Assembly (NCBI GenBank): GCA_046290465.1
Contig: JBKAGP010000001.1
Location: forward strand, 1,785,484-1,849,483
From: Planctomycetota bacterium
GTDB lineage: Bacteria > Planctomycetota > UBA1135 > UBA2386
Reading direction: 5' to 3'
DNA length: 64,000 nucleotides
Every line of letters begins with the position of its first letter. The stretch's first letter is position 1. Positions 1 through 64,000 of this stretch are shown here, piece after piece. Below the pieces are notes generated by a model. That model was not told the DNA's origin. It did not search any database and saw only the letters and a program-made list of their open reading frames with translations. The translations under genes were made by a program, and so were the position numbers.

Positions 1-766
1 CGAGCCGACGACGATAGGCGTCCAGCCGTTCGTCGTCCTCTCCCACCACCGCGAAGCAGACCAGCATCGCCTTGCGCGCGAGGCCGTCCTGGAAGTCGCG
101 ATCCACGGTCGCCGACTCGAGGACCGCGTCCATCGCCGCGACGTAGTCCTTGGCCAGGAACTGCCGGCGTGCCTGCACGAGGTGCTGGGCCGCTTCCTGC
201 TGCACGTTCTCGAGTTCGGGCGCGAACCACGCCAACCCCGCCTGCAGCCGCTGGCCGGCGGCAAAGTGCTCGTCCTCCTCCGGGATGCCGGCGAGCGCGT
301 CCTCGACGTCCGCGGCGTTGCCGAGCGACGCCGCCATCCGGGCCCGCTCGATGCGCGCCTCGGGGCTGTCCGGATCGACCGCGACGGCCTCGTCCGCGAC
401 CGGTTCGTCGGCGGCCGCCGCGCCCTTGTGGATGCCGTGCTTGTCGAGGAACGTGACGATCTCGGCCTCCGGCAGCGCCCCCTGGAAGCCGTCGACCGGC
501 TTGCCCTCGTGCACCAGCACGCAGAACGGGATGCCCTGCACGCCGAACGCGTAGGCCAGGTCCTGTTCCTTGTCGGCGTCGACCTTGCCGAGCACGAAGC
601 CGCCGCCGTAGTCCCCGGCGAGCTTCTCGAGCGTCGGCCCCAGGGTGCGGCACGGCCCGCACCACTCGGCCCAGAAGTCGAGCAGCACCGGGGTCGTCAT
701 CGACTGCTCGACGACGTCCTGCTGGAAGGTGGCTGCGGTGATGTCCTTGACGTGCGCTCCGGGCAT
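1..766 (-). CDS. Thioredoxin-domain protein with C-terminal helical/TPR-like region (YbbN/CnoX-like); 3' end runs off the window
   Basis: My own minus-strand translation from the ATG at 766..764 gives MPGAHVKDITAATFQQDVVEQSMTTPVLLDFWAEWCGPCRTLGPTLEKLA... The canonical WCGPC redox motif is encoded at 650..664. The gene is absent from the ORF track because it has no stop inside the window. Confidence 0.85.
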   Translation of the reverse strand, partial: MPGAHVKDITAATFQQDVVEQSMTTPVLLDFWAEWCGPCRTLGPTLEKLAGDYGGGFVLGKVDADKEQDLAYAFGVQGIPFCVLVHEGKPVDGFQGALPEAEIVTFLDKHGIHKGAAAADEPVADEAVAVDPDSPEARIERARMAASLGNAADVEDALAGIPEEDEHFAAGQRLQAGLAWFAPELENVQQEAAQHLVQARRQFLAKDYVAAMDAVLESATVDRDFQDGLARKAMLVCFAVVGEDDERLDAYRRRL

Positions 767-984
767 GACCCCCGTCTGTAGGAGCCCGGGCCGCCGCAGT
801 CAACGAAAGCCACCCCGGGGATCGCCCGGCGGCGGGCCGCGCCGCAACCTCGTCGGCCAGCGCCGACACGCCCTTGTCGTTACGCGGCCGCTACATCGCC
901 CAACCGGCGGCCCCGGAGCCCCCCCGCCGCCCCCTGCTGGGTCCCGACCGGCGCGTTGGCACGGTAGTTGTCTAAGAAGAGATA

Positions 985-1051
985 CCGGCCCGGGGCCACG
1001 CACCACCAGGATGGGGTGCGTGAGAGAGAGGCGACCGTTGCCCCGGGTCGG
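985..1051 (-). terminator. Putative intrinsic terminator downstream of the membrane-protein gene
   Basis: A nested GC-rich stem-loop lies 34 nt after the stop at 1086. The outer stem is CCGGCCCGGGGC (985..996) / GCCCCGGGTCGG (1040..1051) and the inner stem is CACGCACC / GGTGCGTG. On the minus strand it is followed by U-rich UAUCUCUUCUU (974..984). Confidence 0.45.
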
Positions 1052-1085
1052 CATCTTCTTCGCTGCCGACAGCCTCCCCCGACCG

Positions 1086-2006
1086 CTACGCGGTCATGCC
1101 CATCGAGCCGAGCAGCGAGGTCACCAGCTCGAGGATCGCGAACACCAGCGCGCCGAAGCCGAGCTGCACGACCTGCGCCACGATCGCCTGGCCGCGGGTC
1201 AGGCCGAACAACAGGCACAGCCAGAACAGCGACACGCTGCCGTTGAACAGCACCATGACGCTGACCGACAGGTCGTTGACCGGGACCATCGCGACCTGCG
1301 CGAACGCGGTCAGCAGGTACCAGATGCCGAGGCCGACGCTGCGGCCGAGCCGCGGCCGCTCGCCGCCGCAGATGTGCACCGACATGTGCACGATCAGCCC
1401 CGAGCCGACCAACAGCAGCAGGCCGAGGCTGATCCACTGGCTCGGCGCCGCCGGCGCCAGCCAGGGATAGGCGCGATCGAGCGCCTCGATGCGCCGCTTG
1501 AGATGGAAGCGATGGCGCATGTCGACCGGCACGTTCTGCGGGCTGCCGGGGTCGATCGGATCCTGCAGCGGACCGCTCCACGAGATCTTCGGCTCGGCCG
1601 GCCCGGGCGCGGCATCGGGCGCGGCTTCGGGCGCGGCCGTGCCGGCCTCCGGCGCCGCCGCAGGATCGGCCGCTGCGGTCGCAGGCGCGTTCGCGTCCGC
1701 GGCGGAGCCGGCCTCGGGCTTGCCCTCGGCGGGCTTCGAAGCGGCGGCGTTCGCCTTCTCGTCCTCGAGCACGGCGCGCGACGCAGGATCGTCGCCGTCG
1801 CGGAAGCGACAGCTGCGGATCGACGACGCAGGAACGCGCACGACCTTGCCGTCGACCTCGATCGCGAGTTGCTCGAGGTCCATCTCGAGCACCCGGCCCT
1901 CGAGCCTCCGGCCATCGTCGAGCAGGACGGCGGCATGACGCTCCTGCGCCTCGAGCGGCGCGAGCAGCGTGCACGCAAACGCGAACATTGCAGCAAGACG
2001 GATCAT
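1086..2006 (-). CDS. Hypothetical membrane protein (signal peptide, Ala/Pro/Glu-rich linker, C-terminal multi-TM region)
   Basis: This is the in-frame part of ORF 1086..2276. The ATG at 2006 gives MIRLAAMFAFACTLLAPLEAQ (signal-like), and the C-terminal third is hydrophobic (LGLLLLVGSGLIVHM..., LFWLCLLFGL...). No family was recognised. Confidence 0.6.
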   Translation of the reverse strand: MIRLAAMFAFACTLLAPLEAQERHAAVLLDDGRRLEGRVLEMDLEQLAIEVDGKVVRVPASSIRSCRFRDGDDPASRAVLEDEKANAAASKPAEGKPEAGSAADANAPATAAADPAAAPEAGTAAPEAAPDAAPGPAEPKISWSGPLQDPIDPGSPQNVPVDMRHRFHLKRRIEALDRAYPWLAPAAPSQWISLGLLLLVGSGLIVHMSVHICGGERPRLGRSVGLGIWYLLTAFAQVAMVPVNDLSVSVMVLFNGSVSLFWLCLLFGLTRGQAIVAQVVQLGFGALVFAILELVTSLLGSMGMTA

Positions 2007-2179
2007 GTCGGAATGGGGCATCGACGCGCGGTCCTGCCGCCTTGAGGCAGGAAGTCCCGTCCCGAGGCGGCCGCCGATGGCATCGCCCTCTGGCAGCCAT
2101 CGTCGGTGCGCCCTACCCTTGGCATGCGGCCGTTCGCGAAACGCCGCTCCCGGACCTTCGCTGTGCCGCGCCGATCCCG

Positions 2180-3040
2180 ATGACGACGAACCTTCGCCCG
2201 ATCTCCTGCGCCCTGTTGGCGACGCTCGCGCTGCCGCTCGGTGCCCAGGAGCTCCCCGACCTCGAGACCCTGGCACGCAAGGTCGGCGCCGCGCACCGCC
2301 CCGACGGGCCGACGGCCAAGGTCGAGGCGTTCACCTGCAAGCTCGAGATCGAGCTGACCGACGTGCGCGAGAAGAACGGCGGCCAGGCGGGTCTGACGGT
2401 CCAGTTCCTCGAACAGCCGCGCAAGGCGCCGAAGAAGCCGCGCACCTACATCCGCTACGAGGTGACCGACGCCGAGCGGCCGATCCGCCGCGGCAACGAC
2501 CGCTTCGGCCCGTGGCACCTGGCGCAGGGCAAGCCCGCCGACCTGACGGCCGCCGGCTCCGAGCAGGATCTGGCGTCGCTGCGCGAACACACCAACCTGG
2601 CCCGGCAGCTGGTGCGCTTCCTGTCGCCCGAGGCAGTGCTGGGCGCACTGCAGAAGCCGACCAAGGTCCAGAACGACAAGCTGCGACTCGGCCGCAAGGC
2701 GACCCCGGTGCTGAGCGTCAGCGGCGACCTCGAGCGGTTCCCGCTGATGCAGAACGCCGGCGACGAAGCGCCGGCCTACGTGACGATCTACATCGACGAG
2801 AAGAGCCACCGGCTGCTCGGCGTCGACGCCTGGCCGCTGAAGGACGGCAAGCCCGACCGGCTGCGCGGCGAACGCATCGTGCTCGAGTCGATGCGGCCGG
2901 TCGACGGCCTGCTGGTGCCGCACACGCTGCGCTACCTGTGGCGCGACGCCAGCGGCAAGCTGCGCAGCCACTCGATCGCCAGGATCCTCAAGCTCCGGTT
3001 GCGGCCGGAGCTGACGGTCGCCGACTTCAACCGCAGCTGA
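2180..3040 (+). CDS. Hypothetical secreted protein
   Basis: The internal ATG at 2180 of ORF 1988..3040 gives MTTNLRPISCALLATLALPLGAQE (signal peptide). The rest has a balanced, non-shadow composition. No family was recognised. Confidence 0.6.
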   Translation: MTTNLRPISCALLATLALPLGAQELPDLETLARKVGAAHRPDGPTAKVEAFTCKLEIELTDVREKNGGQAGLTVQFLEQPRKAPKKPRTYIRYEVTDAERPIRRGNDRFGPWHLAQGKPADLTAAGSEQDLASLREHTNLARQLVRFLSPEAVLGALQKPTKVQNDKLRLGRKATPVLSVSGDLERFPLMQNAGDEAPAYVTIYIDEKSHRLLGVDAWPLKDGKPDRLRGERIVLESMRPVDGLLVPHTLRYLWRDASGKLRSHSIARILKLRLRPELTVADFNRS

Positions 3041-3043
3041 CCG

Positions 3044-4867
3044 TCAGCACCTGCGTCGGAAGTAGCGTTCGAGCTCCGCCGGCGAGAACGTCAGCGTGGT
3101 CGGCCGCCCGTGCGGACAGTTGTGCGGGTGCTCGAGCGTCGCGGCGACGCGCAGCAGCTCCTCGATCTCGTCGTCGGTCAGGCGGTCGCCGCTCATCACC
3201 GAACCGCGGCAGGCCATCGAGTGGAACTTCTCGGCGATGTGCTCGCCCACCGACGAACGGCCGTCGTCGGCCTCGCCCGTGGCCAGCGCGCGCACCAGCT
3301 GCTTGGGATCAGTCCTGGACAGCACGGCCGGCATACCCTGCACCGCGATCGCGTTGGGTCCGAACGTCTCGACCAACAACCCTTCCTCGGCGAGTTCGTC
3401 GCGGACCGACTCGAACCAGGCCAGCTCGCTCGGGGTCAGCTCCACCACCGCCGGCACCAGCAGCCGCTGCACCTGCACGTCGCGAGCGGCGTGCTGCTTC
3501 TTCAGCTGTTCGTAGGTGACGCGCTCGTGCAGGGCGTGCTGGTCGACCACCAACAGGCCGTGCTCGCCCTCCAGCAGCAGGTACAGGTCCATGACCTGCA
3601 GGAAGCGGCCGCTGACGCGCTGGAACGGGTTGGGGCGCTCGACCTGCGAGGCGGCGCCGGCCGGCGGCGGCACCGGCGCACGCACGATCGTCGGTTCGTC
3701 GCGGCCAGAACGGCCGTCATCCGTCGGGGTCGGCGCCGACCGCGCGGACGACTCGAACAACGAACGAGCTGCAAAGCTGCCGCCGGACTGGGTCGGAAAG
3801 CCCGAGCGCGCGCGCGGCATCTCGGGACGGATCGTCACGCCGCCCTCGCTGACCGCGCCGGCCGACGACTCGCCCATCGGCAGCGTGCGGGCCTGCAGCG
3901 CGCTGCGCACGGTCTCGTGCAGGCAGCCGGCGACCTTGCGCGACTCGACGAAGCGGACCTCGGCCTTGCGCGGGTGGATGTTCACGTCGACCAGGTCGGG
4001 CGGCAGCACCATCTGCAGCACGTAGACCGGGAAGCGACCGCCCATCAGGAACTCGCGGTAGGCCTGCCGCACCGCGTGCAGCGCGCTCTTCTCGCGCGCC
4101 ATGCGGCCGTTGACGTAGGTCAGCTCGAGGCGGCCGTCGCGTCGCGCCAGGTCCGGTTCGCCGACCACGCCCTCGACCTTGAGCCCGTCGAACTCGCGGT
4201 GCACCGGCAGCAGCCCCTTGCCGAGATCGCGACCGAAGCACTGCTGCACGCGCTCGGCGAGCGTGACGCCGCGCGGCAGCCGCAGCAGCTCCTTGTCGTC
4301 GCTGATCAGCGTGAAGTCGACGTCGAGCCGCGCCAGCGCCAGTTCGCAGACGAGCTGCTGGATGCGCGCCCGTTCGGCGTGCGCGGCCTTCAGGAAGCGA
4401 CGGCGCGCCGGAACGTTGAAGAACAGGTCGCGGATCTCGATGCGGGTGCCCTGCGGGCAACCGCACGGCTGCGGCTCGGTCTCGGCGCCGCCGTCGCAGC
4501 GCACCTCCCAGCCCTCGCTGCCGTCGCGCCGCATGCTCTGCACGCGTGCCTTGGCGACCGCGCCGATCGACGCCAGCGCCTCCCCGCGGAAGCCGAGGCT
4601 GCCGATGTGCTCGAGGTCGTGCACGTCGCTGAGCTTGCTGGTCGCGTGGCTGGCGAACGCCAGCGGCAGATCCTCGGGCAGGAAGCCGTCGCCGTCGTCG
4701 ATGACGGTCAGCTGCTCGACGCCGCCGCCGCGCAGTTCGACCCGCACGCGGGTCGCCCCGGCGTCGAGCGAGTTCTCGATCAGCTCCTTGGCGACCGACA
4801 CCGGCCGCTCGACCACTTCGCCCGCCGCGATCTGGTTGACCACGGCGATCGGCAACTTCTTGATCAC
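3044..4867 (-). CDS. mutL: DNA mismatch repair protein MutL (endonuclease-type)
   Basis: GHKL ATPase motifs are present (AAGEVVERPVSVAKELIENSLDAGA, DDGDGF). The C-terminal endonuclease motif DQHALHERVTYE and CPHGRP are also present. The start is GTG at 4867, overlapping the holA TGA (GTGA). The 890-aa ORF-track N-terminus is a shadow over holA. Confidence 0.95.
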   Translation of the reverse strand: MIKKLPIAVVNQIAAGEVVERPVSVAKELIENSLDAGATRVRVELRGGGVEQLTVIDDGDGFLPEDLPLAFASHATSKLSDVHDLEHIGSLGFRGEALASIGAVAKARVQSMRRDGSEGWEVRCDGGAETEPQPCGCPQGTRIEIRDLFFNVPARRRFLKAAHAERARIQQLVCELALARLDVDFTLISDDKELLRLPRGVTLAERVQQCFGRDLGKGLLPVHREFDGLKVEGVVGEPDLARRDGRLELTYVNGRMAREKSALHAVRQAYREFLMGGRFPVYVLQMVLPPDLVDVNIHPRKAEVRFVESRKVAGCLHETVRSALQARTLPMGESSAGAVSEGGVTIRPEMPRARSGFPTQSGGSFAARSLFESSARSAPTPTDDGRSGRDEPTIVRAPVPPPAGAASQVERPNPFQRVSGRFLQVMDLYLLLEGEHGLLVVDQHALHERVTYEQLKKQHAARDVQVQRLLVPAVVELTPSELAWFESVRDELAEEGLLVETFGPNAIAVQGMPAVLSRTDPKQLVRALATGEADDGRSSVGEHIAEKFHSMACRGSVMSGDRLTDDEIEELLRVAATLEHPHNCPHGRPTTLTFSPAELERYFRRRC

Positions 4868-6030
4868 AGCTCCAGCTCCTCCGCCGTCTCGATCGGCACG
4901 CCATCGAACCATTGCGCCAGGAAGCGCTCCAGCAGCGCCTCCCCGTCCTCGCCGGTCAGGCGGCTCTTCCGCAGCGCGGCGTGCAGCGCCAGGATGCCGC
5001 GCTGCAGCTGCGCCTGGTCGTTCTGCTTGACCTGCTCGAGGAACCGGTCGGCGAACTGCCGCACGCCGCAGCGCGACGGGATGTCGCGCATCGACGTGCC
5101 CGCGTCGAACAGGATGCGCCCCTCGTAGACGACGCTGATCTGGCGGTAGAGCCAGCTGTTCGTGAACGGCAACACGCCGCCGCTGTCCATCGACTTGCCG
5201 TCCTTCTGCTTGACGCCACGCTGGAACATCGCTGCCAGCGAGCGCTGCGCCGTGCGCCGGTCGCCGCCCAGCACCGCTTCGGCGAACTCGAACGGCGTCG
5301 ACTCGAAGCTGACCGACAGCTTGCCGGCCAGGTCCTTCGGCGCGAGCGCGCCGCGCACCGGGTCGCTGCCCAGCTGGTCCCGCAGCCGTTCGAGTTCGCC
5401 GAGCAGCTCCGACGGCGACTTGCCGACCTGCGAGATCACCAGCCAGGCGCTCTCCGGCGTCAGCGGCACGCCGAGCTTCTTGCCGGCCTGCCCGACCCAC
5501 TTGCACAGCTCGCCCTCGAGCGGGCCGCGCGCGCGGTCGTAGGGCATGTCGTACAGCTCGCGGAACTCGAACACGGCGCCGTCGCCGGCCAGCTGCTTGA
5601 ACAGCGTCGCTGCCGCCTTCTTGCGCTTGTCGAGCTTCGGCGCCTCGACCAGCAGGCTCGAGCCCTGCTGGATCTTCGGCGCGACCTCGGCGACCGCGGC
5701 GCCGTGCTTCTTCCACCAGTTGGCGGCGCGGCGCACGGCGACGATCGTGGCGCTGGCGAACAGCCCGCCACCGCGCAGGTCCTGCAGCACCGGCACGGTC
5801 ACCGACGTGGTGCCGCCGTCCTCGCCGTCGTCATCTTCATCGCCAGCGCGGACCTCGGCCCCGTCGACGGTGCGCAACTCGGCGTCCTTGGGCACCGCCG
5901 ACAGCAGCCGTTCCATCGCCTTGCTGCGGAAGAACTCGCTCTCGCCGTGCACCAACACGATCGGCGGCAGGCCGGCGCGCACCAGCGTGTCGAGCCGCTT
6001 CAGTTCCTGCGCCGGGTTGGGGACCGCCAT
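4864..6030 (-). CDS. holA: DNA polymerase III delta subunit (HolA-like)
   Basis: The 388-aa protein starts with ATG at 6030. The N-terminal PPIVLVHGESEFF segment, the overall length and the helical C-terminal half resemble HolA. No single diagnostic motif was found, so confidence in the product name is moderate. Confidence 0.65.
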   Translation of the reverse strand: MAVPNPAQELKRLDTLVRAGLPPIVLVHGESEFFRSKAMERLLSAVPKDAELRTVDGAEVRAGDEDDDGEDGGTTSVTVPVLQDLRGGGLFASATIVAVRRAANWWKKHGAAVAEVAPKIQQGSSLLVEAPKLDKRKKAAATLFKQLAGDGAVFEFRELYDMPYDRARGPLEGELCKWVGQAGKKLGVPLTPESAWLVISQVGKSPSELLGELERLRDQLGSDPVRGALAPKDLAGKLSVSFESTPFEFAEAVLGGDRRTAQRSLAAMFQRGVKQKDGKSMDSGGVLPFTNSWLYRQISVVYEGRILFDAGTSMRDIPSRCGVRQFADRFLEQVKQNDQAQLQRGILALHAALRKSRLTGEDGEALLERFLAQWFDGVPIETAEELEL

Positions 6031-6034
6031 CCCG

Positions 6035-6907
6035 CTACAGATACAGGTCGGCGCAGCCCGCCGCGAACATCACCACCGCCAGAGTGCCATTCGCGGTGAA
6101 GAACGCCGCCTGGATGCGTGACAAGTCGTCGGGGCGCAACAGGCGATGCTGCCAGACCAGCAGGCAGGCCGCGAGGCCGACCCCGATCAGGTAGCCGGTC
6201 GACAGCTGCGTCATCAGGCCGAAGCCGACGAAGCCGCCGAGCGCCAGCACGTGCAGCGAGCGGCTGATCCACATCGCCCCGCGGCGGCCGAGCAGCACCG
6301 GCAGCGAACGCAGCCCGCGCTCGCGGTCGAACTCGTCGTCCTGGCAGGCGTAGAGCACGTCGAAGCCGGCGACCCAGGTGGCGACCGCGAGGCCGAGCAC
6401 CAGCGGCGCGTAGAGCCGTTCGCCGAACGCGCCGTCGACGGCGAACCAGGCCGCGAACGGCGACACGCCGAGCGCGACCCCGAGCCACAGGTGGCACAGC
6501 GACGAGAACCGCTTGGCATAGCTGTAGCCGTAGAGCCACAGGATCGTCGGGATGCCGAGCAGAAAGCACGCCGGCGACAGCAACCAGCAGAAGCCGAGGA
6601 AGGCCGCGCCGGCGCCGAGCGCCAGCAGCAGCGCGCTGGTGGCGGTCACCCGACCAGCCGGGATCTCGCGGTTGCTGGTGCGAGGGTTGGCGGCGTCGAG
6701 TTCACGATCGGCCCAGCGATTGAACGCCATCGCCGCGGTGCGCGCGGTGACGACCGCGCCACAGACCAGCCCGACCAGCCGCGGCGAAGGCGCCCCGTCG
6801 GTCGCGACCAGCAGCGACAGCAGCGCGAACGGCAGCGCGAACACCGAGTGCGACAGCTTGACCAGACCGGCGAAGGCCTGCGCCCGTTCGACGACGGCGC
6901 CGCTCAC
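6035..6907 (-). CDS. UbiA-family aromatic prenyltransferase (4-hydroxybenzoate/1,4-dihydroxy-6-naphthoate polyprenyltransferase-like, MqnP-type)
   Basis: The polytopic membrane protein carries NRWADRELDAANPRTSNREIPAG (first Asp-rich motif, NPRT variant) and DVLYACQDDEFD (second motif). The ORF-track start is GTG at 6925. I prefer GTG at 6907 because it forms a GTGA overlap with the ubiX stop. Confidence 0.85.
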   Translation of the reverse strand: MSGAVVERAQAFAGLVKLSHSVFALPFALLSLLVATDGAPSPRLVGLVCGAVVTARTAAMAFNRWADRELDAANPRTSNREIPAGRVTATSALLLALGAGAAFLGFCWLLSPACFLLGIPTILWLYGYSYAKRFSSLCHLWLGVALGVSPFAAWFAVDGAFGERLYAPLVLGLAVATWVAGFDVLYACQDDEFDRERGLRSLPVLLGRRGAMWISRSLHVLALGGFVGFGLMTQLSTGYLIGVGLAACLLVWQHRLLRPDDLSRIQAAFFTANGTLAVVMFAAGCADLYL

Positions 6908-7551
6908 GCTTCGCCCTCGTCCCACGGCGACGACGCCTCGGGGGTCTGCCAGCGCGCGACCAGGTCGTGGGGGATCGACAGGCGATCGAGGATCTTGCCG
7001 ACCACGAAGTCAACCAGCTCGGCGATCGTCGTCGGCCGCTGGTAGAAGCCGGGCATCGCCGGCAGCACCACCGCGCCGAGCCGCGTCAGCTTGAGCATGT
7101 TCTCGAGGTGCAGTTCGCTGAGCGGTGTCTCGCGCGGCACCACCACCAGCGGCCGGCCCTCCTTGATGGCGACGTCCGCGGCGCGCTCGACCAGGTTGCT
7201 GGAGAAGCCGTGCGCGACCCGCGCCAGCGTGCCCATGCTGCACGGCACGACGATGGTCGCCGCGATGCCGGCGCTGCCCGACGCCGGCGCCGCCTCGACG
7301 GCGGCCAGGTCGTGCACGTGCAGGCGCTGGCGCAGTTCCTCCTCGAACAGCCCGGCGAGGTCGGGGCGCTGCAGGTCCAGCCGGTAGCCGCATTCGTGCA
7401 CCAGCACGCGGATCGCCGCGCCGGTCGCGCACAGGTGCACCTGGTGGCCCAGCCGCAGCAGCACCTCGACCAGTCGCTGGCCGTAGACGCTGCCGCTGCC
7501 GCCGGAGAAGCAGACCGCGTAGGTGCGCGGCTCGATCGGGTCGCTGGTCAC
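6904..7551 (-). CDS. ubiX: Flavin prenyltransferase UbiX
   Basis: Motifs FSGGSGSVYG, VVPCSMGTLARVAHG and PRETPLSELHLENMLKL..PAMPGFY are present. The GTG start at 7551 overlaps the upstream TGA (GTGA). The ORF-track N-terminal 150 aa are a shadow. Confidence 0.9.
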   Translation of the reverse strand: MTSDPIEPRTYAVCFSGGSGSVYGQRLVEVLLRLGHQVHLCATGAAIRVLVHECGYRLDLQRPDLAGLFEEELRQRLHVHDLAAVEAAPASGSAGIAATIVVPCSMGTLARVAHGFSSNLVERAADVAIKEGRPLVVVPRETPLSELHLENMLKLTRLGAVVLPAMPGFYQRPTTIAELVDFVVGKILDRLSIPHDLVARWQTPEASSPWDEGEA

Positions 7552-8315
7552 AGGCGCAGGTAGAAGTAGAGGTTGTAGACGGTGTGCGTGTAGACGCAGA
7601 CGCCGTAGCCGCGTCCCCACATCAACAGGCCGAGCAGCACGCCGGCCATCGTGCGGAACAGGAAGCGGCCGCGGTCGTACGGCTCGCCACACAGGTGGTG
7701 GAACCACGAGAACACCAGCGCGCTGACGACGACCGCGAACATGCCGGCGAGCACCCGTGGCAGCGCCCACTCCCGCACCGCGCGCATGCCGAGCCAGACC
7801 AGCAGCGACATCAGGCCGAGACGGAAGACGAGCTCCTCGAACACGCCTGCGCCGATCGATCCGACCATGTTGGCGATCTGCTCGTTGCCGGGCGCCGACG
7901 TGGACAGCAGGCGGTTCGCGGACGACGTCATCGCGGATGCGATCGGGCCGAGCATGACGCCGTAGACCACGCCCTCGAGCGCGATCACCGCGACGACGCG
8001 GGCCCACGGCACCTTGTGCTTGACCAGCCAGTTGGCGGCGGCGGCGATCAGCAGCGCGAACGCGACGCTGACGACCATGTGGGCGCGGTCACCCAGGCGC
8101 GCGAGCTGCTGCAGCAGCAGCACCTCGGCGCCGTTGCGTTCGTCGGGCGCCAGCTGCCAGCGCGCCACCATGTAGAACAGCCACAGCGGCAGCACGGCGA
8201 ACAGACCGACCGCCGGCTCGCGCGACCAGTGGAAGTAGCCGCCGGGTCGCAGGGGCCCCGAGGTCTGGTCCTCGACCACGACCTTGCCGGGCTCAGCCTT
8301 GCGGGACTTCGGCAC
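7548..8315 (-). CDS. CPBP-family intramembrane glutamic endopeptidase (CAAX protease-like)
   Basis: All three CPBP motifs are present: FEELVFR (EExxxR), FSWFHH (FxxxH) and HTVYN (HxxxN). The protein has several TM helices. The start codon at 8315 is GTG. Confidence 0.85.
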   Translation of the reverse strand: MPKSRKAEPGKVVVEDQTSGPLRPGGYFHWSREPAVGLFAVLPLWLFYMVARWQLAPDERNGAEVLLLQQLARLGDRAHMVVSVAFALLIAAAANWLVKHKVPWARVVAVIALEGVVYGVMLGPIASAMTSSANRLLSTSAPGNEQIANMVGSIGAGVFEELVFRLGLMSLLVWLGMRAVREWALPRVLAGMFAVVVSALVFSWFHHLCGEPYDRGRFLFRTMAGVLLGLLMWGRGYGVCVYTHTVYNLYFYLRL

Positions 8316-8988
8316 GGTAGATGGCGGCGATGCCGCCGGTCAGCAGCCGCTGACGCGGCGACCGGAGCCCCGCCTGCTGCATGAGGTCGAGGAACCGCTC
8401 ACGTTCAGGGAACGCCTGCACGGAGTCGTGCAGGTAGCGGTAGGCGTCGTTCTTGTTGCCGCAGATCCACTTGCCCAGCCGCGGCAGCACCTGGCGGAAG
8501 TAGAAGCCGTAGAGCTGTGCGAACACCGGCAGGCGCGGCTTGCAGAACTCGAGCACGACGACGCGGCCGCCGGGGCGCACGACCCGCGCCATCTCGCGCA
8601 GCGCGACCACCGGATCGGCGACGTTGCGGATGCCGAACGCGACCGTCGCGAAGTCGAAGTGGTCGTCGGGCAACGGCAGGTTCATCGCGTCGGCGGCGAG
8701 GAACTCCGGACGGGTCGGGCCGCTCTTCTGCTTTCTGTGCGTGTGCGACAGCATCGGCGCGCAGAAGTCGGCGCCGAGCATCGTGGCACCGGCACGCTGC
8801 AGCGCGAAGCACAGATCGCCGGTGCCGGAGCAGACGTCGAGGCCGCGTTCGCCCGGCTGCACGTCGACGATGCGCACGGTACGGCGCCGCCACAGCACGT
8901 CGATGCCCATCGACAGGGCCCGGTTGGCGCGGTCGTAGCCCGGCGCCACGTCGGCGAACATGCGTTGGATGGTGGCGGCGTCGGGCAT
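8293..8988 (-). CDS. ubiE: Demethylmenaquinone/ubiquinone C-methyltransferase (UbiE/MenG)
   Basis: The ATG at 8988 gives MPDAATIQRMFADVAPGYDRAN... The SAM motif LDVCSGTGDL is present, along with VAFGIRNV, GGRVVVLEF and YRYLHDSV. The longer ORF-track start at 9102 would translate the terminator hairpin. Confidence 0.9.
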   Translation of the reverse strand: MPDAATIQRMFADVAPGYDRANRALSMGIDVLWRRRTVRIVDVQPGERGLDVCSGTGDLCFALQRAGATMLGADFCAPMLSHTHRKQKSGPTRPEFLAADAMNLPLPDDHFDFATVAFGIRNVADPVVALREMARVVRPGGRVVVLEFCKPRLPVFAQLYGFYFRQVLPRLGKWICGNKNDAYRYLHDSVQAFPERERFLDLMQQAGLRSPRQRLLTGGIAAIYRAEVPQG

Positions 8989-9024
8989 CTGCGGAACGCG
9001 ATTCTGCGCCACGCGCCGGCGGAT

Positions 9025-9070
9025 CACAAACGAAGAACGCCCGCCGCCACGTTCGTGGCGGCGGGCGTTC
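9025..9070 (-). terminator. Intrinsic terminator after the large lipoprotein gene
   Basis: There is a perfect 15-bp GC-rich stem GAACGCCCGCCGCCA (9035..9049) / TGGCGGCGGGCGTTC (9056..9070) with a 6-nt loop. On the minus strand it is followed by UUCGUUUGUG (9025..9034). It lies 53 nt after the stop at 9123. Confidence 0.65.
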
Positions 9071-9122
9071 CTCGTTCGCATCCGGGGGGTGAGGGTCCCC
9101 ACCCCGTTCGCTCAGGCGTCCG

Positions 9123-12100
9123 TTACTGGCGCCAGTAGTTCGAGACGACGCGCACGCCCGGGACCGAGATGGTCGCGATGCGCGTGCCCGTGTTGATCTC
9201 GAACACGTCGACGTTGCCGACGTCCGACAGCGCGACGAACAAGAGACGCGGGATGACCGCCGCGGTCGGCGCGCCACCGACGTTCTTGATCACGTGCTTG
9301 CCCGAGTGGAAGTAGGGCGTCGCCGAGCCAGCACCGAAGAACGGGCTGACCTGACCGGTCGCGGCGCCGAAGTTGACCAGGTCGTCGTGGGCGAGGTCGA
9401 TGATCGAGTTGCCCGACATCTGGTCGACGAACGAGCCCGGTGCCGGCGTGCCGCCGATGCGCTGGACGACCGTCCACTCCTTCTGGCGGAAGGTCGGCGG
9501 CAGGATGAAGCCGCCGGCAGACGGGTTCAGCTGCAGCTGGCCCTGCGGGGTGCTGGTCAGGTTCAGGCGCGAGACCTGCGCGAGGCCGGTCTCGTCCGTG
9601 TGGCCGATCATCACGCCGCCGAACGCCGTGTTGTTGTCGAAGATCATCGCGCGAGCCCGCGGGAACGAGACGTTCGTCACGGAGCCGATGATGTCGTTGA
9701 AGCCGATCCCGTTGACGCCGTCCGGACCCGACTCGTAGATCGCGACGGTGCCGTTGGCGTTGAGGATGTAGGCGTTGTAGACACCCGACACGTTGCCGGT
9801 GGTCTGGTAGCGCTCGGTCACGACCAGGTCGATCGGCTGGTTGAGGAAGCCGCCGAGCGTGCGACGCACGGTGAAGTCCTGGGCGCTGATGACCGTCAGG
9901 ATGTTGGCGTCGGTCGACACGCACAGCACGTCCTCACCGTCCGGCTGCCACGCGATGCCGGTCGGACCGCTCTCGACGCGGGTCTCGACCACCACCTGGT
10001 GGAAGTTCGGGCTGGTCGGGTCGATGTCGATGAACGACACCGACGAGCTGGCGAAGTTGGACACCGCCAGACGGGTCATGCTCGGCGACATCGCCATGCT
10101 GACCGGGTCCGACAGCTGGATCGTGTCCAGCACGGTGAAGCGGTTGCTGTTGACGACGACGACCTGCCGGTTGTCACGGTCGAGCACGTAGAGGAAGTGG
10201 CCGACCTGCTGACGCGACGTGAACGGGCAGAACGGCGGCGGCGGCGGCGGCGAAGCCGGGGGCGGCTGCGGGCCGACGAACACGCCCATGAAGTTCGTGC
10301 CGTAGACACCGATCTCGTTCTGCACCGAGCTGAACGGGTTGCCGACCAGCAGCAGGTTGAGACCGACGGCGGCACAGTTGCTCGGCGGGCCACCGGTCGC
10401 CAGCGCACCGGTCGGGGCCACCGACGACTTGACCGCCGGCTCCTCGCCGAAGATCGCGCGGTTCGGGTTCGGCGGCGGGAAGATCAGCCGCGGCGGGTTC
10501 GGGATCGGCGGCTGCGTGATCGTGTTGCCCGACTGGACCAGACCGACGAGCTCGTTGACCTGGTTCGCTCGCGACGCGTTGCGGTTGATGTTCTCGTTGT
10601 TGTAGATCAGGTCGAGCGGCGCGCCGATGTGGATGTCGGTGACGTCGCTGACGATCGGATCGCGCAGCAGACGGGTGCTGCCGTTGGTGTCCTGCGTCAG
10701 GGTCAGCACACCCGCACCACCGGCGTCGAGGTTCGACGTGCCCGGCGCCATCGACGGCACCACGCCCGGAACACCGATGTTCGGGTTGAGCGGCCAGCGG
10801 GTGTTGTTGATGTCACCGGTGCCCTGGCCGAAGCCGTGCAGGTCGATGACGCTGACGCCCGGCTCGGCGCCGCCGATGCCGACGTAGATCGCCTCGGGGG
10901 CGACCGGCGCGTTGACCAGGCCCGGACCGACGCCCGTCGTGTAGGACGTCGTGACGGCCTGACCGATCAGGTCGCCGTTGAGGCTGTTGATCGAGGTCGC
11001 CTGCACCGTCACGTCGACCTGCGAGTTGCCCGGCAGGTTGTAGGCGGGACGCAGGATGTAGTTCATCAGGTCGCCGAAGCTGACCGGGTCCGCGTAGTAG
11101 ATGACCGGGAAGGTCGACGCGGCGGAGGTCACCTGCAGCGAGATACCGCCGGTCGGCGGCGTGAACAGCGACGGGTCGAAGAACGCACCGACCTCACCGG
11201 GCTGGACCGGCTTGTTGAAGCGGATCAGGATCGAACCGGTCGGGTCGATGCCCGTCTGGTTGTTGCCGGGGCTGATCTGCGGCAGCGCCGTGTAGCCGAG
11301 CACCTGCGGCGGATCCGGGTCAGGGCCGACCGTGGTCGCGACGCCAACCTCCTGCTCGAGGATGTCGTTCTCGGTGTCGCGCACCGCGTTGGTGATGACC
11401 AGGCGCAGCAGGCGGTTGTTCGGGAACGTCTCGAACGTCGTCAGGTCGCTGTCCGAGTCGGCCACGAACGTGAACGACTTGTTGGACACCAGGTCGCCGG
11501 CGCCGGGGTAGCTCGGGAAGCCGGCCGCGCGCGCGTCGATGATGTTGACGCCGTTGCTGCCGTCGTTCTCGACCGCCTGCACCTTTCGCAGCGTGCCACC
11601 TTCGTTGTAGTAGGTGAAGCCGTTGACGAAGCCGCGACCTTCGACGGTGACCGTGGTCTCGGTCGACGGGTCGTAGGCCAGCACCGTCAGCGCGCCGCTG
11701 AGGCCCGAGTTCGCCTGGTCCGCGAGCAGGTTGCTCAGGATCGAGTCGACGTCGAGCTTGTGCGAGAACGTGAAGTGCAGGAAGTGGTTGCCGGCGTCGC
11801 CGTTGGGCAGCACCGCCGTGGTCGGCAGCGTGGCGACCGGGAGCACGCCGTTGTTGCCGTTCACGAACTGCTTGAGGGTGTCCTCGCTTTCGATGTTGAC
11901 GACCGTCGACGTCGGGTTGCCGAACGAGTCCGTCGTGCGAATGCGGTAGGGATACACGCTGCCGGAACCGGTGGAGATGCCGGTCACCAGGAACGCGCCC
12001 CGGTTGTCCGGGTCGCCCTTGGTGCCGCCGGTGCAGCCATGCGAGATGGCGAACAGGCCGACGACCGCGAGCGCGGAGAGGGAGCGAGCGGCGGGAGAAG

Positions 12101-12134
12101 CCGAGCGCGACCGATGCGATGGGTTGGCTTTCAT
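9123..12134 (-). CDS. Large lipoprotein (1003 aa): Ig-like/SbsA-like N-terminal region plus C-terminal YVTN/YncE-like beta-propeller; function unknown
   Basis: The signal and lipobox are ...VVGLFAISHGC. The composition is T/N/S/G-rich, clearly distinct from the shadow frames. The C-terminus has repeated propeller-like strands (YVLDRDNRQVVVVNSNRF, RLAVSNFASSSVSFIDID, YILNANGTVAIYESG). A proline tract PQPPPASPPPPPP lies mid-protein. Confidence 0.8.
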   Translation of the reverse strand: MKANPSHRSRSASPAARSLSALAVVGLFAISHGCTGGTKGDPDNRGAFLVTGISTGSGSVYPYRIRTTDSFGNPTSTVVNIESEDTLKQFVNGNNGVLPVATLPTTAVLPNGDAGNHFLHFTFSHKLDVDSILSNLLADQANSGLSGALTVLAYDPSTETTVTVEGRGFVNGFTYYNEGGTLRKVQAVENDGSNGVNIIDARAAGFPSYPGAGDLVSNKSFTFVADSDSDLTTFETFPNNRLLRLVITNAVRDTENDILEQEVGVATTVGPDPDPPQVLGYTALPQISPGNNQTGIDPTGSILIRFNKPVQPGEVGAFFDPSLFTPPTGGISLQVTSAASTFPVIYYADPVSFGDLMNYILRPAYNLPGNSQVDVTVQATSINSLNGDLIGQAVTTSYTTGVGPGLVNAPVAPEAIYVGIGGAEPGVSVIDLHGFGQGTGDINNTRWPLNPNIGVPGVVPSMAPGTSNLDAGGAGVLTLTQDTNGSTRLLRDPIVSDVTDIHIGAPLDLIYNNENINRNASRANQVNELVGLVQSGNTITQPPIPNPPRLIFPPPNPNRAIFGEEPAVKSSVAPTGALATGGPPSNCAAVGLNLLLVGNPFSSVQNEIGVYGTNFMGVFVGPQPPPASPPPPPPFCPFTSRQQVGHFLYVLDRDNRQVVVVNSNRFTVLDTIQLSDPVSMAMSPSMTRLAVSNFASSSVSFIDIDPTSPNFHQVVVETRVESGPTGIAWQPDGEDVLCVSTDANILTVISAQDFTVRRTLGGFLNQPIDLVVTERYQTTGNVSGVYNAYILNANGTVAIYESGPDGVNGIGFNDIIGSVTNVSFPRARAMIFDNNTAFGGVMIGHTDETGLAQVSRLNLTSTPQGQLQLNPSAGGFILPPTFRQKEWTVVQRIGGTPAPGSFVDQMSGNSIIDLAHDDLVNFGAATGQVSPFFGAGSATPYFHSGKHVIKNVGGAPTAAVIPRLLFVALSDVGNVDVFEINTGTRIATISVPGVRVVSNYWRQ

Positions 12135-12516
12135 TGGGATGCGAATCCGCCCTTGGACGAGGGCGGTAGGGTCTACTCCGGGACGAGTCGAGCCAGAAGC
12201 CGTAGAACGTTACTTCGCCAGCATTTCCATGCAAGCGAACTCCGCGTGCCACGGCCCGGTCCGAACGCCCGGGCTGACGGGGTAGACGCAAGTCCGGTGC
12301 CACGTCGCAGAGCGGCGCAGGATTCCTGATCCGGACGCTGAACGGGTGCCGACCGGCCCGCACGATGCACGCGCAAACCGCGATGCTACGGTCGCTTGCA
12401 TTGAATTCGAGGCCCCGACGCCAGACTGCGTGCGCATCCGCACACTGTGCGCGAGCGCTCACGCACCGCCCAGAACTCCCTGGGCGGCGACGCTCGGCCC
12501 GGACTAACGTGCCGAG

Positions 12517-14664
12517 ATGAGACGCCCCCACCTGCTCGCGCTCACGGCCCTCGCGGCAGGCGCGGCGGCGCTGCCCGCGCAACAGCGCGTCGCCTGCCTC
12601 GGCGACTCGATCACGTTCGGCGCGCGCATCGCCGACCGCGAGCACGCCAGCTACCCGGCCCGCCTGCAGGCGCGCGACCCGGGCCGCGAGGTGCGCAACT
12701 ACGGCGTCGGCGGCGCGACCTTGCTGCGCGGCGCGGACCGGCCGTTCTCGGCGACCGCACGGTGGCGCGACGCGCTCGCCTGGGCGCCCGACGTCGCGAT
12801 CGTGATGCTCGGCACCAACGACACCTGCCAGGACGAACGGCGCGACAACTGGCGCCACCAGGGCGACCTCGAACGCGACGCACAGCACCTGGTCGACGAA
12901 CTGCTGCAGGCCAACCCGGACATGCAGGTGCTGCTGGCGACACCGCCCGACATGGTGACGACGCAGCGCGGCCTCGACGCGGCGCGCGTCGCCGACCTCG
13001 AAGCCCGCGCGCCGCGCCTCGCCCGGATCGCCGCCGCGCTGCGCAAGGTCGCAGCCGCCCCGGACGACCGCGTCGATTACGTCGACATGCGCCGCACGCT
13101 GCGGGACCGCGACGTCGTCGACGGGGTGCACCCCGATCCGTTCGGGGCCGACCGCATCGCGCAGCGCCTGCACGAGGTGCTGGCCAACCCGACCGCCCGG
13201 CCAGCACCGGCACTCGCGTCCCTGCCGCTGGCGACCACCCCCGACACGTTCGACCGCTTCGACGGCGCGGCGTTCACGCTGCCCGAGACCGGCGCGCGCT
13301 GCCGGCTGTTCGCGCCGCACCGCGTCGCCAGGGGCGCGCCGTGGATCCTGCGCGCGCGCTTCTTCGGCCACCAGCCGGCGCTCGACATCGCGCTGCTCGA
13401 CCGCGGCTTCCACCTCGCCTACTGCGACGTCGCCGACCTCTACGGCAACGACGAAGCGGTGCGCCGCTGGGACGAACTGCACGCGCTGCTGACCAGGCAC
13501 GGACTGGCGCGGCAGGTCGTGCTCGAAGGCATGAGTCGCGGCGGCCTCGCGATCGTCAACTGGGCCGCGGCCAACCCGGACCTGGTCGCGGCGATCTACG
13601 GCGACAATCCGGTGGCGGACTTCCGTTCGTGGCCGGGCGGGCAGAGCGGCAAGCGTTCCGACCGGGATTGGCAGCGCTGCCTCAAGGCCTACCGGCTCGA
13701 CGAGGACGGCGCCCGCACCTACGCGCGCATGCCGATCGACCGCCTCGCCCCGATCGCGAAGCGACGCGTGCCGCTGCTGCTGGTGCTTGGCGAGCACGAC
13801 CGGGTCGTGCCGCCGATCGAGAACGGTGAACGGCTCGCGCATCGCTATCGACAGCTCGGGGGGCCTGCCACCGTCTGGCGCAAGCCGGGCCAAGGCCACC
13901 ACCCCCACGGCCTGTCGCCGGTCGACCCGCTGCTGCGCGCGATCCTGCACGCGACCGGCCAGGCAGCGATGCCGACGACGCACCCGATCGCATCGGTCGA
14001 GTACCGCCGCGGCGCCGGCTGGAACGGCGACACCTGGCGGCAACAGGTCGACCGCATGCGCGCGCTGGCCGGTCGCCACCCGCATACCCGCGTCGTGCTG
14101 CTCGGGGACTCGATCACCCAGGGCCTGACCGGCGCCACCGATCGCGTCGCGGTCGCCGGCGGCACGCGCCCGTTCGACCGCGCGTTCGGCGACGTCTCGG
14201 CGATCGGCCTCGGCCTCAGCGGCGACCGCACCGAGCACCTGCTGTGGCGCATCCGGAACGGCGCGCTGCGCGAGCTGGCGCCCGCCGTCGTGGTGCTGCA
14301 GATCGGCGTCAACAACGTCAACGCGGCGGGCCACACCGCGCCCGAGACCAGCGCCGGCATCGCCGCCGTCGTCGACGCGCTGCTGGCCGCCGAACCAGAG
14401 GCCCGCGTGCTGATCTGCGGCCCGTTCCCCGGCGGCGCCAACCACAGCCACGTGCGCCGCACGCTCGACGACGTGCACGCGACGCTGCCAGAACTCGCCA
14501 CCCACGCGCGGGTCGACTACCTCGACCTGCGCCGGCTGTTCGTCGACGAAGACGGCACCGCGAACGACCGCATGCGCAAGGACCACATCCACCTGACCGG
14601 CGCCGGCATGCAGGCCTGGCTCGACGCCATCGCCCCGCCGGTGCGGCGCCTGCTTTTGCGCTGA
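12517..14664 (+). CDS. Secreted three-module hydrolase: SGNH/GDSL esterase + alpha/beta-hydrolase + second SGNH/GDSL (PAF-AH-like)
   Basis: The signal peptide is MRRPHLLALTALAAGAAALPAQQ. The first module has VACLGDSITFG ... GTND ... DGVHP. The middle module has VLEGMSRGG (nucleophile elbow). The third module has VVLLGDSITQG ... GVNN ... DHIHL. Confidence 0.85.
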   Translation: MRRPHLLALTALAAGAAALPAQQRVACLGDSITFGARIADREHASYPARLQARDPGREVRNYGVGGATLLRGADRPFSATARWRDALAWAPDVAIVMLGTNDTCQDERRDNWRHQGDLERDAQHLVDELLQANPDMQVLLATPPDMVTTQRGLDAARVADLEARAPRLARIAAALRKVAAAPDDRVDYVDMRRTLRDRDVVDGVHPDPFGADRIAQRLHEVLANPTARPAPALASLPLATTPDTFDRFDGAAFTLPETGARCRLFAPHRVARGAPWILRARFFGHQPALDIALLDRGFHLAYCDVADLYGNDEAVRRWDELHALLTRHGLARQVVLEGMSRGGLAIVNWAAANPDLVAAIYGDNPVADFRSWPGGQSGKRSDRDWQRCLKAYRLDEDGARTYARMPIDRLAPIAKRRVPLLLVLGEHDRVVPPIENGERLAHRYRQLGGPATVWRKPGQGHHPHGLSPVDPLLRAILHATGQAAMPTTHPIASVEYRRGAGWNGDTWRQQVDRMRALAGRHPHTRVVLLGDSITQGLTGATDRVAVAGGTRPFDRAFGDVSAIGLGLSGDRTEHLLWRIRNGALRELAPAVVVLQIGVNNVNAAGHTAPETSAGIAAVVDALLAAEPEARVLICGPFPGGANHSHVRRTLDDVHATLPELATHARVDYLDLRRLFVDEDGTANDRMRKDHIHLTGAGMQAWLDAIAPPVRRLLLR

Positions 14665-14691
14665 CCGGAGCGGCGCCTATCCTTCGGATCG

Positions 14692-16752
14692 ATGCGCGAC
14701 CCGCTCGACGAATACCGCAAGAAGCGCGACTTCGGCGCGACCCCGGAGCCGGCCCCAGGGCCGACCCCAGAGTCGACCCCAGACTCGACCGCGAGCGAAC
14801 AGGACGCGCAGCGGCCCGGCAACGCGTTCGTCGTGCACCGCCACGAGGCGCGCCAGCTGCACTACGACCTGCGACTCGAGCACGACGGCGTGCTCAAGTC
14901 GTGGGCGGTGCCGCGCGGGTTCTCGTACGACCGTTCGGAGAAGCGCCTGGCGGTGCGCACCGAGGACCACCCGATCGAGTACGAGCACTTCTCCGGCCGC
15001 ATCCCGAAGGGCCAGTACGGCGCCGGCACGATGGCGATCTGGGACCGCGGCACCTACGAGCTGGTCAAGATCCCGACGTGGCAGGAGTCGCTCGACAAGG
15101 GCGAGCTCAAGGTGGTGCTGCACGGCCGCCGGCTGCGCGGCGAGTGGCACCTGGTGCGCACGACGCAGGGCAAGAACACCTGGCTGCTGTTCAAGTCGAA
15201 GGACCGCTTCGCCGGCCCCGACCGCGACAGCGTGCTCGGCGTCGACCTCGACGCCGCGGTCGACGACGACGTCCGGCTGCCGCTCGAGCCGATGCGCGTC
15301 GGCGGCGAACGCGGCGTGTTCCGCGACCCGGGCTACCTGTTCGAGATGCAGTTCGACGGCCTGCGCACGTTCGCGCGCAAGGCGGGCGAACAGGTCATGC
15401 TGACCGCGCTCGACGACGTGCCCGCCGCGATCGCCGACGGCCTGCGCGCGCTGCGTTCGGACACGGCCCTGCTCGACGGCGTGCTGGTGGCGACCGACGC
15501 ATCGGGCCGGCCGAGCCGCACGGCGCTCGCTGCCGCGCTGCGCGACGGCGGCGACGGCGTCGCGTTCTACGCGTTCGACCTGCTGCAGTGGGAGGACTAC
15601 GACCTGCGCGCGCTGCCGCTCGTCGACCGCAAGGCCGGCCTGCGCGCGATCGTCCCCCAGCGGCCCGGCGTGCTGTTCGTCGACCACGTCACCGGTGACG
15701 GCCCGTCGCTGCTGCAGGTGATCGCCGACACCGGACTGCCGGGGGCGATCGCCAAGCGCGCGACCTCGACCTACACCTCGGGCCCGAGCGACGACTGGCA
15801 GGTGGTGCCGACCGGCGCCGCGGCCGAACCGACGCCCGCACGCAGCGCCCCCGCGCTGCAGCCGTCGCGCTTCAAGCCGACCAACCTCGGCAAGGTCTAC
15901 TGGCCGGCCGAGGGCTACACCAAGGGCGACCTGATCGCCTACTACGCGGCGATCGCCGACGTGTTGCTGCCGCACCTGCAAGACCGGCCGGTGCACTTCA
16001 ACCGCTTCCCCGACGGCATCGACGGCAAGTCCTTCTACCAGCGAGAGGTCAAGGAGGGCACGCCGGACTGGGTCGGCACCGCCGACGTCCCGCACGACGA
16101 CGAAGTGGTCCCACACCACGTCATCACCGACCGGGACACGCTGCTCTACGCCGCCAACCTCGGCAGCATCGACCTGCACCCGTGGCTGTCGCGCGTCGGC
16201 ACGTTCTACCAACCGGACTACGCGGTCATCGACCTCGACCCGAAGGACGCTCCGTGGCAGCACGTCGTGCGGATCGCGCGCGCCGCCGGCAAGCTGCTGC
16301 GCGGCATCGGGCTGCGGCCGCTGCTGAAGACCTCCGGCAAGACCGGCATGCACGTGTTCGTGCCGCTGATCGGCGGCTACACCTACGACCATTCGAAGAT
16401 GTTCTGCGAGGCGGTCGCGCGGGTGCTGGTGCGCGAGCTGCCCGACATCGCGACCGTCGAGCGCATGCCGCAGAACCGCGACGGCAAGGTCTACGTCGAC
16501 TTCCTGCAGAACCGCAAGAGCCAGACGATCGTGCCGCCCTACTCGGTGCGGCCGGTGCGCGCGGCGAGCGTGTCCGCGCCGCTGCGCTGGGACGAGCTCG
16601 AGGACTCGGACCTGGCGCCGCAGAAGTTCACCATCCACACGATGCCGCCGCGCGTCGAAGAGGTCGGCGACCTGTTCCAGAAGGCGCTGACCGACAAGCA
16701 GGACCTGATGCCCGCGATCGCGGCGCTCGAGGACGTGCTCAAGAACGGCTGA
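14692..16752 (+). CDS. ligD: NHEJ multidomain protein LigD: 3'-phosphoesterase + degenerate ligase-like module + polymerase/primase
   Basis: The PE domain has FVVHRHEARQLHYDLRLE..GVLKSWAVPRG. The Pol domain has GSIDLHPW, VIDLDP, KTSGKTGMHVFVPL and GKVYVDFLQN. The middle module is ligase-like but carries EMQFDG instead of KxDG (see findings). Confidence 0.9.
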   Translation: MRDPLDEYRKKRDFGATPEPAPGPTPESTPDSTASEQDAQRPGNAFVVHRHEARQLHYDLRLEHDGVLKSWAVPRGFSYDRSEKRLAVRTEDHPIEYEHFSGRIPKGQYGAGTMAIWDRGTYELVKIPTWQESLDKGELKVVLHGRRLRGEWHLVRTTQGKNTWLLFKSKDRFAGPDRDSVLGVDLDAAVDDDVRLPLEPMRVGGERGVFRDPGYLFEMQFDGLRTFARKAGEQVMLTALDDVPAAIADGLRALRSDTALLDGVLVATDASGRPSRTALAAALRDGGDGVAFYAFDLLQWEDYDLRALPLVDRKAGLRAIVPQRPGVLFVDHVTGDGPSLLQVIADTGLPGAIAKRATSTYTSGPSDDWQVVPTGAAAEPTPARSAPALQPSRFKPTNLGKVYWPAEGYTKGDLIAYYAAIADVLLPHLQDRPVHFNRFPDGIDGKSFYQREVKEGTPDWVGTADVPHDDEVVPHHVITDRDTLLYAANLGSIDLHPWLSRVGTFYQPDYAVIDLDPKDAPWQHVVRIARAAGKLLRGIGLRPLLKTSGKTGMHVFVPLIGGYTYDHSKMFCEAVARVLVRELPDIATVERMPQNRDGKVYVDFLQNRKSQTIVPPYSVRPVRAASVSAPLRWDELEDSDLAPQKFTIHTMPPRVEEVGDLFQKALTDKQDLMPAIAALEDVLKNG

Positions 16753-16848
16753 CCGCCTCTCCGGCCGGCGCGCACAATCGTGGCGGCATGCGCCCCTCCC
16801 GCCCGGTCGCGCCTTGCCGCGCGCGGCGCGCGCGTCGACCATGTCGCC

Positions 16849-18738
16849 ATGCGTCTCGCTGCCACGATCGCGATCGCCCTGTGCGCATCGTCCGTCCCCT
16901 GCCAGTCCCCGACCGACGGCCTCGTGCTGGTCGAAGCCGAGTCGTTCGCCGACACCGGCGGCTGGGTCGTCGACCAGCAGTTCATGGACTTCATGGGCTC
17001 GCCGATGCTGCTCGCCCACGGACTCGGCGAACCGGTGCAGAACGCGACCACCGAGGTGGCATTCGAGCAGCCCGGCAGCTACCGCGTCTGGGTACGCACG
17101 CGTGACTGGGTCGCGCCGTGGAACGCGCCGGGCGCGCCCGGGCGCTTCGAGCTGCAGATCGACGGTCGCTCGCTGAAGACGACATTCGGCACCGAGGGTG
17201 CCGACTGGCACTGGCAGGACGGCGGCGAGGTGCGCGTCGGCGCGAACGCGAAGCTGACGCTGCACGACCTGACCGGGTTCGAGGGGCGCTGCGATGCGAT
17301 CCTGTTCGCGCGCGACCGTTCGTTCCAGCCGCCGGACGGCGGCGACGATCTGGCGAAGCTGCGCGGCAGGCTGCTCGGCTGGGACGCCGCGCCCGCCGAC
17401 GGCGGCGCGTTCGACCTGGTGGTCATCGGCGGCGGCATCGCCGGCACCTCGGCCGCGATCACCGCGGCGCGGCTCGGCTGCACGGTGGCGCTGATCCAGG
17501 ACCGGCCGGTGCTCGGCGGCAACGGCAGCAGCGAGGTCCGCGTCTGGCCGGAGGGCCATACCAACCACGAACCGTACCCGCGGGTCGGCGACGTCGTGCG
17601 CGAACTGGTGCGCAAGAAGGGGCGCGGCGACGGCAACGCGCGCAACGCCGACATCTACGAGGACCGGCGCAAGCTCGAGCTGGCGCGCGCCGAACCCAAC
17701 CTGACGCTGCTGCTGGAGCACCGCGCCAACGCCGCCGAACACGACGGCGGCCACGTCGTGTCGGTGCGCGCGCAGCACACCCGCAGCGGCCGGCGCCGGA
17801 CCATCCGCGGCCGCTGGTTCGTCGACTGCAGTGGCGACGGCGTGATCGGCGCGCTGGTCGGCGCCGACTTCGAGATGACGATGCAGGGCCACATGGGCGT
17901 CAGCAACCTGTGGAACGTCGGCGCCGTCGAGAAGAACGAGTACCAGCTGCGCTGCGAGTGCGAGGACCCGGACGACCCGCTGTCGATCCACTTCGTCGCG
18001 TCGGACCAGCCGGCGCCGTTCCCGCGGTGCCCGTGGGCCGTCGACCTCAGCGACAAGCCGTTCCCCGGCCGCAAGGCCGAGAAGGACGGCAAGCGCGGCA
18101 TGGCCAACCTGTCGTCGCTCGGCGGCTGGTTTTGGGAGACCGGCTTCGACAAGCACCCGATCACCGATCTGGAGCGCATGCGCGACCAGAACCTGCGGGC
18201 GATGTACGGCGCGTGGGACGCGCTCAAGAACGTCGATGGGCAGTACCCGAACCAGCGCCTGAAGTGGGCCGCGTTCATCGCCGGCAAGCGCGAGTCGCGC
18301 CGCCTGCTCGGCGACGTGGTCGTGACCGGCGAGGACTTCCGCGACCTCAAGCCCTACCCGGACGCGGCGTTCCCGTGCACGTGGCACATCGACCTGCACT
18401 TTCCGAAGAAGGCGTTCCAGCAAGGCCACGAGGGCGACGAGTTCATCTCCGACTACACGCGCGGCAACGGCTACCGGTACAAGGGCCCCTACTGGGCTCC
18501 CTACCGCGCCCTCTACAGCCGCAACATCGACAACCTGTTCATGGCCGGCCGCGACATCAGCGTCACGCACGAGGCGCTCGGCGCCGTTCGCGTGATGCAG
18601 ACCTGCGGCATGATGGGCGAGGTCGTCGGCATGGCTGCGTCGCTGTGCAAGCAGCACGACTGCCAGCCGCGCGACGTCTACGAACGGCACCTCGACGAGC
18701 TGAAGGCGCTGCTGCAGCGAGGCGCGGGCAAGCGGTAA
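16849..18738 (+). CDS. Secreted FAD-dependent oxidoreductase (FAD_oxidored family) with N-terminal carbohydrate-binding-like domain
   Basis: The ATG at 16849 gives MRLAATIAIALCASSVPCQ (signal). The dinucleotide-binding motif DLVVIGGGIAGTSAAITAARLG..VALIQDRPVLGGNGSSE is present. The C-terminal FMAGRDISVTHEALGAVRVMQTCGMMGE is typical of the family. Confidence 0.85.
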   Translation: MRLAATIAIALCASSVPCQSPTDGLVLVEAESFADTGGWVVDQQFMDFMGSPMLLAHGLGEPVQNATTEVAFEQPGSYRVWVRTRDWVAPWNAPGAPGRFELQIDGRSLKTTFGTEGADWHWQDGGEVRVGANAKLTLHDLTGFEGRCDAILFARDRSFQPPDGGDDLAKLRGRLLGWDAAPADGGAFDLVVIGGGIAGTSAAITAARLGCTVALIQDRPVLGGNGSSEVRVWPEGHTNHEPYPRVGDVVRELVRKKGRGDGNARNADIYEDRRKLELARAEPNLTLLLEHRANAAEHDGGHVVSVRAQHTRSGRRRTIRGRWFVDCSGDGVIGALVGADFEMTMQGHMGVSNLWNVGAVEKNEYQLRCECEDPDDPLSIHFVASDQPAPFPRCPWAVDLSDKPFPGRKAEKDGKRGMANLSSLGGWFWETGFDKHPITDLERMRDQNLRAMYGAWDALKNVDGQYPNQRLKWAAFIAGKRESRRLLGDVVVTGEDFRDLKPYPDAAFPCTWHIDLHFPKKAFQQGHEGDEFISDYTRGNGYRYKGPYWAPYRALYSRNIDNLFMAGRDISVTHEALGAVRVMQTCGMMGEVVGMAASLCKQHDCQPRDVYERHLDELKALLQRGAGKR

Positions 18739-18762
18739 CGGGCCGGCGACGCGGCCCGCACG

Positions 18763-19626
18763 TCAGCCCCGCGGGTTCTGCAGGCGACGGCGGACCTGTT
18801 CGGCCCAGCGCGAGTTGGGGTCGAACGTCAGGTAGGCGCGCCAGTGCTCGCGGGCACGGTCGAGATCGCCGACCGCAGCCAGCGCCTCGGCCAGGTTGTA
18901 GTGCGCGTCGGCGTAGTGCGGCACCAGCTCGAGCGCCTTCTCGAGCGCCTCGACGGCCCCGTGGCGATCGCCGACCTCGCCGCGCACGATGCCGAGGTTG
19001 TTCCAGGCCTCGGCGTAGTCCGGCGCCCGCGCGATCGCCGCGGCGAACTGGTCGACCGCGTCCTTGCGGCGCTTGCGTTCGTAGTAGCAGTTGCCGAGGT
19101 TGAAGTGGGTCTCGGCGCTGCGCCCGGGCAGCGCGTGCTCGTAGGCGCGCACCGCGTCGTCGAGGCGGCCGGCGGCTTCGGCATCGACGCCGATCGCGAA
19201 CCAGTCCTGCGGGCTGCGCAGCTGCGGCAGAGCGACCTCGCCGTCGGCCTCGGCGGCGACCGCCGCGAAGTCGAACAGCAGCTGGCCGGTCGGCTCCAGC
19301 AGGCGGCCATCGGGCGCCCGCACGGTGACCTTGCGGGTGCCGATGCTGGCCAACAGCCCGGTCAACGCCGCCTCGGGGTCGGGCACGACGGTCTTCGCCA
19401 ACTCCCAGCGGCTCTTGATGCGCGGCGCCGTCCAGCCGGCGCGCCACAGCTCGGCGAGCGTGCGCACGGTGCCGACGGCGCGGAACGCGAAGCGCCGCGC
19501 CGAGCCGCGCATCGGCGCGAGCAGGCCATGTTCGATCCAGCGCTTGAGTACGGTGGCCGGCAGGCCGCAGAGCTCGGCGAGCTCCTCGACGGTGAACGTG
19601 CGCTCCTCGCCGCCGTCGGACCTCAC
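18763..19626 (-). CDS. MerR/excisionase-type HTH protein fused to TPR repeats
   Basis: The GTG start at 19626 overlaps the ligase TGA (GTGA). The N-terminus FTVEELAELCGLPATVLKRWIEHGLL is a MerR-family HTH. The C-terminus has 3-4 TPR units (ETHFNLGNCYYERKRRKDAVDQF, AEAWNNLGIVRGEVGD, ADAHYNLAEALAAVGD). Confidence 0.8.
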   Translation of the reverse strand: MRSDGGEERTFTVEELAELCGLPATVLKRWIEHGLLAPMRGSARRFAFRAVGTVRTLAELWRAGWTAPRIKSRWELAKTVVPDPEAALTGLLASIGTRKVTVRAPDGRLLEPTGQLLFDFAAVAAEADGEVALPQLRSPQDWFAIGVDAEAAGRLDDAVRAYEHALPGRSAETHFNLGNCYYERKRRKDAVDQFAAAIARAPDYAEAWNNLGIVRGEVGDRHGAVEALEKALELVPHYADAHYNLAEALAAVGDLDRAREHWRAYLTFDPNSRWAEQVRRRLQNPRG

Positions 19627-20540
19627 GCCGCCCCCTCCGCAACCAGCCCCTTGAACACCGGCGCGCGCAGGTTGCCGCTGGCGGTGCGCTCGAGGTAGCT
19701 GACGGTGCAGTAGATGCCGGGCTGCACCCACTCGCCGGGGATGCCGGCGTCGATCAGCGGTGCCGCCGCCGGCCGACTGGACAGCAGTTCGCGCAGCTGC
19801 GCGCGCGCCGCCTCGCCGATGCCCGAACCGACCTTGCCGACACAGACCAGTTCGCCGTCGAAGTCGGTCGCGACGATCAGCGACTTGAAGTCGCCGCGGC
19901 GCTCGGCGTCCGGCTCGTAGCCGATGACCAGGCAGTGCACCGACTTGACCGGTTTGATCTTCTGCCACGCGTCGCCGCGTTCGCCAGGCAGGTAGGGCGC
20001 ATCGAGGCGCTTGGCGACGATGCCCTCGAGTTCCTGGGTGCGCGCCGCTTCGAACAGCGACAGCCCCTGGCCGACGACCCCGTCCGAGAGCATCAGCCGC
20101 GGCTGCCCGGCCGCCGCGACCACCGCCTGCAGGCGTTCCCGACGGGTGCGCAGCGGCAGCGCGAGCAGCGACGCACCGGCCTCGAACAGCAGGTCGAAGA
20201 CGACGTAGACGACCGGGTGCCGCGCCATCGCCGACGCCACCCGCGCCGGCGACGCGTTCTCGCGCGACAGGATCGCGCGGAAGTCGGGCCGACCGTCCTC
20301 GCGCAGCACGACCAATTCGCCGTCGAGCACCGTGCCGTCGGCAAGCTCCGCGAGGAACGCCAGCTCCGGGTAGCGCGTCGCCAGGTCGCGCCGGCGCCTG
20401 CCGTGCATGCGCAGGCCGGCCTCGTCGACGTAGCTGACCGCACGCACACCGTCCCACTTGAGCTCGAACAGGTGCTCGTCCGAGTCGAACGGCTCGCCGA
20501 TGCGCGCCAGCATCGGCTCGATGTGTTCGGGCAGCGCCAC
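19623..20540 (-). CDS. ATP-dependent DNA ligase (stand-alone LigD-ligase/LigC type, NTase + OB)
   Basis: All motifs are intact: I FELKWDG, III LDGELVV, IIIa VVFDLL, IV EGIVAKR, V AWQKIK. An OB-fold region follows. The GTG start at 20540 lies 12 nt after the ku stop. Confidence 0.9.
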   Translation of the reverse strand: MALPEHIEPMLARIGEPFDSDEHLFELKWDGVRAVSYVDEAGLRMHGRRRRDLATRYPELAFLAELADGTVLDGELVVLREDGRPDFRAILSRENASPARVASAMARHPVVYVVFDLLFEAGASLLALPLRTRRERLQAVVAAAGQPRLMLSDGVVGQGLSLFEAARTQELEGIVAKRLDAPYLPGERGDAWQKIKPVKSVHCLVIGYEPDAERRGDFKSLIVATDFDGELVCVGKVGSGIGEAARAQLRELLSSRPAAAPLIDAGIPGEWVQPGIYCTVSYLERTASGNLRAPVFKGLVAEGAA

Positions 20541-20552
20541 GGCGAGGTCGCG

Positions 20553-21488
20553 CTACTCGCCCTCGGCCTTGCGCGAACGCTTCTTCTTGCCGCTGCTCGG
20601 AGCCAGCTTCTTGTCGGCGGCCCCATCGGCCGGATCCCCATCGGCCGGATCCACATCGGACGCATCCCCATCGGCCCCGTCGTCGCCCGACGCCTGCTTG
20701 GCCTGCGCCTCGGCGACGCTCTTCTTGAGCGCATCCATCAGGTTGAGGATCTTCGGCTCCTCGTGGTCGGGCGCCTGCACGACCTCCTGGCCGTCGACCT
20801 TCAGCTCGATCAGCTTCTTCAGCTTGCGCACGTACTGGTCGCTGTAGCTATCGAGGTCGAACTCGTCGAGCTTCGACGCGGTGATCAGCGTCTCGGTCAG
20901 CGCGACCTCTTCCGGCTTGAACTCGATCTCCTCGATCTCGTTCTGGTAGTCGTCGATCTTGCGCACCCGCTGCGGGTAGTGCAGGCCGAACATCACCAGC
21001 ATGCGATCGATCGCGCGCACCACCACCAGTTGCTCGCGGCCCGACATCACCACCTGCGCAATCGCGCAGACGCCGTTCTTCTGCATGCCTTCGCGCAGCA
21101 GCGCGTACGGGCGTTCGCCGGCGATGCCGTCCGGCATCAGGTAGTGCGCCTTGCCGGCGTAGTAGCGATTGTCGATCGTGTCCTCGGGCACGAAGCCGTC
21201 GATGCCGACGGCGCGGTCCGACTTGGTGCGCAGCTTGTCGAGGTCGTCGGGCTCGACGACCACGTACTGGTCCTTCTGGTGCTCGTAGCCGCTGACGATC
21301 GAGTCGCTCTTCAGCTCGCCGTGCTCGGGACAGATCTTCTGGTACTTGACGCGCGAGTGGCAGTCCTTGTGCAGCTGGTTCAGCCGCACTTCGCTGCTGG
21401 TGTCGTTGACGGTGAAGGCCTTCACCGGAACGGACACGAGGCTCAGCTTGAGGAAACCCTTCCAGGACGTGCGGGACGGGACAGCCAT
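20553..21488 (-). CDS. ku: Ku (NHEJ DNA end-binding protein)
   Basis: The ATG at 21488 gives MAVPSRTSWKGFLKLSLVSVPVKAF..., the classic bacterial Ku N-terminus. The Ku core is present, followed by an acidic repeat and a basic tail KKLAPSSGKKKRSRK. Confidence 0.95.
   Translation of the reverse strand: MAVPSRTSWKGFLKLSLVSVPVKAFTVNDTSSEVRLNQLHKDCHSRVKYQKICPEHGELKSDSIVSGYEHQKDQYVVVEPDDLDKLRTKSDRAVGIDGFVPEDTIDNRYYAGKAHYLMPDGIAGERPYALLREGMQKNGVCAIAQVVMSGREQLVVVRAIDRMLVMFGLHYPQRVRKIDDYQNEIEEIEFKPEEVALTETLITASKLDEFDLDSYSDQYVRKLKKLIELKVDGQEVVQAPDHEEPKILNLMDALKKSVAEAQAKQASGDDGADGDASDVDPADGDPADGAADKKLAPSSGKKKRSRKAEGE
20621..20680. repeat. 15-bp tandem repeat x4 (imperfect) inside the ku 3' region
   Basis: The units are ccccatcggccggat (20621..20635), ccccatcggccggat, ccacatcggacgcat and ccccatcggccccgt. 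They are in frame and encode the acidic G-D-x-A-D tract DGADGDASDVDPADGDPADG. Confidence 0.85.
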
Positions 21489-21555
21489 AGGGCGCAGGTA
21501 TCGAGGAGCCGCGGGGAAGCGCGCAGGATACCAGCGGCGGCCGGAGCCTGCCCGC

Positions 21556-22260
21556 TCAAAGGTCGAGGAAACGGGCAGCCAGCTTCGGCCCCGCGCAGCT
21601 GTCCTCGTGCTTGAAGAACACGAACGCGTCGCGAACGCCGGTGGCAACGATGCGATCGCGCCACGCCCGTAGTTCGTCGTCACCGTATGCCGAGCGACGC
21701 AGCCGCAGGTAGACCCACGGCGGGCCGGCCGCGAACTCGGGGGCGTCGGCGTCGTCCTTGTCCGACGCCACCACCGTCGCGTTGCGCGCGTGCAGCAGCT
21801 CGAACACCTCGGGCACGTGCCAGCTCTCGTGCACGAACTCGAAGGCGGTGCGCACGCCGTCGGGCTGCTCGGCGAGGAACGCCTTCAGCACGTCGAGGTC
21901 GCAGCGCACGTACTTGGGCAGCTGGTAGAAGACGCAGCCGAGCTTGTCGCCGAGCGGCTGCAGCTGTTCGAACAGGTAGGCGCAGAGTTCGCCGCAGTCG
22001 ACCAGCTTCTGGTTCCAGCTGATGCGGCGCGAGGCCTTGATCGCGAAGCGGAAGTCGTCGGGCACCTGCGCGTTCCAGGACTGCACCATCTTCTCGCTGG
22101 GCATGCGATAGAACGTGTTGTTCAGCTCGCACGACTTCAGCCGCTCGGCATAGAAGGACAGCATGTCGGCCTTCTTGAGGTCGTCCGGATAGAAGTCGGG
22201 CCGCCACTCGTCGTAGCTGAAGCCGCTGGTGCCGACGTGGATCGCGGGCTCGTTCGCCAT
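21556..22260 (-). CDS. DUF72 (YecE-like) family protein
   Basis: HVGTSGFSYDEWRPDFYP at the N-terminus is the DUF72 signature. The length (234 aa) is typical. Confidence 0.9.
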   Translation of the reverse strand: MANEPAIHVGTSGFSYDEWRPDFYPDDLKKADMLSFYAERLKSCELNNTFYRMPSEKMVQSWNAQVPDDFRFAIKASRRISWNQKLVDCGELCAYLFEQLQPLGDKLGCVFYQLPKYVRCDLDVLKAFLAEQPDGVRTAFEFVHESWHVPEVFELLHARNATVVASDKDDADAPEFAAGPPWVYLRLRRSAYGDDELRAWRDRIVATGVRDAFVFFKHEDSCAGPKLAARFLDL

Positions 22261-22331
22261 CCGGGGAGCTTACGGCAGCGACCCGCGGTTTCCGGCCCCG
22301 ACTGTGAGGTGGCCGTCGCTATCGTGGCGCG

Positions 22332-23123
22332 ATGCGCCAAACCCTCAGGCCCGTCCCCGTCCTCGGAATGCTGCTGCCCTGTGTGCTGCTGCTGCTCGCC
22401 TCCTGCTCGGTTCCCGATCACGACCGCGCCGATCATGAGCCGGTCGGGCACGACATCGCGATCGTGCCGACCGGCACGACCGTGCTGTTCCAGGGCGACT
22501 CGATCACCGACGCGGGCCGGGAGCGCAAGCCGCAGCACGCCGACACCGCCAACGGCGCGCGCGGCCTCGGCCGCGGCTACGCCTCGCTGGCCGCCGGCGG
22601 CCTGATGGTGCAGATGGCGCCGCACGACGTGCGCTGCTTCAACCGCGGCGTCAGCGGCAACAAGGTCTTCCAGCTGGCCGAGCGCTGGCAACGCGACTGC
22701 CTCGACCTGCAGCCCGACGTGCTGAGCATCCTGATCGGCGTCAACGACATCTGGCACACGCGTGACGGCAAGTACGACGGCACCGCCGCGGTCTACGAAC
22801 GCGACTACGACGCGCTGCTGCAGCGAACCCGCGACGCGCTGCCCGACGTCACCCTGATCGTCTGCGAACCGTTCGTGCTGCCGTGCGGTGCGGTCGACGC
22901 ATCGTGGTTCCCCGAGTTCGACGAGTACCGCGCCGCCGCCCGCCGCGTCGCCGACAAGCACGGCGCGACGTTCGTGCCGTTCCACTCGATGTTCGAAGCG
23001 GCGATGCAGCACCACCCGGCCGAGCATTGGGCCAAGGACGGCGTGCATCCGACGCGCGCGGGCGCGGCGCTGATGGCCAAGGCCTGGCTGCGCACGCTGC
23101 ACGGCGACCGCGAGCACGAATAG
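22332..23123 (+). CDS. SGNH/GDSL hydrolase lipoprotein
   Basis: The lipobox is LLLLASC. The SGNH blocks are FQGDSITDAG, NRGVSGN, IGVND and DGVHPT. Confidence 0.85.
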   Translation: MRQTLRPVPVLGMLLPCVLLLLASCSVPDHDRADHEPVGHDIAIVPTGTTVLFQGDSITDAGRERKPQHADTANGARGLGRGYASLAAGGLMVQMAPHDVRCFNRGVSGNKVFQLAERWQRDCLDLQPDVLSILIGVNDIWHTRDGKYDGTAAVYERDYDALLQRTRDALPDVTLIVCEPFVLPCGAVDASWFPEFDEYRAAARRVADKHGATFVPFHSMFEAAMQHHPAEHWAKDGVHPTRAGAALMAKAWLRTLHGDREHE

Positions 23124-23129
23124 CCCGCC

Positions 23130-23190
23130 GCCGAATCCGCCGATTGCACGCCGATTGGGCTATTTGCGGATTTCGGCGTGTTTTGTTTTG
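23130..23190 (+). terminator. Putative intrinsic terminator after the SGNH lipoprotein gene
   Basis: The stem GCCGAATCCGC (23130..23140) / GCGGATTTCGGC (23166..23177) forms 11 bp with one bulge and a 25-nt loop containing a cgccgattg direct repeat. It is followed by GTGTTTTGTTTTG (23178..23190). Confidence 0.45.
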
Positions 23191-23436
23191 GGGCGCGCGC
23201 ACGACAGGATGCGCGCGCGACCGGCCACTCTTGCCGGCGCGAAGAAGGAGCCGGCTGGCGCCGTCCCTGCCCGCGCACGCATTCGAATATCGGCTCGAAG
23301 ATCAGGCGCCGTCTATAGGACGCGCAGACCTGCAGCGGCACACTACCGACCGCCAGAGCCGAATAGCGCGCTGCCAGATCGTATGCGCGTGCGGCCCCCT
23401 CAACCGTCCCGTCGTCGCAGGGACACCCGCCCAGCA

Positions 23437-23988
23437 ATGGAAACCGTCTACTTCTACTGTGCCGCCATCGGCGGCGGTCTGCTGCTGCTGCTCGTCCTGA
23501 TGATGCTGCTGTCCGGCGGCGACGCGGAGTTCGAAGCAGACGCGTCGCCCGACCTCGACGGCGACGCACCTGATGCGTCGAGCACGCTGTTCCAGATCTC
23601 GCTGAAGACCGTCGTGGCGTTCGTCACGTTCTTCGGCATCGCCGGTATGGCGAGCTCGCGAGCCGACCTCGCGTCGACGCCGACGCTGGTCATCGCGCTC
23701 ACCGCCGGCTTCGCTGCGTTCCTGATGGTCGGCTACGTCATGCAGGTTCTGCACGGTCTGCAGTCCAAGGGCAACGTCGACCTCAAGCAGGCGATCGGCC
23801 ACACGGCCAAGGTCGAGCTTCGCATCCCCGCCACGCAGGCCGGCACCGGCAAGGTGCAGGTCATCGTCGGCGGCCGCATGGTCTCGCGCAAAGCCGTCAC
23901 GCACGGCGAGGCCATCCCCACCGGCGCCGAGGTCCGCATCGACGCGATGCACGCGCCGGACACGTACCAGGTCACCCCCCTCAACTAA
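23437..23988 (+). CDS. NfeD/YqiJ-like membrane protein (flotillin partner)
   Basis: The ATG at 23437 gives METVYFYCAAIGGGLLLLLVLMMLL. There are 3-4 TM segments followed by a C-terminal soluble beta domain (GKVQVIVGGRMVSRKAV...GAEVRIDA). It sits directly upstream of flotillin, the conserved pairing. Confidence 0.7.
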   Translation: METVYFYCAAIGGGLLLLLVLMMLLSGGDAEFEADASPDLDGDAPDASSTLFQISLKTVVAFVTFFGIAGMASSRADLASTPTLVIALTAGFAAFLMVGYVMQVLHGLQSKGNVDLKQAIGHTAKVELRIPATQAGTGKVQVIVGGRMVSRKAVTHGEAIPTGAEVRIDAMHAPDTYQVTPLN

Positions 23989-23996
23989 GGAGAGAA

Positions 23997-25718
23997 ATGC
24001 TACTTCAAGGTGGATTCGACAGCCTAGGCGGCTGGACCGGGATCGGCATCGCAGCCGTCATCCTGTTCGGCCTGATCTTCTTCCTGATGCTCGCCAAGCA
24101 GTACAAGCGCTGCCCGAGCAACAAGATCCTCGTCATCTACGGCCGGGTGAAGTCCGGCACCTCGTCGCGCTGTCTGCACGGCGGTGGCGCGTTCGTCGTG
24201 CCGCTGATCCAGAGCTACGACTACCTCAACCTCGACCCGATCCAGATCGAGGTTCCGCTGCGCGGCGCGCTCTCCATCGAGAACATCCGCGTCAACGTGC
24301 CCAGCGTGTTCACGGTCGCCATCGGCACCGACGATCACGTGATGCAGAATGCCGCCGTGCGTCTGCTCGGGCTGTCGACCAAGGACATCATGAAGCAGGC
24401 CGAGGACATCATCTTCGGCCAGCTGCGTCAGGTGATCGCGTCGATGGGCATCGAGGACATCAACCGCGACCGCGACAAGTTCCTCGAGAACATCCAGACC
24501 TCGCTCGAGGGCGAGCTGATGAAGATCGGCCTGGTGCTGATCAACGTCAACATCACCGACATCACCGACGAGTCCGGCTACATCGAGGCGATCGGCCGCA
24601 AGGCCGCGTCCGAGGCGGTGCAGCAGGCCGAGATCGACGTCGCCGAGCAGCAGAAGAAGGGCTCCATCGGCGTCGCCGAGGCGCGCCGCGTCCAGTCCGT
24701 CCAGGTGGCGATCGCCGAGAAGGACCGCGACATCGGCACCAAGCAGGCCGAACGGGACCGCGAGGTCACGGTCGCCGGCCTGCAGCGCGACACGATCATC
24801 GGCCAGCAGACCGCGTCGTTCGAGCAGGAGGCGCAGGTCAAGGACCGCGAACGGGAGATGCGGATCGCGGTCGCGTCGGCCAACGCGCGGGCGGTGTCCG
24901 GCGAGAACGAGGCGAAGGCCGAGATCGCCGACGCCAACGCCAAGCTGCTGGTCAAGGAGGCCGAGGCCTTCCAGACCGGTGAGACGCGCAAGCGCGAGGC
25001 CGACGCGGCCGTTCGTGAGGCCCAGTACCAGGCCGAAGCGCGCGCGGCGCAGGCGCTGGCCAGCAAGCTCGAGCAGGAGAAGCGAGCCGAACTCGAGGCG
25101 GTGGCCAAGGCCGAGAAGGCCAAGGACATCGTCGACGCCGAGGCGCGGGCCCAGCAGGCGAGGATCATCGCCGAGGGTGAAGCGGCGGCCGAGTTCGCGC
25201 GGCTCGAGGCGCAGGCCCGCGGTGAGTTCGAGATCCTGGCCAAGAAGGCCGAAGGTCTCGAGCGCATCGTGCAGGGCTGTGGCGGCGCCCAGCAGGCGTT
25301 CCAGCTGCTGATGCTGGAGCACATGGAGACGCTGTCGGAGACCGCGGCCAAGGCGATCGCGAACATCAAGTTCGACAAGGTCGTCGTCTGGGACAGCGAC
25401 CAGGGCAAGGCGACGTCGGGCTTCCTGCAGAACCTGACCAAGTCGCTGCCGCCGATGCTGACGATGATGAAGGACGTCGGCGGCATCCAGATGCCGGAGT
25501 TCTTCGGCAAGATCCTCGGCGACGAGGAGCAGCCCGACGACGGCGAGGCGGCGGCCGCCGCCGCGACCGACGGCGCCAAGGACGCCGAGGTCACGGCCAG
25601 CAAGGAGAAGCCGGCGCAGAAGCGCGACCCGAAGAAGCAGGGCTCGCCCCAGCGGGACGGGGACAAGCGGAGCCCCGACAAGCGAGGCGCCGACGAGCGC
25701 GGCGACGATCCGAGCTGA
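23997..25718 (+). CDS. Flotillin-family SPFH/band-7 protein (FloT/YqiK-like)
   Basis: The protein has an N-terminal TM segment, an SPFH core (VVPLIQSYDYLNLDPIQIEV...FTVAIG) and a long Glu/Ala-rich coiled coil. An AAGGAG RBS overlaps the upstream stop. The tail is basic/acidic. Confidence 0.95.
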   Translation: MLLQGGFDSLGGWTGIGIAAVILFGLIFFLMLAKQYKRCPSNKILVIYGRVKSGTSSRCLHGGGAFVVPLIQSYDYLNLDPIQIEVPLRGALSIENIRVNVPSVFTVAIGTDDHVMQNAAVRLLGLSTKDIMKQAEDIIFGQLRQVIASMGIEDINRDRDKFLENIQTSLEGELMKIGLVLINVNITDITDESGYIEAIGRKAASEAVQQAEIDVAEQQKKGSIGVAEARRVQSVQVAIAEKDRDIGTKQAERDREVTVAGLQRDTIIGQQTASFEQEAQVKDREREMRIAVASANARAVSGENEAKAEIADANAKLLVKEAEAFQTGETRKREADAAVREAQYQAEARAAQALASKLEQEKRAELEAVAKAEKAKDIVDAEARAQQARIIAEGEAAAEFARLEAQARGEFEILAKKAEGLERIVQGCGGAQQAFQLLMLEHMETLSETAAKAIANIKFDKVVVWDSDQGKATSGFLQNLTKSLPPMLTMMKDVGGIQMPEFFGKILGDEEQPDDGEAAAAAATDGAKDAEVTASKEKPAQKRDPKKQGSPQRDGDKRSPDKRGADERGDDPS

Positions 25719-25975
25719 TCGGCGCCGCCCGGCGCAGCCGCCATTTTCTGTCGCTCCGCTGCAACCCGACCACCACGTCGGGCGTAGTGGACAGCGAGAA
25801 GGCTGCGCCGGATCAACCTCCTACCTTCTCTGAACCGAAGACCGCGCGCAGCCTTCTCCGTCTTTGTACGGCTTCTCCATCTTTGTACGGAGAGTTCGGC
25901 GACTCCTGGGTTGCCTCGACGCGCGCGGCCCCGCAATGTTTCGTTACCCTCGGAACAAGGAGTCCCACCAGAACT

Positions 25976-26302
25976 ATGAGCTCTCAAGACAGCAAGCGCG
26001 TCCTCGCCGGTGTCCTCGGTATCCTGATCGGCGGCCTCGGCATCCATCGCTTCATCCTCGACGACGCCAAGGGAGGCCTGCTGCGCATCCTGATCACGTT
26101 CGTCACCTGCGGCGCCGGCAGCCTGATCGGCCTCGCCGAAGGCATCATCTACCTGACCAAGTCGGACGAAGAGTTCATCCAGACCTACCAGGTCGAGAAG
26201 AAGGCCTGGTTCTCGGGCCCGACGGAATGCCCGGCAGCTCGTGCTGCTGGCGCCCCGACCCGAACCTGCGACGGCCCCCGATGGCGGGCGTTACGTCCCT
26301 GA
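25976..26302 (+). CDS. TM2-domain small membrane protein
   Basis: The ATG at 25976 is preceded by AAGGAG (25957..25962). The sequence VLAGVLGILIGGLGIHRFILDD..GLLRILITFVTCGAGSLIGLAEGIIYL matches the TM2 two-helix pattern. Confidence 0.7.
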   Translation: MSSQDSKRVLAGVLGILIGGLGIHRFILDDAKGGLLRILITFVTCGAGSLIGLAEGIIYLTKSDEEFIQTYQVEKKAWFSGPTECPAARAAGAPTRTCDGPRWRALRP

Positions 26303-26312
26303 TACCCAACGG

Positions 26313-26346
26313 CCGCCTGGCGCCCTGCGCCGGCGGCTAGTTTCTT
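26313..26346 (+). terminator. Putative intrinsic terminator/attenuator after the TM2 gene
   Basis: The stem CCGCCTGGCGC (26313..26323) / GCGCCGGCGG (26327..26336) has a 3-nt loop and one bulged T. It is followed by CTAGTTTCTT (26337..26346). Confidence 0.5.
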
Positions 26347-26372
26347 AGGTGCCCCAAGGAGCCTGCGCTCCC

Positions 26373-27815
26373 ATGCACCTCGACCGAACCCTCCTCAGCC
26401 TGACGTTCGCCGGCCTGCTCGCCGGCCTCGCCCCCGGCCTCGTCGGCCAGGAACTCGCCTGGAAGCGATCGCTCGACGAGGCCCTGCAGACGGCGGCCGA
26501 CCAGCAGCAGGTGTTGCTGGTCGCGATCCTGGTGCCGGGCGAACGCGACAGCGAAGCCCTGATCGACACCTACCGCGACGGCAGCGTTCGCAAGCTCACC
26601 AAGAACTGCGTCTGCCTGCGCATCGACATCGACAGTGAACGCGGCGACGAGGACCGCCTGTCGGTGCTCGAACGGTTCCTCGGAGCGGCGCCGCGCGAGC
26701 CCTACGTCGCTCCCCACCACGTCGTCGTGCACCCGGACGGCAAGACCGTGCTGGGTTCGGCCGCCCACCGCATGACCGCCGGCCAGCTCGAGTGGTTCGT
26801 CGCCGACGGCATCCGACGCTTCGACGGTTCGTTCTCCTGGCCGCGCAGCGACCGCATGCGCGCCCCCGAGAGCCTGCGCTACGACGAGCGCGAAACGACC
26901 GAACAGGAGCTGCGCATCCCTCCCACCAGAAAGGAGGTCAAGGCGGCGATCGAAGGGCTCAAGAAGGGCGGCGCGGGCTGGCAGGGTGCGATCCAGCACT
27001 ACACGACGCTGCTCGCGAGCGACGAGAAGTCGGCCGTCAAGTACGTCGACACCCAGCTCAGCGGCGGCCGCGGCATGATCACCGGAATGGCGCTGACGAC
27101 GATCAGCCGCATGTCGCCGGTCGAATACGCACCGATCCTCGAGGACTTCGTCGACTACCGGCGCGCCAACCGCCGACGCGAAGCCGCCAAGGGCCTGTGG
27201 CGCATGGCGCACGCCAAGAGCCGGAAGGTGATCATGAAGCAGCTCAAGCGCGAGAAGGACGACCAGGCGCTGGCATGGCTGCTGCGCGCTGCCGTCGCGA
27301 CCGCGCCCGACGACAAGGCGACGATCGCGGCGCTCGAGAAGGCGCTCTACAAGTCGGACAACGCGTTCGTGCGCATGCACGCGGTGGTCGGCGCCGGCGC
27401 CGTCGAAGTGCGGGAGCACGCGCTGCGCCTGATGCGCAAGGGCCTCAACGACGCCGACCCGGACGTGCGTTCGGCCGCGGCGTTCGCGATGGCGGCGCGT
27501 CGGGACCAGGAGCTGCTGGGTGCGCTCGAACCGTCGATCCGCGGCGAGCCCGACGCCGAGGCGAAGCGCTGGATGGAGCTGGCCATGAACGTGCTGTCCA
27601 ACCGCCTCGACCTCGCCGGCTTTGACACCCTGCGCCGCAAGGTGCTCAAGGAGGTCGACACCCCTCGCGATCGCAACCGCGGCCGTGGCAGGCAAGGCGA
27701 CGACCAGGACGGCGGCGACCAGAACGGTGGCGGCAAGAACGGTGGCGGCAAGAACGGTGGCGGCAAGGACCGCGGCGGCAACGACCGCGGCAGCAGGACC
27801 GAAGGCCGCAGGTAG
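26373..27815 (+). CDS. Secreted thioredoxin-like (no CxxC) + HEAT-repeat protein with Gly/Lys/Asn-rich tail
   Basis: The ATG at 26373 lies 11 nt after AAGGAG (26356..26361) and gives the signal MHLDRTLLSLTFAGLLAGLAPGLVGQ. The Trx-like segment WKRSLDEALQTAADQQQVLLVAILVPGERDSE lacks the cysteines. HEAT-like units (DPDVRSAAAFAMA) follow. Confidence 0.7.
   Translation: MHLDRTLLSLTFAGLLAGLAPGLVGQELAWKRSLDEALQTAADQQQVLLVAILVPGERDSEALIDTYRDGSVRKLTKNCVCLRIDIDSERGDEDRLSVLERFLGAAPREPYVAPHHVVVHPDGKTVLGSAAHRMTAGQLEWFVADGIRRFDGSFSWPRSDRMRAPESLRYDERETTEQELRIPPTRKEVKAAIEGLKKGGAGWQGAIQHYTTLLASDEKSAVKYVDTQLSGGRGMITGMALTTISRMSPVEYAPILEDFVDYRRANRRREAAKGLWRMAHAKSRKVIMKQLKREKDDQALAWLLRAAVATAPDDKATIAALEKALYKSDNAFVRMHAVVGAGAVEVREHALRLMRKGLNDADPDVRSAAAFAMAARRDQELLGALEPSIRGEPDAEAKRWMELAMNVLSNRLDLAGFDTLRRKVLKEVDTPRDRNRGRGRQGDDQDGGDQNGGGKNGGGKNGGGKDRGGNDRGSRTEGRR
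27722..27766. repeat. 15-bp perfect tandem repeat x3
   Basis: The unit gaacggtggcggcaa is repeated three times and encodes GGGKNGGGKNGGGK in the tail of the Trx/HEAT protein. Confidence 0.9.
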
Positions 27816-27864
27816 CGCACGTCGGTGACGCTGCCGGCGCGACGGCCTGGATCCGTCGCCCGGC

Positions 27865-28593
27865 GTGGCTAGGGTGTGCGGCTTGTCCGACACCCCGCTG
27901 ATCGTCTCCCCCGGAATCAACGAGCGTTCCGTGCGTGTGCCCGGCGAGGGCCAGCGCAAGGTGCCCGACGGTTGGATCCTGGTCCCACCCGGCGACGCCG
28001 CGCTGACGCGCCGCATCAAGGCCGGCGGCCCGTGCTGGGTCGTGCAGGAGAAGCGCGGCCGACGCACGTTCTCGCGCGGCGTCTGGGCCGAGCGGGCCCG
28101 CGTCGAGCAGATCCAGCAGGCGCTCGAGGTCGAACGTGCCGATCCGGCGCATGAGCGCAAGCAGCAGGCGGCGGCCAGGCGACGCGAACAGAAGCAGACC
28201 GCCTACGTCTCCGAGTTCGCCGAGGCGGTGCGGCGCTTCCTCGACTTCCCGCTGCAGTACCACGAACTGTGCGAGCAGATGGTGCAGCGCGTCACCGCAC
28301 ACGCGACCCCCGTCGGCAGCGGCACCGTCGCGCGCACCGAGCGCATCCCGGTGCACCGGCGGGCCGAGTCCGCGGTGATCGCCTGGCTCCGCCACCAGAC
28401 CACCGCCTACGACCACATGCACATCGCCCGCGTCAAGGGACGCCGCCGCGAGGTCCGCCGCATGCTCGCCGAACGATCGCGCGAGCTGCTCGACGCCTAC
28501 CGCCAGGGACGCGCCGACGACCTGGTCGACTGTCCGCTGCAGAAGGCGCTGCGGCAGCCGCCGCTCAACGAGGCTTCGGCCGCGACAGACTGA
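27865..28593 (+). CDS. DUF2293-like protein
   Basis: The C-terminal half VGSGTVARTERIPVHRRAESAVIAWLRHQTTAYDHMHIARVKGRRREVRRMLAERSRELLDAYR matches my recollection of the DUF2293 signature (RH..T.YD). The start is GTG at 27865, with no in-frame ATG nearby. The assignment is from memory, not from a search. Confidence 0.6.
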   Translation: MARVCGLSDTPLIVSPGINERSVRVPGEGQRKVPDGWILVPPGDAALTRRIKAGGPCWVVQEKRGRRTFSRGVWAERARVEQIQQALEVERADPAHERKQQAAARRREQKQTAYVSEFAEAVRRFLDFPLQYHELCEQMVQRVTAHATPVGSGTVARTERIPVHRRAESAVIAWLRHQTTAYDHMHIARVKGRRREVRRMLAERSRELLDAYRQGRADDLVDCPLQKALRQPPLNEASAATD

Positions 28594-29722
28594 TGCGCGG
28601 CAGCGGCGTGCCCTTGGTCTCGTCGTCGCGCATGTCGACCAGGTCGAGGTCGATCGGCAGCAAGGTCTCGCGCGCCATCGCCGGCGACACCAGCTCGCGC
28701 CGCGCGAGCTGCACCAGCAGCGCCCGGAAGTCGGCGCGCAGTTCGGCGGCGATGTCCTCGACGGCGGTGCGCAGCTGCGCGGCGTCGTGCCACTGGACGC
28801 TCTCCTGCGCCTGGCTGCGCAACCGCTTGGCCGCCTTGCCGTCGGCCAGCTGCTTCAGGCAACGGAACGCGTAGTCGACGCGGTCGATCGTCACCGTGCG
28901 GCCGCCGCGCGGCCGGCCTTCGCGACGGTGATGGCGCACGTGGCTCGGCCCCGGCGCGAACGCGTCCTGCGCGCGCGTGCCGATCGACAGCTCGTAGCGC
29001 ACCTCCGGCGGCCAGCCCTCGAGCTTGCCCGGTCGCGCCACCCCGCAACCCATGCCCATCGACGACGAGAAGCCCGAACCGAAGCTGTCGGGCTCGACGA
29101 CGTACACCTCGAGTTCGATGCGGCAGCGACCGACCAGTTCCGGCGCGACCAGCTCCGGCCGATGTCGCACGAGCAGGTTGCACGCCGCGACCCAGCCGAC
29201 CCGCAGGTGACGTTCGTCCAGCAAGCGCAGCAGCATGCCGGCGTGCCGGGGAACGTCGCGCGATGCGATCACCAACGCCTCTGCGGTCCGCGCGCCGAAC
29301 CACGGCGCCAGCTCGGTCGGCGGCACCCGCGTGCCGGTCCGGATCACTGCGTCGAGCACCGCACCGGCGGCGCGGCGCCACGCGCCCTGGGGCAGCCGAT
29401 CGCCGCGGTGCGCCAACACCGTGCCGAGCGCCAGCCGCAGTTCGCGGCCGACGCTGGCGTCGTCGGGCGTGCGGTAGGCCGCCCACGCGATCCGCTGCAG
29501 GTCCTGGCCCGCGAGGTCCCGGCACAGCTGCTGGTGCCGCTCGAGCTGCCGTTCGTCCTGACCGGGCAGGGCGGCGCCGAGGGCGATCGCCCACAGGGCC
29601 ACCGTTCGCAGGACCATCATTCGCTGGACCATCATTCGCTGGGCCATCATTCGCTGGGCCATCGTCGCAAGGGCCATCACGGACCGCATCCGCGGCTTCG
29701 ACAGGGCAGGTCGCACCGGCAT
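28565..29722 (-). CDS. Hypothetical secreted protein; start ambiguous within a repeat of ATG-containing units
   Basis: The composition is balanced and non-shadow. The likely signal is MVLRTVALWAIALGAALPGQ, preceded by MAQRM-type repeats. The 3' end overlaps the convergent DUF2293 gene by 29 nt. No family was recognised. Confidence 0.55.
   Translation of the reverse strand: MPVRPALSKPRMRSVMALATMAQRMMAQRMMVQRMMVLRTVALWAIALGAALPGQDERQLERHQQLCRDLAGQDLQRIAWAAYRTPDDASVGRELRLALGTVLAHRGDRLPQGAWRRAAGAVLDAVIRTGTRVPPTELAPWFGARTAEALVIASRDVPRHAGMLLRLLDERHLRVGWVAACNLLVRHRPELVAPELVGRCRIELEVYVVEPDSFGSGFSSSMGMGCGVARPGKLEGWPPEVRYELSIGTRAQDAFAPGPSHVRHHRREGRPRGGRTVTIDRVDYAFRCLKQLADGKAAKRLRSQAQESVQWHDAAQLRTAVEDIAAELRADFRALLVQLARRELVSPAMARETLLPIDLDLVDMRDDETKGTPLPRISLSRPKPR
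29611..29685. repeat. 15-bp tandem repeat (3 good + 2 degenerate copies) at the 5' end of the hypothetical gene
   Basis: The units are ggaccatcattcgct x2, gggccatcattcgct, then gggccatcgtcgcaa and gggccatcacggacc. On the minus strand each good unit carries ATGATG (MAQRM MAQRM MVQRM M...). Confidence 0.85.
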
Positions 29723-29851
29723 GCCGCAGGCGAACGGTGCCGCGGCGCCAACGGTTCACCCGACCTGCCCCTTTCCGCCCAGGTCGTCCGGGCACCTGCC
29801 CACGGCACCCTGCGCCGGGTAGCATCTGCCGGGCTGACGAAGGAGTCGAAC

Positions 29852-30691
29852 ATGCCGCATCCACCATCGATCGCCGCGCCGCTCGCGCTCGCCCTCTCCG
29901 TCCTCGCCGGCTGCGGCAGCAGCGGCGGCGGCAGCGGCGAGACCGCGCAGCTGACGCAGCCGTCCCCGACGGCGGTGACGCGCACCGACATCGCCGAGCT
30001 GCTGGGCACCGGCAACGTCGCGCCGGTCGGGCTGACGCTGACGCCCGACACCGACGAACTGGTGCTGCTCGACGCGTCCCAGGGCGTGTTCGTCATGCAG
30101 GCCGACCGACGCTTCCGACGGCTCGCGACCGCGCGCGAACTCGAGGACCGGGCGCAACCGGCGTCGACGTTCACCGACATCGCCGGCCTCGGCTCCAACC
30201 GCTTCGCGATCACCGCGCGCAGCGACGGCTTCCTCTACGACAGCGACGCCGGCACCATCGAGCAGCACTTCTGCTACGTGCCCGGCCTGCTCGGGCCGGG
30301 CTTCGACCAGCTGACGCTCGGCGTCGCGTTCGACCCGGCGACCGGCCGCATCCTGGTGCAGCCGGTCACGGTGCAGGGCTGGCAGCAGACGTTCGTCAGC
30401 GAGGTCGGCACGTTCCCGATCAGCGGCGGGGTCGGTGAGGACTGGCACCCGATCCAGGAGCAGGACTACCTCGCCGGCGGCATCACCTGCGACAGCGCCG
30501 GCCTGCTGTGGATGGGCCGCGGCGCCGAGCTGCACACCTACGACCTGCAGAACGACACGATGACGTTCCAGCAGTCGCTGACGCGATTCGGCATCACCGA
30601 CATCACCGGCATGGTGTTCGACGGCGACGACCTGATGGTGATCGACGGCCCGACGGCGCAGCTGGTCTGCATCCCGGCGGCGCTGCTCTAG
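29852..30691 (+). CDS. Hypothetical lipoprotein
   Basis: The ATG at 29852 is preceded by GAAGGAG (29839..29845). The lipobox is LSVLAGC, followed by a Gly/Ser linker. The upstream 355 codons of the ORF-track entry are a shadow over the minus-strand gene. Confidence 0.75.
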   Translation: MPHPPSIAAPLALALSVLAGCGSSGGGSGETAQLTQPSPTAVTRTDIAELLGTGNVAPVGLTLTPDTDELVLLDASQGVFVMQADRRFRRLATARELEDRAQPASTFTDIAGLGSNRFAITARSDGFLYDSDAGTIEQHFCYVPGLLGPGFDQLTLGVAFDPATGRILVQPVTVQGWQQTFVSEVGTFPISGGVGEDWHPIQEQDYLAGGITCDSAGLLWMGRGAELHTYDLQNDTMTFQQSLTRFGITDITGMVFDGDDLMVIDGPTAQLVCIPAALL

Positions 30692-30774
30692 GAGCGCGTC
30701 CATGTAGTGGACGCGCTGCCGACCGTGATCGCGGAAGCGGCGTGTACGCGTGCGGACGGGGCTTTGCCCTGTAG
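30689..30774. repeat. REP-like 86-bp intergenic element, copy A (hairpin end first)
   Basis: The sequence is taGGAGCGCGTCCAtgtagTGGACGCGCTgccgaccgtgatcgcggaagcggcgtgtacgcgtgcggacggggctttgccc. Over its 81-nt core it is the reverse complement of copy B with one mismatch. The first 3 nt are the TAG stop of the lipoprotein gene. Confidence 0.95.
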
Positions 30775-30792
30775 GCGACGCCGTCGCGACGG

Positions 30793-31536
30793 TCAGCGGC
30801 CGGCCAGGAAGCCGAACCGCTGGAACACGAACTCCGGCAGCAGCCGCACGATCGCCATCACCGCGCGCCACGACGCCGGCAGGTAGACGCAGTGCCAGCG
30901 GCGCTCCATCGCGCGCACGATGCCGCGCGCGACCCGCACCTTCTCCCCCCACAGGGCGTTGCGCGGATGGCCCTCGGACATCGGCGTCGCCACCGGGCCG
31001 AGCTTGAGGTCGTGCACGCGCACGCCGCGCCGATGCAGGCGGCTGCGCACGCCCTGCAGGTAGCACGACAGGCCGGCCTTGGCGGCGCCGTAGGTGTAGT
31101 TGCGCGGCCGGCCGCGCACGCCGGCGACCGACGTGATCGCCGCGAGATGGCCGTGGCCCTGCTGTTCGAAGTGCTCGGCCAGCGGCATCAGCAGCGAGAC
31201 CGCGCTGACGAAGTTGGTGTCGATGGTCGTGCGGGCGTAGCCGACGTCGCGCTCACTGCGCAGCTGGTCGCCGAGGTAGCCGTGCGCGATCAGCGCGCGG
31301 TCGCAGCCGCCGAGTGCCGCGACGCCCCGTTGCACCCGTTGCTCGGCCAGATCGAACTCGTTCAGGTCGCAGCTCTCGGAGCCGACCACCGCGTCGCCGC
31401 AGCGCGTTACCACCGCGGCGAGCCTGGTCGGGTCGCGGCCGATCAGGTAGAGCCGGTCACCGCGCTCGGCGCACAACACGGCCACCTCCGCGGCGATCGC
31501 CGAGGTCGCGCCGCAGATCAGGGTCTTGCGCTGCAT
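30793..31536 (-). CDS. Short-chain dehydrogenase/reductase (SDR)
   Basis: The sequence has ICGATSAIAAEVA (Rossmann glycine motif variant), the catalytic YTYGAAK, and a length of 247 aa. Confidence 0.9.
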   Translation of the reverse strand: MQRKTLICGATSAIAAEVAVLCAERGDRLYLIGRDPTRLAAVVTRCGDAVVGSESCDLNEFDLAEQRVQRGVAALGGCDRALIAHGYLGDQLRSERDVGYARTTIDTNFVSAVSLLMPLAEHFEQQGHGHLAAITSVAGVRGRPRNYTYGAAKAGLSCYLQGVRSRLHRRGVRVHDLKLGPVATPMSEGHPRNALWGEKVRVARGIVRAMERRWHCVYLPASWRAVMAIVRLLPEFVFQRFGFLAGR

Positions 31537-31615
31537 GCCGCGAGCTTAGCCCGCGACGGCACCGAGCAGCACATCCGCGTTGCGCCCAGCACAGCGGCGC
31601 GCGATCCTCGCGCCC

Positions 31616-32080
31616 ATGCGTCCATCGCCCGTCGGCCTCGTCCCGTTCGCCATCTGTACGTTCGCGCTCGTCGCGCTGCCCGGCGCCTGCACCGGACCAG
31701 GCAAGCACCAGCTGCGCGGCGCGACCACGCCGGTCGGTCCGTACTCGCCGGGGATCGACTGCGGCGACTACGTGTTCCTCGCCGGCCAGATCGGCAAGGA
31801 CCCGGCTACCGGCAAGCTGGTGCCGGGCGGCATCGAGGCCGAGACGCACCAGGTCCTGAAGAACCTCGGCGCGGTGCTGCACGAGGCCGGCCTCGACTAC
31901 GGCGATGTCGTCAAGAGCTCGGTGTTCCTCGCCGACGTCGGCGACTTCGCGGTGATGAACGGCATCTACCAGAGCTACTTCCCGGAGGGCGGCATCCCGC
32001 CGGTCCGCACCACCGTGCAGGTCGCCGCGATCCCGACCGGCGCGCGCATCGAGATCGACTTCATCGCAGCCCGCCGCTAG
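31616..32080 (+). CDS. ridA: RidA/YjgF-family protein with lipoprotein-type signal peptide
   Basis: GPYSPGIDCGDYVFLAGQIGKDPATGKLVPGGIEAETHQVLKNLGAVLHEAG...RTTVQVAAIPTGARIEID is canonical RidA. The ATG at 31616 gives MRPSPVGLVPFAICTFALVALPGAC. The ORF-track start at 31580 is TTG. Confidence 0.9.
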   Translation: MRPSPVGLVPFAICTFALVALPGACTGPGKHQLRGATTPVGPYSPGIDCGDYVFLAGQIGKDPATGKLVPGGIEAETHQVLKNLGAVLHEAGLDYGDVVKSSVFLADVGDFAVMNGIYQSYFPEGGIPPVRTTVQVAAIPTGARIEIDFIAARR

Positions 32081-32163
32081 CGGGCAAAGCCCCGTCCGCA
32101 AGCGTACACGCCGCTTCCGCGATCACGGTCGGCAGCGCGTCCACTACATGGACGCGCTCCTAA
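32078..32163. repeat. REP-like 86-bp intergenic element, copy B
   Basis: The sequence is tagcgggcaaagccccgtccgcaagcgtacacgccgcttccgcgatcacggtcggcAGCGCGTCCActacaTGGACGCGCTcctaa. Its left TAG is the ridA stop. At the right end, cta (32160..32162) is the TAG stop of the minus-strand VOC gene. Confidence 0.95.
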
Positions 32164-32642
32164 GCCCGATCGACGACCTCGATCGCGTTGCCCCACGGGT
32201 CGGTCAACTGCAGCGAACGCACCCCGTCGGCGCGACGGCTGCTCGGACCGAGCTCGGCGACGTCCGGGCTGACGATCGTCAGCGGCGGCTCGGCGTCGTC
32301 CCACCGGCACAGCTGCAGGTGCGTCTGGCCGAACGCGAGCAGCGCGCGCCGTTCGTCCACCTGCACGACCTCACAACGGAAGTGCTCGCGATACCAGGCG
32401 ACGGCCCGGTCGAGATCCCCGACGCGGACCGAGACCGCGTGCACGCGGTCCGACTCACCCTCGGCGCGCGGCGGCGGCTTGCGCTGGCACAGGAAGTCGG
32501 GGTTCTTGACCATCTGCGTGAGCGCCTGCTCGAGGCGGACGGCCAGCGCCGGCTCGTCGCGGCGGAGCCGATCGAGCAGCTGCCGACGGCCGGCATCGTC
32601 GAGGTCCATCGCATACTCGAAGTAGTCGTCCAGGGGGTCCAT
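32160..32642 (-). CDS. VOC (glyoxalase/bleomycin-resistance/dioxygenase) family protein with N-terminal helical extension
   Basis: The ATG at 32642 gives MDPLDDYFEY... The VOC core is RVHAVSVRVGDLDRAVAWYREHFRCEVV ... LTDPWGNAIEVVD. The upstream part of the ORF-track entry is a shadow. Confidence 0.75.
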   Translation of the reverse strand: MDPLDDYFEYAMDLDDAGRRQLLDRLRRDEPALAVRLEQALTQMVKNPDFLCQRKPPPRAEGESDRVHAVSVRVGDLDRAVAWYREHFRCEVVQVDERRALLAFGQTHLQLCRWDDAEPPLTIVSPDVAELGPSSRRADGVRSLQLTDPWGNAIEVVDRA

Positions 32643-32832
32643 GGGTGCCTGTTCGCAGCGCCACCCGGCTCGGACGCACGGGCGCGCCCCGGGCGGTGGC
32701 CTCGAAACGGCCGATGCTACCGCGCCGACCGCCCCGGCCAGAACGTTCGTGCCACATCCACCCCGTGCTCGTGGCACAATGTTCGGTGCAATCACCGCCC
32801 CCAGAACGGGCAGGTGAGCGTATCGACCCTCC

Positions 32833-33990
32833 ATGCCCTCGCTCCCGGTCCGCTCCACGAGCCTCGCGCTGCTGCTGACGACGTGCTGCGTCGCGGAGGT
32901 GGCTGCGCAGACGACGTGGATCGTCGACCAGGCCGGCGGCCCCGGCTCGCAGTTCACCAACCTGACGCCCGCGATCGCGGCGGCGTCCGACGGCGACCTG
33001 ATCCTGATCCGGCCCGGCAACTACGCCGAGGGCCAGCTCGACGTCGACAAGGGCCTGACGATCCTCGGCGAGACCGGCGTCGTCGTGACCATGAACGTGT
33101 TCGGCACCGCCGGCATGACGATCCACGACGTGCCGGCGACGTCGGCGTTCGCGATGCGCGACCTGCGCATCGGCGGCCAGCTCGCCGGCCCCCCGGTCGC
33201 GATCGTCGACTGCGCCGGCCTGGTGCTGCTCGACAAGCTCGAAGGACCGATCGGTGGGCTCGGGCTGCCCGAGAACTTCGGCGTGCACGTCGAGAGCTGC
33301 CAGCAGGTCCACCTGCACGGCCTGCTGGTCCGCGGCGGGCAGTCGGTGCGCTTCGAGAACAGCGTCGGCACGGTGACCCGCTGCACGCTCGAGGGCGGCA
33401 TCGCCGGCGTCGCGCAGCTCGTCGACTCGGACGTCACGTTCGATCGCTCGGTCGTCAACATCGAACCGACCGTCAGCTTCGCGCCGCCGATGCAGGTCGA
33501 CGGTGGCCGCGTGACGCTGTCGCGCTCGTCGGTCGAGGCGCCGATCTCGCCGCAGACCCCGCACCCGGCGATCGTCACCCAGGGCAGCGCCGAACTGCGC
33601 GTCGACCCGACCGCGTCGCTGGTGCCGACCGCCGGCCAACCGGCGATCAGCGGGCCGGCGATCGTCAGCAACGGCGAGGTCGACACACTGTCGCGCGACG
33701 GCACCGGCGTGATCACGTTCGACCTGCACGGCCGCGCCGGCTCGATCTACGGCAGCTACGCGACGCTGCCGGCAGCGACGACCGCGCTGCCGTTCGGCGT
33801 GCTGTGGCTCGACCTCAACCCGGCCGTGCAACTGCCGATCACGGCGGGTGTCGTCACCACGCGCCAGCAGTCGTTCACGCTGGACACTACGCCGCTGCCG
33901 CTCGGCCTGCGGTTCGTCGTGCAGGCCGGCGTGCTCGACCCGTCGCTGACGCTCGCGCTCAGCAACGGCGTCGGCGCGCTCGCCAACTGA
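32833..33990 (+). CDS. Secreted right-handed beta-helix repeat protein (pectate-lyase-fold like), function unknown
   Basis: The signal is MPSLPVRSTSLALLLTTCCVAEVAAQ, followed by TWIVDQAGGPGSQFTNLTPAIAAASDGDLILIRPGNY (typical beta-helix N-cap). Periodic V/I-x-G/N rungs follow. Confidence 0.7.
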   Translation: MPSLPVRSTSLALLLTTCCVAEVAAQTTWIVDQAGGPGSQFTNLTPAIAAASDGDLILIRPGNYAEGQLDVDKGLTILGETGVVVTMNVFGTAGMTIHDVPATSAFAMRDLRIGGQLAGPPVAIVDCAGLVLLDKLEGPIGGLGLPENFGVHVESCQQVHLHGLLVRGGQSVRFENSVGTVTRCTLEGGIAGVAQLVDSDVTFDRSVVNIEPTVSFAPPMQVDGGRVTLSRSSVEAPISPQTPHPAIVTQGSAELRVDPTASLVPTAGQPAISGPAIVSNGEVDTLSRDGTGVITFDLHGRAGSIYGSYATLPAATTALPFGVLWLDLNPAVQLPITAGVVTTRQQSFTLDTTPLPLGLRFVVQAGVLDPSLTLALSNGVGALAN

Positions 33991-33996
33991 GCCGGC

Positions 33997-36900
33997 TCAC
34001 GCCCACAGCACCAGCCCGCGCACCTTGGCGTCGTGGCGGCCATGTGCCGGCACGCGCACGCGCAGGCCGTGCTGGTAGTGGCCCGCCAGCTCGACGCGGT
34101 AGCCGCCGTGGAACGACTGCGCTCCGGCGTCGGTCTCGCCGACGTGCTCCAGCGGCACGACGATCGTCTCCTCGTCCCCCTCGCCGCGGGTCACCACCAG
34201 CTCGACGACGACGTCGTCGGGGCGCAGCGGGCCGAGCGCGACGTCGAGGTGCACGTCGAGGTGCTGGCCGACCTTGAAGTCCGCCATCTCGACCGTCGAG
34301 GCGCCGGTGATGCGCACCTTGTCGAAGCCCTGACGAACGCGCTGGAACTCGCGCGCGCGGGCCCGCGCCGGCGCCTTCTTCTCGGCCTGCTGGGCGAAGT
34401 AGCTGGCGGCCAGCGGGCGGTAGGCGTCGTCGAGGTAGTCCGACACCATGCGATCGGTACTGAACACCGCCGGTAGGGTCGCAAGGCAGCGGTTCATGCG
34501 CGCGACCCAGCTGGTCGGCACGCCGTCGTCGCAACCGAAGTAGCTCGGCACCAGCTCCTCCTCGAGCAGCCGGTAGAGGGCGGTCGCATCCGACTCGTTC
34601 TGCAGTTCGTGGCTGCCGTAGACCTGCGAGCCGCCGATCGTCCAGCCGTTGTGGCCGTCGGCGCCCTCCGGCCACCAGCCGTCGGCGATCGACAGGTTGA
34701 GCACGCCGTTGGCCGCCGCCTTCATGCCGGACGTGCCGCTGGCCTCCTCCATCCGGGTCGGCGTGTTGACCCACACGTCGACGCCCTGGACCAGCGCGCG
34801 CGCCACCGCCATGTCGTAGTCCTCGACGAAGAACACCTTGCCGACGAACTCGGGCGACCGCGCCAGCTGCACGATCGACTTGAGGATGTCCTGGCCGCGC
34901 TGGTCGCGCGGGTGCGCCTTGCCCGACACGACGATGCGCACCGGCCGGTCGGCGTCGTCGAGGATGCGCCGCAGCCGCTCCGGATCGCTGAACAGCAGGT
35001 GCGCGCGCTTGTACGGAGCGAACCGGCGCGCGAACCCGAGGTAGAGCGCGCGCTCGTCGAGGCCCTCGAGCATCGTGCTCAGCACCGTCGGGCTGTCGCC
35101 ACGGGCGTGGAAGCCGCGGGTCAGCACCTTCTGCACCTTGTCGATCATGCGGCGCTTGTTGTCGCAGTGCGCCGCCCACAGCTGTTCGGGCGCGACCTCG
35201 CCGGCGGCCGCGAACTCCGCCGGACGCACGCCGGCATCGCCCGTGCGCAGCAGCGCCGCGACGTTCTCGCTGGTCCAGGTCGCCAGGTGCACGCCGTTGG
35301 TCACCGACGTGATCGGCACCTCCCCCTCCAGCAGGCCCGGCCAGAACGCATGCAGCAGCTTCTGCGAGGCGCGGCCGTGCATCTTGCTGACGCCGTTGAC
35401 ATAGCCGGCGAAGTTCATCGCCAGGTAGGTCATGTTGAACACGCTGCCGCCATCGTCGGTCTGCTGGCGACCGAGCGCGAAGAAGCCGTCCCACGGCAGC
35501 CCGACCCACTCCTCGGCGTCGCCGAAGTAGGTGCGCACCAGGTCCTCGCCGAAGCGATCGTGGCCGGCCGGCACCGGCGTGTGGGTCGTGAACAGCGTGG
35601 TCTCGGCGATGTACTCGCGCGCCGCCTCGAACGGCAGGCCCTCGCCCTTGACCAGGCGCGAAGTGCGCTCGAGGGTCAGGAACGCGGCGTGGCCCTCGTT
35701 CATGTGGTAGACGGCCGGCCGCAGCTGCATCGCGCGCAGCAGCCGCACGCCGCCGCGGCCGAGCACGATCTCCTGCCGGATCCGCATCTCGTTGTCGCCG
35801 CCGTAGAGGTTGCGGGTGATGTCGCGATCCTCGTCGCGGTTCTGCGGCACGTTGGCGTCGAGCAGGAACAGCGGCACGCGGCCGACGCTCGCCTGCCACG
35901 CGCGCAGCACCACCTCGCGGCCCGGCATCGGCACGCTGATCTCGAGCGCGCTGCCGTCCGGCTTGCGCACCAGCTCGAGCGCCAGCTTCGGCGGCCGGTT
36001 CTCGCGGTCGGCCGCGATCTGCTGGCCGTCGCTCGACAGCTGCTGCTGCATGTAGCCGAACCGGTAGAACAGGCCGACGCCGACCAGCGGCACGTTGAGG
36101 TCGCTGGCCGACTTCAGGTGGTCACCGGCGAGGATGCCGAGGCCGCCCGAGTAGACCGGCAGCGAGTGGTGCACGCCGAACTCGGCCGAGAAGTAGGCGA
36201 CCGGGTGCTCGCGGCTCAACTGCGGCGCGTCGGTTCCGTCCCGCACCGGCATCGGCTGCTGCGCGGTCGCCATGTAGGCGTCGAACCGTTCGCAGACCTC
36301 GGCCAGCCGCGCCAGGTACGACGCGTCGCTGGCCTTCTGCTCGAGCGCCTCGAGCCCGACGCCCTGCAGGAACGCGACCGGGTTCTCGCCGCAGTCGTCG
36401 AACCCGGGCGCCAGCTCCTCGAACAGTTCGCGCACGCCCGGCGTCCACACCCACCAGAAGTTGCGGGCCAGCCGCTCAAGGCCGCGCAGGCTCTGCGGCA
36501 GCGTCGCCGACGCCTCGAAGCCCGACAGCCGTGGCCTGGTGCCGCCGCCCGGCGTCGGCAGCGCGCGCTTGGGCAGCCGGAACTGCACCACGCCCGACTT
36601 GCTGCGCCGCTGCACGGCGCCGATCGCGGCGTCGTAGGCCTTCAGGTAGTTCGCGTAGAGGTCCTTCCACGCGGTCCGCCCGGCCGCTTCGCGGCAGCGC
36701 GCGCGCAGCGCGTCGTCATTGGCCGGCCGGTCCAGGAACGCCTCGATCGCTTCGGCGGTCGACGCGACCACTTCCGCATACGGCACGCGCTCGCGGGCGA
36801 GCACCGTGATGCCGTCCTGCGGACCGAGGCCCGCCGACGCCGCCCAGCGACCGAAGCCGGCCAGGTCGGTCGTGATCGTCGGCACCCCGACCGCCAGCGC

Positions 36901-38226
36901 CTCCTGCGGCGTGTAGCCCCACGGCTCGTAGTAGGACGGGTAGACCCCGAGGTCCATCGCCGCGAGCACCGCCTCGTACTCGCGGTGCAGGAAGCCGTCG
37001 TCGGGTCGCAGGTAGATCGGCACCTGCACGACCTTGATGCGGCTGCCGGGCTCGTTGTCGAGGCCGACGCGCGCAGCGTGCTGGTGCAGCGGGTCTCGGT
37101 CCTCGTCGAACAGGTTGTGCGTGCACAGCCCGAGCGGGCCGTCGATCGGCGCGGTGCCGTCGAGGCGGTCCATCAGTTCGCCGCGCACGCCCGAGTTGCC
37201 GGCCGGCACCAGCACGAACGCGACCACCCTGCGACCCTTGCGTTCGCGAATCTCGGCGAGCGCGTCGAGCATCAGCTCGATGCCCTTGTTGTGGAACTCG
37301 TAGCGGCCGGCGAGCGCGAAGAACGACGCGTCGTCGACGTCCTCGCCGAGCAGCGCGCCGGCGATCCGGCTCAGCTCGCGCCGGGTCTCGTCGCGGTCGC
37401 CCCTGGCCAGCTCGTCGACGACCGACATGTCGATGCCGTTGGGCAACAGCGGCGCGACCTCGCGGTCGTGCAGCAGTTCGGCCTCGGCTGCGGTGATCGC
37501 ACTGACCGTCGTGAACACGTCGGCCTTGCGCGCGCAGACGCCCTCGATCGAGTGCTTGGCCTGCACGTGGTGGTCCTCGGCCAGCTCGTCCGGCGTCTTG
37601 CCACCGAGCCCCTTGTCGCGCGCCTTCGGGTCCGGCGTGATGCCGAGCGACGCCAGCGCGCGGCCGAGCATGGTCGCGTGGGTCGTGAACACCGTGCCGA
37701 TGCTCGGGATGCGCTCCTGCAGGTAGAGCAGCGCCGCGCCGGTCATCCACTCGTGGGCCTGCACGACCGCCCGGCGATGGAACGGCGCCAGGTACTCCTC
37801 CCACCAGCGCTCGATCACCTTGGCGGCGGCGGTCGAGAACAGCACCGGTTCGATGTAGTCCCAGTCGCCGGCGATCGAGTCGACCTGATGGCGTTCCCAG
37901 AGGCCGGCGAGGATGCCGTCCTTCTGCTCGTAGAGCCCGGAGAACCCGACCAGGATGCAGCGCGGCCGACCCGGGATGCGCCAGCGACCGACGCGCACCG
38001 GCACGCCCATGTCCCGGCACGAACGGATGAACTCGTCGTGCCCCGGCTCGTCGTCGAACGGCGGCTGCACGCCGGTGCCGCCGTGCAGCTGCGGCCCGAT
38101 GGTGATGTAGTCGTCGCCGAATCGTTCGACGGCGGTCACGGCCTTCGACGACAGCACCGTGTGGATGCCGCCGACCTTGTTGCACACTTCCCAGCTGATC
38201 TCGAACAGTTGGTAGGAGTCGGTCAT
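33997..38226 (-). CDS. Fusion protein: eukaryote-type glycogen synthase (GT3) + alpha-glucan phosphorylase (GT35), 1409 aa
   Basis: The ATG at 38226 gives [24 protein letters not shown] (GT3 N-terminal signature), with [10 protein letters not shown] later. The second half has [50 protein letters not shown] and the PLP-lysine motif [14 protein letters not shown]. It is a single uninterrupted frame. Confidence 0.9.
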   Translation of the reverse strand: [1409 protein letters not shown]

Positions 38227-38228
38227 GT

Positions 38229-39455
38229 TCAGGTCTTGCGTTTGGCGGCGCGGCTCCGGCGCGGCGAGAGCGCCTTCTTGACGTGTGCCTGCAGGTCGTC
38301 CAGCGCCGTCATCGTGGTGACGAACGCGGCGTGCGGCGAGTCGTAGGGGCTGAAGTAGTCGTGCACCTCGGCGTCGCTGTGGTGCTTGGTCGCGATGTAG
38401 TAGACGTGGTCGGACGTGGTCAGCTCGCGCCAGTGGTCGAGCAGCTCGGGCTTCTTCTCGGCCGCGCGCAGCACGTCGGCGCGCATCGCGTAGAGCCGGT
38501 CGTGCACCGCCTGCTGCATCGGGTTGCCGAGCCAGGCCGACAGGTTGCGTTCTTCGTCGGCCCACGACACCGGCGTGTGGATGTCGAGTTCCTGCACGGC
38601 TTCGCGCTCCGAGCAGACCTGCGCCGGCGTGCGGAACCGGAAGCTCTTGTCCTCGAGGACCAGCTCGGGCAGGTGACGCATGAACTCCAGGATCCCGGTC
38701 TGTTCGCTCTGGTGTTCGCCGAAGGTCTCGTAGTCCATGAACAGCCCGACGAACTGCGCCGGCGGCGGCACGTCGTGGAGCCATTCGGCGTAGGTATCGG
38801 CAAACAGCGGGTAGGAGGGCCACTTCCGATTCGAGAATCGGAACGCGATGTCGTCGGACAGCGAGTAGCTGCGCAGCAGCAGCTTCAGCCGTTCGCAGCC
38901 GCGCGGCCGGTACGGCACCTGCGGGCTGCGCCACTCGAGCAGGCGGTCGGCCCCCTCGCCGAGCATGCAGTCGAAGCCGAGGTCCTCGACCTGCTTGCAG
39001 ATCGTGTTGTCCATGATCAGCTCGGTGTTGCGGAACGTCGTCGGCTTGCCGAACAGCTCCGTCACCGTCGCACGCTGGATCGCGACCTGCGCCGCGAACT
39101 CCTCAAGATCCCCGACCGACGCCAGGCCGTGCTGGCTGGTCTCGCACAGGAACTCGACGCTGCCGGTCTCGGCCAGCGCGACGAACGAGTCGAGCGCCTC
39201 GGGCACCCAGTCCCGCAGCTGGCGGATGACCGTGCCCGACAGCGAGAACGCGCAGCGGAACTGGCCGTCGGTGCGTTCGATCGCGTCGAGCAGCACCCGG
39301 TTCATCGGCAGGTAGCAGCGCTCGGCGACGCGCTCGGCGACCAGCTTGTTGAGCGGGGTGTCCCAGTAGTCGAGCCGCCGGATCTTGTCCTGCGGCCGCA
39401 GCTTGTTCAGCCGGTAGGGCTGGTGGACCTGGAAGTAGAAGACGATGTCGATCAC
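38229..39455 (-). CDS. Glycoside hydrolase family 57 (alpha-amylase/branching-enzyme-like)
   Basis: The GTG start at 39455 overlaps the upstream TGA (GTGA). The N-terminus IDIVFYFQVHQPYR, plus FMDYETFGEH and TPVSWADEERNLSAWLGNPMQ, are GH57 hallmarks. The gene ends 2 nt before the fusion-gene ATG. Confidence 0.9.
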   Translation of the reverse strand: MIDIVFYFQVHQPYRLNKLRPQDKIRRLDYWDTPLNKLVAERVAERCYLPMNRVLLDAIERTDGQFRCAFSLSGTVIRQLRDWVPEALDSFVALAETGSVEFLCETSQHGLASVGDLEEFAAQVAIQRATVTELFGKPTTFRNTELIMDNTICKQVEDLGFDCMLGEGADRLLEWRSPQVPYRPRGCERLKLLLRSYSLSDDIAFRFSNRKWPSYPLFADTYAEWLHDVPPPAQFVGLFMDYETFGEHQSEQTGILEFMRHLPELVLEDKSFRFRTPAQVCSEREAVQELDIHTPVSWADEERNLSAWLGNPMQQAVHDRLYAMRADVLRAAEKKPELLDHWRELTTSDHVYYIATKHHSDAEVHDYFSPYDSPHAAFVTTMTALDDLQAHVKKALSPRRSRAAKRKT

Positions 39456-41482
39456 GACAGCTCCGTCGATCGGCCGGCCAGCACCGCGCGGCACAGCTCG
39501 TGCGCGCGCAACAGCTCGCCGGTGTTCCAGGCCTGGGCGAACGTGCCGCCAGGCCGATGAGGTGGGTCGCCGTCGAAGACCTCGCTGACGTGGTCGATGC
39601 CGGCACGGTCGAGCTCGCGCGCGAGCAGCTGCTCGAGCCACTGCAGCAGCTCGGTCGCGACCTTCTTGCGGCTGCGCCTCGCCGCGCCGCGCAGGCACGC
39701 CTCGACGTAGAAGCCGGCCGGCCACGGCCAGACGGTGCCCTGGTGGTAGGCGCGGTCGCGCCCCTCGAGGCCGCCGCCGTAGACGCCGACGTAGCTCGGC
39801 TCGTCCGGCGCCAACGTGCGCAGGCCGCACGGCGTCAGCAGCAGCTCGTTGGCCTTGTCGACGACGCCCTGGCGCTGCACGTTGCGCAGCGGCGAGCGCG
39901 ACAGCGCCGCGGCGACCAGCATGTTGGGCCGCACGGCGCGGTCCGGCACGCCGTCGTGCACGCGATCGGCGAGGTAGCGGCCGTCCTTCAGCCAGAACGC
40001 CGCCACGAACGCCTTGCCGCAGCGATCGCGCTGCGCCGCGAACGAACCGTCGGCGTCGTCGACCTCGGCCAGGAACGCGAGCAGCGCGTACCAGAGCGCC
40101 TGGATCTCGACCGGCAGCCCCTGCCGCGGGGTCACCGGCCCCTGCGAGGTCTGCGCGTCCATCCAGGTGGCGTTGAGGTGCTCGCCGCCGGCGCGCAGCA
40201 GGTCGTCGTCGCCGACGACCAGGCCGAGGTGCGTGCCGCGCCGGTAGGCCTCGGCGATGCTGCGCAGCGCCGGCACCAGCCGTTGTTGCAGCAGCCGTTG
40301 GTCACCGCCCGCATCGCGGTAGCGCATCACCGCCAACGCGTACCAGAGCGCCGCGTCACAGCTGCCGTAGTCGCTGTCGGTGACGTCCTCGCCGTAGATG
40401 TTCGGCAGCAGTCCCTCGTGCAGGAACGGCAGACAGCCGGTCAGCACCTGCTCGCAGAGGTCGACGCGCCCGCGCGCCAGGGTCAGCCCCGGCAGCGCCA
40501 AGAACACGTCGCGCCCCCACTCGCCGAACCACGGAAAGCCGGCCAGCACGCCGAGACGGCCACCGACGCCGTGGTAGAGGAAGTCGTCGGCACCGAGCTC
40601 GAGCCGCGCCGCGAGCGGGTGCTCGTCCTCGGCGACCGTCTGCGCCATCGCCTCGGCGCGCTGCAGCTCGATCGCGAACGCGTCGCTGGCGGCGGCGCAC
40701 GGCTCGCCGAGCGCGAACGCCGCCACCGCCTCGCCACCCGCCGCCAGGTCGAGCTCGAGCACGCCCGGGTTCCAGCGGTCGCCGACGTGGTCGTAGCCGC
40801 GCAGGCCGTCCATCGCGTACAGGAAGCCACGGTACCAGTGCGGCTGTGCGCCAAAGCCGGCGACGCCGTCGACCGTCAGCCACAGGTGCGGCAGGGAGTC
40901 GTTCGGACGGAAGCCCCAGCTGGCCCCGCGCGCGTGCACGGTCGCGTCGAACGACTCGTCGATCGGCGGCAGGTGGTCGACGTCGCACCAGCCGAGCAGC
41001 GGCCGGACCTCGACGCGCACCGGCAGCTCCGACAGGTTGCGCCAGCGCACCAGCAGCAGCGGCGGCCGATCGCCGTCCTGGCGCCGCAGCGCGACCGAAC
41101 GTTCGAACACCCCCAGCTCGGTGCGGAACGTCCACGTCGGCAGCGGCCACCGCGCGAACGTGACGTCGGCCTCGGGCGGCGTCGGCACCGGCTGGTCGCG
41201 CCAGTGCGCGTGCATCACGTGCGCCATGCGCGGTGCGCCGTCGTCGCCGACGCGGCGCGGCGGCCCGATCCGTTCGTCCAGATCGGCGACCACCATGTGG
41301 CGGCGCGCCGAGCCCTCGGGACGCACCACCCACAGACCGTGGTAGCGCCGCGTCGCCAGCGCCGCCGCCGTGCCGCAGGCGTAGCCGCCGCGTCCATCGG
41401 TGAGCAGCCATTCGGCGTCGCCGGGCAGGCTGGTGGATCGGGGCGAGGACTCCGACGGCGCGGAGGGGCGGGCTGCTGGCAT
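39452..41482 (-). CDS. Glycogen debranching enzyme (amylo-alpha-1,6-glucosidase, GDE_C family)
   Basis: Motifs WLLTDGRGGYA, RRYHGLW, GFPWFGEWGRDVFLALPGL and AYHQGTVWPW are present, typical of archaeal/bacterial GDE. Confidence 0.9.
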   Translation of the reverse strand: MPAARPSAPSESSPRSTSLPGDAEWLLTDGRGGYACGTAAALATRRYHGLWVVRPEGSARRHMVVADLDERIGPPRRVGDDGAPRMAHVMHAHWRDQPVPTPPEADVTFARWPLPTWTFRTELGVFERSVALRRQDGDRPPLLLVRWRNLSELPVRVEVRPLLGWCDVDHLPPIDESFDATVHARGASWGFRPNDSLPHLWLTVDGVAGFGAQPHWYRGFLYAMDGLRGYDHVGDRWNPGVLELDLAAGGEAVAAFALGEPCAAASDAFAIELQRAEAMAQTVAEDEHPLAARLELGADDFLYHGVGGRLGVLAGFPWFGEWGRDVFLALPGLTLARGRVDLCEQVLTGCLPFLHEGLLPNIYGEDVTDSDYGSCDAALWYALAVMRYRDAGGDQRLLQQRLVPALRSIAEAYRRGTHLGLVVGDDDLLRAGGEHLNATWMDAQTSQGPVTPRQGLPVEIQALWYALLAFLAEVDDADGSFAAQRDRCGKAFVAAFWLKDGRYLADRVHDGVPDRAVRPNMLVAAALSRSPLRNVQRQGVVDKANELLLTPCGLRTLAPDEPSYVGVYGGGLEGRDRAYHQGTVWPWPAGFYVEACLRGAARRSRKKVATELLQWLEQLLARELDRAGIDHVSEVFDGDPPHRPGGTFAQAWNTGELLRAHELCRAVLAGRSTELS

Positions 41483-41589
41483 GGCTCGGGGGGCTGCGGG
41501 GGGTTCGAGCCTACGTCGCCAAGGTCCCGTATCAACGCATCATTCACGACAAGGAATCGCGATCGAGGCTGTCCATCCAACGCCCACGC

Positions 41590-42873
41590 ATGCATTCTTT
41601 GGTCCGTCCGCTCGGCCGCACCCCGCGATCACGCATGGTCCCGCTCGACCTCCGCAACACCCTCGTCTTCATCCTGGCGGGCGGCGCAGGCAGCCGCCTG
41701 ATGCCGCTCACGACGCACCGCGCGAAGCCGGCCGTGCCGTTCGGCGGCAGCTACCGGATCATCGACTTCACGCTCAGCAACTGCATCCACTCGGGCCTGC
41801 GCCGCATCCACCTGCTGACGCAGTACCAGGCGCGCTCGCTCGAGGAGCACGTGCGCTTCGGCTGGAACTTCCTGCCGCGCCGCCTCGAGCAGTGGATCAG
41901 CTGCAGCCCACCGCACCACGTCTCGGTCGGCAAGTGGTACCGCGGCACGTCGGACGCGATCTACCACAACCTCGACACGATCTACGACTGGAAGCCGACC
42001 AACGTGATCATCCTGTCGGGCGATCACATCTACCAGATGGATTACCGCGACATGCTCCGCGAACACGTCGAGCACGAAGCGGCGCTGACCATCGGCGCGG
42101 TCAAGATCCCGGTCGAGGAGGCCCCGAGCTTCGGCATCCTGCAGGTCGACGACGAGGGCCGCATCATCGGCTTCGTCGAGAAGCCGAAGGAGAACGCGCC
42201 GGAGATCCCTGGCGAGCCCGGCTACTGCCTCGCGTCGATGGGCATCTACGTGTTCGAGACCGAGGAGCTGGTCCGCCGGCTGCAGGAGGACGGCAAGATG
42301 CCGGAGGGCGAGGGCGGTGACTTCGGCCACCACGTGATCCCGCGCATGCTCGGCGAGGTCCCGATCTACGCGCACGCGTTCCAGGGCCTCGGCGGCGAGG
42401 ATCCGCCCTACTGGCGCGACGTCGGCACGATCGAAGCCTACTTCGACGCGCACATGGACCTGATCAGCGTCAAGCCGCAGCTCAACCTCTACCGCAAGGA
42501 CTGGCCGACCTACACGCTGTGGCACAACGACCCGCCGGCCAAGACCGTCTTCAACGAGGACGGCGACGGCCGCCGCGCGGAGGTCGCCGACTCGCTGCTG
42601 GCACCGGGCGTCGTGGTCAGCGGCGGCAAGGTGCGCCGTTCGATCCTCAGCAACCTCGTCTACGTCGACGAGCACAGCGAGCTCGACGAGTGCATCGTGA
42701 TGCGCGGCGCCACCATCGGCCGCAACTGCAAGCTGCGCCGCTGCATCATCGACAAGTGGAACGAGCTGCCCGAGGGCACGGTGATCGGCTACGACCGCGA
42801 ACAGGACGAGAAGCGGTTCACGGTGTCGCAGACCGGCATCGTGGTGGTCGCGCAGAACCACCGCTGGGACTAG
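41590..42873 (+). CDS. glgC: Glucose-1-phosphate adenylyltransferase
   Basis: The sequence contains FILAGGAGSRLMPLTTHRAKPAVPFGGSYRIIDFTLSNCIHSGLRRIHLLTQYQARSL and a left-handed beta-helix C-terminus. An alternative ATG lies at 41635. Confidence 0.95.
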   Translation: MHSLVRPLGRTPRSRMVPLDLRNTLVFILAGGAGSRLMPLTTHRAKPAVPFGGSYRIIDFTLSNCIHSGLRRIHLLTQYQARSLEEHVRFGWNFLPRRLEQWISCSPPHHVSVGKWYRGTSDAIYHNLDTIYDWKPTNVIILSGDHIYQMDYRDMLREHVEHEAALTIGAVKIPVEEAPSFGILQVDDEGRIIGFVEKPKENAPEIPGEPGYCLASMGIYVFETEELVRRLQEDGKMPEGEGGDFGHHVIPRMLGEVPIYAHAFQGLGGEDPPYWRDVGTIEAYFDAHMDLISVKPQLNLYRKDWPTYTLWHNDPPAKTVFNEDGDGRRAEVADSLLAPGVVVSGGKVRRSILSNLVYVDEHSELDECIVMRGATIGRNCKLRRCIIDKWNELPEGTVIGYDREQDEKRFTVSQTGIVVVAQNHRWD

Positions 42874-42902
42874 GAGCGCGTCCATGTAATGGACGCGCTC
42901 CT
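42871..42902. repeat. REP-like element, hairpin-only copy C
   Basis: The sequence is taGGAGCGCGTCCATgtaATGGACGCGCTCCt, a perfect 13-bp stem (42873..42885 / 42889..42901) with a 3-nt loop. TAG at 42871..42873 is the glgC stop. Confidence 0.9.
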
Positions 42903-43809
42903 GGCGGCCGCGCAGGGCCACCGAGGCGGCCTCGCGCAGGTCCTCGGGCACCTGCTCGAGCATGGCCGCCATCGGCACCTCCCACAGGGTCCAGATCGTC
43001 GTGACCCGCGTGTCGGGACGGTGGCCGTCCAGCGGGAACGGACGGCGGAACCAGTCGGCGCGCTGCACCGGCGCGATCCGGTCGATGCCGCGATCGGCTG
43101 CCGCCGACGCGACCCGGAAGCCGACGGCCGGAGCGAGCCGGGCGAGCAGCCGTTCGCGCACGTCCGAACGCGTCGCGGCGAGCGCGGCCCGGCTGGTCGC
43201 CGCCGGCATTTCGCCGAACGTGCGCAGGGCCAACCGCACGTAGCCTTGCCTGGCCGGCGGCGCCGCATACCACGCGGGCGGCGCGTCGAGGCGCTGCCAC
43301 CGCACGACGTCGCGCAACAGGATCCACTCGACCCGGCCCTGCAGCTGCGGGTCGAGCTCGGCCAGCGCCGCTCGGATCGGCAGTTGCCAGCGCAGGTAGG
43401 CCGCGCCGACGGTCTGGCCGGGACCGCGCGCACCGGGGATGCGGCGGGTCGGCTCGGCCGCCGCCTCGACCAGCTGCACGTGGCGCACCAGCACCTCGAC
43501 GACCGCAGACGCTCGCTCGTCCCCGAGCACCGGCGTGACGTGTTCGGTGAGCACGCGGCGCACGTCCCGTTCGCCGAGCATGCCCGCGCGGGTCTGCGCC
43601 AGCTCCCGGTTCGAGCCGCGGCGCACCGTCGCGAACGCGAACATGCCCGCCTTGCGCGCGGGTTTCGCCACCCAGCCGGGCTGCTCGTCGCAGCTCCGCC
43701 ACTGCAACGGCCGGCCACCGACGTCAGCGGCCGCGATCGGCTCCTGTTCGGACTGGGCCAGCGCGGGCAGCGCGAGCGCGAGGACGAGCGACGGCGAGAG
43801 CAACTTCAT
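42871..43809 (-). CDS. Secreted paralog 1 (two PxW[VY] modules); no in-frame stop at its expected end, so it is a possible pseudogene or readthrough
   Basis: The ATG at 43809 gives MKLLSPSLVLALALPALAQ (signal). It is collinear with the paralog at 43853..44764 down to ...SVALRGRQ (about 42903). After that the frame runs through the hairpin and antisense to glgC, with the first stop at 41629. The lower coordinate is nominal. Confidence 0.55.
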
Positions 43810-43852
43810 GGCGGTGCGGCAACGAGGCGGGCGGGCGCCGGTTCCCTTCGTT

Positions 43853-44764
43853 CTACCGTCCGTGCTGTTCGAGCACCGCACGCACGGCGGGCCGTTCGAT
43901 CCTCGGCGCCGCCTGCGCGACCTTCTCGATCGAGATCTCCCAGATCGACCAGCCGACCACGCGCGCACCGAACGGCGCATCGGGGCCAACCTCCTTGGAG
44001 AAGGCGCGCCGCACCGGCACGATGCCGTCGAGGCCGGCGCGGATCGCCGCGTCGGCGCGCTCCTTGCCGAGCATCGGCGCCAGCAGCTCGTAGACCGCTT
44101 CGTGCATGGTCGCGCGCACGAACGCCCCGGACTTGCTCTGCATGCCCCGGGTGCGGGCGCCGTGCACGACCAACCCCAGCCGGAAGTAGCCCGGCCGCGT
44201 CGGCACGTCGTCGACCCAGCCCGGCCGCTCCTCGACGTACTGCCAGCGCGCGAACGGCCGCAGCAGCAGCCACTCGACCTGGCTGCGCAGCGCGGCCTGC
44301 GGGCCTTCGGAGGCCTCCCGCTCGGCCAGCACGGTCTGCAGTGGGACGGCCCACGCCAGCGCCGCGACCCAGACGCCGTCGACGTCCGGGCTCGGATAGG
44401 TGACGAGCTCGACCAGCTTGCTGCGCTCGCGCAGATCGAGCGCGAGCTTCGTCGCGCGCTGGTCACCGAGCGCGGGCTGCAGGTGTTGATGGAGCAGGTT
44501 CTGGATCTCGACCGCGGCCCGGCCGCGGCCGCGGGACGCGGCGCTCTCGCTGCTCTTGGCGGTCTCGAGGGTGACGTAGACGAAGTGTGCGCGGCGCTGC
44601 TCCGGCCGCTCGACCCATGCAGGCTTGCGGTCCAGCTCGGTCCACTCGAGCGCCCAGGCCGTCTCGACGTCCTCGAACGCCACCGGCCGCGGGATCCAGC
44701 GCTGGGCCGCAACGGACAGGCAGGGACCGAGGCACACCAGCGCGGTCACGAGAGCCCTCTTCAT
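43853..44764 (-). CDS. Secreted paralog 2 (two PxW[VY] modules), function unknown
   Basis: The ATG at 44764 gives MKRALVTALVCLGPCLSVAAQ (signal). The 303-aa protein has an internal duplication and clear similarity to paralog 1. Confidence 0.7.
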   Translation of the reverse strand: MKRALVTALVCLGPCLSVAAQRWIPRPVAFEDVETAWALEWTELDRKPAWVERPEQRRAHFVYVTLETAKSSESAASRGRGRAAVEIQNLLHQHLQPALGDQRATKLALDLRERSKLVELVTYPSPDVDGVWVAALAWAVPLQTVLAEREASEGPQAALRSQVEWLLLRPFARWQYVEERPGWVDDVPTRPGYFRLGLVVHGARTRGMQSKSGAFVRATMHEAVYELLAPMLGKERADAAIRAGLDGIVPVRRAFSKEVGPDAPFGARVVGWSIWEISIEKVAQAAPRIERPAVRAVLEQHGR

Positions 44765-44832
44765 GGCGCCATTCTACGCAAGGCCGCCGGCAAGCCTCCC
44801 GGTTGGCGCGCCGACTTCGCAGAACGGGCCGC

Positions 44833-46467
44833 TCAGAGCCGCTCGAGGCGGCGCGCCGCGGCGATCGTCTCCGGCGTGTGGTCGGCCGCGTCGTAGATCT
44901 CGACGAACGTCTCGCACTCCTCGGCGTCGACGTAGCGCAGGTCGTCGACCCAGTGCGGCGGGATCGGCTGGTAGTGCACCCAGACCAGCACCGTCGCCTT
45001 CGGCAGGCCCTGCGCGTACGGCACGACCACCCGCACGGTGTCGCTGCCGCCGACGAAGTCGGCATCGTCGCCGATGCCGACCGGCGCGGTGTCGGCAGCG
45101 TGCGGGCCGTCGGCGCGCCAGCCCTTCGGCAGCAGCCGGTTGTCCTTGCGGCGACGCGCCATCCGGGTCAGCGAAGTGGTCGGCTCCCCGTCCGGATCGT
45201 CGGCGACCTGCTCCCAGACCAGCACGTCGAACGTCGACTCGATCCGGTCGACGTGCTCGTGTTCGAGCGGGCTGATCACGCCCTCGATCGCCCCATCGCG
45301 GTCGAAGCCGCCGCAGTCGAACACGACGCCCTGCTCGTTCTCGACCCGCACGTGCAGCCACGCGCGCCGCGCCGGATAGCCGGTCGGAAACTTGTGCCCG
45401 GTCAGGTTGTCGACGCGCACCTCGAAGTGCAGTTCGTCGCCGCGGTGCGCGACCTCGCCGATGGTGACGTCCACCGTCGCCGTCGTCAGCTGCCGCCGCG
45501 TCGCCTTGGCCATGCGGCGCAGGTCCTGTGCCGAGGCCTCGACTCCGAGCCGTTCGCGGTGGTCGGCGAGCAGTTCGAGCAGGAACGCGTTGCCGCCGAC
45601 GAACGCGTGCGCGCGGTACGGCCCGCGCGCCGGCAGCAGGAAGTCGCTGCCGTCCGGGTTGCGCGCGATGCGGGTCGGCCCGACGTCGGCCATGTGGCAC
45701 TGCTGGCAGGTGCGCGACGCGCCGGTCGCCCCCTCCTCGTCGCTGAACACGCTGTTGCGCCACTCGAGGTACGGCGTCTGCTCCGGGAAGCGCTCGCCCT
45801 GGTGGCGGGTCGACAACGTATGGCAGGTGCCGCACAGCGCCGCGTCGCGCAGGTGTTCGCCGTGCATCGCCGCGTAGCCACTCATGCCGCGCATCACGTC
45901 GGCCTCGGGGTGTTCGTAGGGGCCGTAGATCACCCGGCCTCGCCCGATCCGCCCCTTGCCGTCGAAGGTGGTCTCGTCGCCGAGGCTGCGCGCGCGGATC
46001 TGGTGGCAGACCGTGCACGACACGCCGTCCCGTGCCAGCGGGTCGTCGGCCGCCTGGCGCACCGACAGCGGCTCCTGGCCACCCATCGTGCGCGTGCGCT
46101 CGTGCATCGGCGCGTGGCAGCGCATGCAGAAGCCCTGCAGTTCGCCGGCGCGGTCGGGCTGCTCGGCGCACTCGCGCGCGACCGCGGCCCGCCAGTACGG
46201 GTCGCGAAAGCTGTTGGCCATCACCGTGGCCTGCCACAGCCGGTGCGGCGAGACGTCCTCGCCGAGGCGAGAGCGCATCGCGTTGCTGTTCTCGGCGCCA
46301 CTGTGGCAACGCGCACAGCCGTCGGCGGTCGCGAACACCTCGTTGCTGCCGGCCGGCCGCCCCCCGCCCCACGCGGGTCCGGGGCCGAGCGGACGGCGCG
46401 GATCCTGGACGAACGCGGTCGCGCCGCACCAGCTGGCGAGCGCGAGCGCCAGCAGGCGGCGACGCAT
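44833..46467 (-). CDS. Secreted multiheme c-type cytochrome (five CxxCH)
   Basis: The signal is MRRRLLALALASWCG. The heme motifs are CARCH, CMRCH, CTVCH, CGTCH and CQQCH. The C-terminal NLTGHKFPTGYPARRAWL motif is present. The start lies 4 nt after the upstream esterase stop. Confidence 0.85.
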   Translation of the reverse strand: MRRRLLALALASWCGATAFVQDPRRPLGPGPAWGGGRPAGSNEVFATADGCARCHSGAENSNAMRSRLGEDVSPHRLWQATVMANSFRDPYWRAAVARECAEQPDRAGELQGFCMRCHAPMHERTRTMGGQEPLSVRQAADDPLARDGVSCTVCHQIRARSLGDETTFDGKGRIGRGRVIYGPYEHPEADVMRGMSGYAAMHGEHLRDAALCGTCHTLSTRHQGERFPEQTPYLEWRNSVFSDEEGATGASRTCQQCHMADVGPTRIARNPDGSDFLLPARGPYRAHAFVGGNAFLLELLADHRERLGVEASAQDLRRMAKATRRQLTTATVDVTIGEVAHRGDELHFEVRVDNLTGHKFPTGYPARRAWLHVRVENEQGVVFDCGGFDRDGAIEGVISPLEHEHVDRIESTFDVLVWEQVADDPDGEPTTSLTRMARRRKDNRLLPKGWRADGPHAADTAPVGIGDDADFVGGSDTVRVVVPYAQGLPKATVLVWVHYQPIPPHWVDDLRYVDAEECETFVEIYDAADHTPETIAAARRLERL

Positions 46468-46471
46468 GCGA

Positions 46472-47227
46472 TCAGGCCTCGGCTTCGGCCTTCTGCGGCA
46501 GCAGTTCGCCGAGGAACTGCGGCAGCATCTTGCGCCAGGTCACCCAGTCGTGGCGCCACTCGGTGCCCCACGCGTCGACGCGGTTGGGGATGCCCTTGGG
46601 CCCGAGCACGCGCTCGACGTTCCAGCTCTGCTGCGGCTCCTCGTAGTCGCCCTGGCCGTGCGCCAGCAGGATGAAGCGCTGCTTGAGCAATTCGAGGTGC
46701 TTGCCCTCGAGGTCCGGCACGAAGTCGAGCGGCGAACTCTCGTAGTAGTCGCGCGTCATCTCGCCATCGAGGAACTTGTTCATGTTGTAGGTGCCGCTCA
46801 TGCAGATCGCCGTCTGGAACTTGTCCGGGTGGCGACACAGCACCGACAGCGCGTTGAACGCGCCGATCGACGAACCGGCGGCCCAGATCATGCCGCCGTC
46901 GCCACCGCAGTCGCGGTGGATGGCCGGTACGACCTCGTTGACGATGCACTGGTCGAAGCGGTTCTGCGCGGCGGCAGCCTCGCGCAGCGTGCGGCACTCC
47001 TGCAGCCACGCCTGGCCGGCCAGCGAGTCGACCACGTAGACCTTCAACCGCAGGTCCTTGATGAACTCGCCGATCGCGCTGATCAGGTGGAACCGCTCCG
47101 GCTCCTCGGCATCGCCACCGGCGGTCGGGAACAGCAGCAGCGGTGTGCCGGACACGCCGTAGCGGCAGAAGGTGATCTCGCGGCCGCCCATCGACGGCGA
47201 CTTCCAGGTGATCTTGTGCTTGCTCAC
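46472..47227 (-). CDS. Esterase-family alpha/beta hydrolase (PF00756-like)
   Basis: The nucleophile elbow is AAGSSIGAF, and the overall pattern is esterase D/Fes-like (LLLFPTAGGD..., ILLAHGQGDYE). The start codon at 47227 is GTG. Confidence 0.75.
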   Translation of the reverse strand: MSKHKITWKSPSMGGREITFCRYGVSGTPLLLFPTAGGDAEEPERFHLISAIGEFIKDLRLKVYVVDSLAGQAWLQECRTLREAAAAQNRFDQCIVNEVVPAIHRDCGGDGGMIWAAGSSIGAFNALSVLCRHPDKFQTAICMSGTYNMNKFLDGEMTRDYYESSPLDFVPDLEGKHLELLKQRFILLAHGQGDYEEPQQSWNVERVLGPKGIPNRVDAWGTEWRHDWVTWRKMLPQFLGELLPQKAEAEA

Positions 47228-47254
47228 GACTGCGGAGAGGAGGGGTCGGGTGGA

Positions 47255-48499
47255 TCAGGCGGTGGCCGAGGCCATCTCGTCGACGGACTGCTGCACCAGC
47301 GCATGGAAGCGTCCGGTGAACTCGTCGACCTCGTGCTCGGGGAACAGGTTGGCGACCTTCAGCCGGATCGCCTGCTCGCAGCGCTCGCTGCGGAACCACG
47401 CGTAGGCGGCCTCCTCGAGCGGCTGCAGGTACTTCTTGCAGAAGGCCTCGAAGTCGTCGGTTGCCAGCCGCTCGCGCGCGATCGCGGCGTAGCCGGCGAG
47501 CTTCTCGCGGTACGGCAGGTCCTTGCCGGCGATCGCGTAGTAGGGCTCGAAGTCGAGCGTCTTGCGCATCGGCCGCTGCGTCGCCGCGTTGAACACCGCC
47601 CACTTGAGGTTGCTGATCACGTACCACGGCCAGTGGTAGTGGATCGAGTTGACCTGGTTGTCCGGGCACGGGTTGGCGAAGTCGATCGGGTAGAACACGC
47701 CGTCGCGCCGCAGCATCTCGCAGCTGTTGAAGTCCCAGCCGAAGAACGTGTTGATCGTCAGGCAGGTGTCCTCGATCAGCTGCCGCGCCTCGTCGTCGAC
47801 GAAGTCGCGATCGATCCGGTAGCGCTCGTGCAGCGGCTGGCTCGGGTCGTACTTCATGACGCGCACCTGCGGGCCGATGCCGACCGCGCGCACGAACACG
47901 TCGAAGCCCTTGACCGCTTCCTGCAGGTGCATCAGGTCGGTGCCGCTCGCGTCGTAGGCCTTGGTCAGCCCGTCGGCGTCGTCGACCTTGGTGACGCCGC
48001 GCCAGCCGCCGCCGTCGAACGGCTTGAGGAAGGACGGGTAGCCGAGTTGCTCCCCGATCGGACCGAGGTCGAACAGCTTCGCGTAGTGCTGCAGCGTGTA
48101 GTCGAGGTCGCTGAGTTCGCCGTAGCTCTTCTGCGGCAGCATCACCGTCTTCGGGATCGGCATGCCGAGCACCGTCATCGCGCAGTAGCTCGAGTGCTTC
48201 TCGTAGCTCTGCACCGACCACGGATTGTTGTAGACGTAGAGGTCGTCCATCAGCACGCCCTTCTTGATCCACTCCCGCTGCAGCGTGAACCAGTGGGTCA
48301 GGCGGTCGACGACGACGTCGTACTTGCAGCCCTGCTCGAGCAGGAACGGCTGCAGGTCGACGCGCTCGCACGCGAAGTCGACGGTCTGCCTGCCGATCTT
48401 CAGCTTCAGCTTGCTGTCGGCGAGGATCTGTTCGAACGCGAGCGGCCAACAGATGTCGGCGCCGAGGGAGAGACCGATGTGACGAGTGACGGCGGGCAT
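47255..48499 (-). CDS. ATP-grasp domain protein, substrate unknown
   Basis: The sequence has YPSFLKPFDGGGWRGVTKV (phosphate-binding strand and loop), LMHLQEAV, FVRAVGIG and NSCEMLRRDGVFYPIDFANPCPD (Mg/ATP-binding E..N). No specific subfamily was recognised. Confidence 0.7.
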   Translation of the reverse strand: MPAVTRHIGLSLGADICWPLAFEQILADSKLKLKIGRQTVDFACERVDLQPFLLEQGCKYDVVVDRLTHWFTLQREWIKKGVLMDDLYVYNNPWSVQSYEKHSSYCAMTVLGMPIPKTVMLPQKSYGELSDLDYTLQHYAKLFDLGPIGEQLGYPSFLKPFDGGGWRGVTKVDDADGLTKAYDASGTDLMHLQEAVKGFDVFVRAVGIGPQVRVMKYDPSQPLHERYRIDRDFVDDEARQLIEDTCLTINTFFGWDFNSCEMLRRDGVFYPIDFANPCPDNQVNSIHYHWPWYVISNLKWAVFNAATQRPMRKTLDFEPYYAIAGKDLPYREKLAGYAAIARERLATDDFEAFCKKYLQPLEEAAYAWFRSERCEQAIRLKVANLFPEHEVDEFTGRFHALVQQSVDEMASATA

Positions 48500-48518
48500 G
48501 GGCTACGGGCCAGAGACC

Positions 48519-49652
48519 TTACTCGTAGACGTGCCAGAGCGGGCCAGGGAACAGCCAGGAAAGCCCCTCGCGCAGCCGATCGCGCCAGTTCTCCCAGTTG
48601 TGGCCGTCGTTGGCCTCGCGGAACCGGACCTGCATGCCGGTGTCCTGCATCAGCGGGACCAGCGACCGGTTGTAGTAGATCAGCGACTCGTAGACGCCGC
48701 AGCTGACGAACACGTTGTCGGCCGGCCGGCCGGGCGCCTTGCGGAACTTGTTGACGAACTTGACGACCGGATCGAAGACCGGGCCGCGGTCGTGTTCGCC
48801 GATCTCGGTGAACACGAACGAGCCGGACTGCAGCAGCAGCTTGCCGAAGAAGCCCGGGTGCTTCCACGCCGTCGACAGCGACGCGACCGCCCCGAACGAC
48901 GCCCCCATGATCGCGCGCGCCGACGGCTCGCGGACCAGCGGCAGCAGGTCCTCCATCTGCGGCACCAGATCCTTGACGATGAAGTCGGCGTGGCGGTCGT
49001 CGGCCGCGTACTCGTTCATCCGGTCCGGCGACTGCGTCATGATCGCGATCAGCGGCGGCAGCTCGAGCCGGTGGATCAGGTTGTCGAGCGTCTCCTGCAG
49101 GCTCGCGAACTTCAGGTAGTCGAAGCCGTCGTGCACGACCAGCAGCGGGTAGCGCCGCGTCTCGCGGAAGCGCGCCGGCCGGTAGACCTGGATCGGGCGC
49201 CAGTCGCCGAACGTCGGGCTGTCGACGTGCCGTTCTTCGATCGTGCCCTTGCGCGCCTCGGGGTCCGCGACGGTCCATTCCGGCGGCTCGTAGCCCTCGC
49301 CGTAGACGACCGAGTTGGCCCCGAACGGATCGCGCGCGGTGTGCGCGTTGAGCGGGTCGCGGACCAGCTTGCCGCGCCCGAACATCATCACGCCGATCTT
49401 GTATTCCATGCGCGAACCGCGCGGCAGGTCGATCTGCAGCACCCACAGGTCCGACCGCCCCAGGCGCCGGAACGGCAGTTCGCCGGGCAGGCCGTGGATC
49501 CAGTGGTGCAGCGACACCTCCTGCGCCTCGCCGCGGAACAGGAACGTCACGTTGCGCCCTTCGACGTGCGGGAACTCGAGGTCGCCGAGGATCCTCTCGA
49601 TCGCCTGCGGACCGCCCACCTGCGCCGCTTCGAGCCGTTCTACCAGCGTCAT
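48519..49652 (-). CDS. Esterase-family hydrolase with N-terminal E-set/CBM48-like domain (enterochelin-esterase-like architecture)
   Basis: The ATG at 49652 overlaps the upstream TGA (ATGA). The N-terminal beta domain has VTFLFRGEAQEVSL...WVLQIDLPRGSRMEYKI. The catalytic part has PLLVVHDGFDY and the IMGASFGAVASL elbow. Confidence 0.8.
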   Translation of the reverse strand: MTLVERLEAAQVGGPQAIERILGDLEFPHVEGRNVTFLFRGEAQEVSLHHWIHGLPGELPFRRLGRSDLWVLQIDLPRGSRMEYKIGVMMFGRGKLVRDPLNAHTARDPFGANSVVYGEGYEPPEWTVADPEARKGTIEERHVDSPTFGDWRPIQVYRPARFRETRRYPLLVVHDGFDYLKFASLQETLDNLIHRLELPPLIAIMTQSPDRMNEYAADDRHADFIVKDLVPQMEDLLPLVREPSARAIMGASFGAVASLSTAWKHPGFFGKLLLQSGSFVFTEIGEHDRGPVFDPVVKFVNKFRKAPGRPADNVFVSCGVYESLIYYNRSLVPLMQDTGMQVRFREANDGHNWENWRDRLREGLSWLFPGPLWHVYE

Positions 49653-50587
49653 CGCGCCACCTCCTCGACCTTGCCGTTCTCGCCGAGCCGGCGGCCGGCG
49701 GTGTGCGCGTGCCAGCGATCGTCGCGGAAGTCCCAGCGCACCCCGTAGTCGAGCAGGCCGCACAGCGCCGGCGCGAACCGGCGCGACAGCAGCTGCACGC
49801 GCACCGTGTCGGAGGTCTGCAGGCGGTGCGTTGCGTGCGGCAGCGCGACGAACCCCGGCAGCAGACCGAAGCCCGCCTCCATCACCTCGGCGTAGGAGCT
49901 GCCCTGCGGCGGCGAGTCGTGGAACAGCACGATGCGTTCGGTCAGCGCCATCGCGCCGGCCGACCACGCGACCACCGGCCGGTCGCCCCAGAGCCGGCAC
50001 AGCTCGAACAGGCGCAGCCGGTGCAGCAGCACGCCGATGTGGCCGCCGGCCACCAGCAGGCACGAGACCCCGGCGAGCAGGTCCTCGAGTTCCCGGCGCT
50101 CTTTCTGCACGACCGCGCGCTCTGTGGGGCGCACGCGCTGCTCGAACTCGGCGTGGATCTCGGCGACGCGCGCCATGTGCTGCCGATCGAGGCCGCGCAC
50201 CAGCTCCCAGGCGTCCTGTTCCTCGGCGTCGACCCACGGGTCCTCGCCGACGCGCTGCAGCAGTTCGCGGGTCGGCTCCATCAGGCCTTCGAGGCGCAGC
50301 CGGTAGAGGTCCTGCACGCGGCGCAGCGTCGCGTGCCGTTCGCGCATCGCCTTGAGCAGTTCCTTGTCCTTGTCGAGGATCCGCTCGACCCGCGCCCAGA
50401 TGCGCAGGTTCTCGACCGGGCGGCAGACGTGCTCGCGCAGCTCCTCGTCCTCGTCCTCCCGCTCTTCCCAGCCGGCCGTCACCAGCGCCACCGACGCCCG
50501 GCGCGACCCGACCAGGTCGTCGAGCGCCTCGCAGAGGATCGGTTCGCGGCGCTGGGGCCCCAGCACGATCGCAGTCGACAGCTTCAC
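49649..50587 (-). CDS. Type-1 glutamine-amidotransferase-like / peptidase S51 (PepE/cyanophycinase)-like protein with a large helical insertion
   Basis: The sequence has LLVAGGHIGVLLHRL and VVAWSAGAMAL (S51-like SAGA nucleophile elbow). An insertion of about 130 aa of charged coiled coil is present. I place the start at GTG 50587 (or 50593). The ORF-track start (TTG at 50653) lies inside the 84-nt hairpin. Confidence 0.55.
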   Translation of the reverse strand: MKLSTAIVLGPQRREPILCEALDDLVGSRRASVALVTAGWEEREDEDEELREHVCRPVENLRIWARVERILDKDKELLKAMRERHATLRRVQDLYRLRLEGLMEPTRELLQRVGEDPWVDAEEQDAWELVRGLDRQHMARVAEIHAEFEQRVRPTERAVVQKERRELEDLLAGVSCLLVAGGHIGVLLHRLRLFELCRLWGDRPVVAWSAGAMALTERIVLFHDSPPQGSSYAEVMEAGFGLLPGFVALPHATHRLQTSDTVRVQLLSRRFAPALCGLLDYGVRWDFRDDRWHAHTAGRRLGENGKVEEVAR

Positions 50588-50620
50588 CCCCACAGCCTTA
50601 CCCCAGCAAGCGACCCGTTG

Positions 50621-50704
50621 GAAGGTTGCCGTGCGACGCGGTTCATCCTGCAACTTCGCGTTCCGCGAAGTTGGAGGATGAACCGTCGACGTACGGCAAC
50701 CTTC
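50621..50704. repeat. 84-nt near-perfect inverted repeat (long hairpin) between slyX and the S51-like gene
   Basis: The left arm is 50621..50660, the loop is ttc, and the right arm is 50664..50704. Paired blocks of 12 + 10 + 10 bp are separated by a 7x8 internal loop and one G-G mismatch. The hairpin overlaps the slyX TGA by 2 nt. Confidence 0.9.
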
Positions 50705-50909
50705 AGCCGCCCCAGTGGGGTGGGCGGGTGTCGTGGGGTTCGAGGTCGTCGTCGTCGCTCTTCTTCTTGAGCTGGTCGAGGAGCAGGCGGACGGTTGCCT
50801 GCAGGCTCTCGATCTGCTTGCGCTGCTCGTGCAGTTCGCCGCTCAGCCCGTCGACGGTGCGTTCGAGCATGGCGATCTTGGATTCGAGTTCGATGCGGTC
50901 GGGTTCCAT
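50703..50909 (-). CDS. slyX: SlyX-family coiled-coil protein
   Basis: The 68-aa protein reads MEPDRIELESKIAMLERTVDGLSGELHEQRKQIESLQATVRLLLDQL, matching SlyX in length and heptad pattern. Confidence 0.8.
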   Translation of the reverse strand: MEPDRIELESKIAMLERTVDGLSGELHEQRKQIESLQATVRLLLDQLKKKSDDDDLEPHDTRPPHWGG

Positions 50910-50928
50910 GGAACGGCTGGGCGCGCCC

Positions 50929-51942
50929 TCAGGCGAGGTCGCTGTCGCCGAGCGTGTACCACCAGCGCTCCGCGAGGAACTCCGGCGTGATCTCGGCCTT
51001 GCAGATGTTGTGGATCAGGCGGCGCTGCAGCCAGGTCGACGACGGCGTCTCGACGAAGCCGCGCGCCAGCAGGTGCGCGTGCTCGTGCGACCACGGCGGG
51101 AACACCGCCATCAGCCGCTGCCGGCCCTCGTCGTGCTGGCGCGCGACCGCCCGGGCGAGCAGCGCGTCGGCCGCGTCGGCGTCGGCCTCGGGCACCAGCC
51201 AGTCGGCGATCGTGCAGGCGTCGGGCGCGAGTCCGGAGCCCGGCTTGAGCACCATCAGGCCGCACAGCGCACCGCCTCGCCGCACCGCCCACAGCTCGTA
51301 GTCGGCGGCCGCCGGATTCTGCACGTAGCGCCAGTCGAGGTAGCGCGCGTCGCGGCGCAGCAGGCACTGCTTGTCGGCGCGCACCTGCGCATACAGCGCC
51401 TCGACGTCGGCGGGCACGACGTCGACCTTCTCGACGACCAGGCCAGCGGGCGCCTCGAGCGGCCCGGCGTCCCGTTCACGGATCACGAAGTCGATCACGC
51501 GCATCATCTCGTACTCGAGGTAGCGCTTGCCGATCCGGTAGGCGGCGTCGACCGGGAAGCCGTAGAACAGCGCATCGCCGATCTCGCGGCTGTGCGCCCA
51601 GAACGGCATGCAGGTCTCGACGAACAGGCTCTTGGCCTTCAGCCCCTGCCGCCAGTCCGGGTGCGTCATCGAATCGACGCAGTGCACGAACAGCTGTTCG
51701 CCCCACGGCGTGTCGTAGCGCATCGGCATGCCGGCGTACTGCGACGCGACCGTGCCGTCGTCGGCGACCGCGATCGAGATCCGCTGACCGGCCGGGTTGT
51801 GCTCGTAGGCCCAGCGCCACTGCTGCAGCGTGCGGTCGACGTAGTCCGGCCCGCAGACCTCGCGGAACACCAGGTTGAATGTCTTCAGGATCGCCGACTC
51901 GTCGCCGGGCCGGTACGGACGGATCGTCAGACCGTCGCTCAC
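50929..51942 (-). CDS. GNAT-family N-acetyltransferase (two-domain, Eis/Acetyltransf_9-like)
   Basis: The GTG start at 51942 overlaps the punA TGA (GTGA) and gives VSDGLTIRPYRPGDESAILKTFNLVF... (GNAT N-terminus). The 337-aa length includes a C-terminal accessory domain. Confidence 0.8.
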   Translation of the reverse strand: MSDGLTIRPYRPGDESAILKTFNLVFREVCGPDYVDRTLQQWRWAYEHNPAGQRISIAVADDGTVASQYAGMPMRYDTPWGEQLFVHCVDSMTHPDWRQGLKAKSLFVETCMPFWAHSREIGDALFYGFPVDAAYRIGKRYLEYEMMRVIDFVIRERDAGPLEAPAGLVVEKVDVVPADVEALYAQVRADKQCLLRRDARYLDWRYVQNPAAADYELWAVRRGGALCGLMVLKPGSGLAPDACTIADWLVPEADADAADALLARAVARQHDEGRQRLMAVFPPWSHEHAHLLARGFVETPSSTWLQRRLIHNICKAEITPEFLAERWWYTLGDSDLA

Positions 51943-52781
51943 GCCTGCCTCCGACAGAACTCCGTGACCACGGCGGTCATCGCCTGCGCGGCGCCGCGGC
52001 CGGCCTCGATGACCTCGTCGTGGGACAGCGGCTGGTCCGAGATCCCCGCCGCGAGGTTGGAGATCAGCGACATGCCGCATACCTCCGCAGCCATCGCGCG
52101 CAGCGCGATCGCCTCGTGCACCGTGCTCATGCCCACGGCATCGGCTCCGAGCGTGCGCAACATGCGCACTTCCGCAGGAGTCTCGTACGAAGGGCCGAGC
52201 AGGCCCGCGTAGACGCCCTGCTGCAGCCCCCGAGGCAGACCCTGGCCGCAAGCCAGCAGCTGCGCGCGCAGCTCCCGCGAGTAGACGGCGCTCATGTCCG
52301 GGAAGCGCGGCCCGAAGACCTGGTCGTGGCCGCCGATCAGCGGCGACTGGCCGGTCAGGTTGAGGTGGTCGGTCAGCACCATCAGGTCCCCCGCCGACAG
52401 CTCCGCGCCGATGCCGCCGGCCGCGTTGGTCAGCAGGAACCTCGCGACCCCCAGGCGCCGCACGGTGCGCACGCAGCGCACCACCTCGGCCGGCGACCAG
52501 CCCTCGTAGAGGTGCACGCGCCCGGTCAGGCACGCGACCCCGACGCCCGCGATCCGGCCGAACACGACCGCGCCGCCGTGGCCCTCGACCTTCGGCCGCG
52601 GCCAGTCCGGCACGTGGCCGAACGGGATCTCGACGCGGTCCTCGAGCACGTCGGCGAACGTCTTGAGGCCGCTGCCGAGCACCAGGCCGAGGCGCACCTC
52701 GGCGAGCACCGATGCGTCGATGCGCGCCGACAGCCAGGTCGCCGCGCGGTCGATGCGCTGCAGTTCTTCTTGCGGATTCAT
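51939..52781 (-). CDS. punA: Purine nucleoside phosphorylase (trimeric PNP/PunA type)
   Basis: Motifs LGLVLGSGL, GRVHLYEGW, FPDMS..Y and GADAVGMSTVHEAI are present. The ATG at 52781 overlaps the nupC TGA (ATGA). Confidence 0.9.
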   Translation of the reverse strand: MNPQEELQRIDRAATWLSARIDASVLAEVRLGLVLGSGLKTFADVLEDRVEIPFGHVPDWPRPKVEGHGGAVVFGRIAGVGVACLTGRVHLYEGWSPAEVVRCVRTVRRLGVARFLLTNAAGGIGAELSAGDLMVLTDHLNLTGQSPLIGGHDQVFGPRFPDMSAVYSRELRAQLLACGQGLPRGLQQGVYAGLLGPSYETPAEVRMLRTLGADAVGMSTVHEAIALRAMAAEVCGMSLISNLAAGISDQPLSHDEVIEAGRGAAQAMTAVVTEFCRRQA

Positions 52782-54019
52782 GCGGAGGCGGGAGCCGACA
52801 GCACGCCGGCGACACAGGCGGTCATGCAGGTGGCGATCGCGCCGGCGAACATCGCGCGCAGGCCGATCTTGGCGAGGTCGCCGCGGCGCTCGGGCGCCAT
52901 CGCACCGAGCCCACCGACCTGGATCGCGACGCTGCCGAAGTTGGCGAAGCCGCACAGCGCGAAGCTCGCGATCAGCGCGGTGCGTTCGCTGATCTGGTTC
53001 TGCTCGATCATCGGACCGAGCTTGCCGTAGGCGACCAGTTCGGTGACCGCGATCTTGGTGCCGAGCAGTTCGGCGAGGATCGGGATCTCGCTGGCCGGCA
53101 CCCCCATCACCGCGGCGATCGGATAGAAGACGATCGCCAGCGCCCCCTCCACCGACCAGTCGGCGTGGACCAGGCCGAGCGCCGCGTTCATCACCGCGAC
53201 CAGGCCGAGGAACGCGATCAGCATCGCGCCGACGTTGAGCGCCAGCTTGAGGCCGTCGCCGGCGCCGCCCGCGGCCGCCTCGACGACGTTGCCGTAGGGC
53301 GACGTCTCGACCTTGCTGATCGTGCCCATGGTCTGGCTCTGCTCGGTCTCCGGCCACAGCATCTTGGTGCAGACCAACCCGGCCGGGACCGCCATCACCG
53401 AGCCGACCATCAGGTGGCCGGCGTCGACGCCGAAGCCGACGTAGAGCGCGAACACGCCGCCGGCGATGGTCGCGAAGCCGCCGACCATGATCGCGTGCAG
53501 TTCGCTCATGGTCATGTCCTTCAAGAACGGCTTCACCAGCAGCGGCGCCTCGGTCTGGCCGACGAACACGTTGCCGCACGCCGACAGCGACTCGCTGCCG
53601 GACGTGCCCAGCAGCCGCACCATCACCCACGCCATCTGGCGCACGATCCACTGCATCACGCCGAGGTGGTAGAGCACGGCCATGAAGCTGCTGAAGAAGA
53701 TCAGCGTCGGCAGCACCATGAACGCGAACACGAAGCCCTTCTCGGCGCCGAACACCTGGCGGACCTCGCCGGGCTCGGCGAGCGCGCCGAACACGAACGA
53801 GCTGCCGATCTGCGACAGCTCGAGGAACTCCTTCACCCGATCGGCGACGTAACGCAACGCCTCGTTGCCGGTGCTCCAGTACAAGAACGTGAGGCCGAGC
53901 ACCGCCTGCAGCAACAGGCCGGTGCCGACGAGCCGCCACTTGATCGCCCTGCGATCGCGCGAGCACGCGAAGCAGACGGCGAGCATGGCCAGGATGCCGC
54001 AGAAGGAGACGAACTGCAT
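52778..54019 (-). CDS. nupC: NupC/CNT-family nucleoside transporter
   Basis: The ATG at 54019 gives MQFVSFCGILAML. Motifs GNVFVGQTEAPLLVKPFL, MVGGFATIAGGV and FALCGFANFGSV are present. Confidence 0.9.
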   Translation of the reverse strand: MQFVSFCGILAMLAVCFACSRDRRAIKWRLVGTGLLLQAVLGLTFLYWSTGNEALRYVADRVKEFLELSQIGSSFVFGALAEPGEVRQVFGAEKGFVFAFMVLPTLIFFSSFMAVLYHLGVMQWIVRQMAWVMVRLLGTSGSESLSACGNVFVGQTEAPLLVKPFLKDMTMSELHAIMVGGFATIAGGVFALYVGFGVDAGHLMVGSVMAVPAGLVCTKMLWPETEQSQTMGTISKVETSPYGNVVEAAAGGAGDGLKLALNVGAMLIAFLGLVAVMNAALGLVHADWSVEGALAIVFYPIAAVMGVPASEIPILAELLGTKIAVTELVAYGKLGPMIEQNQISERTALIASFALCGFANFGSVAIQVGGLGAMAPERRGDLAKIGLRAMFAGAIATCMTACVAGVLSAPASA

Positions 54020-54112
54020 CGGCGGCGATCGTAGGCACGTATCGCCGCCCACGCCCGTCGTTTTCGGCGCGGCCCGGTGGCGCGCTTGTGCCGCTGCCCG
54101 TCGGCCGCGAAC

Positions 54113-54976
54113 ATGGACGCGACCGTTCGGCGGCTCGATGTCCGACGCCGCCGAGTGGCAGGCCTGCCATTGAGCGAACCCGAGCATCCCCGATCACCGA
54201 CCGGCGCCGCCGCGCGCCGGCTGGCCAGCGGCCGCCGCGACCTGCTCATCGAGGAGGCGCCGCTGCTGCTCGACGTGCACGGCCAGCAGCTGTTGACGAT
54301 GCGCACGCCGGGCCGCGACGAGGACCTCGCGCGCGGCTTCCTGCTCGGCGAGGGCATCGTGCGTTCGGTCGACGAGATCGTCGCGATCGCGTGCACCGCC
54401 GGCGACGAACGGGATCCCGCGACGGCGCGCGTGCAGCTGACGGCGCAGCCCGCCGGGCTCGCCAAGGCGCGGCTGGCGCGCACCCACGAGATCCGCAGTT
54501 CGTGCGGCGCCTGCGGCATCGCCGACCCGCAAGCCCTGCTCGACGACGCGCCGGCGCTGCTGCCCGGCGTGCCGCGGCTCGCCGCAACCACGCTGACCAC
54601 GCTGACGGCCGAGCTAACCGCGAGGCAGCAGCTGTTCGCGCTGACCGGCGGTTGCCACGGCGCCCTGCTGGCGACCGCCGATGGCACCGTCGTCGCCAGC
54701 GGCGAGGACGTCGGCCGCCACAACGCGCTCGACAAGGCGATCGGCGAGGCTGCCCACAAGGGCGTAGCGCTTTCGGAATGCATCGCGGTGCTCTCGGGCC
54801 GCGCCGGCTTCGATCTGGTCGTCAAGTGCCTGCGGACCCGGATCGCGGTTATCGTCTCGGTCTCGGCGCCGAGCGCCCTGGCCTTCGACCTGTGCGAAGC
54901 CGCGGGCGCGACCCTGGTCGGCTTCGTGCGCGGTGACCGCCACGAGGTCTACTGCGGCGCCGAACGCCTCCGCTGA
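54113..54976 (+). CDS. fdhD: Formate dehydrogenase accessory sulfurtransferase FdhD
   Basis: Motifs GFLLGEGIV, SSCGACG, GRHNALDK and SAPSALAFDLCEAAGATLVGFVRG are present. I chose the ATG at 54113; the ORF-track start at 54077 is GTG. Confidence 0.9.
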   Translation: MDATVRRLDVRRRRVAGLPLSEPEHPRSPTGAAARRLASGRRDLLIEEAPLLLDVHGQQLLTMRTPGRDEDLARGFLLGEGIVRSVDEIVAIACTAGDERDPATARVQLTAQPAGLAKARLARTHEIRSSCGACGIADPQALLDDAPALLPGVPRLAATTLTTLTAELTARQQLFALTGGCHGALLATADGTVVASGEDVGRHNALDKAIGEAAHKGVALSECIAVLSGRAGFDLVVKCLRTRIAVIVSVSAPSALAFDLCEAAGATLVGFVRGDRHEVYCGAERLR

Positions 54977-54987
54977 ACGGACCTCCC

Positions 54988-55437
54988 TTGCAAGCACTGC
55001 GCACGATCCTGCTGACCCTGTCGCTGCTGGCCACCGCAACGGCCCAGGACGCCGCACCGCCGGAGAACCCGGCGCTGCGCTACCAGACGATCTTCTGGTC
55101 GACGGTCGCCGCGTTCGGACTCGGCGCCGCGATCCTGCTGTGGCGCATGCACGCGCTGCAGGTCGCCGCCCACCGCGAGCAGCGCGAAGGCAACGCGCGC
55201 CTCGAGCAGGCACTGTCGCAGGTGCGCGAGCTGCGCGGCCTGCTGCCGATCTGTGCCCACTGCAAGTCGATCCGCGACGACGCCGGCTACTGGCACCGCA
55301 TCGAGGCCTACCTGACACAGCACTCCAAGGCGTCGCTGTCGCACGGCATCTGCCCCACCTGCGCCGACGACCACTACCCCGAGCTGGGCATTGACGCCGA
55401 GACCGGGCAGCCACCGATGGACCGCGAGGCCGGCTAG
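54988..55437 (+). CDS. Small membrane-anchored protein with coiled coil and C-terminal four-cysteine module
   Basis: The TTG start at 54988 lies 11 nt after the fdhD stop, and there is no upstream in-frame ATG. It gives the signal (M)QALRTILLTLSLLATATAQD. A TM segment FWSTVAAFGLGAAILLW follows, then LPICAHCKSIRDDAGYWHRIEAYLTQHSKASLSHGICPTCAD. Confidence 0.65.
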   Translation: MQALRTILLTLSLLATATAQDAAPPENPALRYQTIFWSTVAAFGLGAAILLWRMHALQVAAHREQREGNARLEQALSQVRELRGLLPICAHCKSIRDDAGYWHRIEAYLTQHSKASLSHGICPTCADDHYPELGIDAETGQPPMDREAG

Positions 55438-55520
55438 CGGGCAAAGCCCCGTCCGCAAGCGTACACGCCGCTTCCGCGATCACGGTTGGCAGCGCGTCCA
55501 CGTCATGGACGCGCTCCTGA
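55435..55520. repeat. REP-like 86-bp intergenic element, copy D
   Basis: It has the same orientation as copy B and differs at 4 of 86 positions: 2 in the hairpin loop (CGTCA vs CTACA), 1 in the spacer and 1 at the far end. Its first TAG is the stop of the four-Cys protein gene. Confidence 0.95.
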
Positions 55521-55529
55521 CGACGCACG

Positions 55530-56507
55530 TCAGCGCTTCGGCGCCGGCGCGTCGGCGACGCAGCGGAAGCCGGTGTGGCAGAGCGACGTGTCCGGCGTCG
55601 ACTTCATCCGCGTGCCCGGCAGGTAGCCGAGGCAGTAGACGTCGCTGCACAAGAACGACCCGCCGCGCATGACCCGCTTCTGGGCACCGGGCTCCTGCGG
55701 GTCATGGCTGCGCGCCGGGCCCTTCGGATCGACGAGCACCTGCTTGCCGTCGCCGTAGCCGCGCGGGTGGTACCAGTCCTGGCACCACTCCCAGACGTTG
55801 CCGGACATGCCGTAGAGGCCGTAGCCGTTGGCGGCGAACGAACGCGCCGGCGCGGTCGCCTCGTAGCCGTCGGCGGCGGTGTTGTTCTGCGGGAAGTCGC
55901 CGTTCCAGATGTTGGCCGGCAGCTTGCCGCCCACCTTCTGCTCGCTGCCCCACACGTAGCGCTTGCGGTCGAGGCCGCCGCGCGCGGCGAACTCCCACTC
56001 GGCCTCGGTCGGCAGGCGCTTCTTGGCCCACTTGGCGTAGGCGGTCGCGTCCCGCCAGCTGACGTGCACGACCGGGTGCTTGCCGAGCCCGTCGAGCGAC
56101 GATCCCGGCCCGGTCGGGTGCTGCCAGTCGGCGCCGGGCACGAACGACCACCACTGCCAGAACTCGCGCAGGTCGACCGCCTCGGGCGGCGGCGTGAACA
56201 CCAGCGAACCCGCCACCAGCAGGTCCTCGGGCACGCCCGGCACCTCCTCCTTGGTCGGCTTGCGCTCGGCGTCGGTGACGTAGCCGGTCGCCAGCACGAA
56301 GGCGCGGAACTGGTCGTTGGTCACCTCGGTGCGGTCCATCCAGAACCCCGACACCTTGACCCGGTGCAGCGGCGCATCCCAGTCGCCGTTCTGGCTGCCG
56401 AGCGTGGCCTCGCCGCCGGCGACCCAGACCATGCCGGCCGTCGACGGCCCGGCCTGCTGGGCGCACACCAACGACGTCAGCAGGACGAACGGCACGAGGC
56501 TTCGCAT
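55530..56507 (-). CDS. Formylglycine-generating enzyme family protein (SUMF1/FGE-sulfatase domain), secreted
   Basis: Motifs FWMDRTEVTNDQF, LPTEAEWEFAARGG, GNVWEWCQDWY and RVMRGGSF are present. The signal peptide is MRSLVPFVLLTSLVCAQQ. Confidence 0.9.
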   Translation of the reverse strand: MRSLVPFVLLTSLVCAQQAGPSTAGMVWVAGGEATLGSQNGDWDAPLHRVKVSGFWMDRTEVTNDQFRAFVLATGYVTDAERKPTKEEVPGVPEDLLVAGSLVFTPPPEAVDLREFWQWWSFVPGADWQHPTGPGSSLDGLGKHPVVHVSWRDATAYAKWAKKRLPTEAEWEFAARGGLDRKRYVWGSEQKVGGKLPANIWNGDFPQNNTAADGYEATAPARSFAANGYGLYGMSGNVWEWCQDWYHPRGYGDGKQVLVDPKGPARSHDPQEPGAQKRVMRGGSFLCSDVYCLGYLPGTRMKSTPDTSLCHTGFRCVADAPAPKR

Positions 56508-56610
56508 GCCGCCATCGTCGCCCGGCCCGCGCCGCGCGGCAACCGTCGGGGCCGCGGCACGGCAGATCCCCCCAGCGCCAGATTGCGCGGGTGGCAGCCC
56601 CCCGACCGGC

Positions 56611-58500
56611 CTAGCCTTCGGTCCGGTTGCTGAACAGCGCCGGCGTCGCGCCGCGGTAGTCGAGCCAGCCGATCCAGACGCGCGCGCTGTCGACCAGCAG
56701 CTGCGGCAGGTCCTGCGCAGCGGTGCCGTCGCCGAACGTGACCGGCGGCGTGAACGTCACGCCGAGGTCGACCGAACTCGCGAACTTGATCCGGCCCGGA
56801 CCCGTGCCACCGCCGACCAGCCCGCCGCGCCACGCGGCAAACAGGTAGTTGCCGCTGGCCTGCAGCGCCGGCCGCGACGGCGACTCGACCGTGTCGCTGA
56901 GCGTCACGTGCTCGGGCAGGGCGCCGGCGCCGCCGATGCGCGAGAACGCGACGTTCTGGCCGGCCAGGTAGGCGGCGAACAGGCGATCGCCCTCGCAGAC
57001 CACCGTCACGTCGAAGATCGTGCCGATGTCGTTGGGTCGGAACACCGACGGCAGCGTCGGCCAGCCGAGCGCCGAGTTCTCGGAGATCATGTACTGCAGC
57101 TGGCCGTCGCGCACCCAGACCAGGTTGACGCGCGCGCCGTCGTTGCAGAGCGAGATGTCGCCGATGCCGATGCTGACCGCGCTGCGCAGCACGCCCGCCG
57201 TCCAGAGGATGCCGCCGTCGGTCGAGCGCGACGTGTAGACGCCTGGACCGGTGCCCGGCGCCGAACCGAACGCGATCCAGGCAGCCGTCTGGTTGCAGCC
57301 GATCGCGTGCATCTCCTGGTTGGCGCCCTGCTCGCTGACCACGCCCCCGGTCTGCCAGACCCCGCCGTTGTTCGGCGTCGAGGTCGCGTGCACGCGCTGC
57401 TGGCCGAGGCCGAACGAGCCCTGCAGCCAGGCGCAGTAGACCCGCGAGCCGGCGCGCGCCAGGCGCGGCCGCGACACGGTCGCGCCGCCCGCAGCGGGAT
57501 TGAGCGTCACCGCCGCGTCGAACGTCTGGCCGCCGTCGAGAGAGGCGCGGGCCAGCATGTCGGTGCCGTTGCCGACCCAGGCGACCACCAGCTCGTCGCC
57601 GAGCATCGAGATCTGCGCCGCGCTCGGCACCTCGCCGCTGCTCAGCGTCTGCGGCGCCGACCAGGTCGCACCGCCGTCGATCGAACGCTGGTGCACCAGC
57701 GCGCCTGCCTCGACCCAGACGGCCTGCAGCGTCGCGCCTTCGTTGGCGGTCACCAGCTGCGAGCCGGCCCCCGCGTCGAGCGCGACGTCGGCGGCGAACA
57801 GGTCGACCGGGTACTGGTACATCGTGAACGCGTTGCCGGGCAGCGCGTCGCTGCCGAACGCGTTCTGCACGCCGACCGAGTTGGCGCCGAGCAGGCCCGG
57901 CGACGGCGTCGTGCAGGTCAGCGTGCTGTCGTTGACGACCGTGACGTCGCCTGCTGCCGCACCCCCGAACGACGCGGTGGTATTGACCGCGTTGCCAAGC
58001 AGCAGCGACGTGCCGGTGATGGTCGCGCCCTGCGGCGCGCTGACGAACGCGCTGCTCGGCGTGACCCCGGTGATGGTCGGCGCACCGCTGCGCACGAACA
58101 GGATGTCGATCGCCGCAGCGCCGCCGCGCGGATCCTCGACCAGCAGGTTGAGCGACGCCGAGGCCGGCGCGGCGACCGCGGCCAGGTCGATCGTGAACGT
58201 CGGCCCGGTCACCGGCGAAGCGAACGTCAGCCCGGCCGCGGTCTGGGCACTGCCGCTGACCGCGACGTTCCAGGTCAGCGTGTCCGCGTTCGGGTCGGTG
58301 GCCGTGAACGTCAGCGAGTCGGTCGCGCCGGTCGCGAGCACGTAGTTGAACTGCACCGGACCGCCGCTGAGCCCTGGCGCGGGCGCCAGCAGCGGCGGGT
58401 CGTTCGGCTCGGCGGGCGGCTCGCCGCCACCACCACCACCACCGCCGCCGCAGGCGGTGAGCACGAACAGGGACGCGAGCGCGATCGGAAGAGGACGCAT
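56611..58500 (-). CDS. Lipoprotein with Ig-like/IPT domains and BNR (Asp-box) beta-propeller (sialidase-fold like)
   Basis: The lipobox LFVLTAC is followed by a G9 linker (CCA/CCG repeat at about 58425..58455). The Asp-boxes are SIDGGATWS, SLDGGQTF, STDGGILW and SVDLGVTF. Confidence 0.8.
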   Translation of the reverse strand: MRPLPIALASLFVLTACGGGGGGGGGEPPAEPNDPPLLAPAPGLSGGPVQFNYVLATGATDSLTFTATDPNADTLTWNVAVSGSAQTAAGLTFASPVTGPTFTIDLAAVAAPASASLNLLVEDPRGGAAAIDILFVRSGAPTITGVTPSSAFVSAPQGATITGTSLLLGNAVNTTASFGGAAAGDVTVVNDSTLTCTTPSPGLLGANSVGVQNAFGSDALPGNAFTMYQYPVDLFAADVALDAGAGSQLVTANEGATLQAVWVEAGALVHQRSIDGGATWSAPQTLSSGEVPSAAQISMLGDELVVAWVGNGTDMLARASLDGGQTFDAAVTLNPAAGGATVSRPRLARAGSRVYCAWLQGSFGLGQQRVHATSTPNNGGVWQTGGVVSEQGANQEMHAIGCNQTAAWIAFGSAPGTGPGVYTSRSTDGGILWTAGVLRSAVSIGIGDISLCNDGARVNLVWVRDGQLQYMISENSALGWPTLPSVFRPNDIGTIFDVTVVCEGDRLFAAYLAGQNVAFSRIGGAGALPEHVTLSDTVESPSRPALQASGNYLFAAWRGGLVGGGTGPGRIKFASSVDLGVTFTPPVTFGDGTAAQDLPQLLVDSARVWIGWLDYRGATPALFSNRTEG

Positions 58501-58631
58501 GGCTGTGGCACCTTAGCCCGCATGCGAACGCGCGTTTCCGCTCACGGCCGCTTTTTTGCGGCCGCCGCGGCGCTCGGGACCCCATCCGCCGGCGACATCG
58601 GCGCTTCGCCGCCGCGCCGGATGCGCCGCCG

Positions 58632-59186
58632 TCAGACGGTCTGCACCGGCCCCGGACTCACCGCGAGCACCGCCGCCAGGTGGGCGGCCAGCGTCGACTC
58701 GAGCGCGTGCAGCGCGCGGGCCTGCGGCAGCAGGCTCTCGCTCGCCTCGTCGAAGATGCAGGCGGTGATCGCACCGCGCACGTACTCGACCAGCGCGCGC
58801 GCCGGCGCCTCCATGCCGAGCCGGTCCGGGCCGGTGCCGCACAGCAGCGGCAGCCACTGCGTCGCCGCCTGGTGGCAGGTCGACGCGTCGGCGCGGCCCT
58901 CGCAGATAGTCAGCAGCCACGAACGCGCGGCGCGGCGGCGGCGGTTGAGCACCGACAGCTGGATCGGCTGCGGGCGCAGCGCCTTCTCGTTGTGGCGGGC
59001 GATCGTCCGGTCGACGACGCTGCGCACGACGTGCGGCAGGCGCGGTTCGAACGCGCGCTGCAGTTCGGCCACGCCGCGGGCATCGGGCCCTCGCCCGGGC
59101 GACGACGGTGCTGCGGGCTCGAGATACAGGAACGGGCGCGGCTCGCGGCTCGCCGTCGTGTCCGGATACGTCTCCGACTTCGTCAT
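58632..59186 (-). CDS. Hypothetical protein (184 aa)
   Basis: The gene has an ATG start at 59186 and non-shadow composition. It sits 33 nt downstream of pabC on the same strand. No family was recognised. Confidence 0.5.
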   Translation of the reverse strand: MTKSETYPDTTASREPRPFLYLEPAAPSSPGRGPDARGVAELQRAFEPRLPHVVRSVVDRTIARHNEKALRPQPIQLSVLNRRRRAARSWLLTICEGRADASTCHQAATQWLPLLCGTGPDRLGMEAPARALVEYVRGAITACIFDEASESLLPQARALHALESTLAAHLAAVLAVSPGPVQTV

Positions 59187-59219
59187 GCCGACGCTATCGG
59201 CGCGATCGGGCCCGCGGCT

Positions 59220-59996
59220 TCAGCCCGCCGTCGCCTGCCGCCACAGCGCGCCGAGGCCACTGTCGACGATCTCGACAGCGGCCAGCTCGCCGAGCAGGCA
59301 CGCGGGCCGCGGACCGTAGACGGCGTTGCTGTGCGCGATCGCGTCGGCGCGGTGCAGATCGGCCAGGGTCACGGCCCGTTCTTCGCACCGAAGCCCGGCG
59401 TCCCGCGCCCGTTCGAGCAGCAGCTGGCGGGCGATGCCGGGCAGCACCCGGCCGTCGAGCGGCGGCGTGACCCAGACGCCGTCGAGCCGCAGCCACAGGT
59501 TGCCGAGCGCCGCCTCGAGCACCGCGCCGTCGAGGCCGACCACGATGCCGTCGTCGGCCTCGCCGTCCTGCGCCTGCTGGCGGACCTGGTCGTAGAAGCG
59601 CCGCGGCTCCGCCTTGACGTCGCCCGGCGGCGCGTCGTGCGGCCGTTCGACGATCGTCGGCAGCAGCTTGACGGTGCGGATCGGCGAGCGCGCGCGCGAG
59701 CTGAGCACCACGCGCACCGGGCCGGCCGACGCGTCGTCGTCGGGCACCAGCGACAGCCGCAGCACGTCGTCGGCGTGGCCGTTCTTGAGCAGCACCTCGG
59801 CGGCCGCCGCGCGCAGCTCGGGCGTCGGCGCGAACGGCAGGCCGAGGCGCCGCGCGGTGCCGACGAGCCGGTCGAGGTGGCGCGACCACAGCGGCACGTC
59901 GCCGTCGTGCGCCCCCATCGTCTCGAACGGGGCGATCGCCTTGCTGCGCGGCACGGTCGAGCCGCCCTGCAGTTCGCCGTCTATCCAGATGGTCAT
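59220..59996 (-). CDS. pabC: Aminodeoxychorismate lyase / class IV aminotransferase-fold protein
   Basis: The sequence resembles PabC/IlvE-fold proteins (GNLWLRLDGVWVTPPLDGRVLPGIARQLLLERA...). It lies immediately downstream of pabB. The ATG at 59996 is inside copy 1 of the 17-bp repeat. Confidence 0.75.
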   Translation of the reverse strand: MTIWIDGELQGGSTVPRSKAIAPFETMGAHDGDVPLWSRHLDRLVGTARRLGLPFAPTPELRAAAAEVLLKNGHADDVLRLSLVPDDDASAGPVRVVLSSRARSPIRTVKLLPTIVERPHDAPPGDVKAEPRRFYDQVRQQAQDGEADDGIVVGLDGAVLEAALGNLWLRLDGVWVTPPLDGRVLPGIARQLLLERARDAGLRCEERAVTLADLHRADAIAHSNAVYGPRPACLLGELAAVEIVDSGLGALWRQATAG

Positions 59997-60068
59997 GGGT
60001 TCCAGATGGTCAGGGGTTCCAGATGGTCAGGAGTTCCGGATGGTCAGGGGTTCCGGATGGTCAGGGGT
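59984..60068. repeat. 17-bp tandem repeat x5 spanning the pabB stop and pabC start
   Basis: The units are tccagatggtcatgggt, tccagatggtcaggggt, tccagatggtcaggagt, tccggatggtcaggggt and tccggatggtcaggggt. On the minus strand the unit is ACCCCTGACCATCTGGA. Confidence 0.95.
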
Positions 60069-61259
60069 TGGGCTCCGCGGGGATCTGCACCCGGTTCTGC
60101 AGCGCGCGCTCCAGACCGACCATCTTCGCCAACGACTCGCGCCATTCCAGGTGCGGGTCGCTGAGCGCCGTGATGCCGCCGCCGGCGTTGCCGCGCACGG
60201 TGCCGTCGCGGTGCACGAGCGTGCGGATGGCGATGTTGAGGTGCATGCGTTCGCCCGGGCCGAACCAGCCGATCGCGCCGGTGTAGACGCCGCGCCGCGC
60301 GACCTCGAGCGACTCGAGGATCTCGAGGCAGCGCAGCTTCGGGCAGCCGGTGATCGAGCCACCGGGGAACGTCGCGCGCAGCAGGTCGACCGCCGACACG
60401 CCGTCGCGCAGCGTCGCGGTCACGGTCGCGAACAGATGGTGCACCTGCGCGAACGACGCGTGCTGCGGGAACGGCCCCACCTGCACGGAGCCGGTCCGCG
60501 CGACCTTGCCGAGGTCGTTGCGCAGCAGGTCGACGATCATCGCCAGCTCGGCCTGGTCCTTCTCGCTGTCGAGCAGTTCGCGCAGCAGCGCCGCGTCGCG
60601 GTCGGGCTGCTCGCCGCGCGGTCGCGTGCCCTTGATCGGCAGCGTGCGCACGGCATCGCCGTCACGCCACAAGAACTCCTCGGGCGAGCTCGACAGCACC
60701 GCGGTGCCGTGGCCGTCCTCGACGTAGGCGGCGAACGGTGCCGGGCTCTGTTCGCACAGCCGCCAGAACAGCGCGCGCGGGTCGCCGTCGAAGCGGCCGG
60801 TGAACGGCTGCGTCAGGTTGGCCTGGAAGATGTCGCCGGCCCGGATGTGCTCGACCACCGCCGCGACCCGCCGTTCGTAGTCGGCGCGGCCGACGTGCGC
60901 GATCAGCCCGGTCGCGGCCGGCACCGCGGGCGCGCCGGCGGCCGTCGCGTCGGCGAACTCCTGCACGTCGGCGAACGCCGTCAGGTGCACCAGCGGCGCC
61001 CCCAGGTCGTCGGCGATCGTCGTCGGCCACGCCTCGACGTCGAGGCCAAGGTCGTAGCCGAGCCAGCCGACCACGCGCCGATCCCGGTGCGCGCGCAAGA
61101 ACGCGTCGACGCGATCGAAGGCCCCGCGCCAGTCGCCGGCCGCGATCGTCAGCGACGCGACCGGGTGGGTGCAGAGCCAGGTCGGCCCGACGCCGCCGCC
61201 GTGCAGCAGCGCGACCGGGCCGTCGCGCCGTGCTGCGAGCAGCGCGTCGAACGGCCGGT

Positions 61260-61263
<4 letters not shown>
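60061..61263 (-). CDS. pabB: Aminodeoxychorismate synthase component I (chorismate-binding enzyme)
   Basis: Motifs SSSPEEFL, PIKGTRPRG, SEKDQAELAMIVDLLRNDLG, FPGGSITGCPK and RGVYTGAIGW are present. The GTG start at 61263 overlaps the crotonase TGA (GTGA). Confidence 0.9.
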
Positions 61264-62046
<783 letters not shown>

Positions 62047-62054
<8 letters not shown>

Positions 62055-62619
62055 CGTTCTGCTCGCCTTCCGGGTTGCGTTCCTGACGCGGGCGCAGCTC
62101 GACGCGCTGGATCTCGACGCGCTCGGTCGGCACGCTCTGCTCGCCGCCGGGACCGAACTCGCACGGGATCGACGCGATCTCGTCGAGTACGTCGAGGCCG
62201 TCTTCGACCTTGCCGAACACCGTGTACTGGCCGTCGAGGAAACCCGCGTCGCCGTGCACGACGAAGAACTGCGAGCCGGCCGAGTTGGGATCCTGGGCGC
62301 GCGCCATCGACAGGATGCCGCGCTCGTGGTGGATGTCGTTGAACTCGGCGGGGACGTTGTAGCCCGGGCCGCCGGTGCCCGGCGTGCCGGTGGCGCCCTG
62401 CTTGCTGTTCGGGCAACCACCCTGGATCATGAAGTTGCGCACGATCCGGTGGAACGCGGTGCCGTCGTAGTAGCCGTCCTGCGAGAGCTTCAGGAAGCTC
62501 TTGACGTGCTGCGGCGCCTGTTCGGGGAAGAACGTCACGACCATCGTGCCCTTGTCGGTGACGAGGGCGGCCTCGATGGTCGCGTGATCGGTCGTTTCGA
62601 GGTCCATGGAGCGGGACAT
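62047..62619 (-). CDS. ppiB: Peptidyl-prolyl cis-trans isomerase, cyclophilin type (cytoplasmic)
   Basis: Motifs FHRIVRNFMIQGG, LSMARAQDPNSAGSQFFV and QYTVFGKV are present. Confidence 0.95.
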
Positions 62620-62646
62620 CGTGCCCGCTCCGGCCCCTTCAGGCGA

Positions 62647-63615
62647 CTACTTCTTCTTGACCGGCAGCACCACCGCGGCCTCGAGCACGACCGGCTGCTG
62701 CGGGGTCGAGCGCTGCGGGCCGCCGACCGCCACGTTAGCGATCGCGTCGAGCACGTCGGTGCCTTCGACCAGGTTGCCGAACGCCGAGTACTGGTTGTCC
62801 AGGTGCGGCGAGTCCTTGTGCACGATGAAGAAGCCCGAGCCGGCCGAGTTCGGATCCGACGTGCGGGCCATCGACAGCGTGCCCTTCAGGTGGCGCAGGT
62901 CGTTGAACTCGGCGTCGATCCGGTAGCCGGGACCGCCGCTGCCCCACTGCGCGCGCTTGGTCTCGTCCTTGGTGTTGGGGCAGCCGCCCTGGATCATGAA
63001 GTTGCGGATCACGCGGTGGAACTTGGTGCCGTCGTAGAAGCCCTGCAGGCACAGCTTGACGAAGTTCTCGACGTGGCGCGGCGCCTTGTCGGGGCGGAAG
63101 GCCAGCTGCATCTCGCCGTAGTTGGTGACCAGGATCACCTGGGTCTTGGCGAGGTCGAGCTGCTCGACCTTCACGTTCGAGCTGTCGGGCGCGACCTTGA
63201 AGGTGCAGTCGACGCCGACCTGGTCCTTCCAGCCGACCGCGACCACGGCCATCTCCTGGAGGTCCGGGTTGGCCATGAACGCCGACACCGGGAAGGTCAG
63301 CTGCCGCTCGATGCGCGTGCCCTTGACCAGCGGCACGGCGCCGCCCTTGCCGGGCTGGCTGATCGGGTTGGCCGGCTTGCCGCCGACCCGCACCGTCAGG
63401 TCCATGCCGTTGAGCATGGTCGCCGCGACCTCGGTGTCGCGGGAGACCTCGACCAGCAGCCGCAGGGTCACGTCCGCCTTCGCGGAGACAATCGCGGGAC
63501 CGGTCAGCGACATGCGCACGGCCGGCACTTCCTGGAGCACCGGCTTGTCCTGGGCGGAGACGGCCGCGGCCAGCGAGAGCGCGGCGGCGGTGACGACAGC
63601 GAGGAAGTTCTTCAT
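62647..63615 (-). CDS. Secreted cyclophilin-type PPIase with about 150-aa N-terminal beta-rich extension
   Basis: The signal is MKNFLAVVTAAALSLAAAVSAQ. The C-terminal half has FHRVIRNFMIQGG, LSMARTSDPNSAGSGFFI and QYSAFGNL. Confidence 0.9.
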   Translation of the reverse strand: MKNFLAVVTAAALSLAAAVSAQDKPVLQEVPAVRMSLTGPAIVSAKADVTLRLLVEVSRDTEVAATMLNGMDLTVRVGGKPANPISQPGKGGAVPLVKGTRIERQLTFPVSAFMANPDLQEMAVVAVGWKDQVGVDCTFKVAPDSSNVKVEQLDLAKTQVILVTNYGEMQLAFRPDKAPRHVENFVKLCLQGFYDGTKFHRVIRNFMIQGGCPNTKDETKRAQWGSGGPGYRIDAEFNDLRHLKGTLSMARTSDPNSAGSGFFIVHKDSPHLDNQYSAFGNLVEGTDVLDAIANVAVGGPQRSTPQQPVVLEAAVVLPVKKK

Positions 63616-63706
63616 CGGGAACGGATAGGGATTCTGGCCCCGAACGTAATCGAAGCCCCCGAACTTCCCAGCCCGTTCCCGGCGGCCGGCGGCCGGGATC
63701 CGCCGG

Positions 63707-64000
63707 TCAGTCGCCGTCGAGCACCGGCGCCGGACGGCGGCGCCCCTGCAGCAGTTCGCCGACCAGCCCCTCGCGCCAGCGCTCGAGCACGAGGTCCCGA
63801 TCGAACCAGAGCACGCAGCCGGGCAGGTGGTTGCCGCCGAAGTCCATCTCGAAGCTCAGCGAGGCGTCGTCCCCCACCGGCGCCGAGATGTCGAGGCCCC
63901 AGCCGTACTGCTGGCTCCAGTACCAGATCAGCGCGACGCCCGACGACAGGTCCATGCCGACCTGGTACTCCTGCACGTCGACCGGCGCACCGAGCTTCTG
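63707..64000 (-). CDS. Hypothetical protein, 5' end outside the window
   Basis: The frame stays open to the window edge (...QKLGAPVDVQEYQVGMDLSSGVALIWYWSQQYGWGLDISAPVGDD...). The aromatic-rich composition is unlike the shadow frames. No family was recognised. Confidence 0.4.
   Translation of the reverse strand, partial: QKLGAPVDVQEYQVGMDLSSGVALIWYWSQQYGWGLDISAPVGDDASLSFEMDFGGNHLPGCVLWFDRDLVLERWREGLVGELLQGRRRPAPVLDGD

Follow-up and report, generated by a model that had tools for sequence, protein, structure and literature searches.

Published REPs include GTAGGAGCGCGCTCGCGCGCGA from Xanthomonas and GTAGGAGCG... from Pseudomonas (PMC2817692, Table 1). They occur singly or as dimers joined head-to-head across a conserved spacer, favour intergenic sites of the convergent or unidirectional kind and carry GTAG termini that often provide the TAG stop codon of flanking ORFs; REP families are known in Planctomycetes as well (PMC3733652). 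The repeat described here, located on a 6.59-Mb contig (70.7% GC) of an uncultured Planctomycetota MAG, is a real and recently mobile REP/BIME-like palindromic element that lies between convergent genes, on TAG stop codons. It is best read as a REP singleton plus a mosaic doublet that together constitute a new family.

The window, i.e. the whole 64-kb stretch of DNA that was analysed, holds three full copies (A, B, C) and one hairpin-only copy (D). A repeat search returned A (30689-30774) and B (32077-32162) as inverted arms of 86 nt with 97% complementarity, and a third copy at 55431-55518 with 92-97% identity. By blastn A and B are 98.8% identical over 81 nt with a single mismatch (E=4e-40), A and C are 95% identical over 80 nt, and at 42870-42899 the hairpin alone matches, with 96.7% identity over 30 nt; beyond A-D blastn gave no match with an E-value <0.01 in the 64 kb. 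Both searches bear out the repeat positions of the original prediction, which had also described correctly the outward hairpins (AGCGCGTCCA-n5-TGGACGCGCT) and the inward GGGCAAAGCCCC ends of A and B. Its placement of all four sites between convergent genes was confirmed by frame-specific GC3 and Pfam. The divergence from copy to copy is only 2-6 of 80 nt, and the density is about 1 per 15 kb, with four instances in 64 kb and one more (copy E) in the next 10.6 kb of a second strain. The window copies are arranged as follows.

Copy A, 30689..30774, plus strand: 80-nt body at 30692-30771, TAG at 30689-30691 and 30772-30774
Copy A hairpin 1, stems at 30693-30702 and 30708-30717: loop TGTAG
Copy A tail hairpin, about 30758-30769: GGGGCTTTGCCC
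Copy B, 32077..32162, minus strand: reverse complement of A, body at 32080-32159
Copy B direct repeats, 32077-32079 and 32160-32162: CTA at both positions
Copy C, 55434..55519, minus strand: oriented like B, body at 55437-55516, CTA at 55434-55436
Copy D, 42870..42904, no strand assigned: solo hairpin, a REP-like singleton, 27-nt body at 42874-42900

The family is built on a GC-rich hairpin of 27 nt, GA-GCGCGTCCA-loop-TGGACGCGC-TC, with (C/T)TAG before it. This unit stands by itself in copy D and in one solo of the second strain, or heads an 80-nt mosaic, in which it is followed by a conserved spacer of ~38 nt and an optional 14-nt tail hairpin, CGGGGCTTTGCCCG; the instances so far are two solo hairpins and six mosaics. 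The hairpin module measures 27-35 nt with a stem of 10-14 bp. Copy D had been called a hairpin only, which is correct, but it forms an extended, perfect palindrome, CTAG-GAGCGCGTCCAT-gta-ATGGACGCGCTC-CT(G/A)G, and is not a shortened full copy. The termini of the element read GAGCGCGTCCA... and ...GGGGCTTTGCC, and the ends of the 80-nt element, GAGCGCGTCCATG versus GCGGGCAAAGCCC, have no inverted repeat in common. The reported absence of terminal inverted repeats is thereby upheld for the 80-nt element, the solo alone being palindromic.

Element folds are more stable than those of shuffled sequences (z = -3.0 to -7.7), copy D reaching -18.9 kcal/mol as DNA (z=-7.7), and the full element is predicted to form three separate hairpins and not one long one, the second hairpin of the doublet being unrelated to its first. 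The stems of hairpin 1 are invariant in nine aligned sequences, bar one G.T-compatible change. Five different dinucleotides occupy the centre of its loop, and the 2-3 nt leading from the tail to the right-hand TAG differ by copy (CGC, CTG, GAC). A search of the six-frame element translation against proteins, aimed at ORFs reading through copies, gave no match. The description as a multi-copy, non-coding, hairpin-bearing element is supported.

In hairpin-first orientation TAG is present on both sides of all eight instances from the two strains, and CTAG on both sides of six, whereas the empty sites in relatives hold a single TAG. The original prediction saw no clear target duplication, which is wrong because every instance is TAG-bounded on both sides; the same flank pattern is expected from a TAG-ending element that inserts 3' of a TAG. 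In some copies the identity of the flanks reaches 5-6 nt. A 6-bp NNNTAG duplication was considered as well and is weakened by copy E, whose internal end ...GGA/CTAG (a slash marks the boundary) accounts for the trinucleotide GAC. The hairpin-side tag is CTAG or TTAG at five of five junctions, with CAG at two places in the window. Most boundary TAGs double as the amber stop of the adjoining gene. The genes around copies A, B and D are the following.

Lipoprotein-like gene, 29852..30691, plus strand: 279 aa, its TAG stop forms the left boundary of copy A
SDR gene (adh_short), 30793..31536, minus strand: NCBI protein MFN3241257.1, TGA stop 18 nt away from the right-hand TAG of copy A
ridA (Ribonuc_L-PSP), 31616..32080, plus strand: TAG stop at 32078-32080 adjoins the tail end of copy B
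Glyoxalase-like gene, 32160..32645, minus strand: ~160 aa, start approximate, TAG stop at 32160-32162 adjoins the hairpin end of copy B
glgC, 41635..42873, plus strand: TAG stop forms the left boundary of copy D
Hypothetical gene of 302 aa, 42901..43809, minus strand: TAG stop forms the right boundary of copy D in SRR22269038

At each of the five sites, all between convergent genes, one or both boundary TAGs terminate a neighbouring gene; at copy C the TAG at 55435-55437 ends the gene of a small Cys-rich membrane protein. Copy D on contig L081 has perfect CTAG...CTAG flanks, whose TAGs terminate the two convergent genes. The window reads CAG at position 42903 instead, so that the stop of the 302-aa gene is lost, and at 55517-55519 of copy C it has CTG versus CTA in SRR22269038. 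Five of the 12 TAG-terminated genes of the window adjoin an element (6/13 if the 302-aa gene, whose stop is lost in the window, is included), and element junctions make up four of its eight CTAGs. The stops of glgC and ridA are at the same codon as in relatives, where that of glgC is a TGA, and the stop of the glyoxalase-like gene matches that of relative L071, in which the C-terminus (...VVDRA) is identical. Four of four insertions at stop codons are only weakly significant (roughly 5%), since 37 kb contain ~19 intergenic TAGs versus ~12 TAG/TAA stops. Recognition of stop codons in their own right is not claimed here, the excess over what selection alone would give being weakly significant.

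Synteny-conserved relatives without elements (L071-L080, L069, L083-L087) provide the empty alleles. In L083 the A site reads ...GCGCTGCTC TAG/TCA (CTGCTC TAG/TCA), and the copy B site is free of an element in L069, L071 and L083, empty B sites having the form CGC TAG GCG.... Relatives with an SDR 83-89% identical keep the order of lipoprotein or DUF2293 gene, SDR, ridA and glyoxalase-like gene; the comparison of synteny that had been proposed as a check thus finds the SDR-ridA context present, in the same order and orientation, and element-free. The original prediction had counted such an outcome as a refutation, but only its cassette idea is refuted, and for insertion of the elements the outcome is evidence in favour.

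The second strain (L089) is 98.9% identical to the window and has the A insertion in common with it, the two copies differing by 2 of 80 substitutions. Its B element is inverted relative to the flanks with an extra solo hairpin beside it, and its D site holds a full element in place of the solo. Copy E, in the next 10.6 kb of this strain, is devoid of the 14-nt tail hairpin and has the internal end ...GCGGA/CTAG. The species is present in the JGI samples 3300044604, 3300044605 and 3300045058, and two JGI samples are concordant on the second-strain arrangement (L089/L090 and L092/L093). Four ends of de Bruijn contigs that belong to the same organism (run SRR22269038) lie inside elements (both ends of L068, one each of L082 and L088), L082 ending in copy C and L088, a Logan contig that encodes the exact lipoprotein-like protein, 14 nt into copy A; L091, from another run, likewise ends inside an element. 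The only two differences between the published MAG and the short-read contigs both fall at elements, in the tags of C and D, and one of them deletes a stop.

We consider it probable, on balance, that the repeat is a lineage-specific, non-autonomous REP/BIME-type family that inserts at (C/T)TAG and is moved by an HUH enzyme, and that A and B arose independently. New copies evidently integrate at a (C/T)TAG. In a gene-dense genome of 70.7% GC a tolerable TAG is most often the amber stop in a convergent gene pair. With every insertion the body and one TAG are added; as the body begins with G and mostly ends with C, both flanking stop codons are rebuilt in place and the insertion is nearly neutral. 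The mover is probably a HUH tyrosine transposase of the RAYT or IS200/IS605 kind that acts in trans on single-stranded hairpin DNA and for which cleavage behind TAG, on the hairpin-first strand, would be expected. Three features point to such an enzyme: the lack of terminal inverted repeats, the hairpin beside each cleavage-like TAG, and the tag-GA-stem order resembling that of GTAG REPs. The SDR-ridA pair was already in place when A and B inserted independently. If the copies also act in termination or mRNA stabilisation, that would be a secondary role.

Besides the lack of a transposase in ~75 kb of the species, three observations count against this reading: the tag is (C/T)TAG, whereas GTAG defines the classical superfamily; the hairpins of the doublet are unrelated, so that it is not symmetric in the REPIN style; and the variable 2-3 nt before the right-hand TAG in some copies resemble the left flank (CTC/TAG versus CTG/TAG; CGC/TAG on both sides). 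This last resemblance looks more like a longer DDE target duplication than like an element-borne 3' end.

The original prediction had found no transposase, and indeed none of the window ORFs put through Pfam matched a transposase family. Including the gene tables of L089, L092 and L094, ~75 kb of the species contain no transposase, so that the mobilising enzyme is purely inferred. Two extra genes beside copy A were considered as mobilising enzymes and rejected, their products being secreted or lipoprotein-like without transposase features. Among the matches listed for the palindrome GCGCGTCCAN5TGGACGCGC in genome contigs none had the element, the hits being chance palindromes in unrelated high-GC genomes. 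Metagenome contigs searched with a spacer 22-mer and with TAG plus hairpin gave no match, in a collection evidently without the species-bearing JGI samples: the solo of L089 fits the TAG-plus-hairpin pattern exactly, and the JGI full copies each carry a substitution within the 22-mer used. A blastn search of a plasmid collection with the element was likewise negative. An integron attC site was rejected, as the junctions (CTAGGAG, TTAGGAG etc.) have no consistent GTTRRRY, and so was an integron cassette, the genes being convergent and kept in relatives without the element; a dif-module and a composite transposon were also considered and rejected.

The main rival, which we regard as possible though rather unlikely, is a MITE moved by a CTAG-targeting DDE transposase, in which case the flanking TAG/CTAG would be true target-site duplications. 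The IS630/Tc1, IS5-type and IS481 families typically target CTAG/YTAR and leave duplications of TA, 4 bp or 6 bp, and candidate types are IS630/Tc1 (TA), IS5, IS427 or IS1031 (2-4 bp) and IS481 (6 bp, NCTAGN). The direct repeats around all eight instances, six with CTAG on both sides, agree with such a duplication, as does the identity 2-3 nt past the TAG (CTCTAG and CTGTAG at A, CGCTAG on both sides of B in the JGI strain, CGTTAG and CGCTAG at C), and re-entry at a palindromic CTAG in either orientation would account for the flipped B. However, no inverted repeat is common to both ends of the 80-nt element, and the two 12-nt "ends" of the 27-nt solo, 3 nt apart, are too short for duplex synapsis. 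At the non-palindromic TTAG targets (B, C) the element has the same orientation to the TAG, suggesting strand-specific recognition, and the GAC match at D of the JGI strain is also explicable by the internal ...GCGGA/CTAG end of copy E. Finally, no DDE transposase was seen nearby.

A more specific version of HUH insertion is, in our view, quite unlikely: a hairpin tagged CTAG/TTAG in place of the canonical GTAG and inserted specifically at amber/ochre stops that convergent genes share or adjoin, which rebuilds the TAGs and flips or swaps in place, with tag changes and loop as processing scars. If true, TAG stops would be rebuilt on both strands, solo, doublet and tail-less doublet would flip and swap in place between strains diverged by ~1%, and the two T-to-C tag differences (TAG to CAG at C and D), like the hypervariable loop, would go back to continuing processing by the enzyme and not to assembly errors.

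It is very unlikely that the copies are chiefly functional signals under selection, i.e. bidirectional terminators or mRNA-stabilising hairpins, and not selfish DNA. Their exclusive position between convergent genes, straight after stop codons, would suit such a role, as would the stable hairpins, in which only two stem changes occur, both G.U-compatible on the tail-first strand; REPs have been reported to influence termination and mRNA stability (PMC3733652). An intrinsic terminator, which needs a U-tract behind its GC-rich hairpin, is nevertheless rejected, as no copy is followed by a T-run and a terminator scan of 30400-32400 was blank. Rfam yielded nothing at gathering thresholds over the whole window nor at E<=1 around the A/B pair. 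Moreover, the orthologous junctions of relatives work without elements, and orientation and composition vary between near-identical strains, arguing that no fixed function per site is needed.

That A and B delimit a mobilised two-gene cassette (composite-transposon or dif-module-like) or an inversion substrate around SDR-ridA, as the original prediction had suggested from two inverted copies, 98.8% identical and 1.3 kb apart, around exactly two genes, is extremely unlikely even though 80 nt of identity could in principle allow rare RecA inversion: the element-free context in relatives (SDR 83-89% identical), with flanks and SDR/ridA orientation kept, refutes it, A is common to both strains while the B site differs, so that the two were not acquired together, and copies C, D and E flank unrelated genes.

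The preferred reading, HUH-type movement of a REP/BIME-like family, adds a well-delimited family from an uncultured high-GC planctomycete lineage, without revealing a new kind of system. Unusually clean sets of filled, empty and rearranged alleles in near-identical strains give the insertion point to the base, and they show singleton, doublet and inverted forms interconverting within ~1% divergence. To our knowledge, the site choice and spread of REPs are still poorly understood, and a family in which every examined copy is TAG-bounded could lend itself to testing as soon as its enzyme is identified. Short-read assemblies break at the elements, which also matter for annotation quality, as the only two discrepancies between MAG and short reads coincide with them and one of these removes a stop codon.

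Among known systems, Correia/Nemis and IS630- or IS5-derived MITEs are alike in size, intergenic position, duplicated TA-containing flanks and stop-codon overlap, but have clear terminal inverted repeats; the 80-nt element has none that could match those of an autonomous IS. With PATEs and the IS608 mode of IS200/IS605 it shares the lack of terminal inverted repeats, hairpins near both ends, an apparent insertion immediately 3' of a short defined sequence, in this case TAG, a 3' end of its own whose similar sequence would mimic a duplication, and a target-strand-specific orientation. In contrast to them, its hairpins lie 1-3 nt from the cleavage-like sites instead of 10-20 nt, its 3' TAG is preceded by a variable linker, and no TnpA/TnpB was found in the ~75 kb read. 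REPINs, described by Bertels and Rainey, are reportedly REP doublets that form one long hairpin. They resemble the present element as ~80-90 nt, non-autonomous units with REP-like sequence whose copies are near-identical and apparently recently active, but here the halves are not inverted copies and three separate hairpins are predicted.

The 27-35-nt module corresponds to the short GC-rich palindrome (20-40 bp) of REP/BIME elements, all five sites are extragenic and touch a stop codon, and singletons occur beside dimers or mosaics, with a solo and mosaic cluster at the B site of the second strain. REPs reach tens to hundreds of copies per genome, and five were found here in the ~75 kb read; their cognate RAYT (Y1/HUH) gene is REP-flanked in the genome, whereas the ~75 kb read held no transposase domain. 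In comparison with GTAG REPs, the first base of the tag is C or T and never G, the stem is longer (10-12 bp), and in place of a repeated REP the doublet carries as its second hairpin another, optional module of 14 nt. Since the superfamily has the tag variants GYAG, GTRG and GTGG and the present element CTAG/TTAG, it is REP-like and lacks the GTAG tag of a strict family member. The proposal that the repeat behaves like REP/BIME elements is nonetheless supported, its hairpin module having the tag-GA-GC-stem layout of the GTAG-1 REPs of Pseudomonas and Xanthomonas, in which an unpaired xTAG and GA precede a short GC-rich hairpin (GTAG-GA-GCGCGC... versus (C/T)TAG-GA-GCGCG... here; PMC2817692, PMC3733652). 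Like GTAG REPs, it is extragenic and mostly between convergent genes, with the terminal TAG serving as the stop of the flanking ORF, it forms both singletons and doublets, the latter with tags outward and a conserved spacer, in strain-variable arrangements, and it tolerates G.T pairs in the stems.

A repeat search of the window recovered a third copy, at 55431-55518, in addition to the inverted arms at 30689-30774 and 32077-32162, which are 86 nt long and 97% complementary. When the copies were compared with the window by blastn, A and B were 98.8% identical over 81 nt with one mismatch and A and C 95% over 80 nt; the hairpin alone matched over 30 nt at 42870-42899, and there was no further match at an E-value below 0.01. 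The repeats are thus present as described in the original prediction. In this stretch of 70.7% G+C, frame-specific GC3 profiles and Pfam matches place convergent gene pairs around each of the four instances.

Element instances in the window and their neighbouring genes
A, 30689-30774, full copy: upstream lipoprotein-like gene (+), downstream SDR (-)
B, 32077-32162, full copy: upstream ridA (+), downstream glyoxalase-like gene (-)
C, 55434-55519, full copy: upstream small Cys-rich membrane protein gene (+), downstream FGE-sulfatase gene (-)
D, 42870-42904, solo hairpin: upstream glgC (+), downstream 302-aa hypothetical gene (-)

D was ruled out as a truncated full copy, since its palindrome, CTAG-GAGCGCGTCCAT-gta-ATGGACGCGCTC-CTAG, is longer and perfect. 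The right TAG of A and the SDR stop are 18 nt apart, and a perfect 12-nt palindrome, CCGTCGCGACGG (30781-30792), occupies most of this spacer, which is missing in the relatives L083 and L085.

Homologues of GlgC and SDR all came from uncultured Planctomycetota, and the window SDR is identical to NCBI protein MFN3241257.1 (MAG, 6,594,045-bp contig). The same organism is represented by Logan short-read contigs of SRR22269038 (L068, L081, L082, L088), which align to the window over 25.5 kb in total with 2 mismatches and 0 gaps, and a second strain by contigs of 98.1-99.0% identity (L089/L090, L092/L093, L094; JGI metagenomes 3300044604, 3300044605, 3300045058). More distant relatives with conserved gene order are L069/L070 (GlgC 97%), L071-L080 (GlgC 92%), L083/L084 (SDR 89%) and L085-L087 (SDR 85%). 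Six segments of the window (19606-22471, 23092-26351, 28538-30793, 32643-38269, 42871-46496, 54969-55536) are extra relative to L073, the 92% relative; they include a Band_7 gene, a 1409-aa glycogen synthase/phosphorylase fusion, and Ku and LigD-type NHEJ genes. A, C and D each lie at a segment edge, but segments and elements vary independently of one another in the second strain. Over positions 1-4171 the 61-kb second-strain contig L092 departs from window synteny, beginning at about 50.7 kb of the window, with UvrC, a 719-aa gene and a CNNM gene instead of SlyX, a PNP gene and a nucleoside transporter gene, which is a rearrangement or indel between strains 98.9% identical. At 59984-60069 a 17-nt tandem repeat, TCCAGATGGTCAGGGGT, runs in 5.1 copies across the chorismate-binding gene stop and the aminotransferase gene start; the JGI strain has just 2 units, making this a variable-number repeat at a gene junction. 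In L069 tandem ~15-nt units (CCTGGGACTGGCC-like, 7549-7628) follow the glgC stop, echoing the last codons of glgC (CGCTGGGACTGA), and the contig end falls inside this array.

In the hairpin-first orientation every instance reads ...(C/T)TAG / GAGCGCGTCCA ... / TAG..., namely A, B, C, D as found in L081, and, in the second strain, A, the full and the solo B, the full element occupying the D site, and a further copy, E. CTAG stands at both ends in six of the eight distinct instances (alignment A2 of the element instances). These boundaries contradict the earlier statement that there is no clear target duplication: with TAG at both ends, each insertion amounts to the body plus one added TAG. Because the first base of the body is G and the last, in most copies, C, insertion restores TAG from a TA(G) target on both strands, and both neighbours keep their stops. 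Usually the adjoining gene has its stop at the boundary TAG, and at B, and at D in L081, the two boundary TAGs are the stops of both convergent genes. The glgC and ridA stops occupy the same codon position as in relatives, which mostly use TGA there; L071 shares the ...VVDRA* end of the glyoxalase-like gene, which in L069 and L083 reads on, overlapping ridA. The element adjoins 5 of the 12 TAG-terminated genes of the window (6 of 13 with the 302-aa gene, whose stop the window lost), and half of the CTAG tetranucleotides (4/8) are element junctions. Since about 19 other intergenic TAGs occur in 37 kb of confidently annotated window, we do not claim stop-codon recognition as such; selection alone may be the reason why only stop-codon TAGs are occupied.

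Between these boundaries the element is a three-part mosaic.

Parts of the element, hairpin first
Head hairpin: GA-GCGCGTCCA / 5-nt loop / TGGACGCGC-T
Spacer: about 38 nt, conserved; weak second hairpin possible
Tail hairpin: 14 nt, CGGGGCTTTGCCCG, then TAG

The head occurs alone as D in the window and, in the second strain, as a solo next to B, and the tail is optional, E ending '...GTGCGGA/CTAG' without the tail hairpin. The 2-3 nt preceding the right-hand TAG vary (CGC, CTG, GAC), and, as noted originally, the element has no terminal inverted repeats. Copies diverge by 2-6 of 80 nt. Across nine sequences a single change, which preserves a G.T pair on the tail-first strand, is the only variation in the head-hairpin stems, and five dinucleotides (TA, TC, AC, TT, AA) occur at the two positions in the middle of the loop, which points to a constrained stem with a hypervariable loop. 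The loop centre (window 30703-30707, 32144-32148, 55501-55505 and 42886-42888, with equivalents in L089, L092 and L094) varies even among orthologous copies of strains 1% apart. Single-strand DNA folds beat shuffled controls (z -3.0 to -7.7), and the element matched no Rfam family, terminator-like U-tract or promoter-like site.

The gene pair between A and B had been proposed as a possible mobile cassette. In L071 the gene order is DUF2293 gene, SDR, ridA, 160-aa gene, with convergent stops merely 8 nt and 40 nt apart. The lipoprotein gene orthologue of L083 ends '...GCGCTGCTC TAG' with the SDR stop ('TCA') directly after it, and the window has the identical '...GCGCTGCTC TAG' followed by the element; the B site of L069 and L083 reads '...CGC TAG GCG...' without the element. 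As both sites are empty in relatives, SDR and ridA were in place before either element arrived. In the second strain A has the same site and orientation with 2/80 substitutions, and the B site is built differently, so that A and B have separate histories. The cassette idea is thereby abandoned, relatives with the pair in the same context and no elements being the very observation named against it beforehand; these element-free relatives identify the repeats themselves as mobile DNA. The element was absent from the regions read in relatives at 85-97% protein identity, from a plasmid collection, and from the JGI contig collection scanned (evidently without the three second-strain samples).

Four SRR22269038 contig ends and one more from SRR32932204 lie inside elements, as expected of a repeat longer than the k-mer. 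At the second-strain B site the flanks align to the window in one orientation and the element in the opposite one, and a solo hairpin separates the B element from the glyoxalase-like gene, so that the site reads 'GGGCC TAG [solo] TAG [tail...head] CTA GCGG'; the D site holds a full element in the second strain versus the solo in the window. Assembly artefacts do not account for these arrangements, each being given by two independent JGI samples. The oppositely oriented B copies differ at just 2/80 nt, which makes inversion in place, between the CTAG palindromes on either side, just as probable as a second independent insertion. By either route, arrangements change within 1% genomic divergence.

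Both sole differences between the window and the 25.5 kb of SRR22269038 contigs affect the T of a TAG directly preceding GAGCGCGTCCAT, the window having CAG at 42903 (right side of D) and 55519 (C). The former removes the stop of the 302-aa gene (42901-43809, minus strand), whose frame in the window is open to 41629, antisense of glgC, and which is intact in SRR22269038. Its protein is unlisted at NCBI and present in Logan; in the JGI strain the gene is deleted save its last 45 nt, apparently via G(T/C)GCCC microhomology, and it looks like a decaying gene. The MAG, as a single 6.59-Mb contig, is probably long-read based, and a motif-specific consensus error is plausible, with CCTA[A/G]C affected and CCTAGA and CCTAAG unaffected. 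Alternatively, CAG may be a real recurrent change at the tag.

Sequence comparison shows a multicopy family that inserts at (C/T)TAG with one extra TAG per insertion and turns over between strains. The main rival for its mobilisation is a DDE transposase targeting CTAG, as do IS630, IS5/IS427 and IS481 types. Flank identity beyond TAG in some copies fits such an enzyme (CTCTAG vs CTGTAG at A, CGTTAG vs CGCTAG at C, and CGCTAG at both ends of the second-strain B), but the absence of inverted repeats speaks against it. We favour an HUH tyrosine transposase of the RAYT or IS200/IS605 kind, which would act on the hairpin-first single strand and cut after TAG, because inverted repeats are absent and a hairpin adjoins each TAG, because the two targets that are not palindromic, TTAG at B and C, hold the element in identical orientation relative to TAG, and because the 27-nt solo could plausibly serve as a hairpin substrate and not as a duplex transposon. 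Inverted repeats are likewise missing from IS200/IS605 family members, which produce no true duplication (PMC2817692), and the layout of the head module is that of published GTAG-1 REPs, which further favours the HUH enzyme. Neither an HUH nor a DDE transposase was found in the roughly 75 kb read of this species.

The element head, (C/T)TAG-GA-GCGCG..., resembles GTAG-1 REPs of Xanthomonas campestris (GTAG-GA-GCGCGC...) and Pseudomonas (GTAGGAGCG...; PMC2817692). According to Di Nocera et al. (PMC3733652) the GTAG ends of REPs often double as the TAG stop of neighbouring ORFs, the second tag position can degenerate (GYAG), REPs are found singly and as dimers with outward tags and conserved spacers, and REP families are present in Planctomycetes; these properties match those of the element, and the REP/BIME-like behaviour originally proposed for the family holds. 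It falls outside the strict definition of the GTAG superfamily, the first tag base never being G, and its doublet, unlike those of REPINs, is not symmetric. We file it as a putative mosaic family of REP-like elements restricted to a single planctomycete species, a new family of known REP type.
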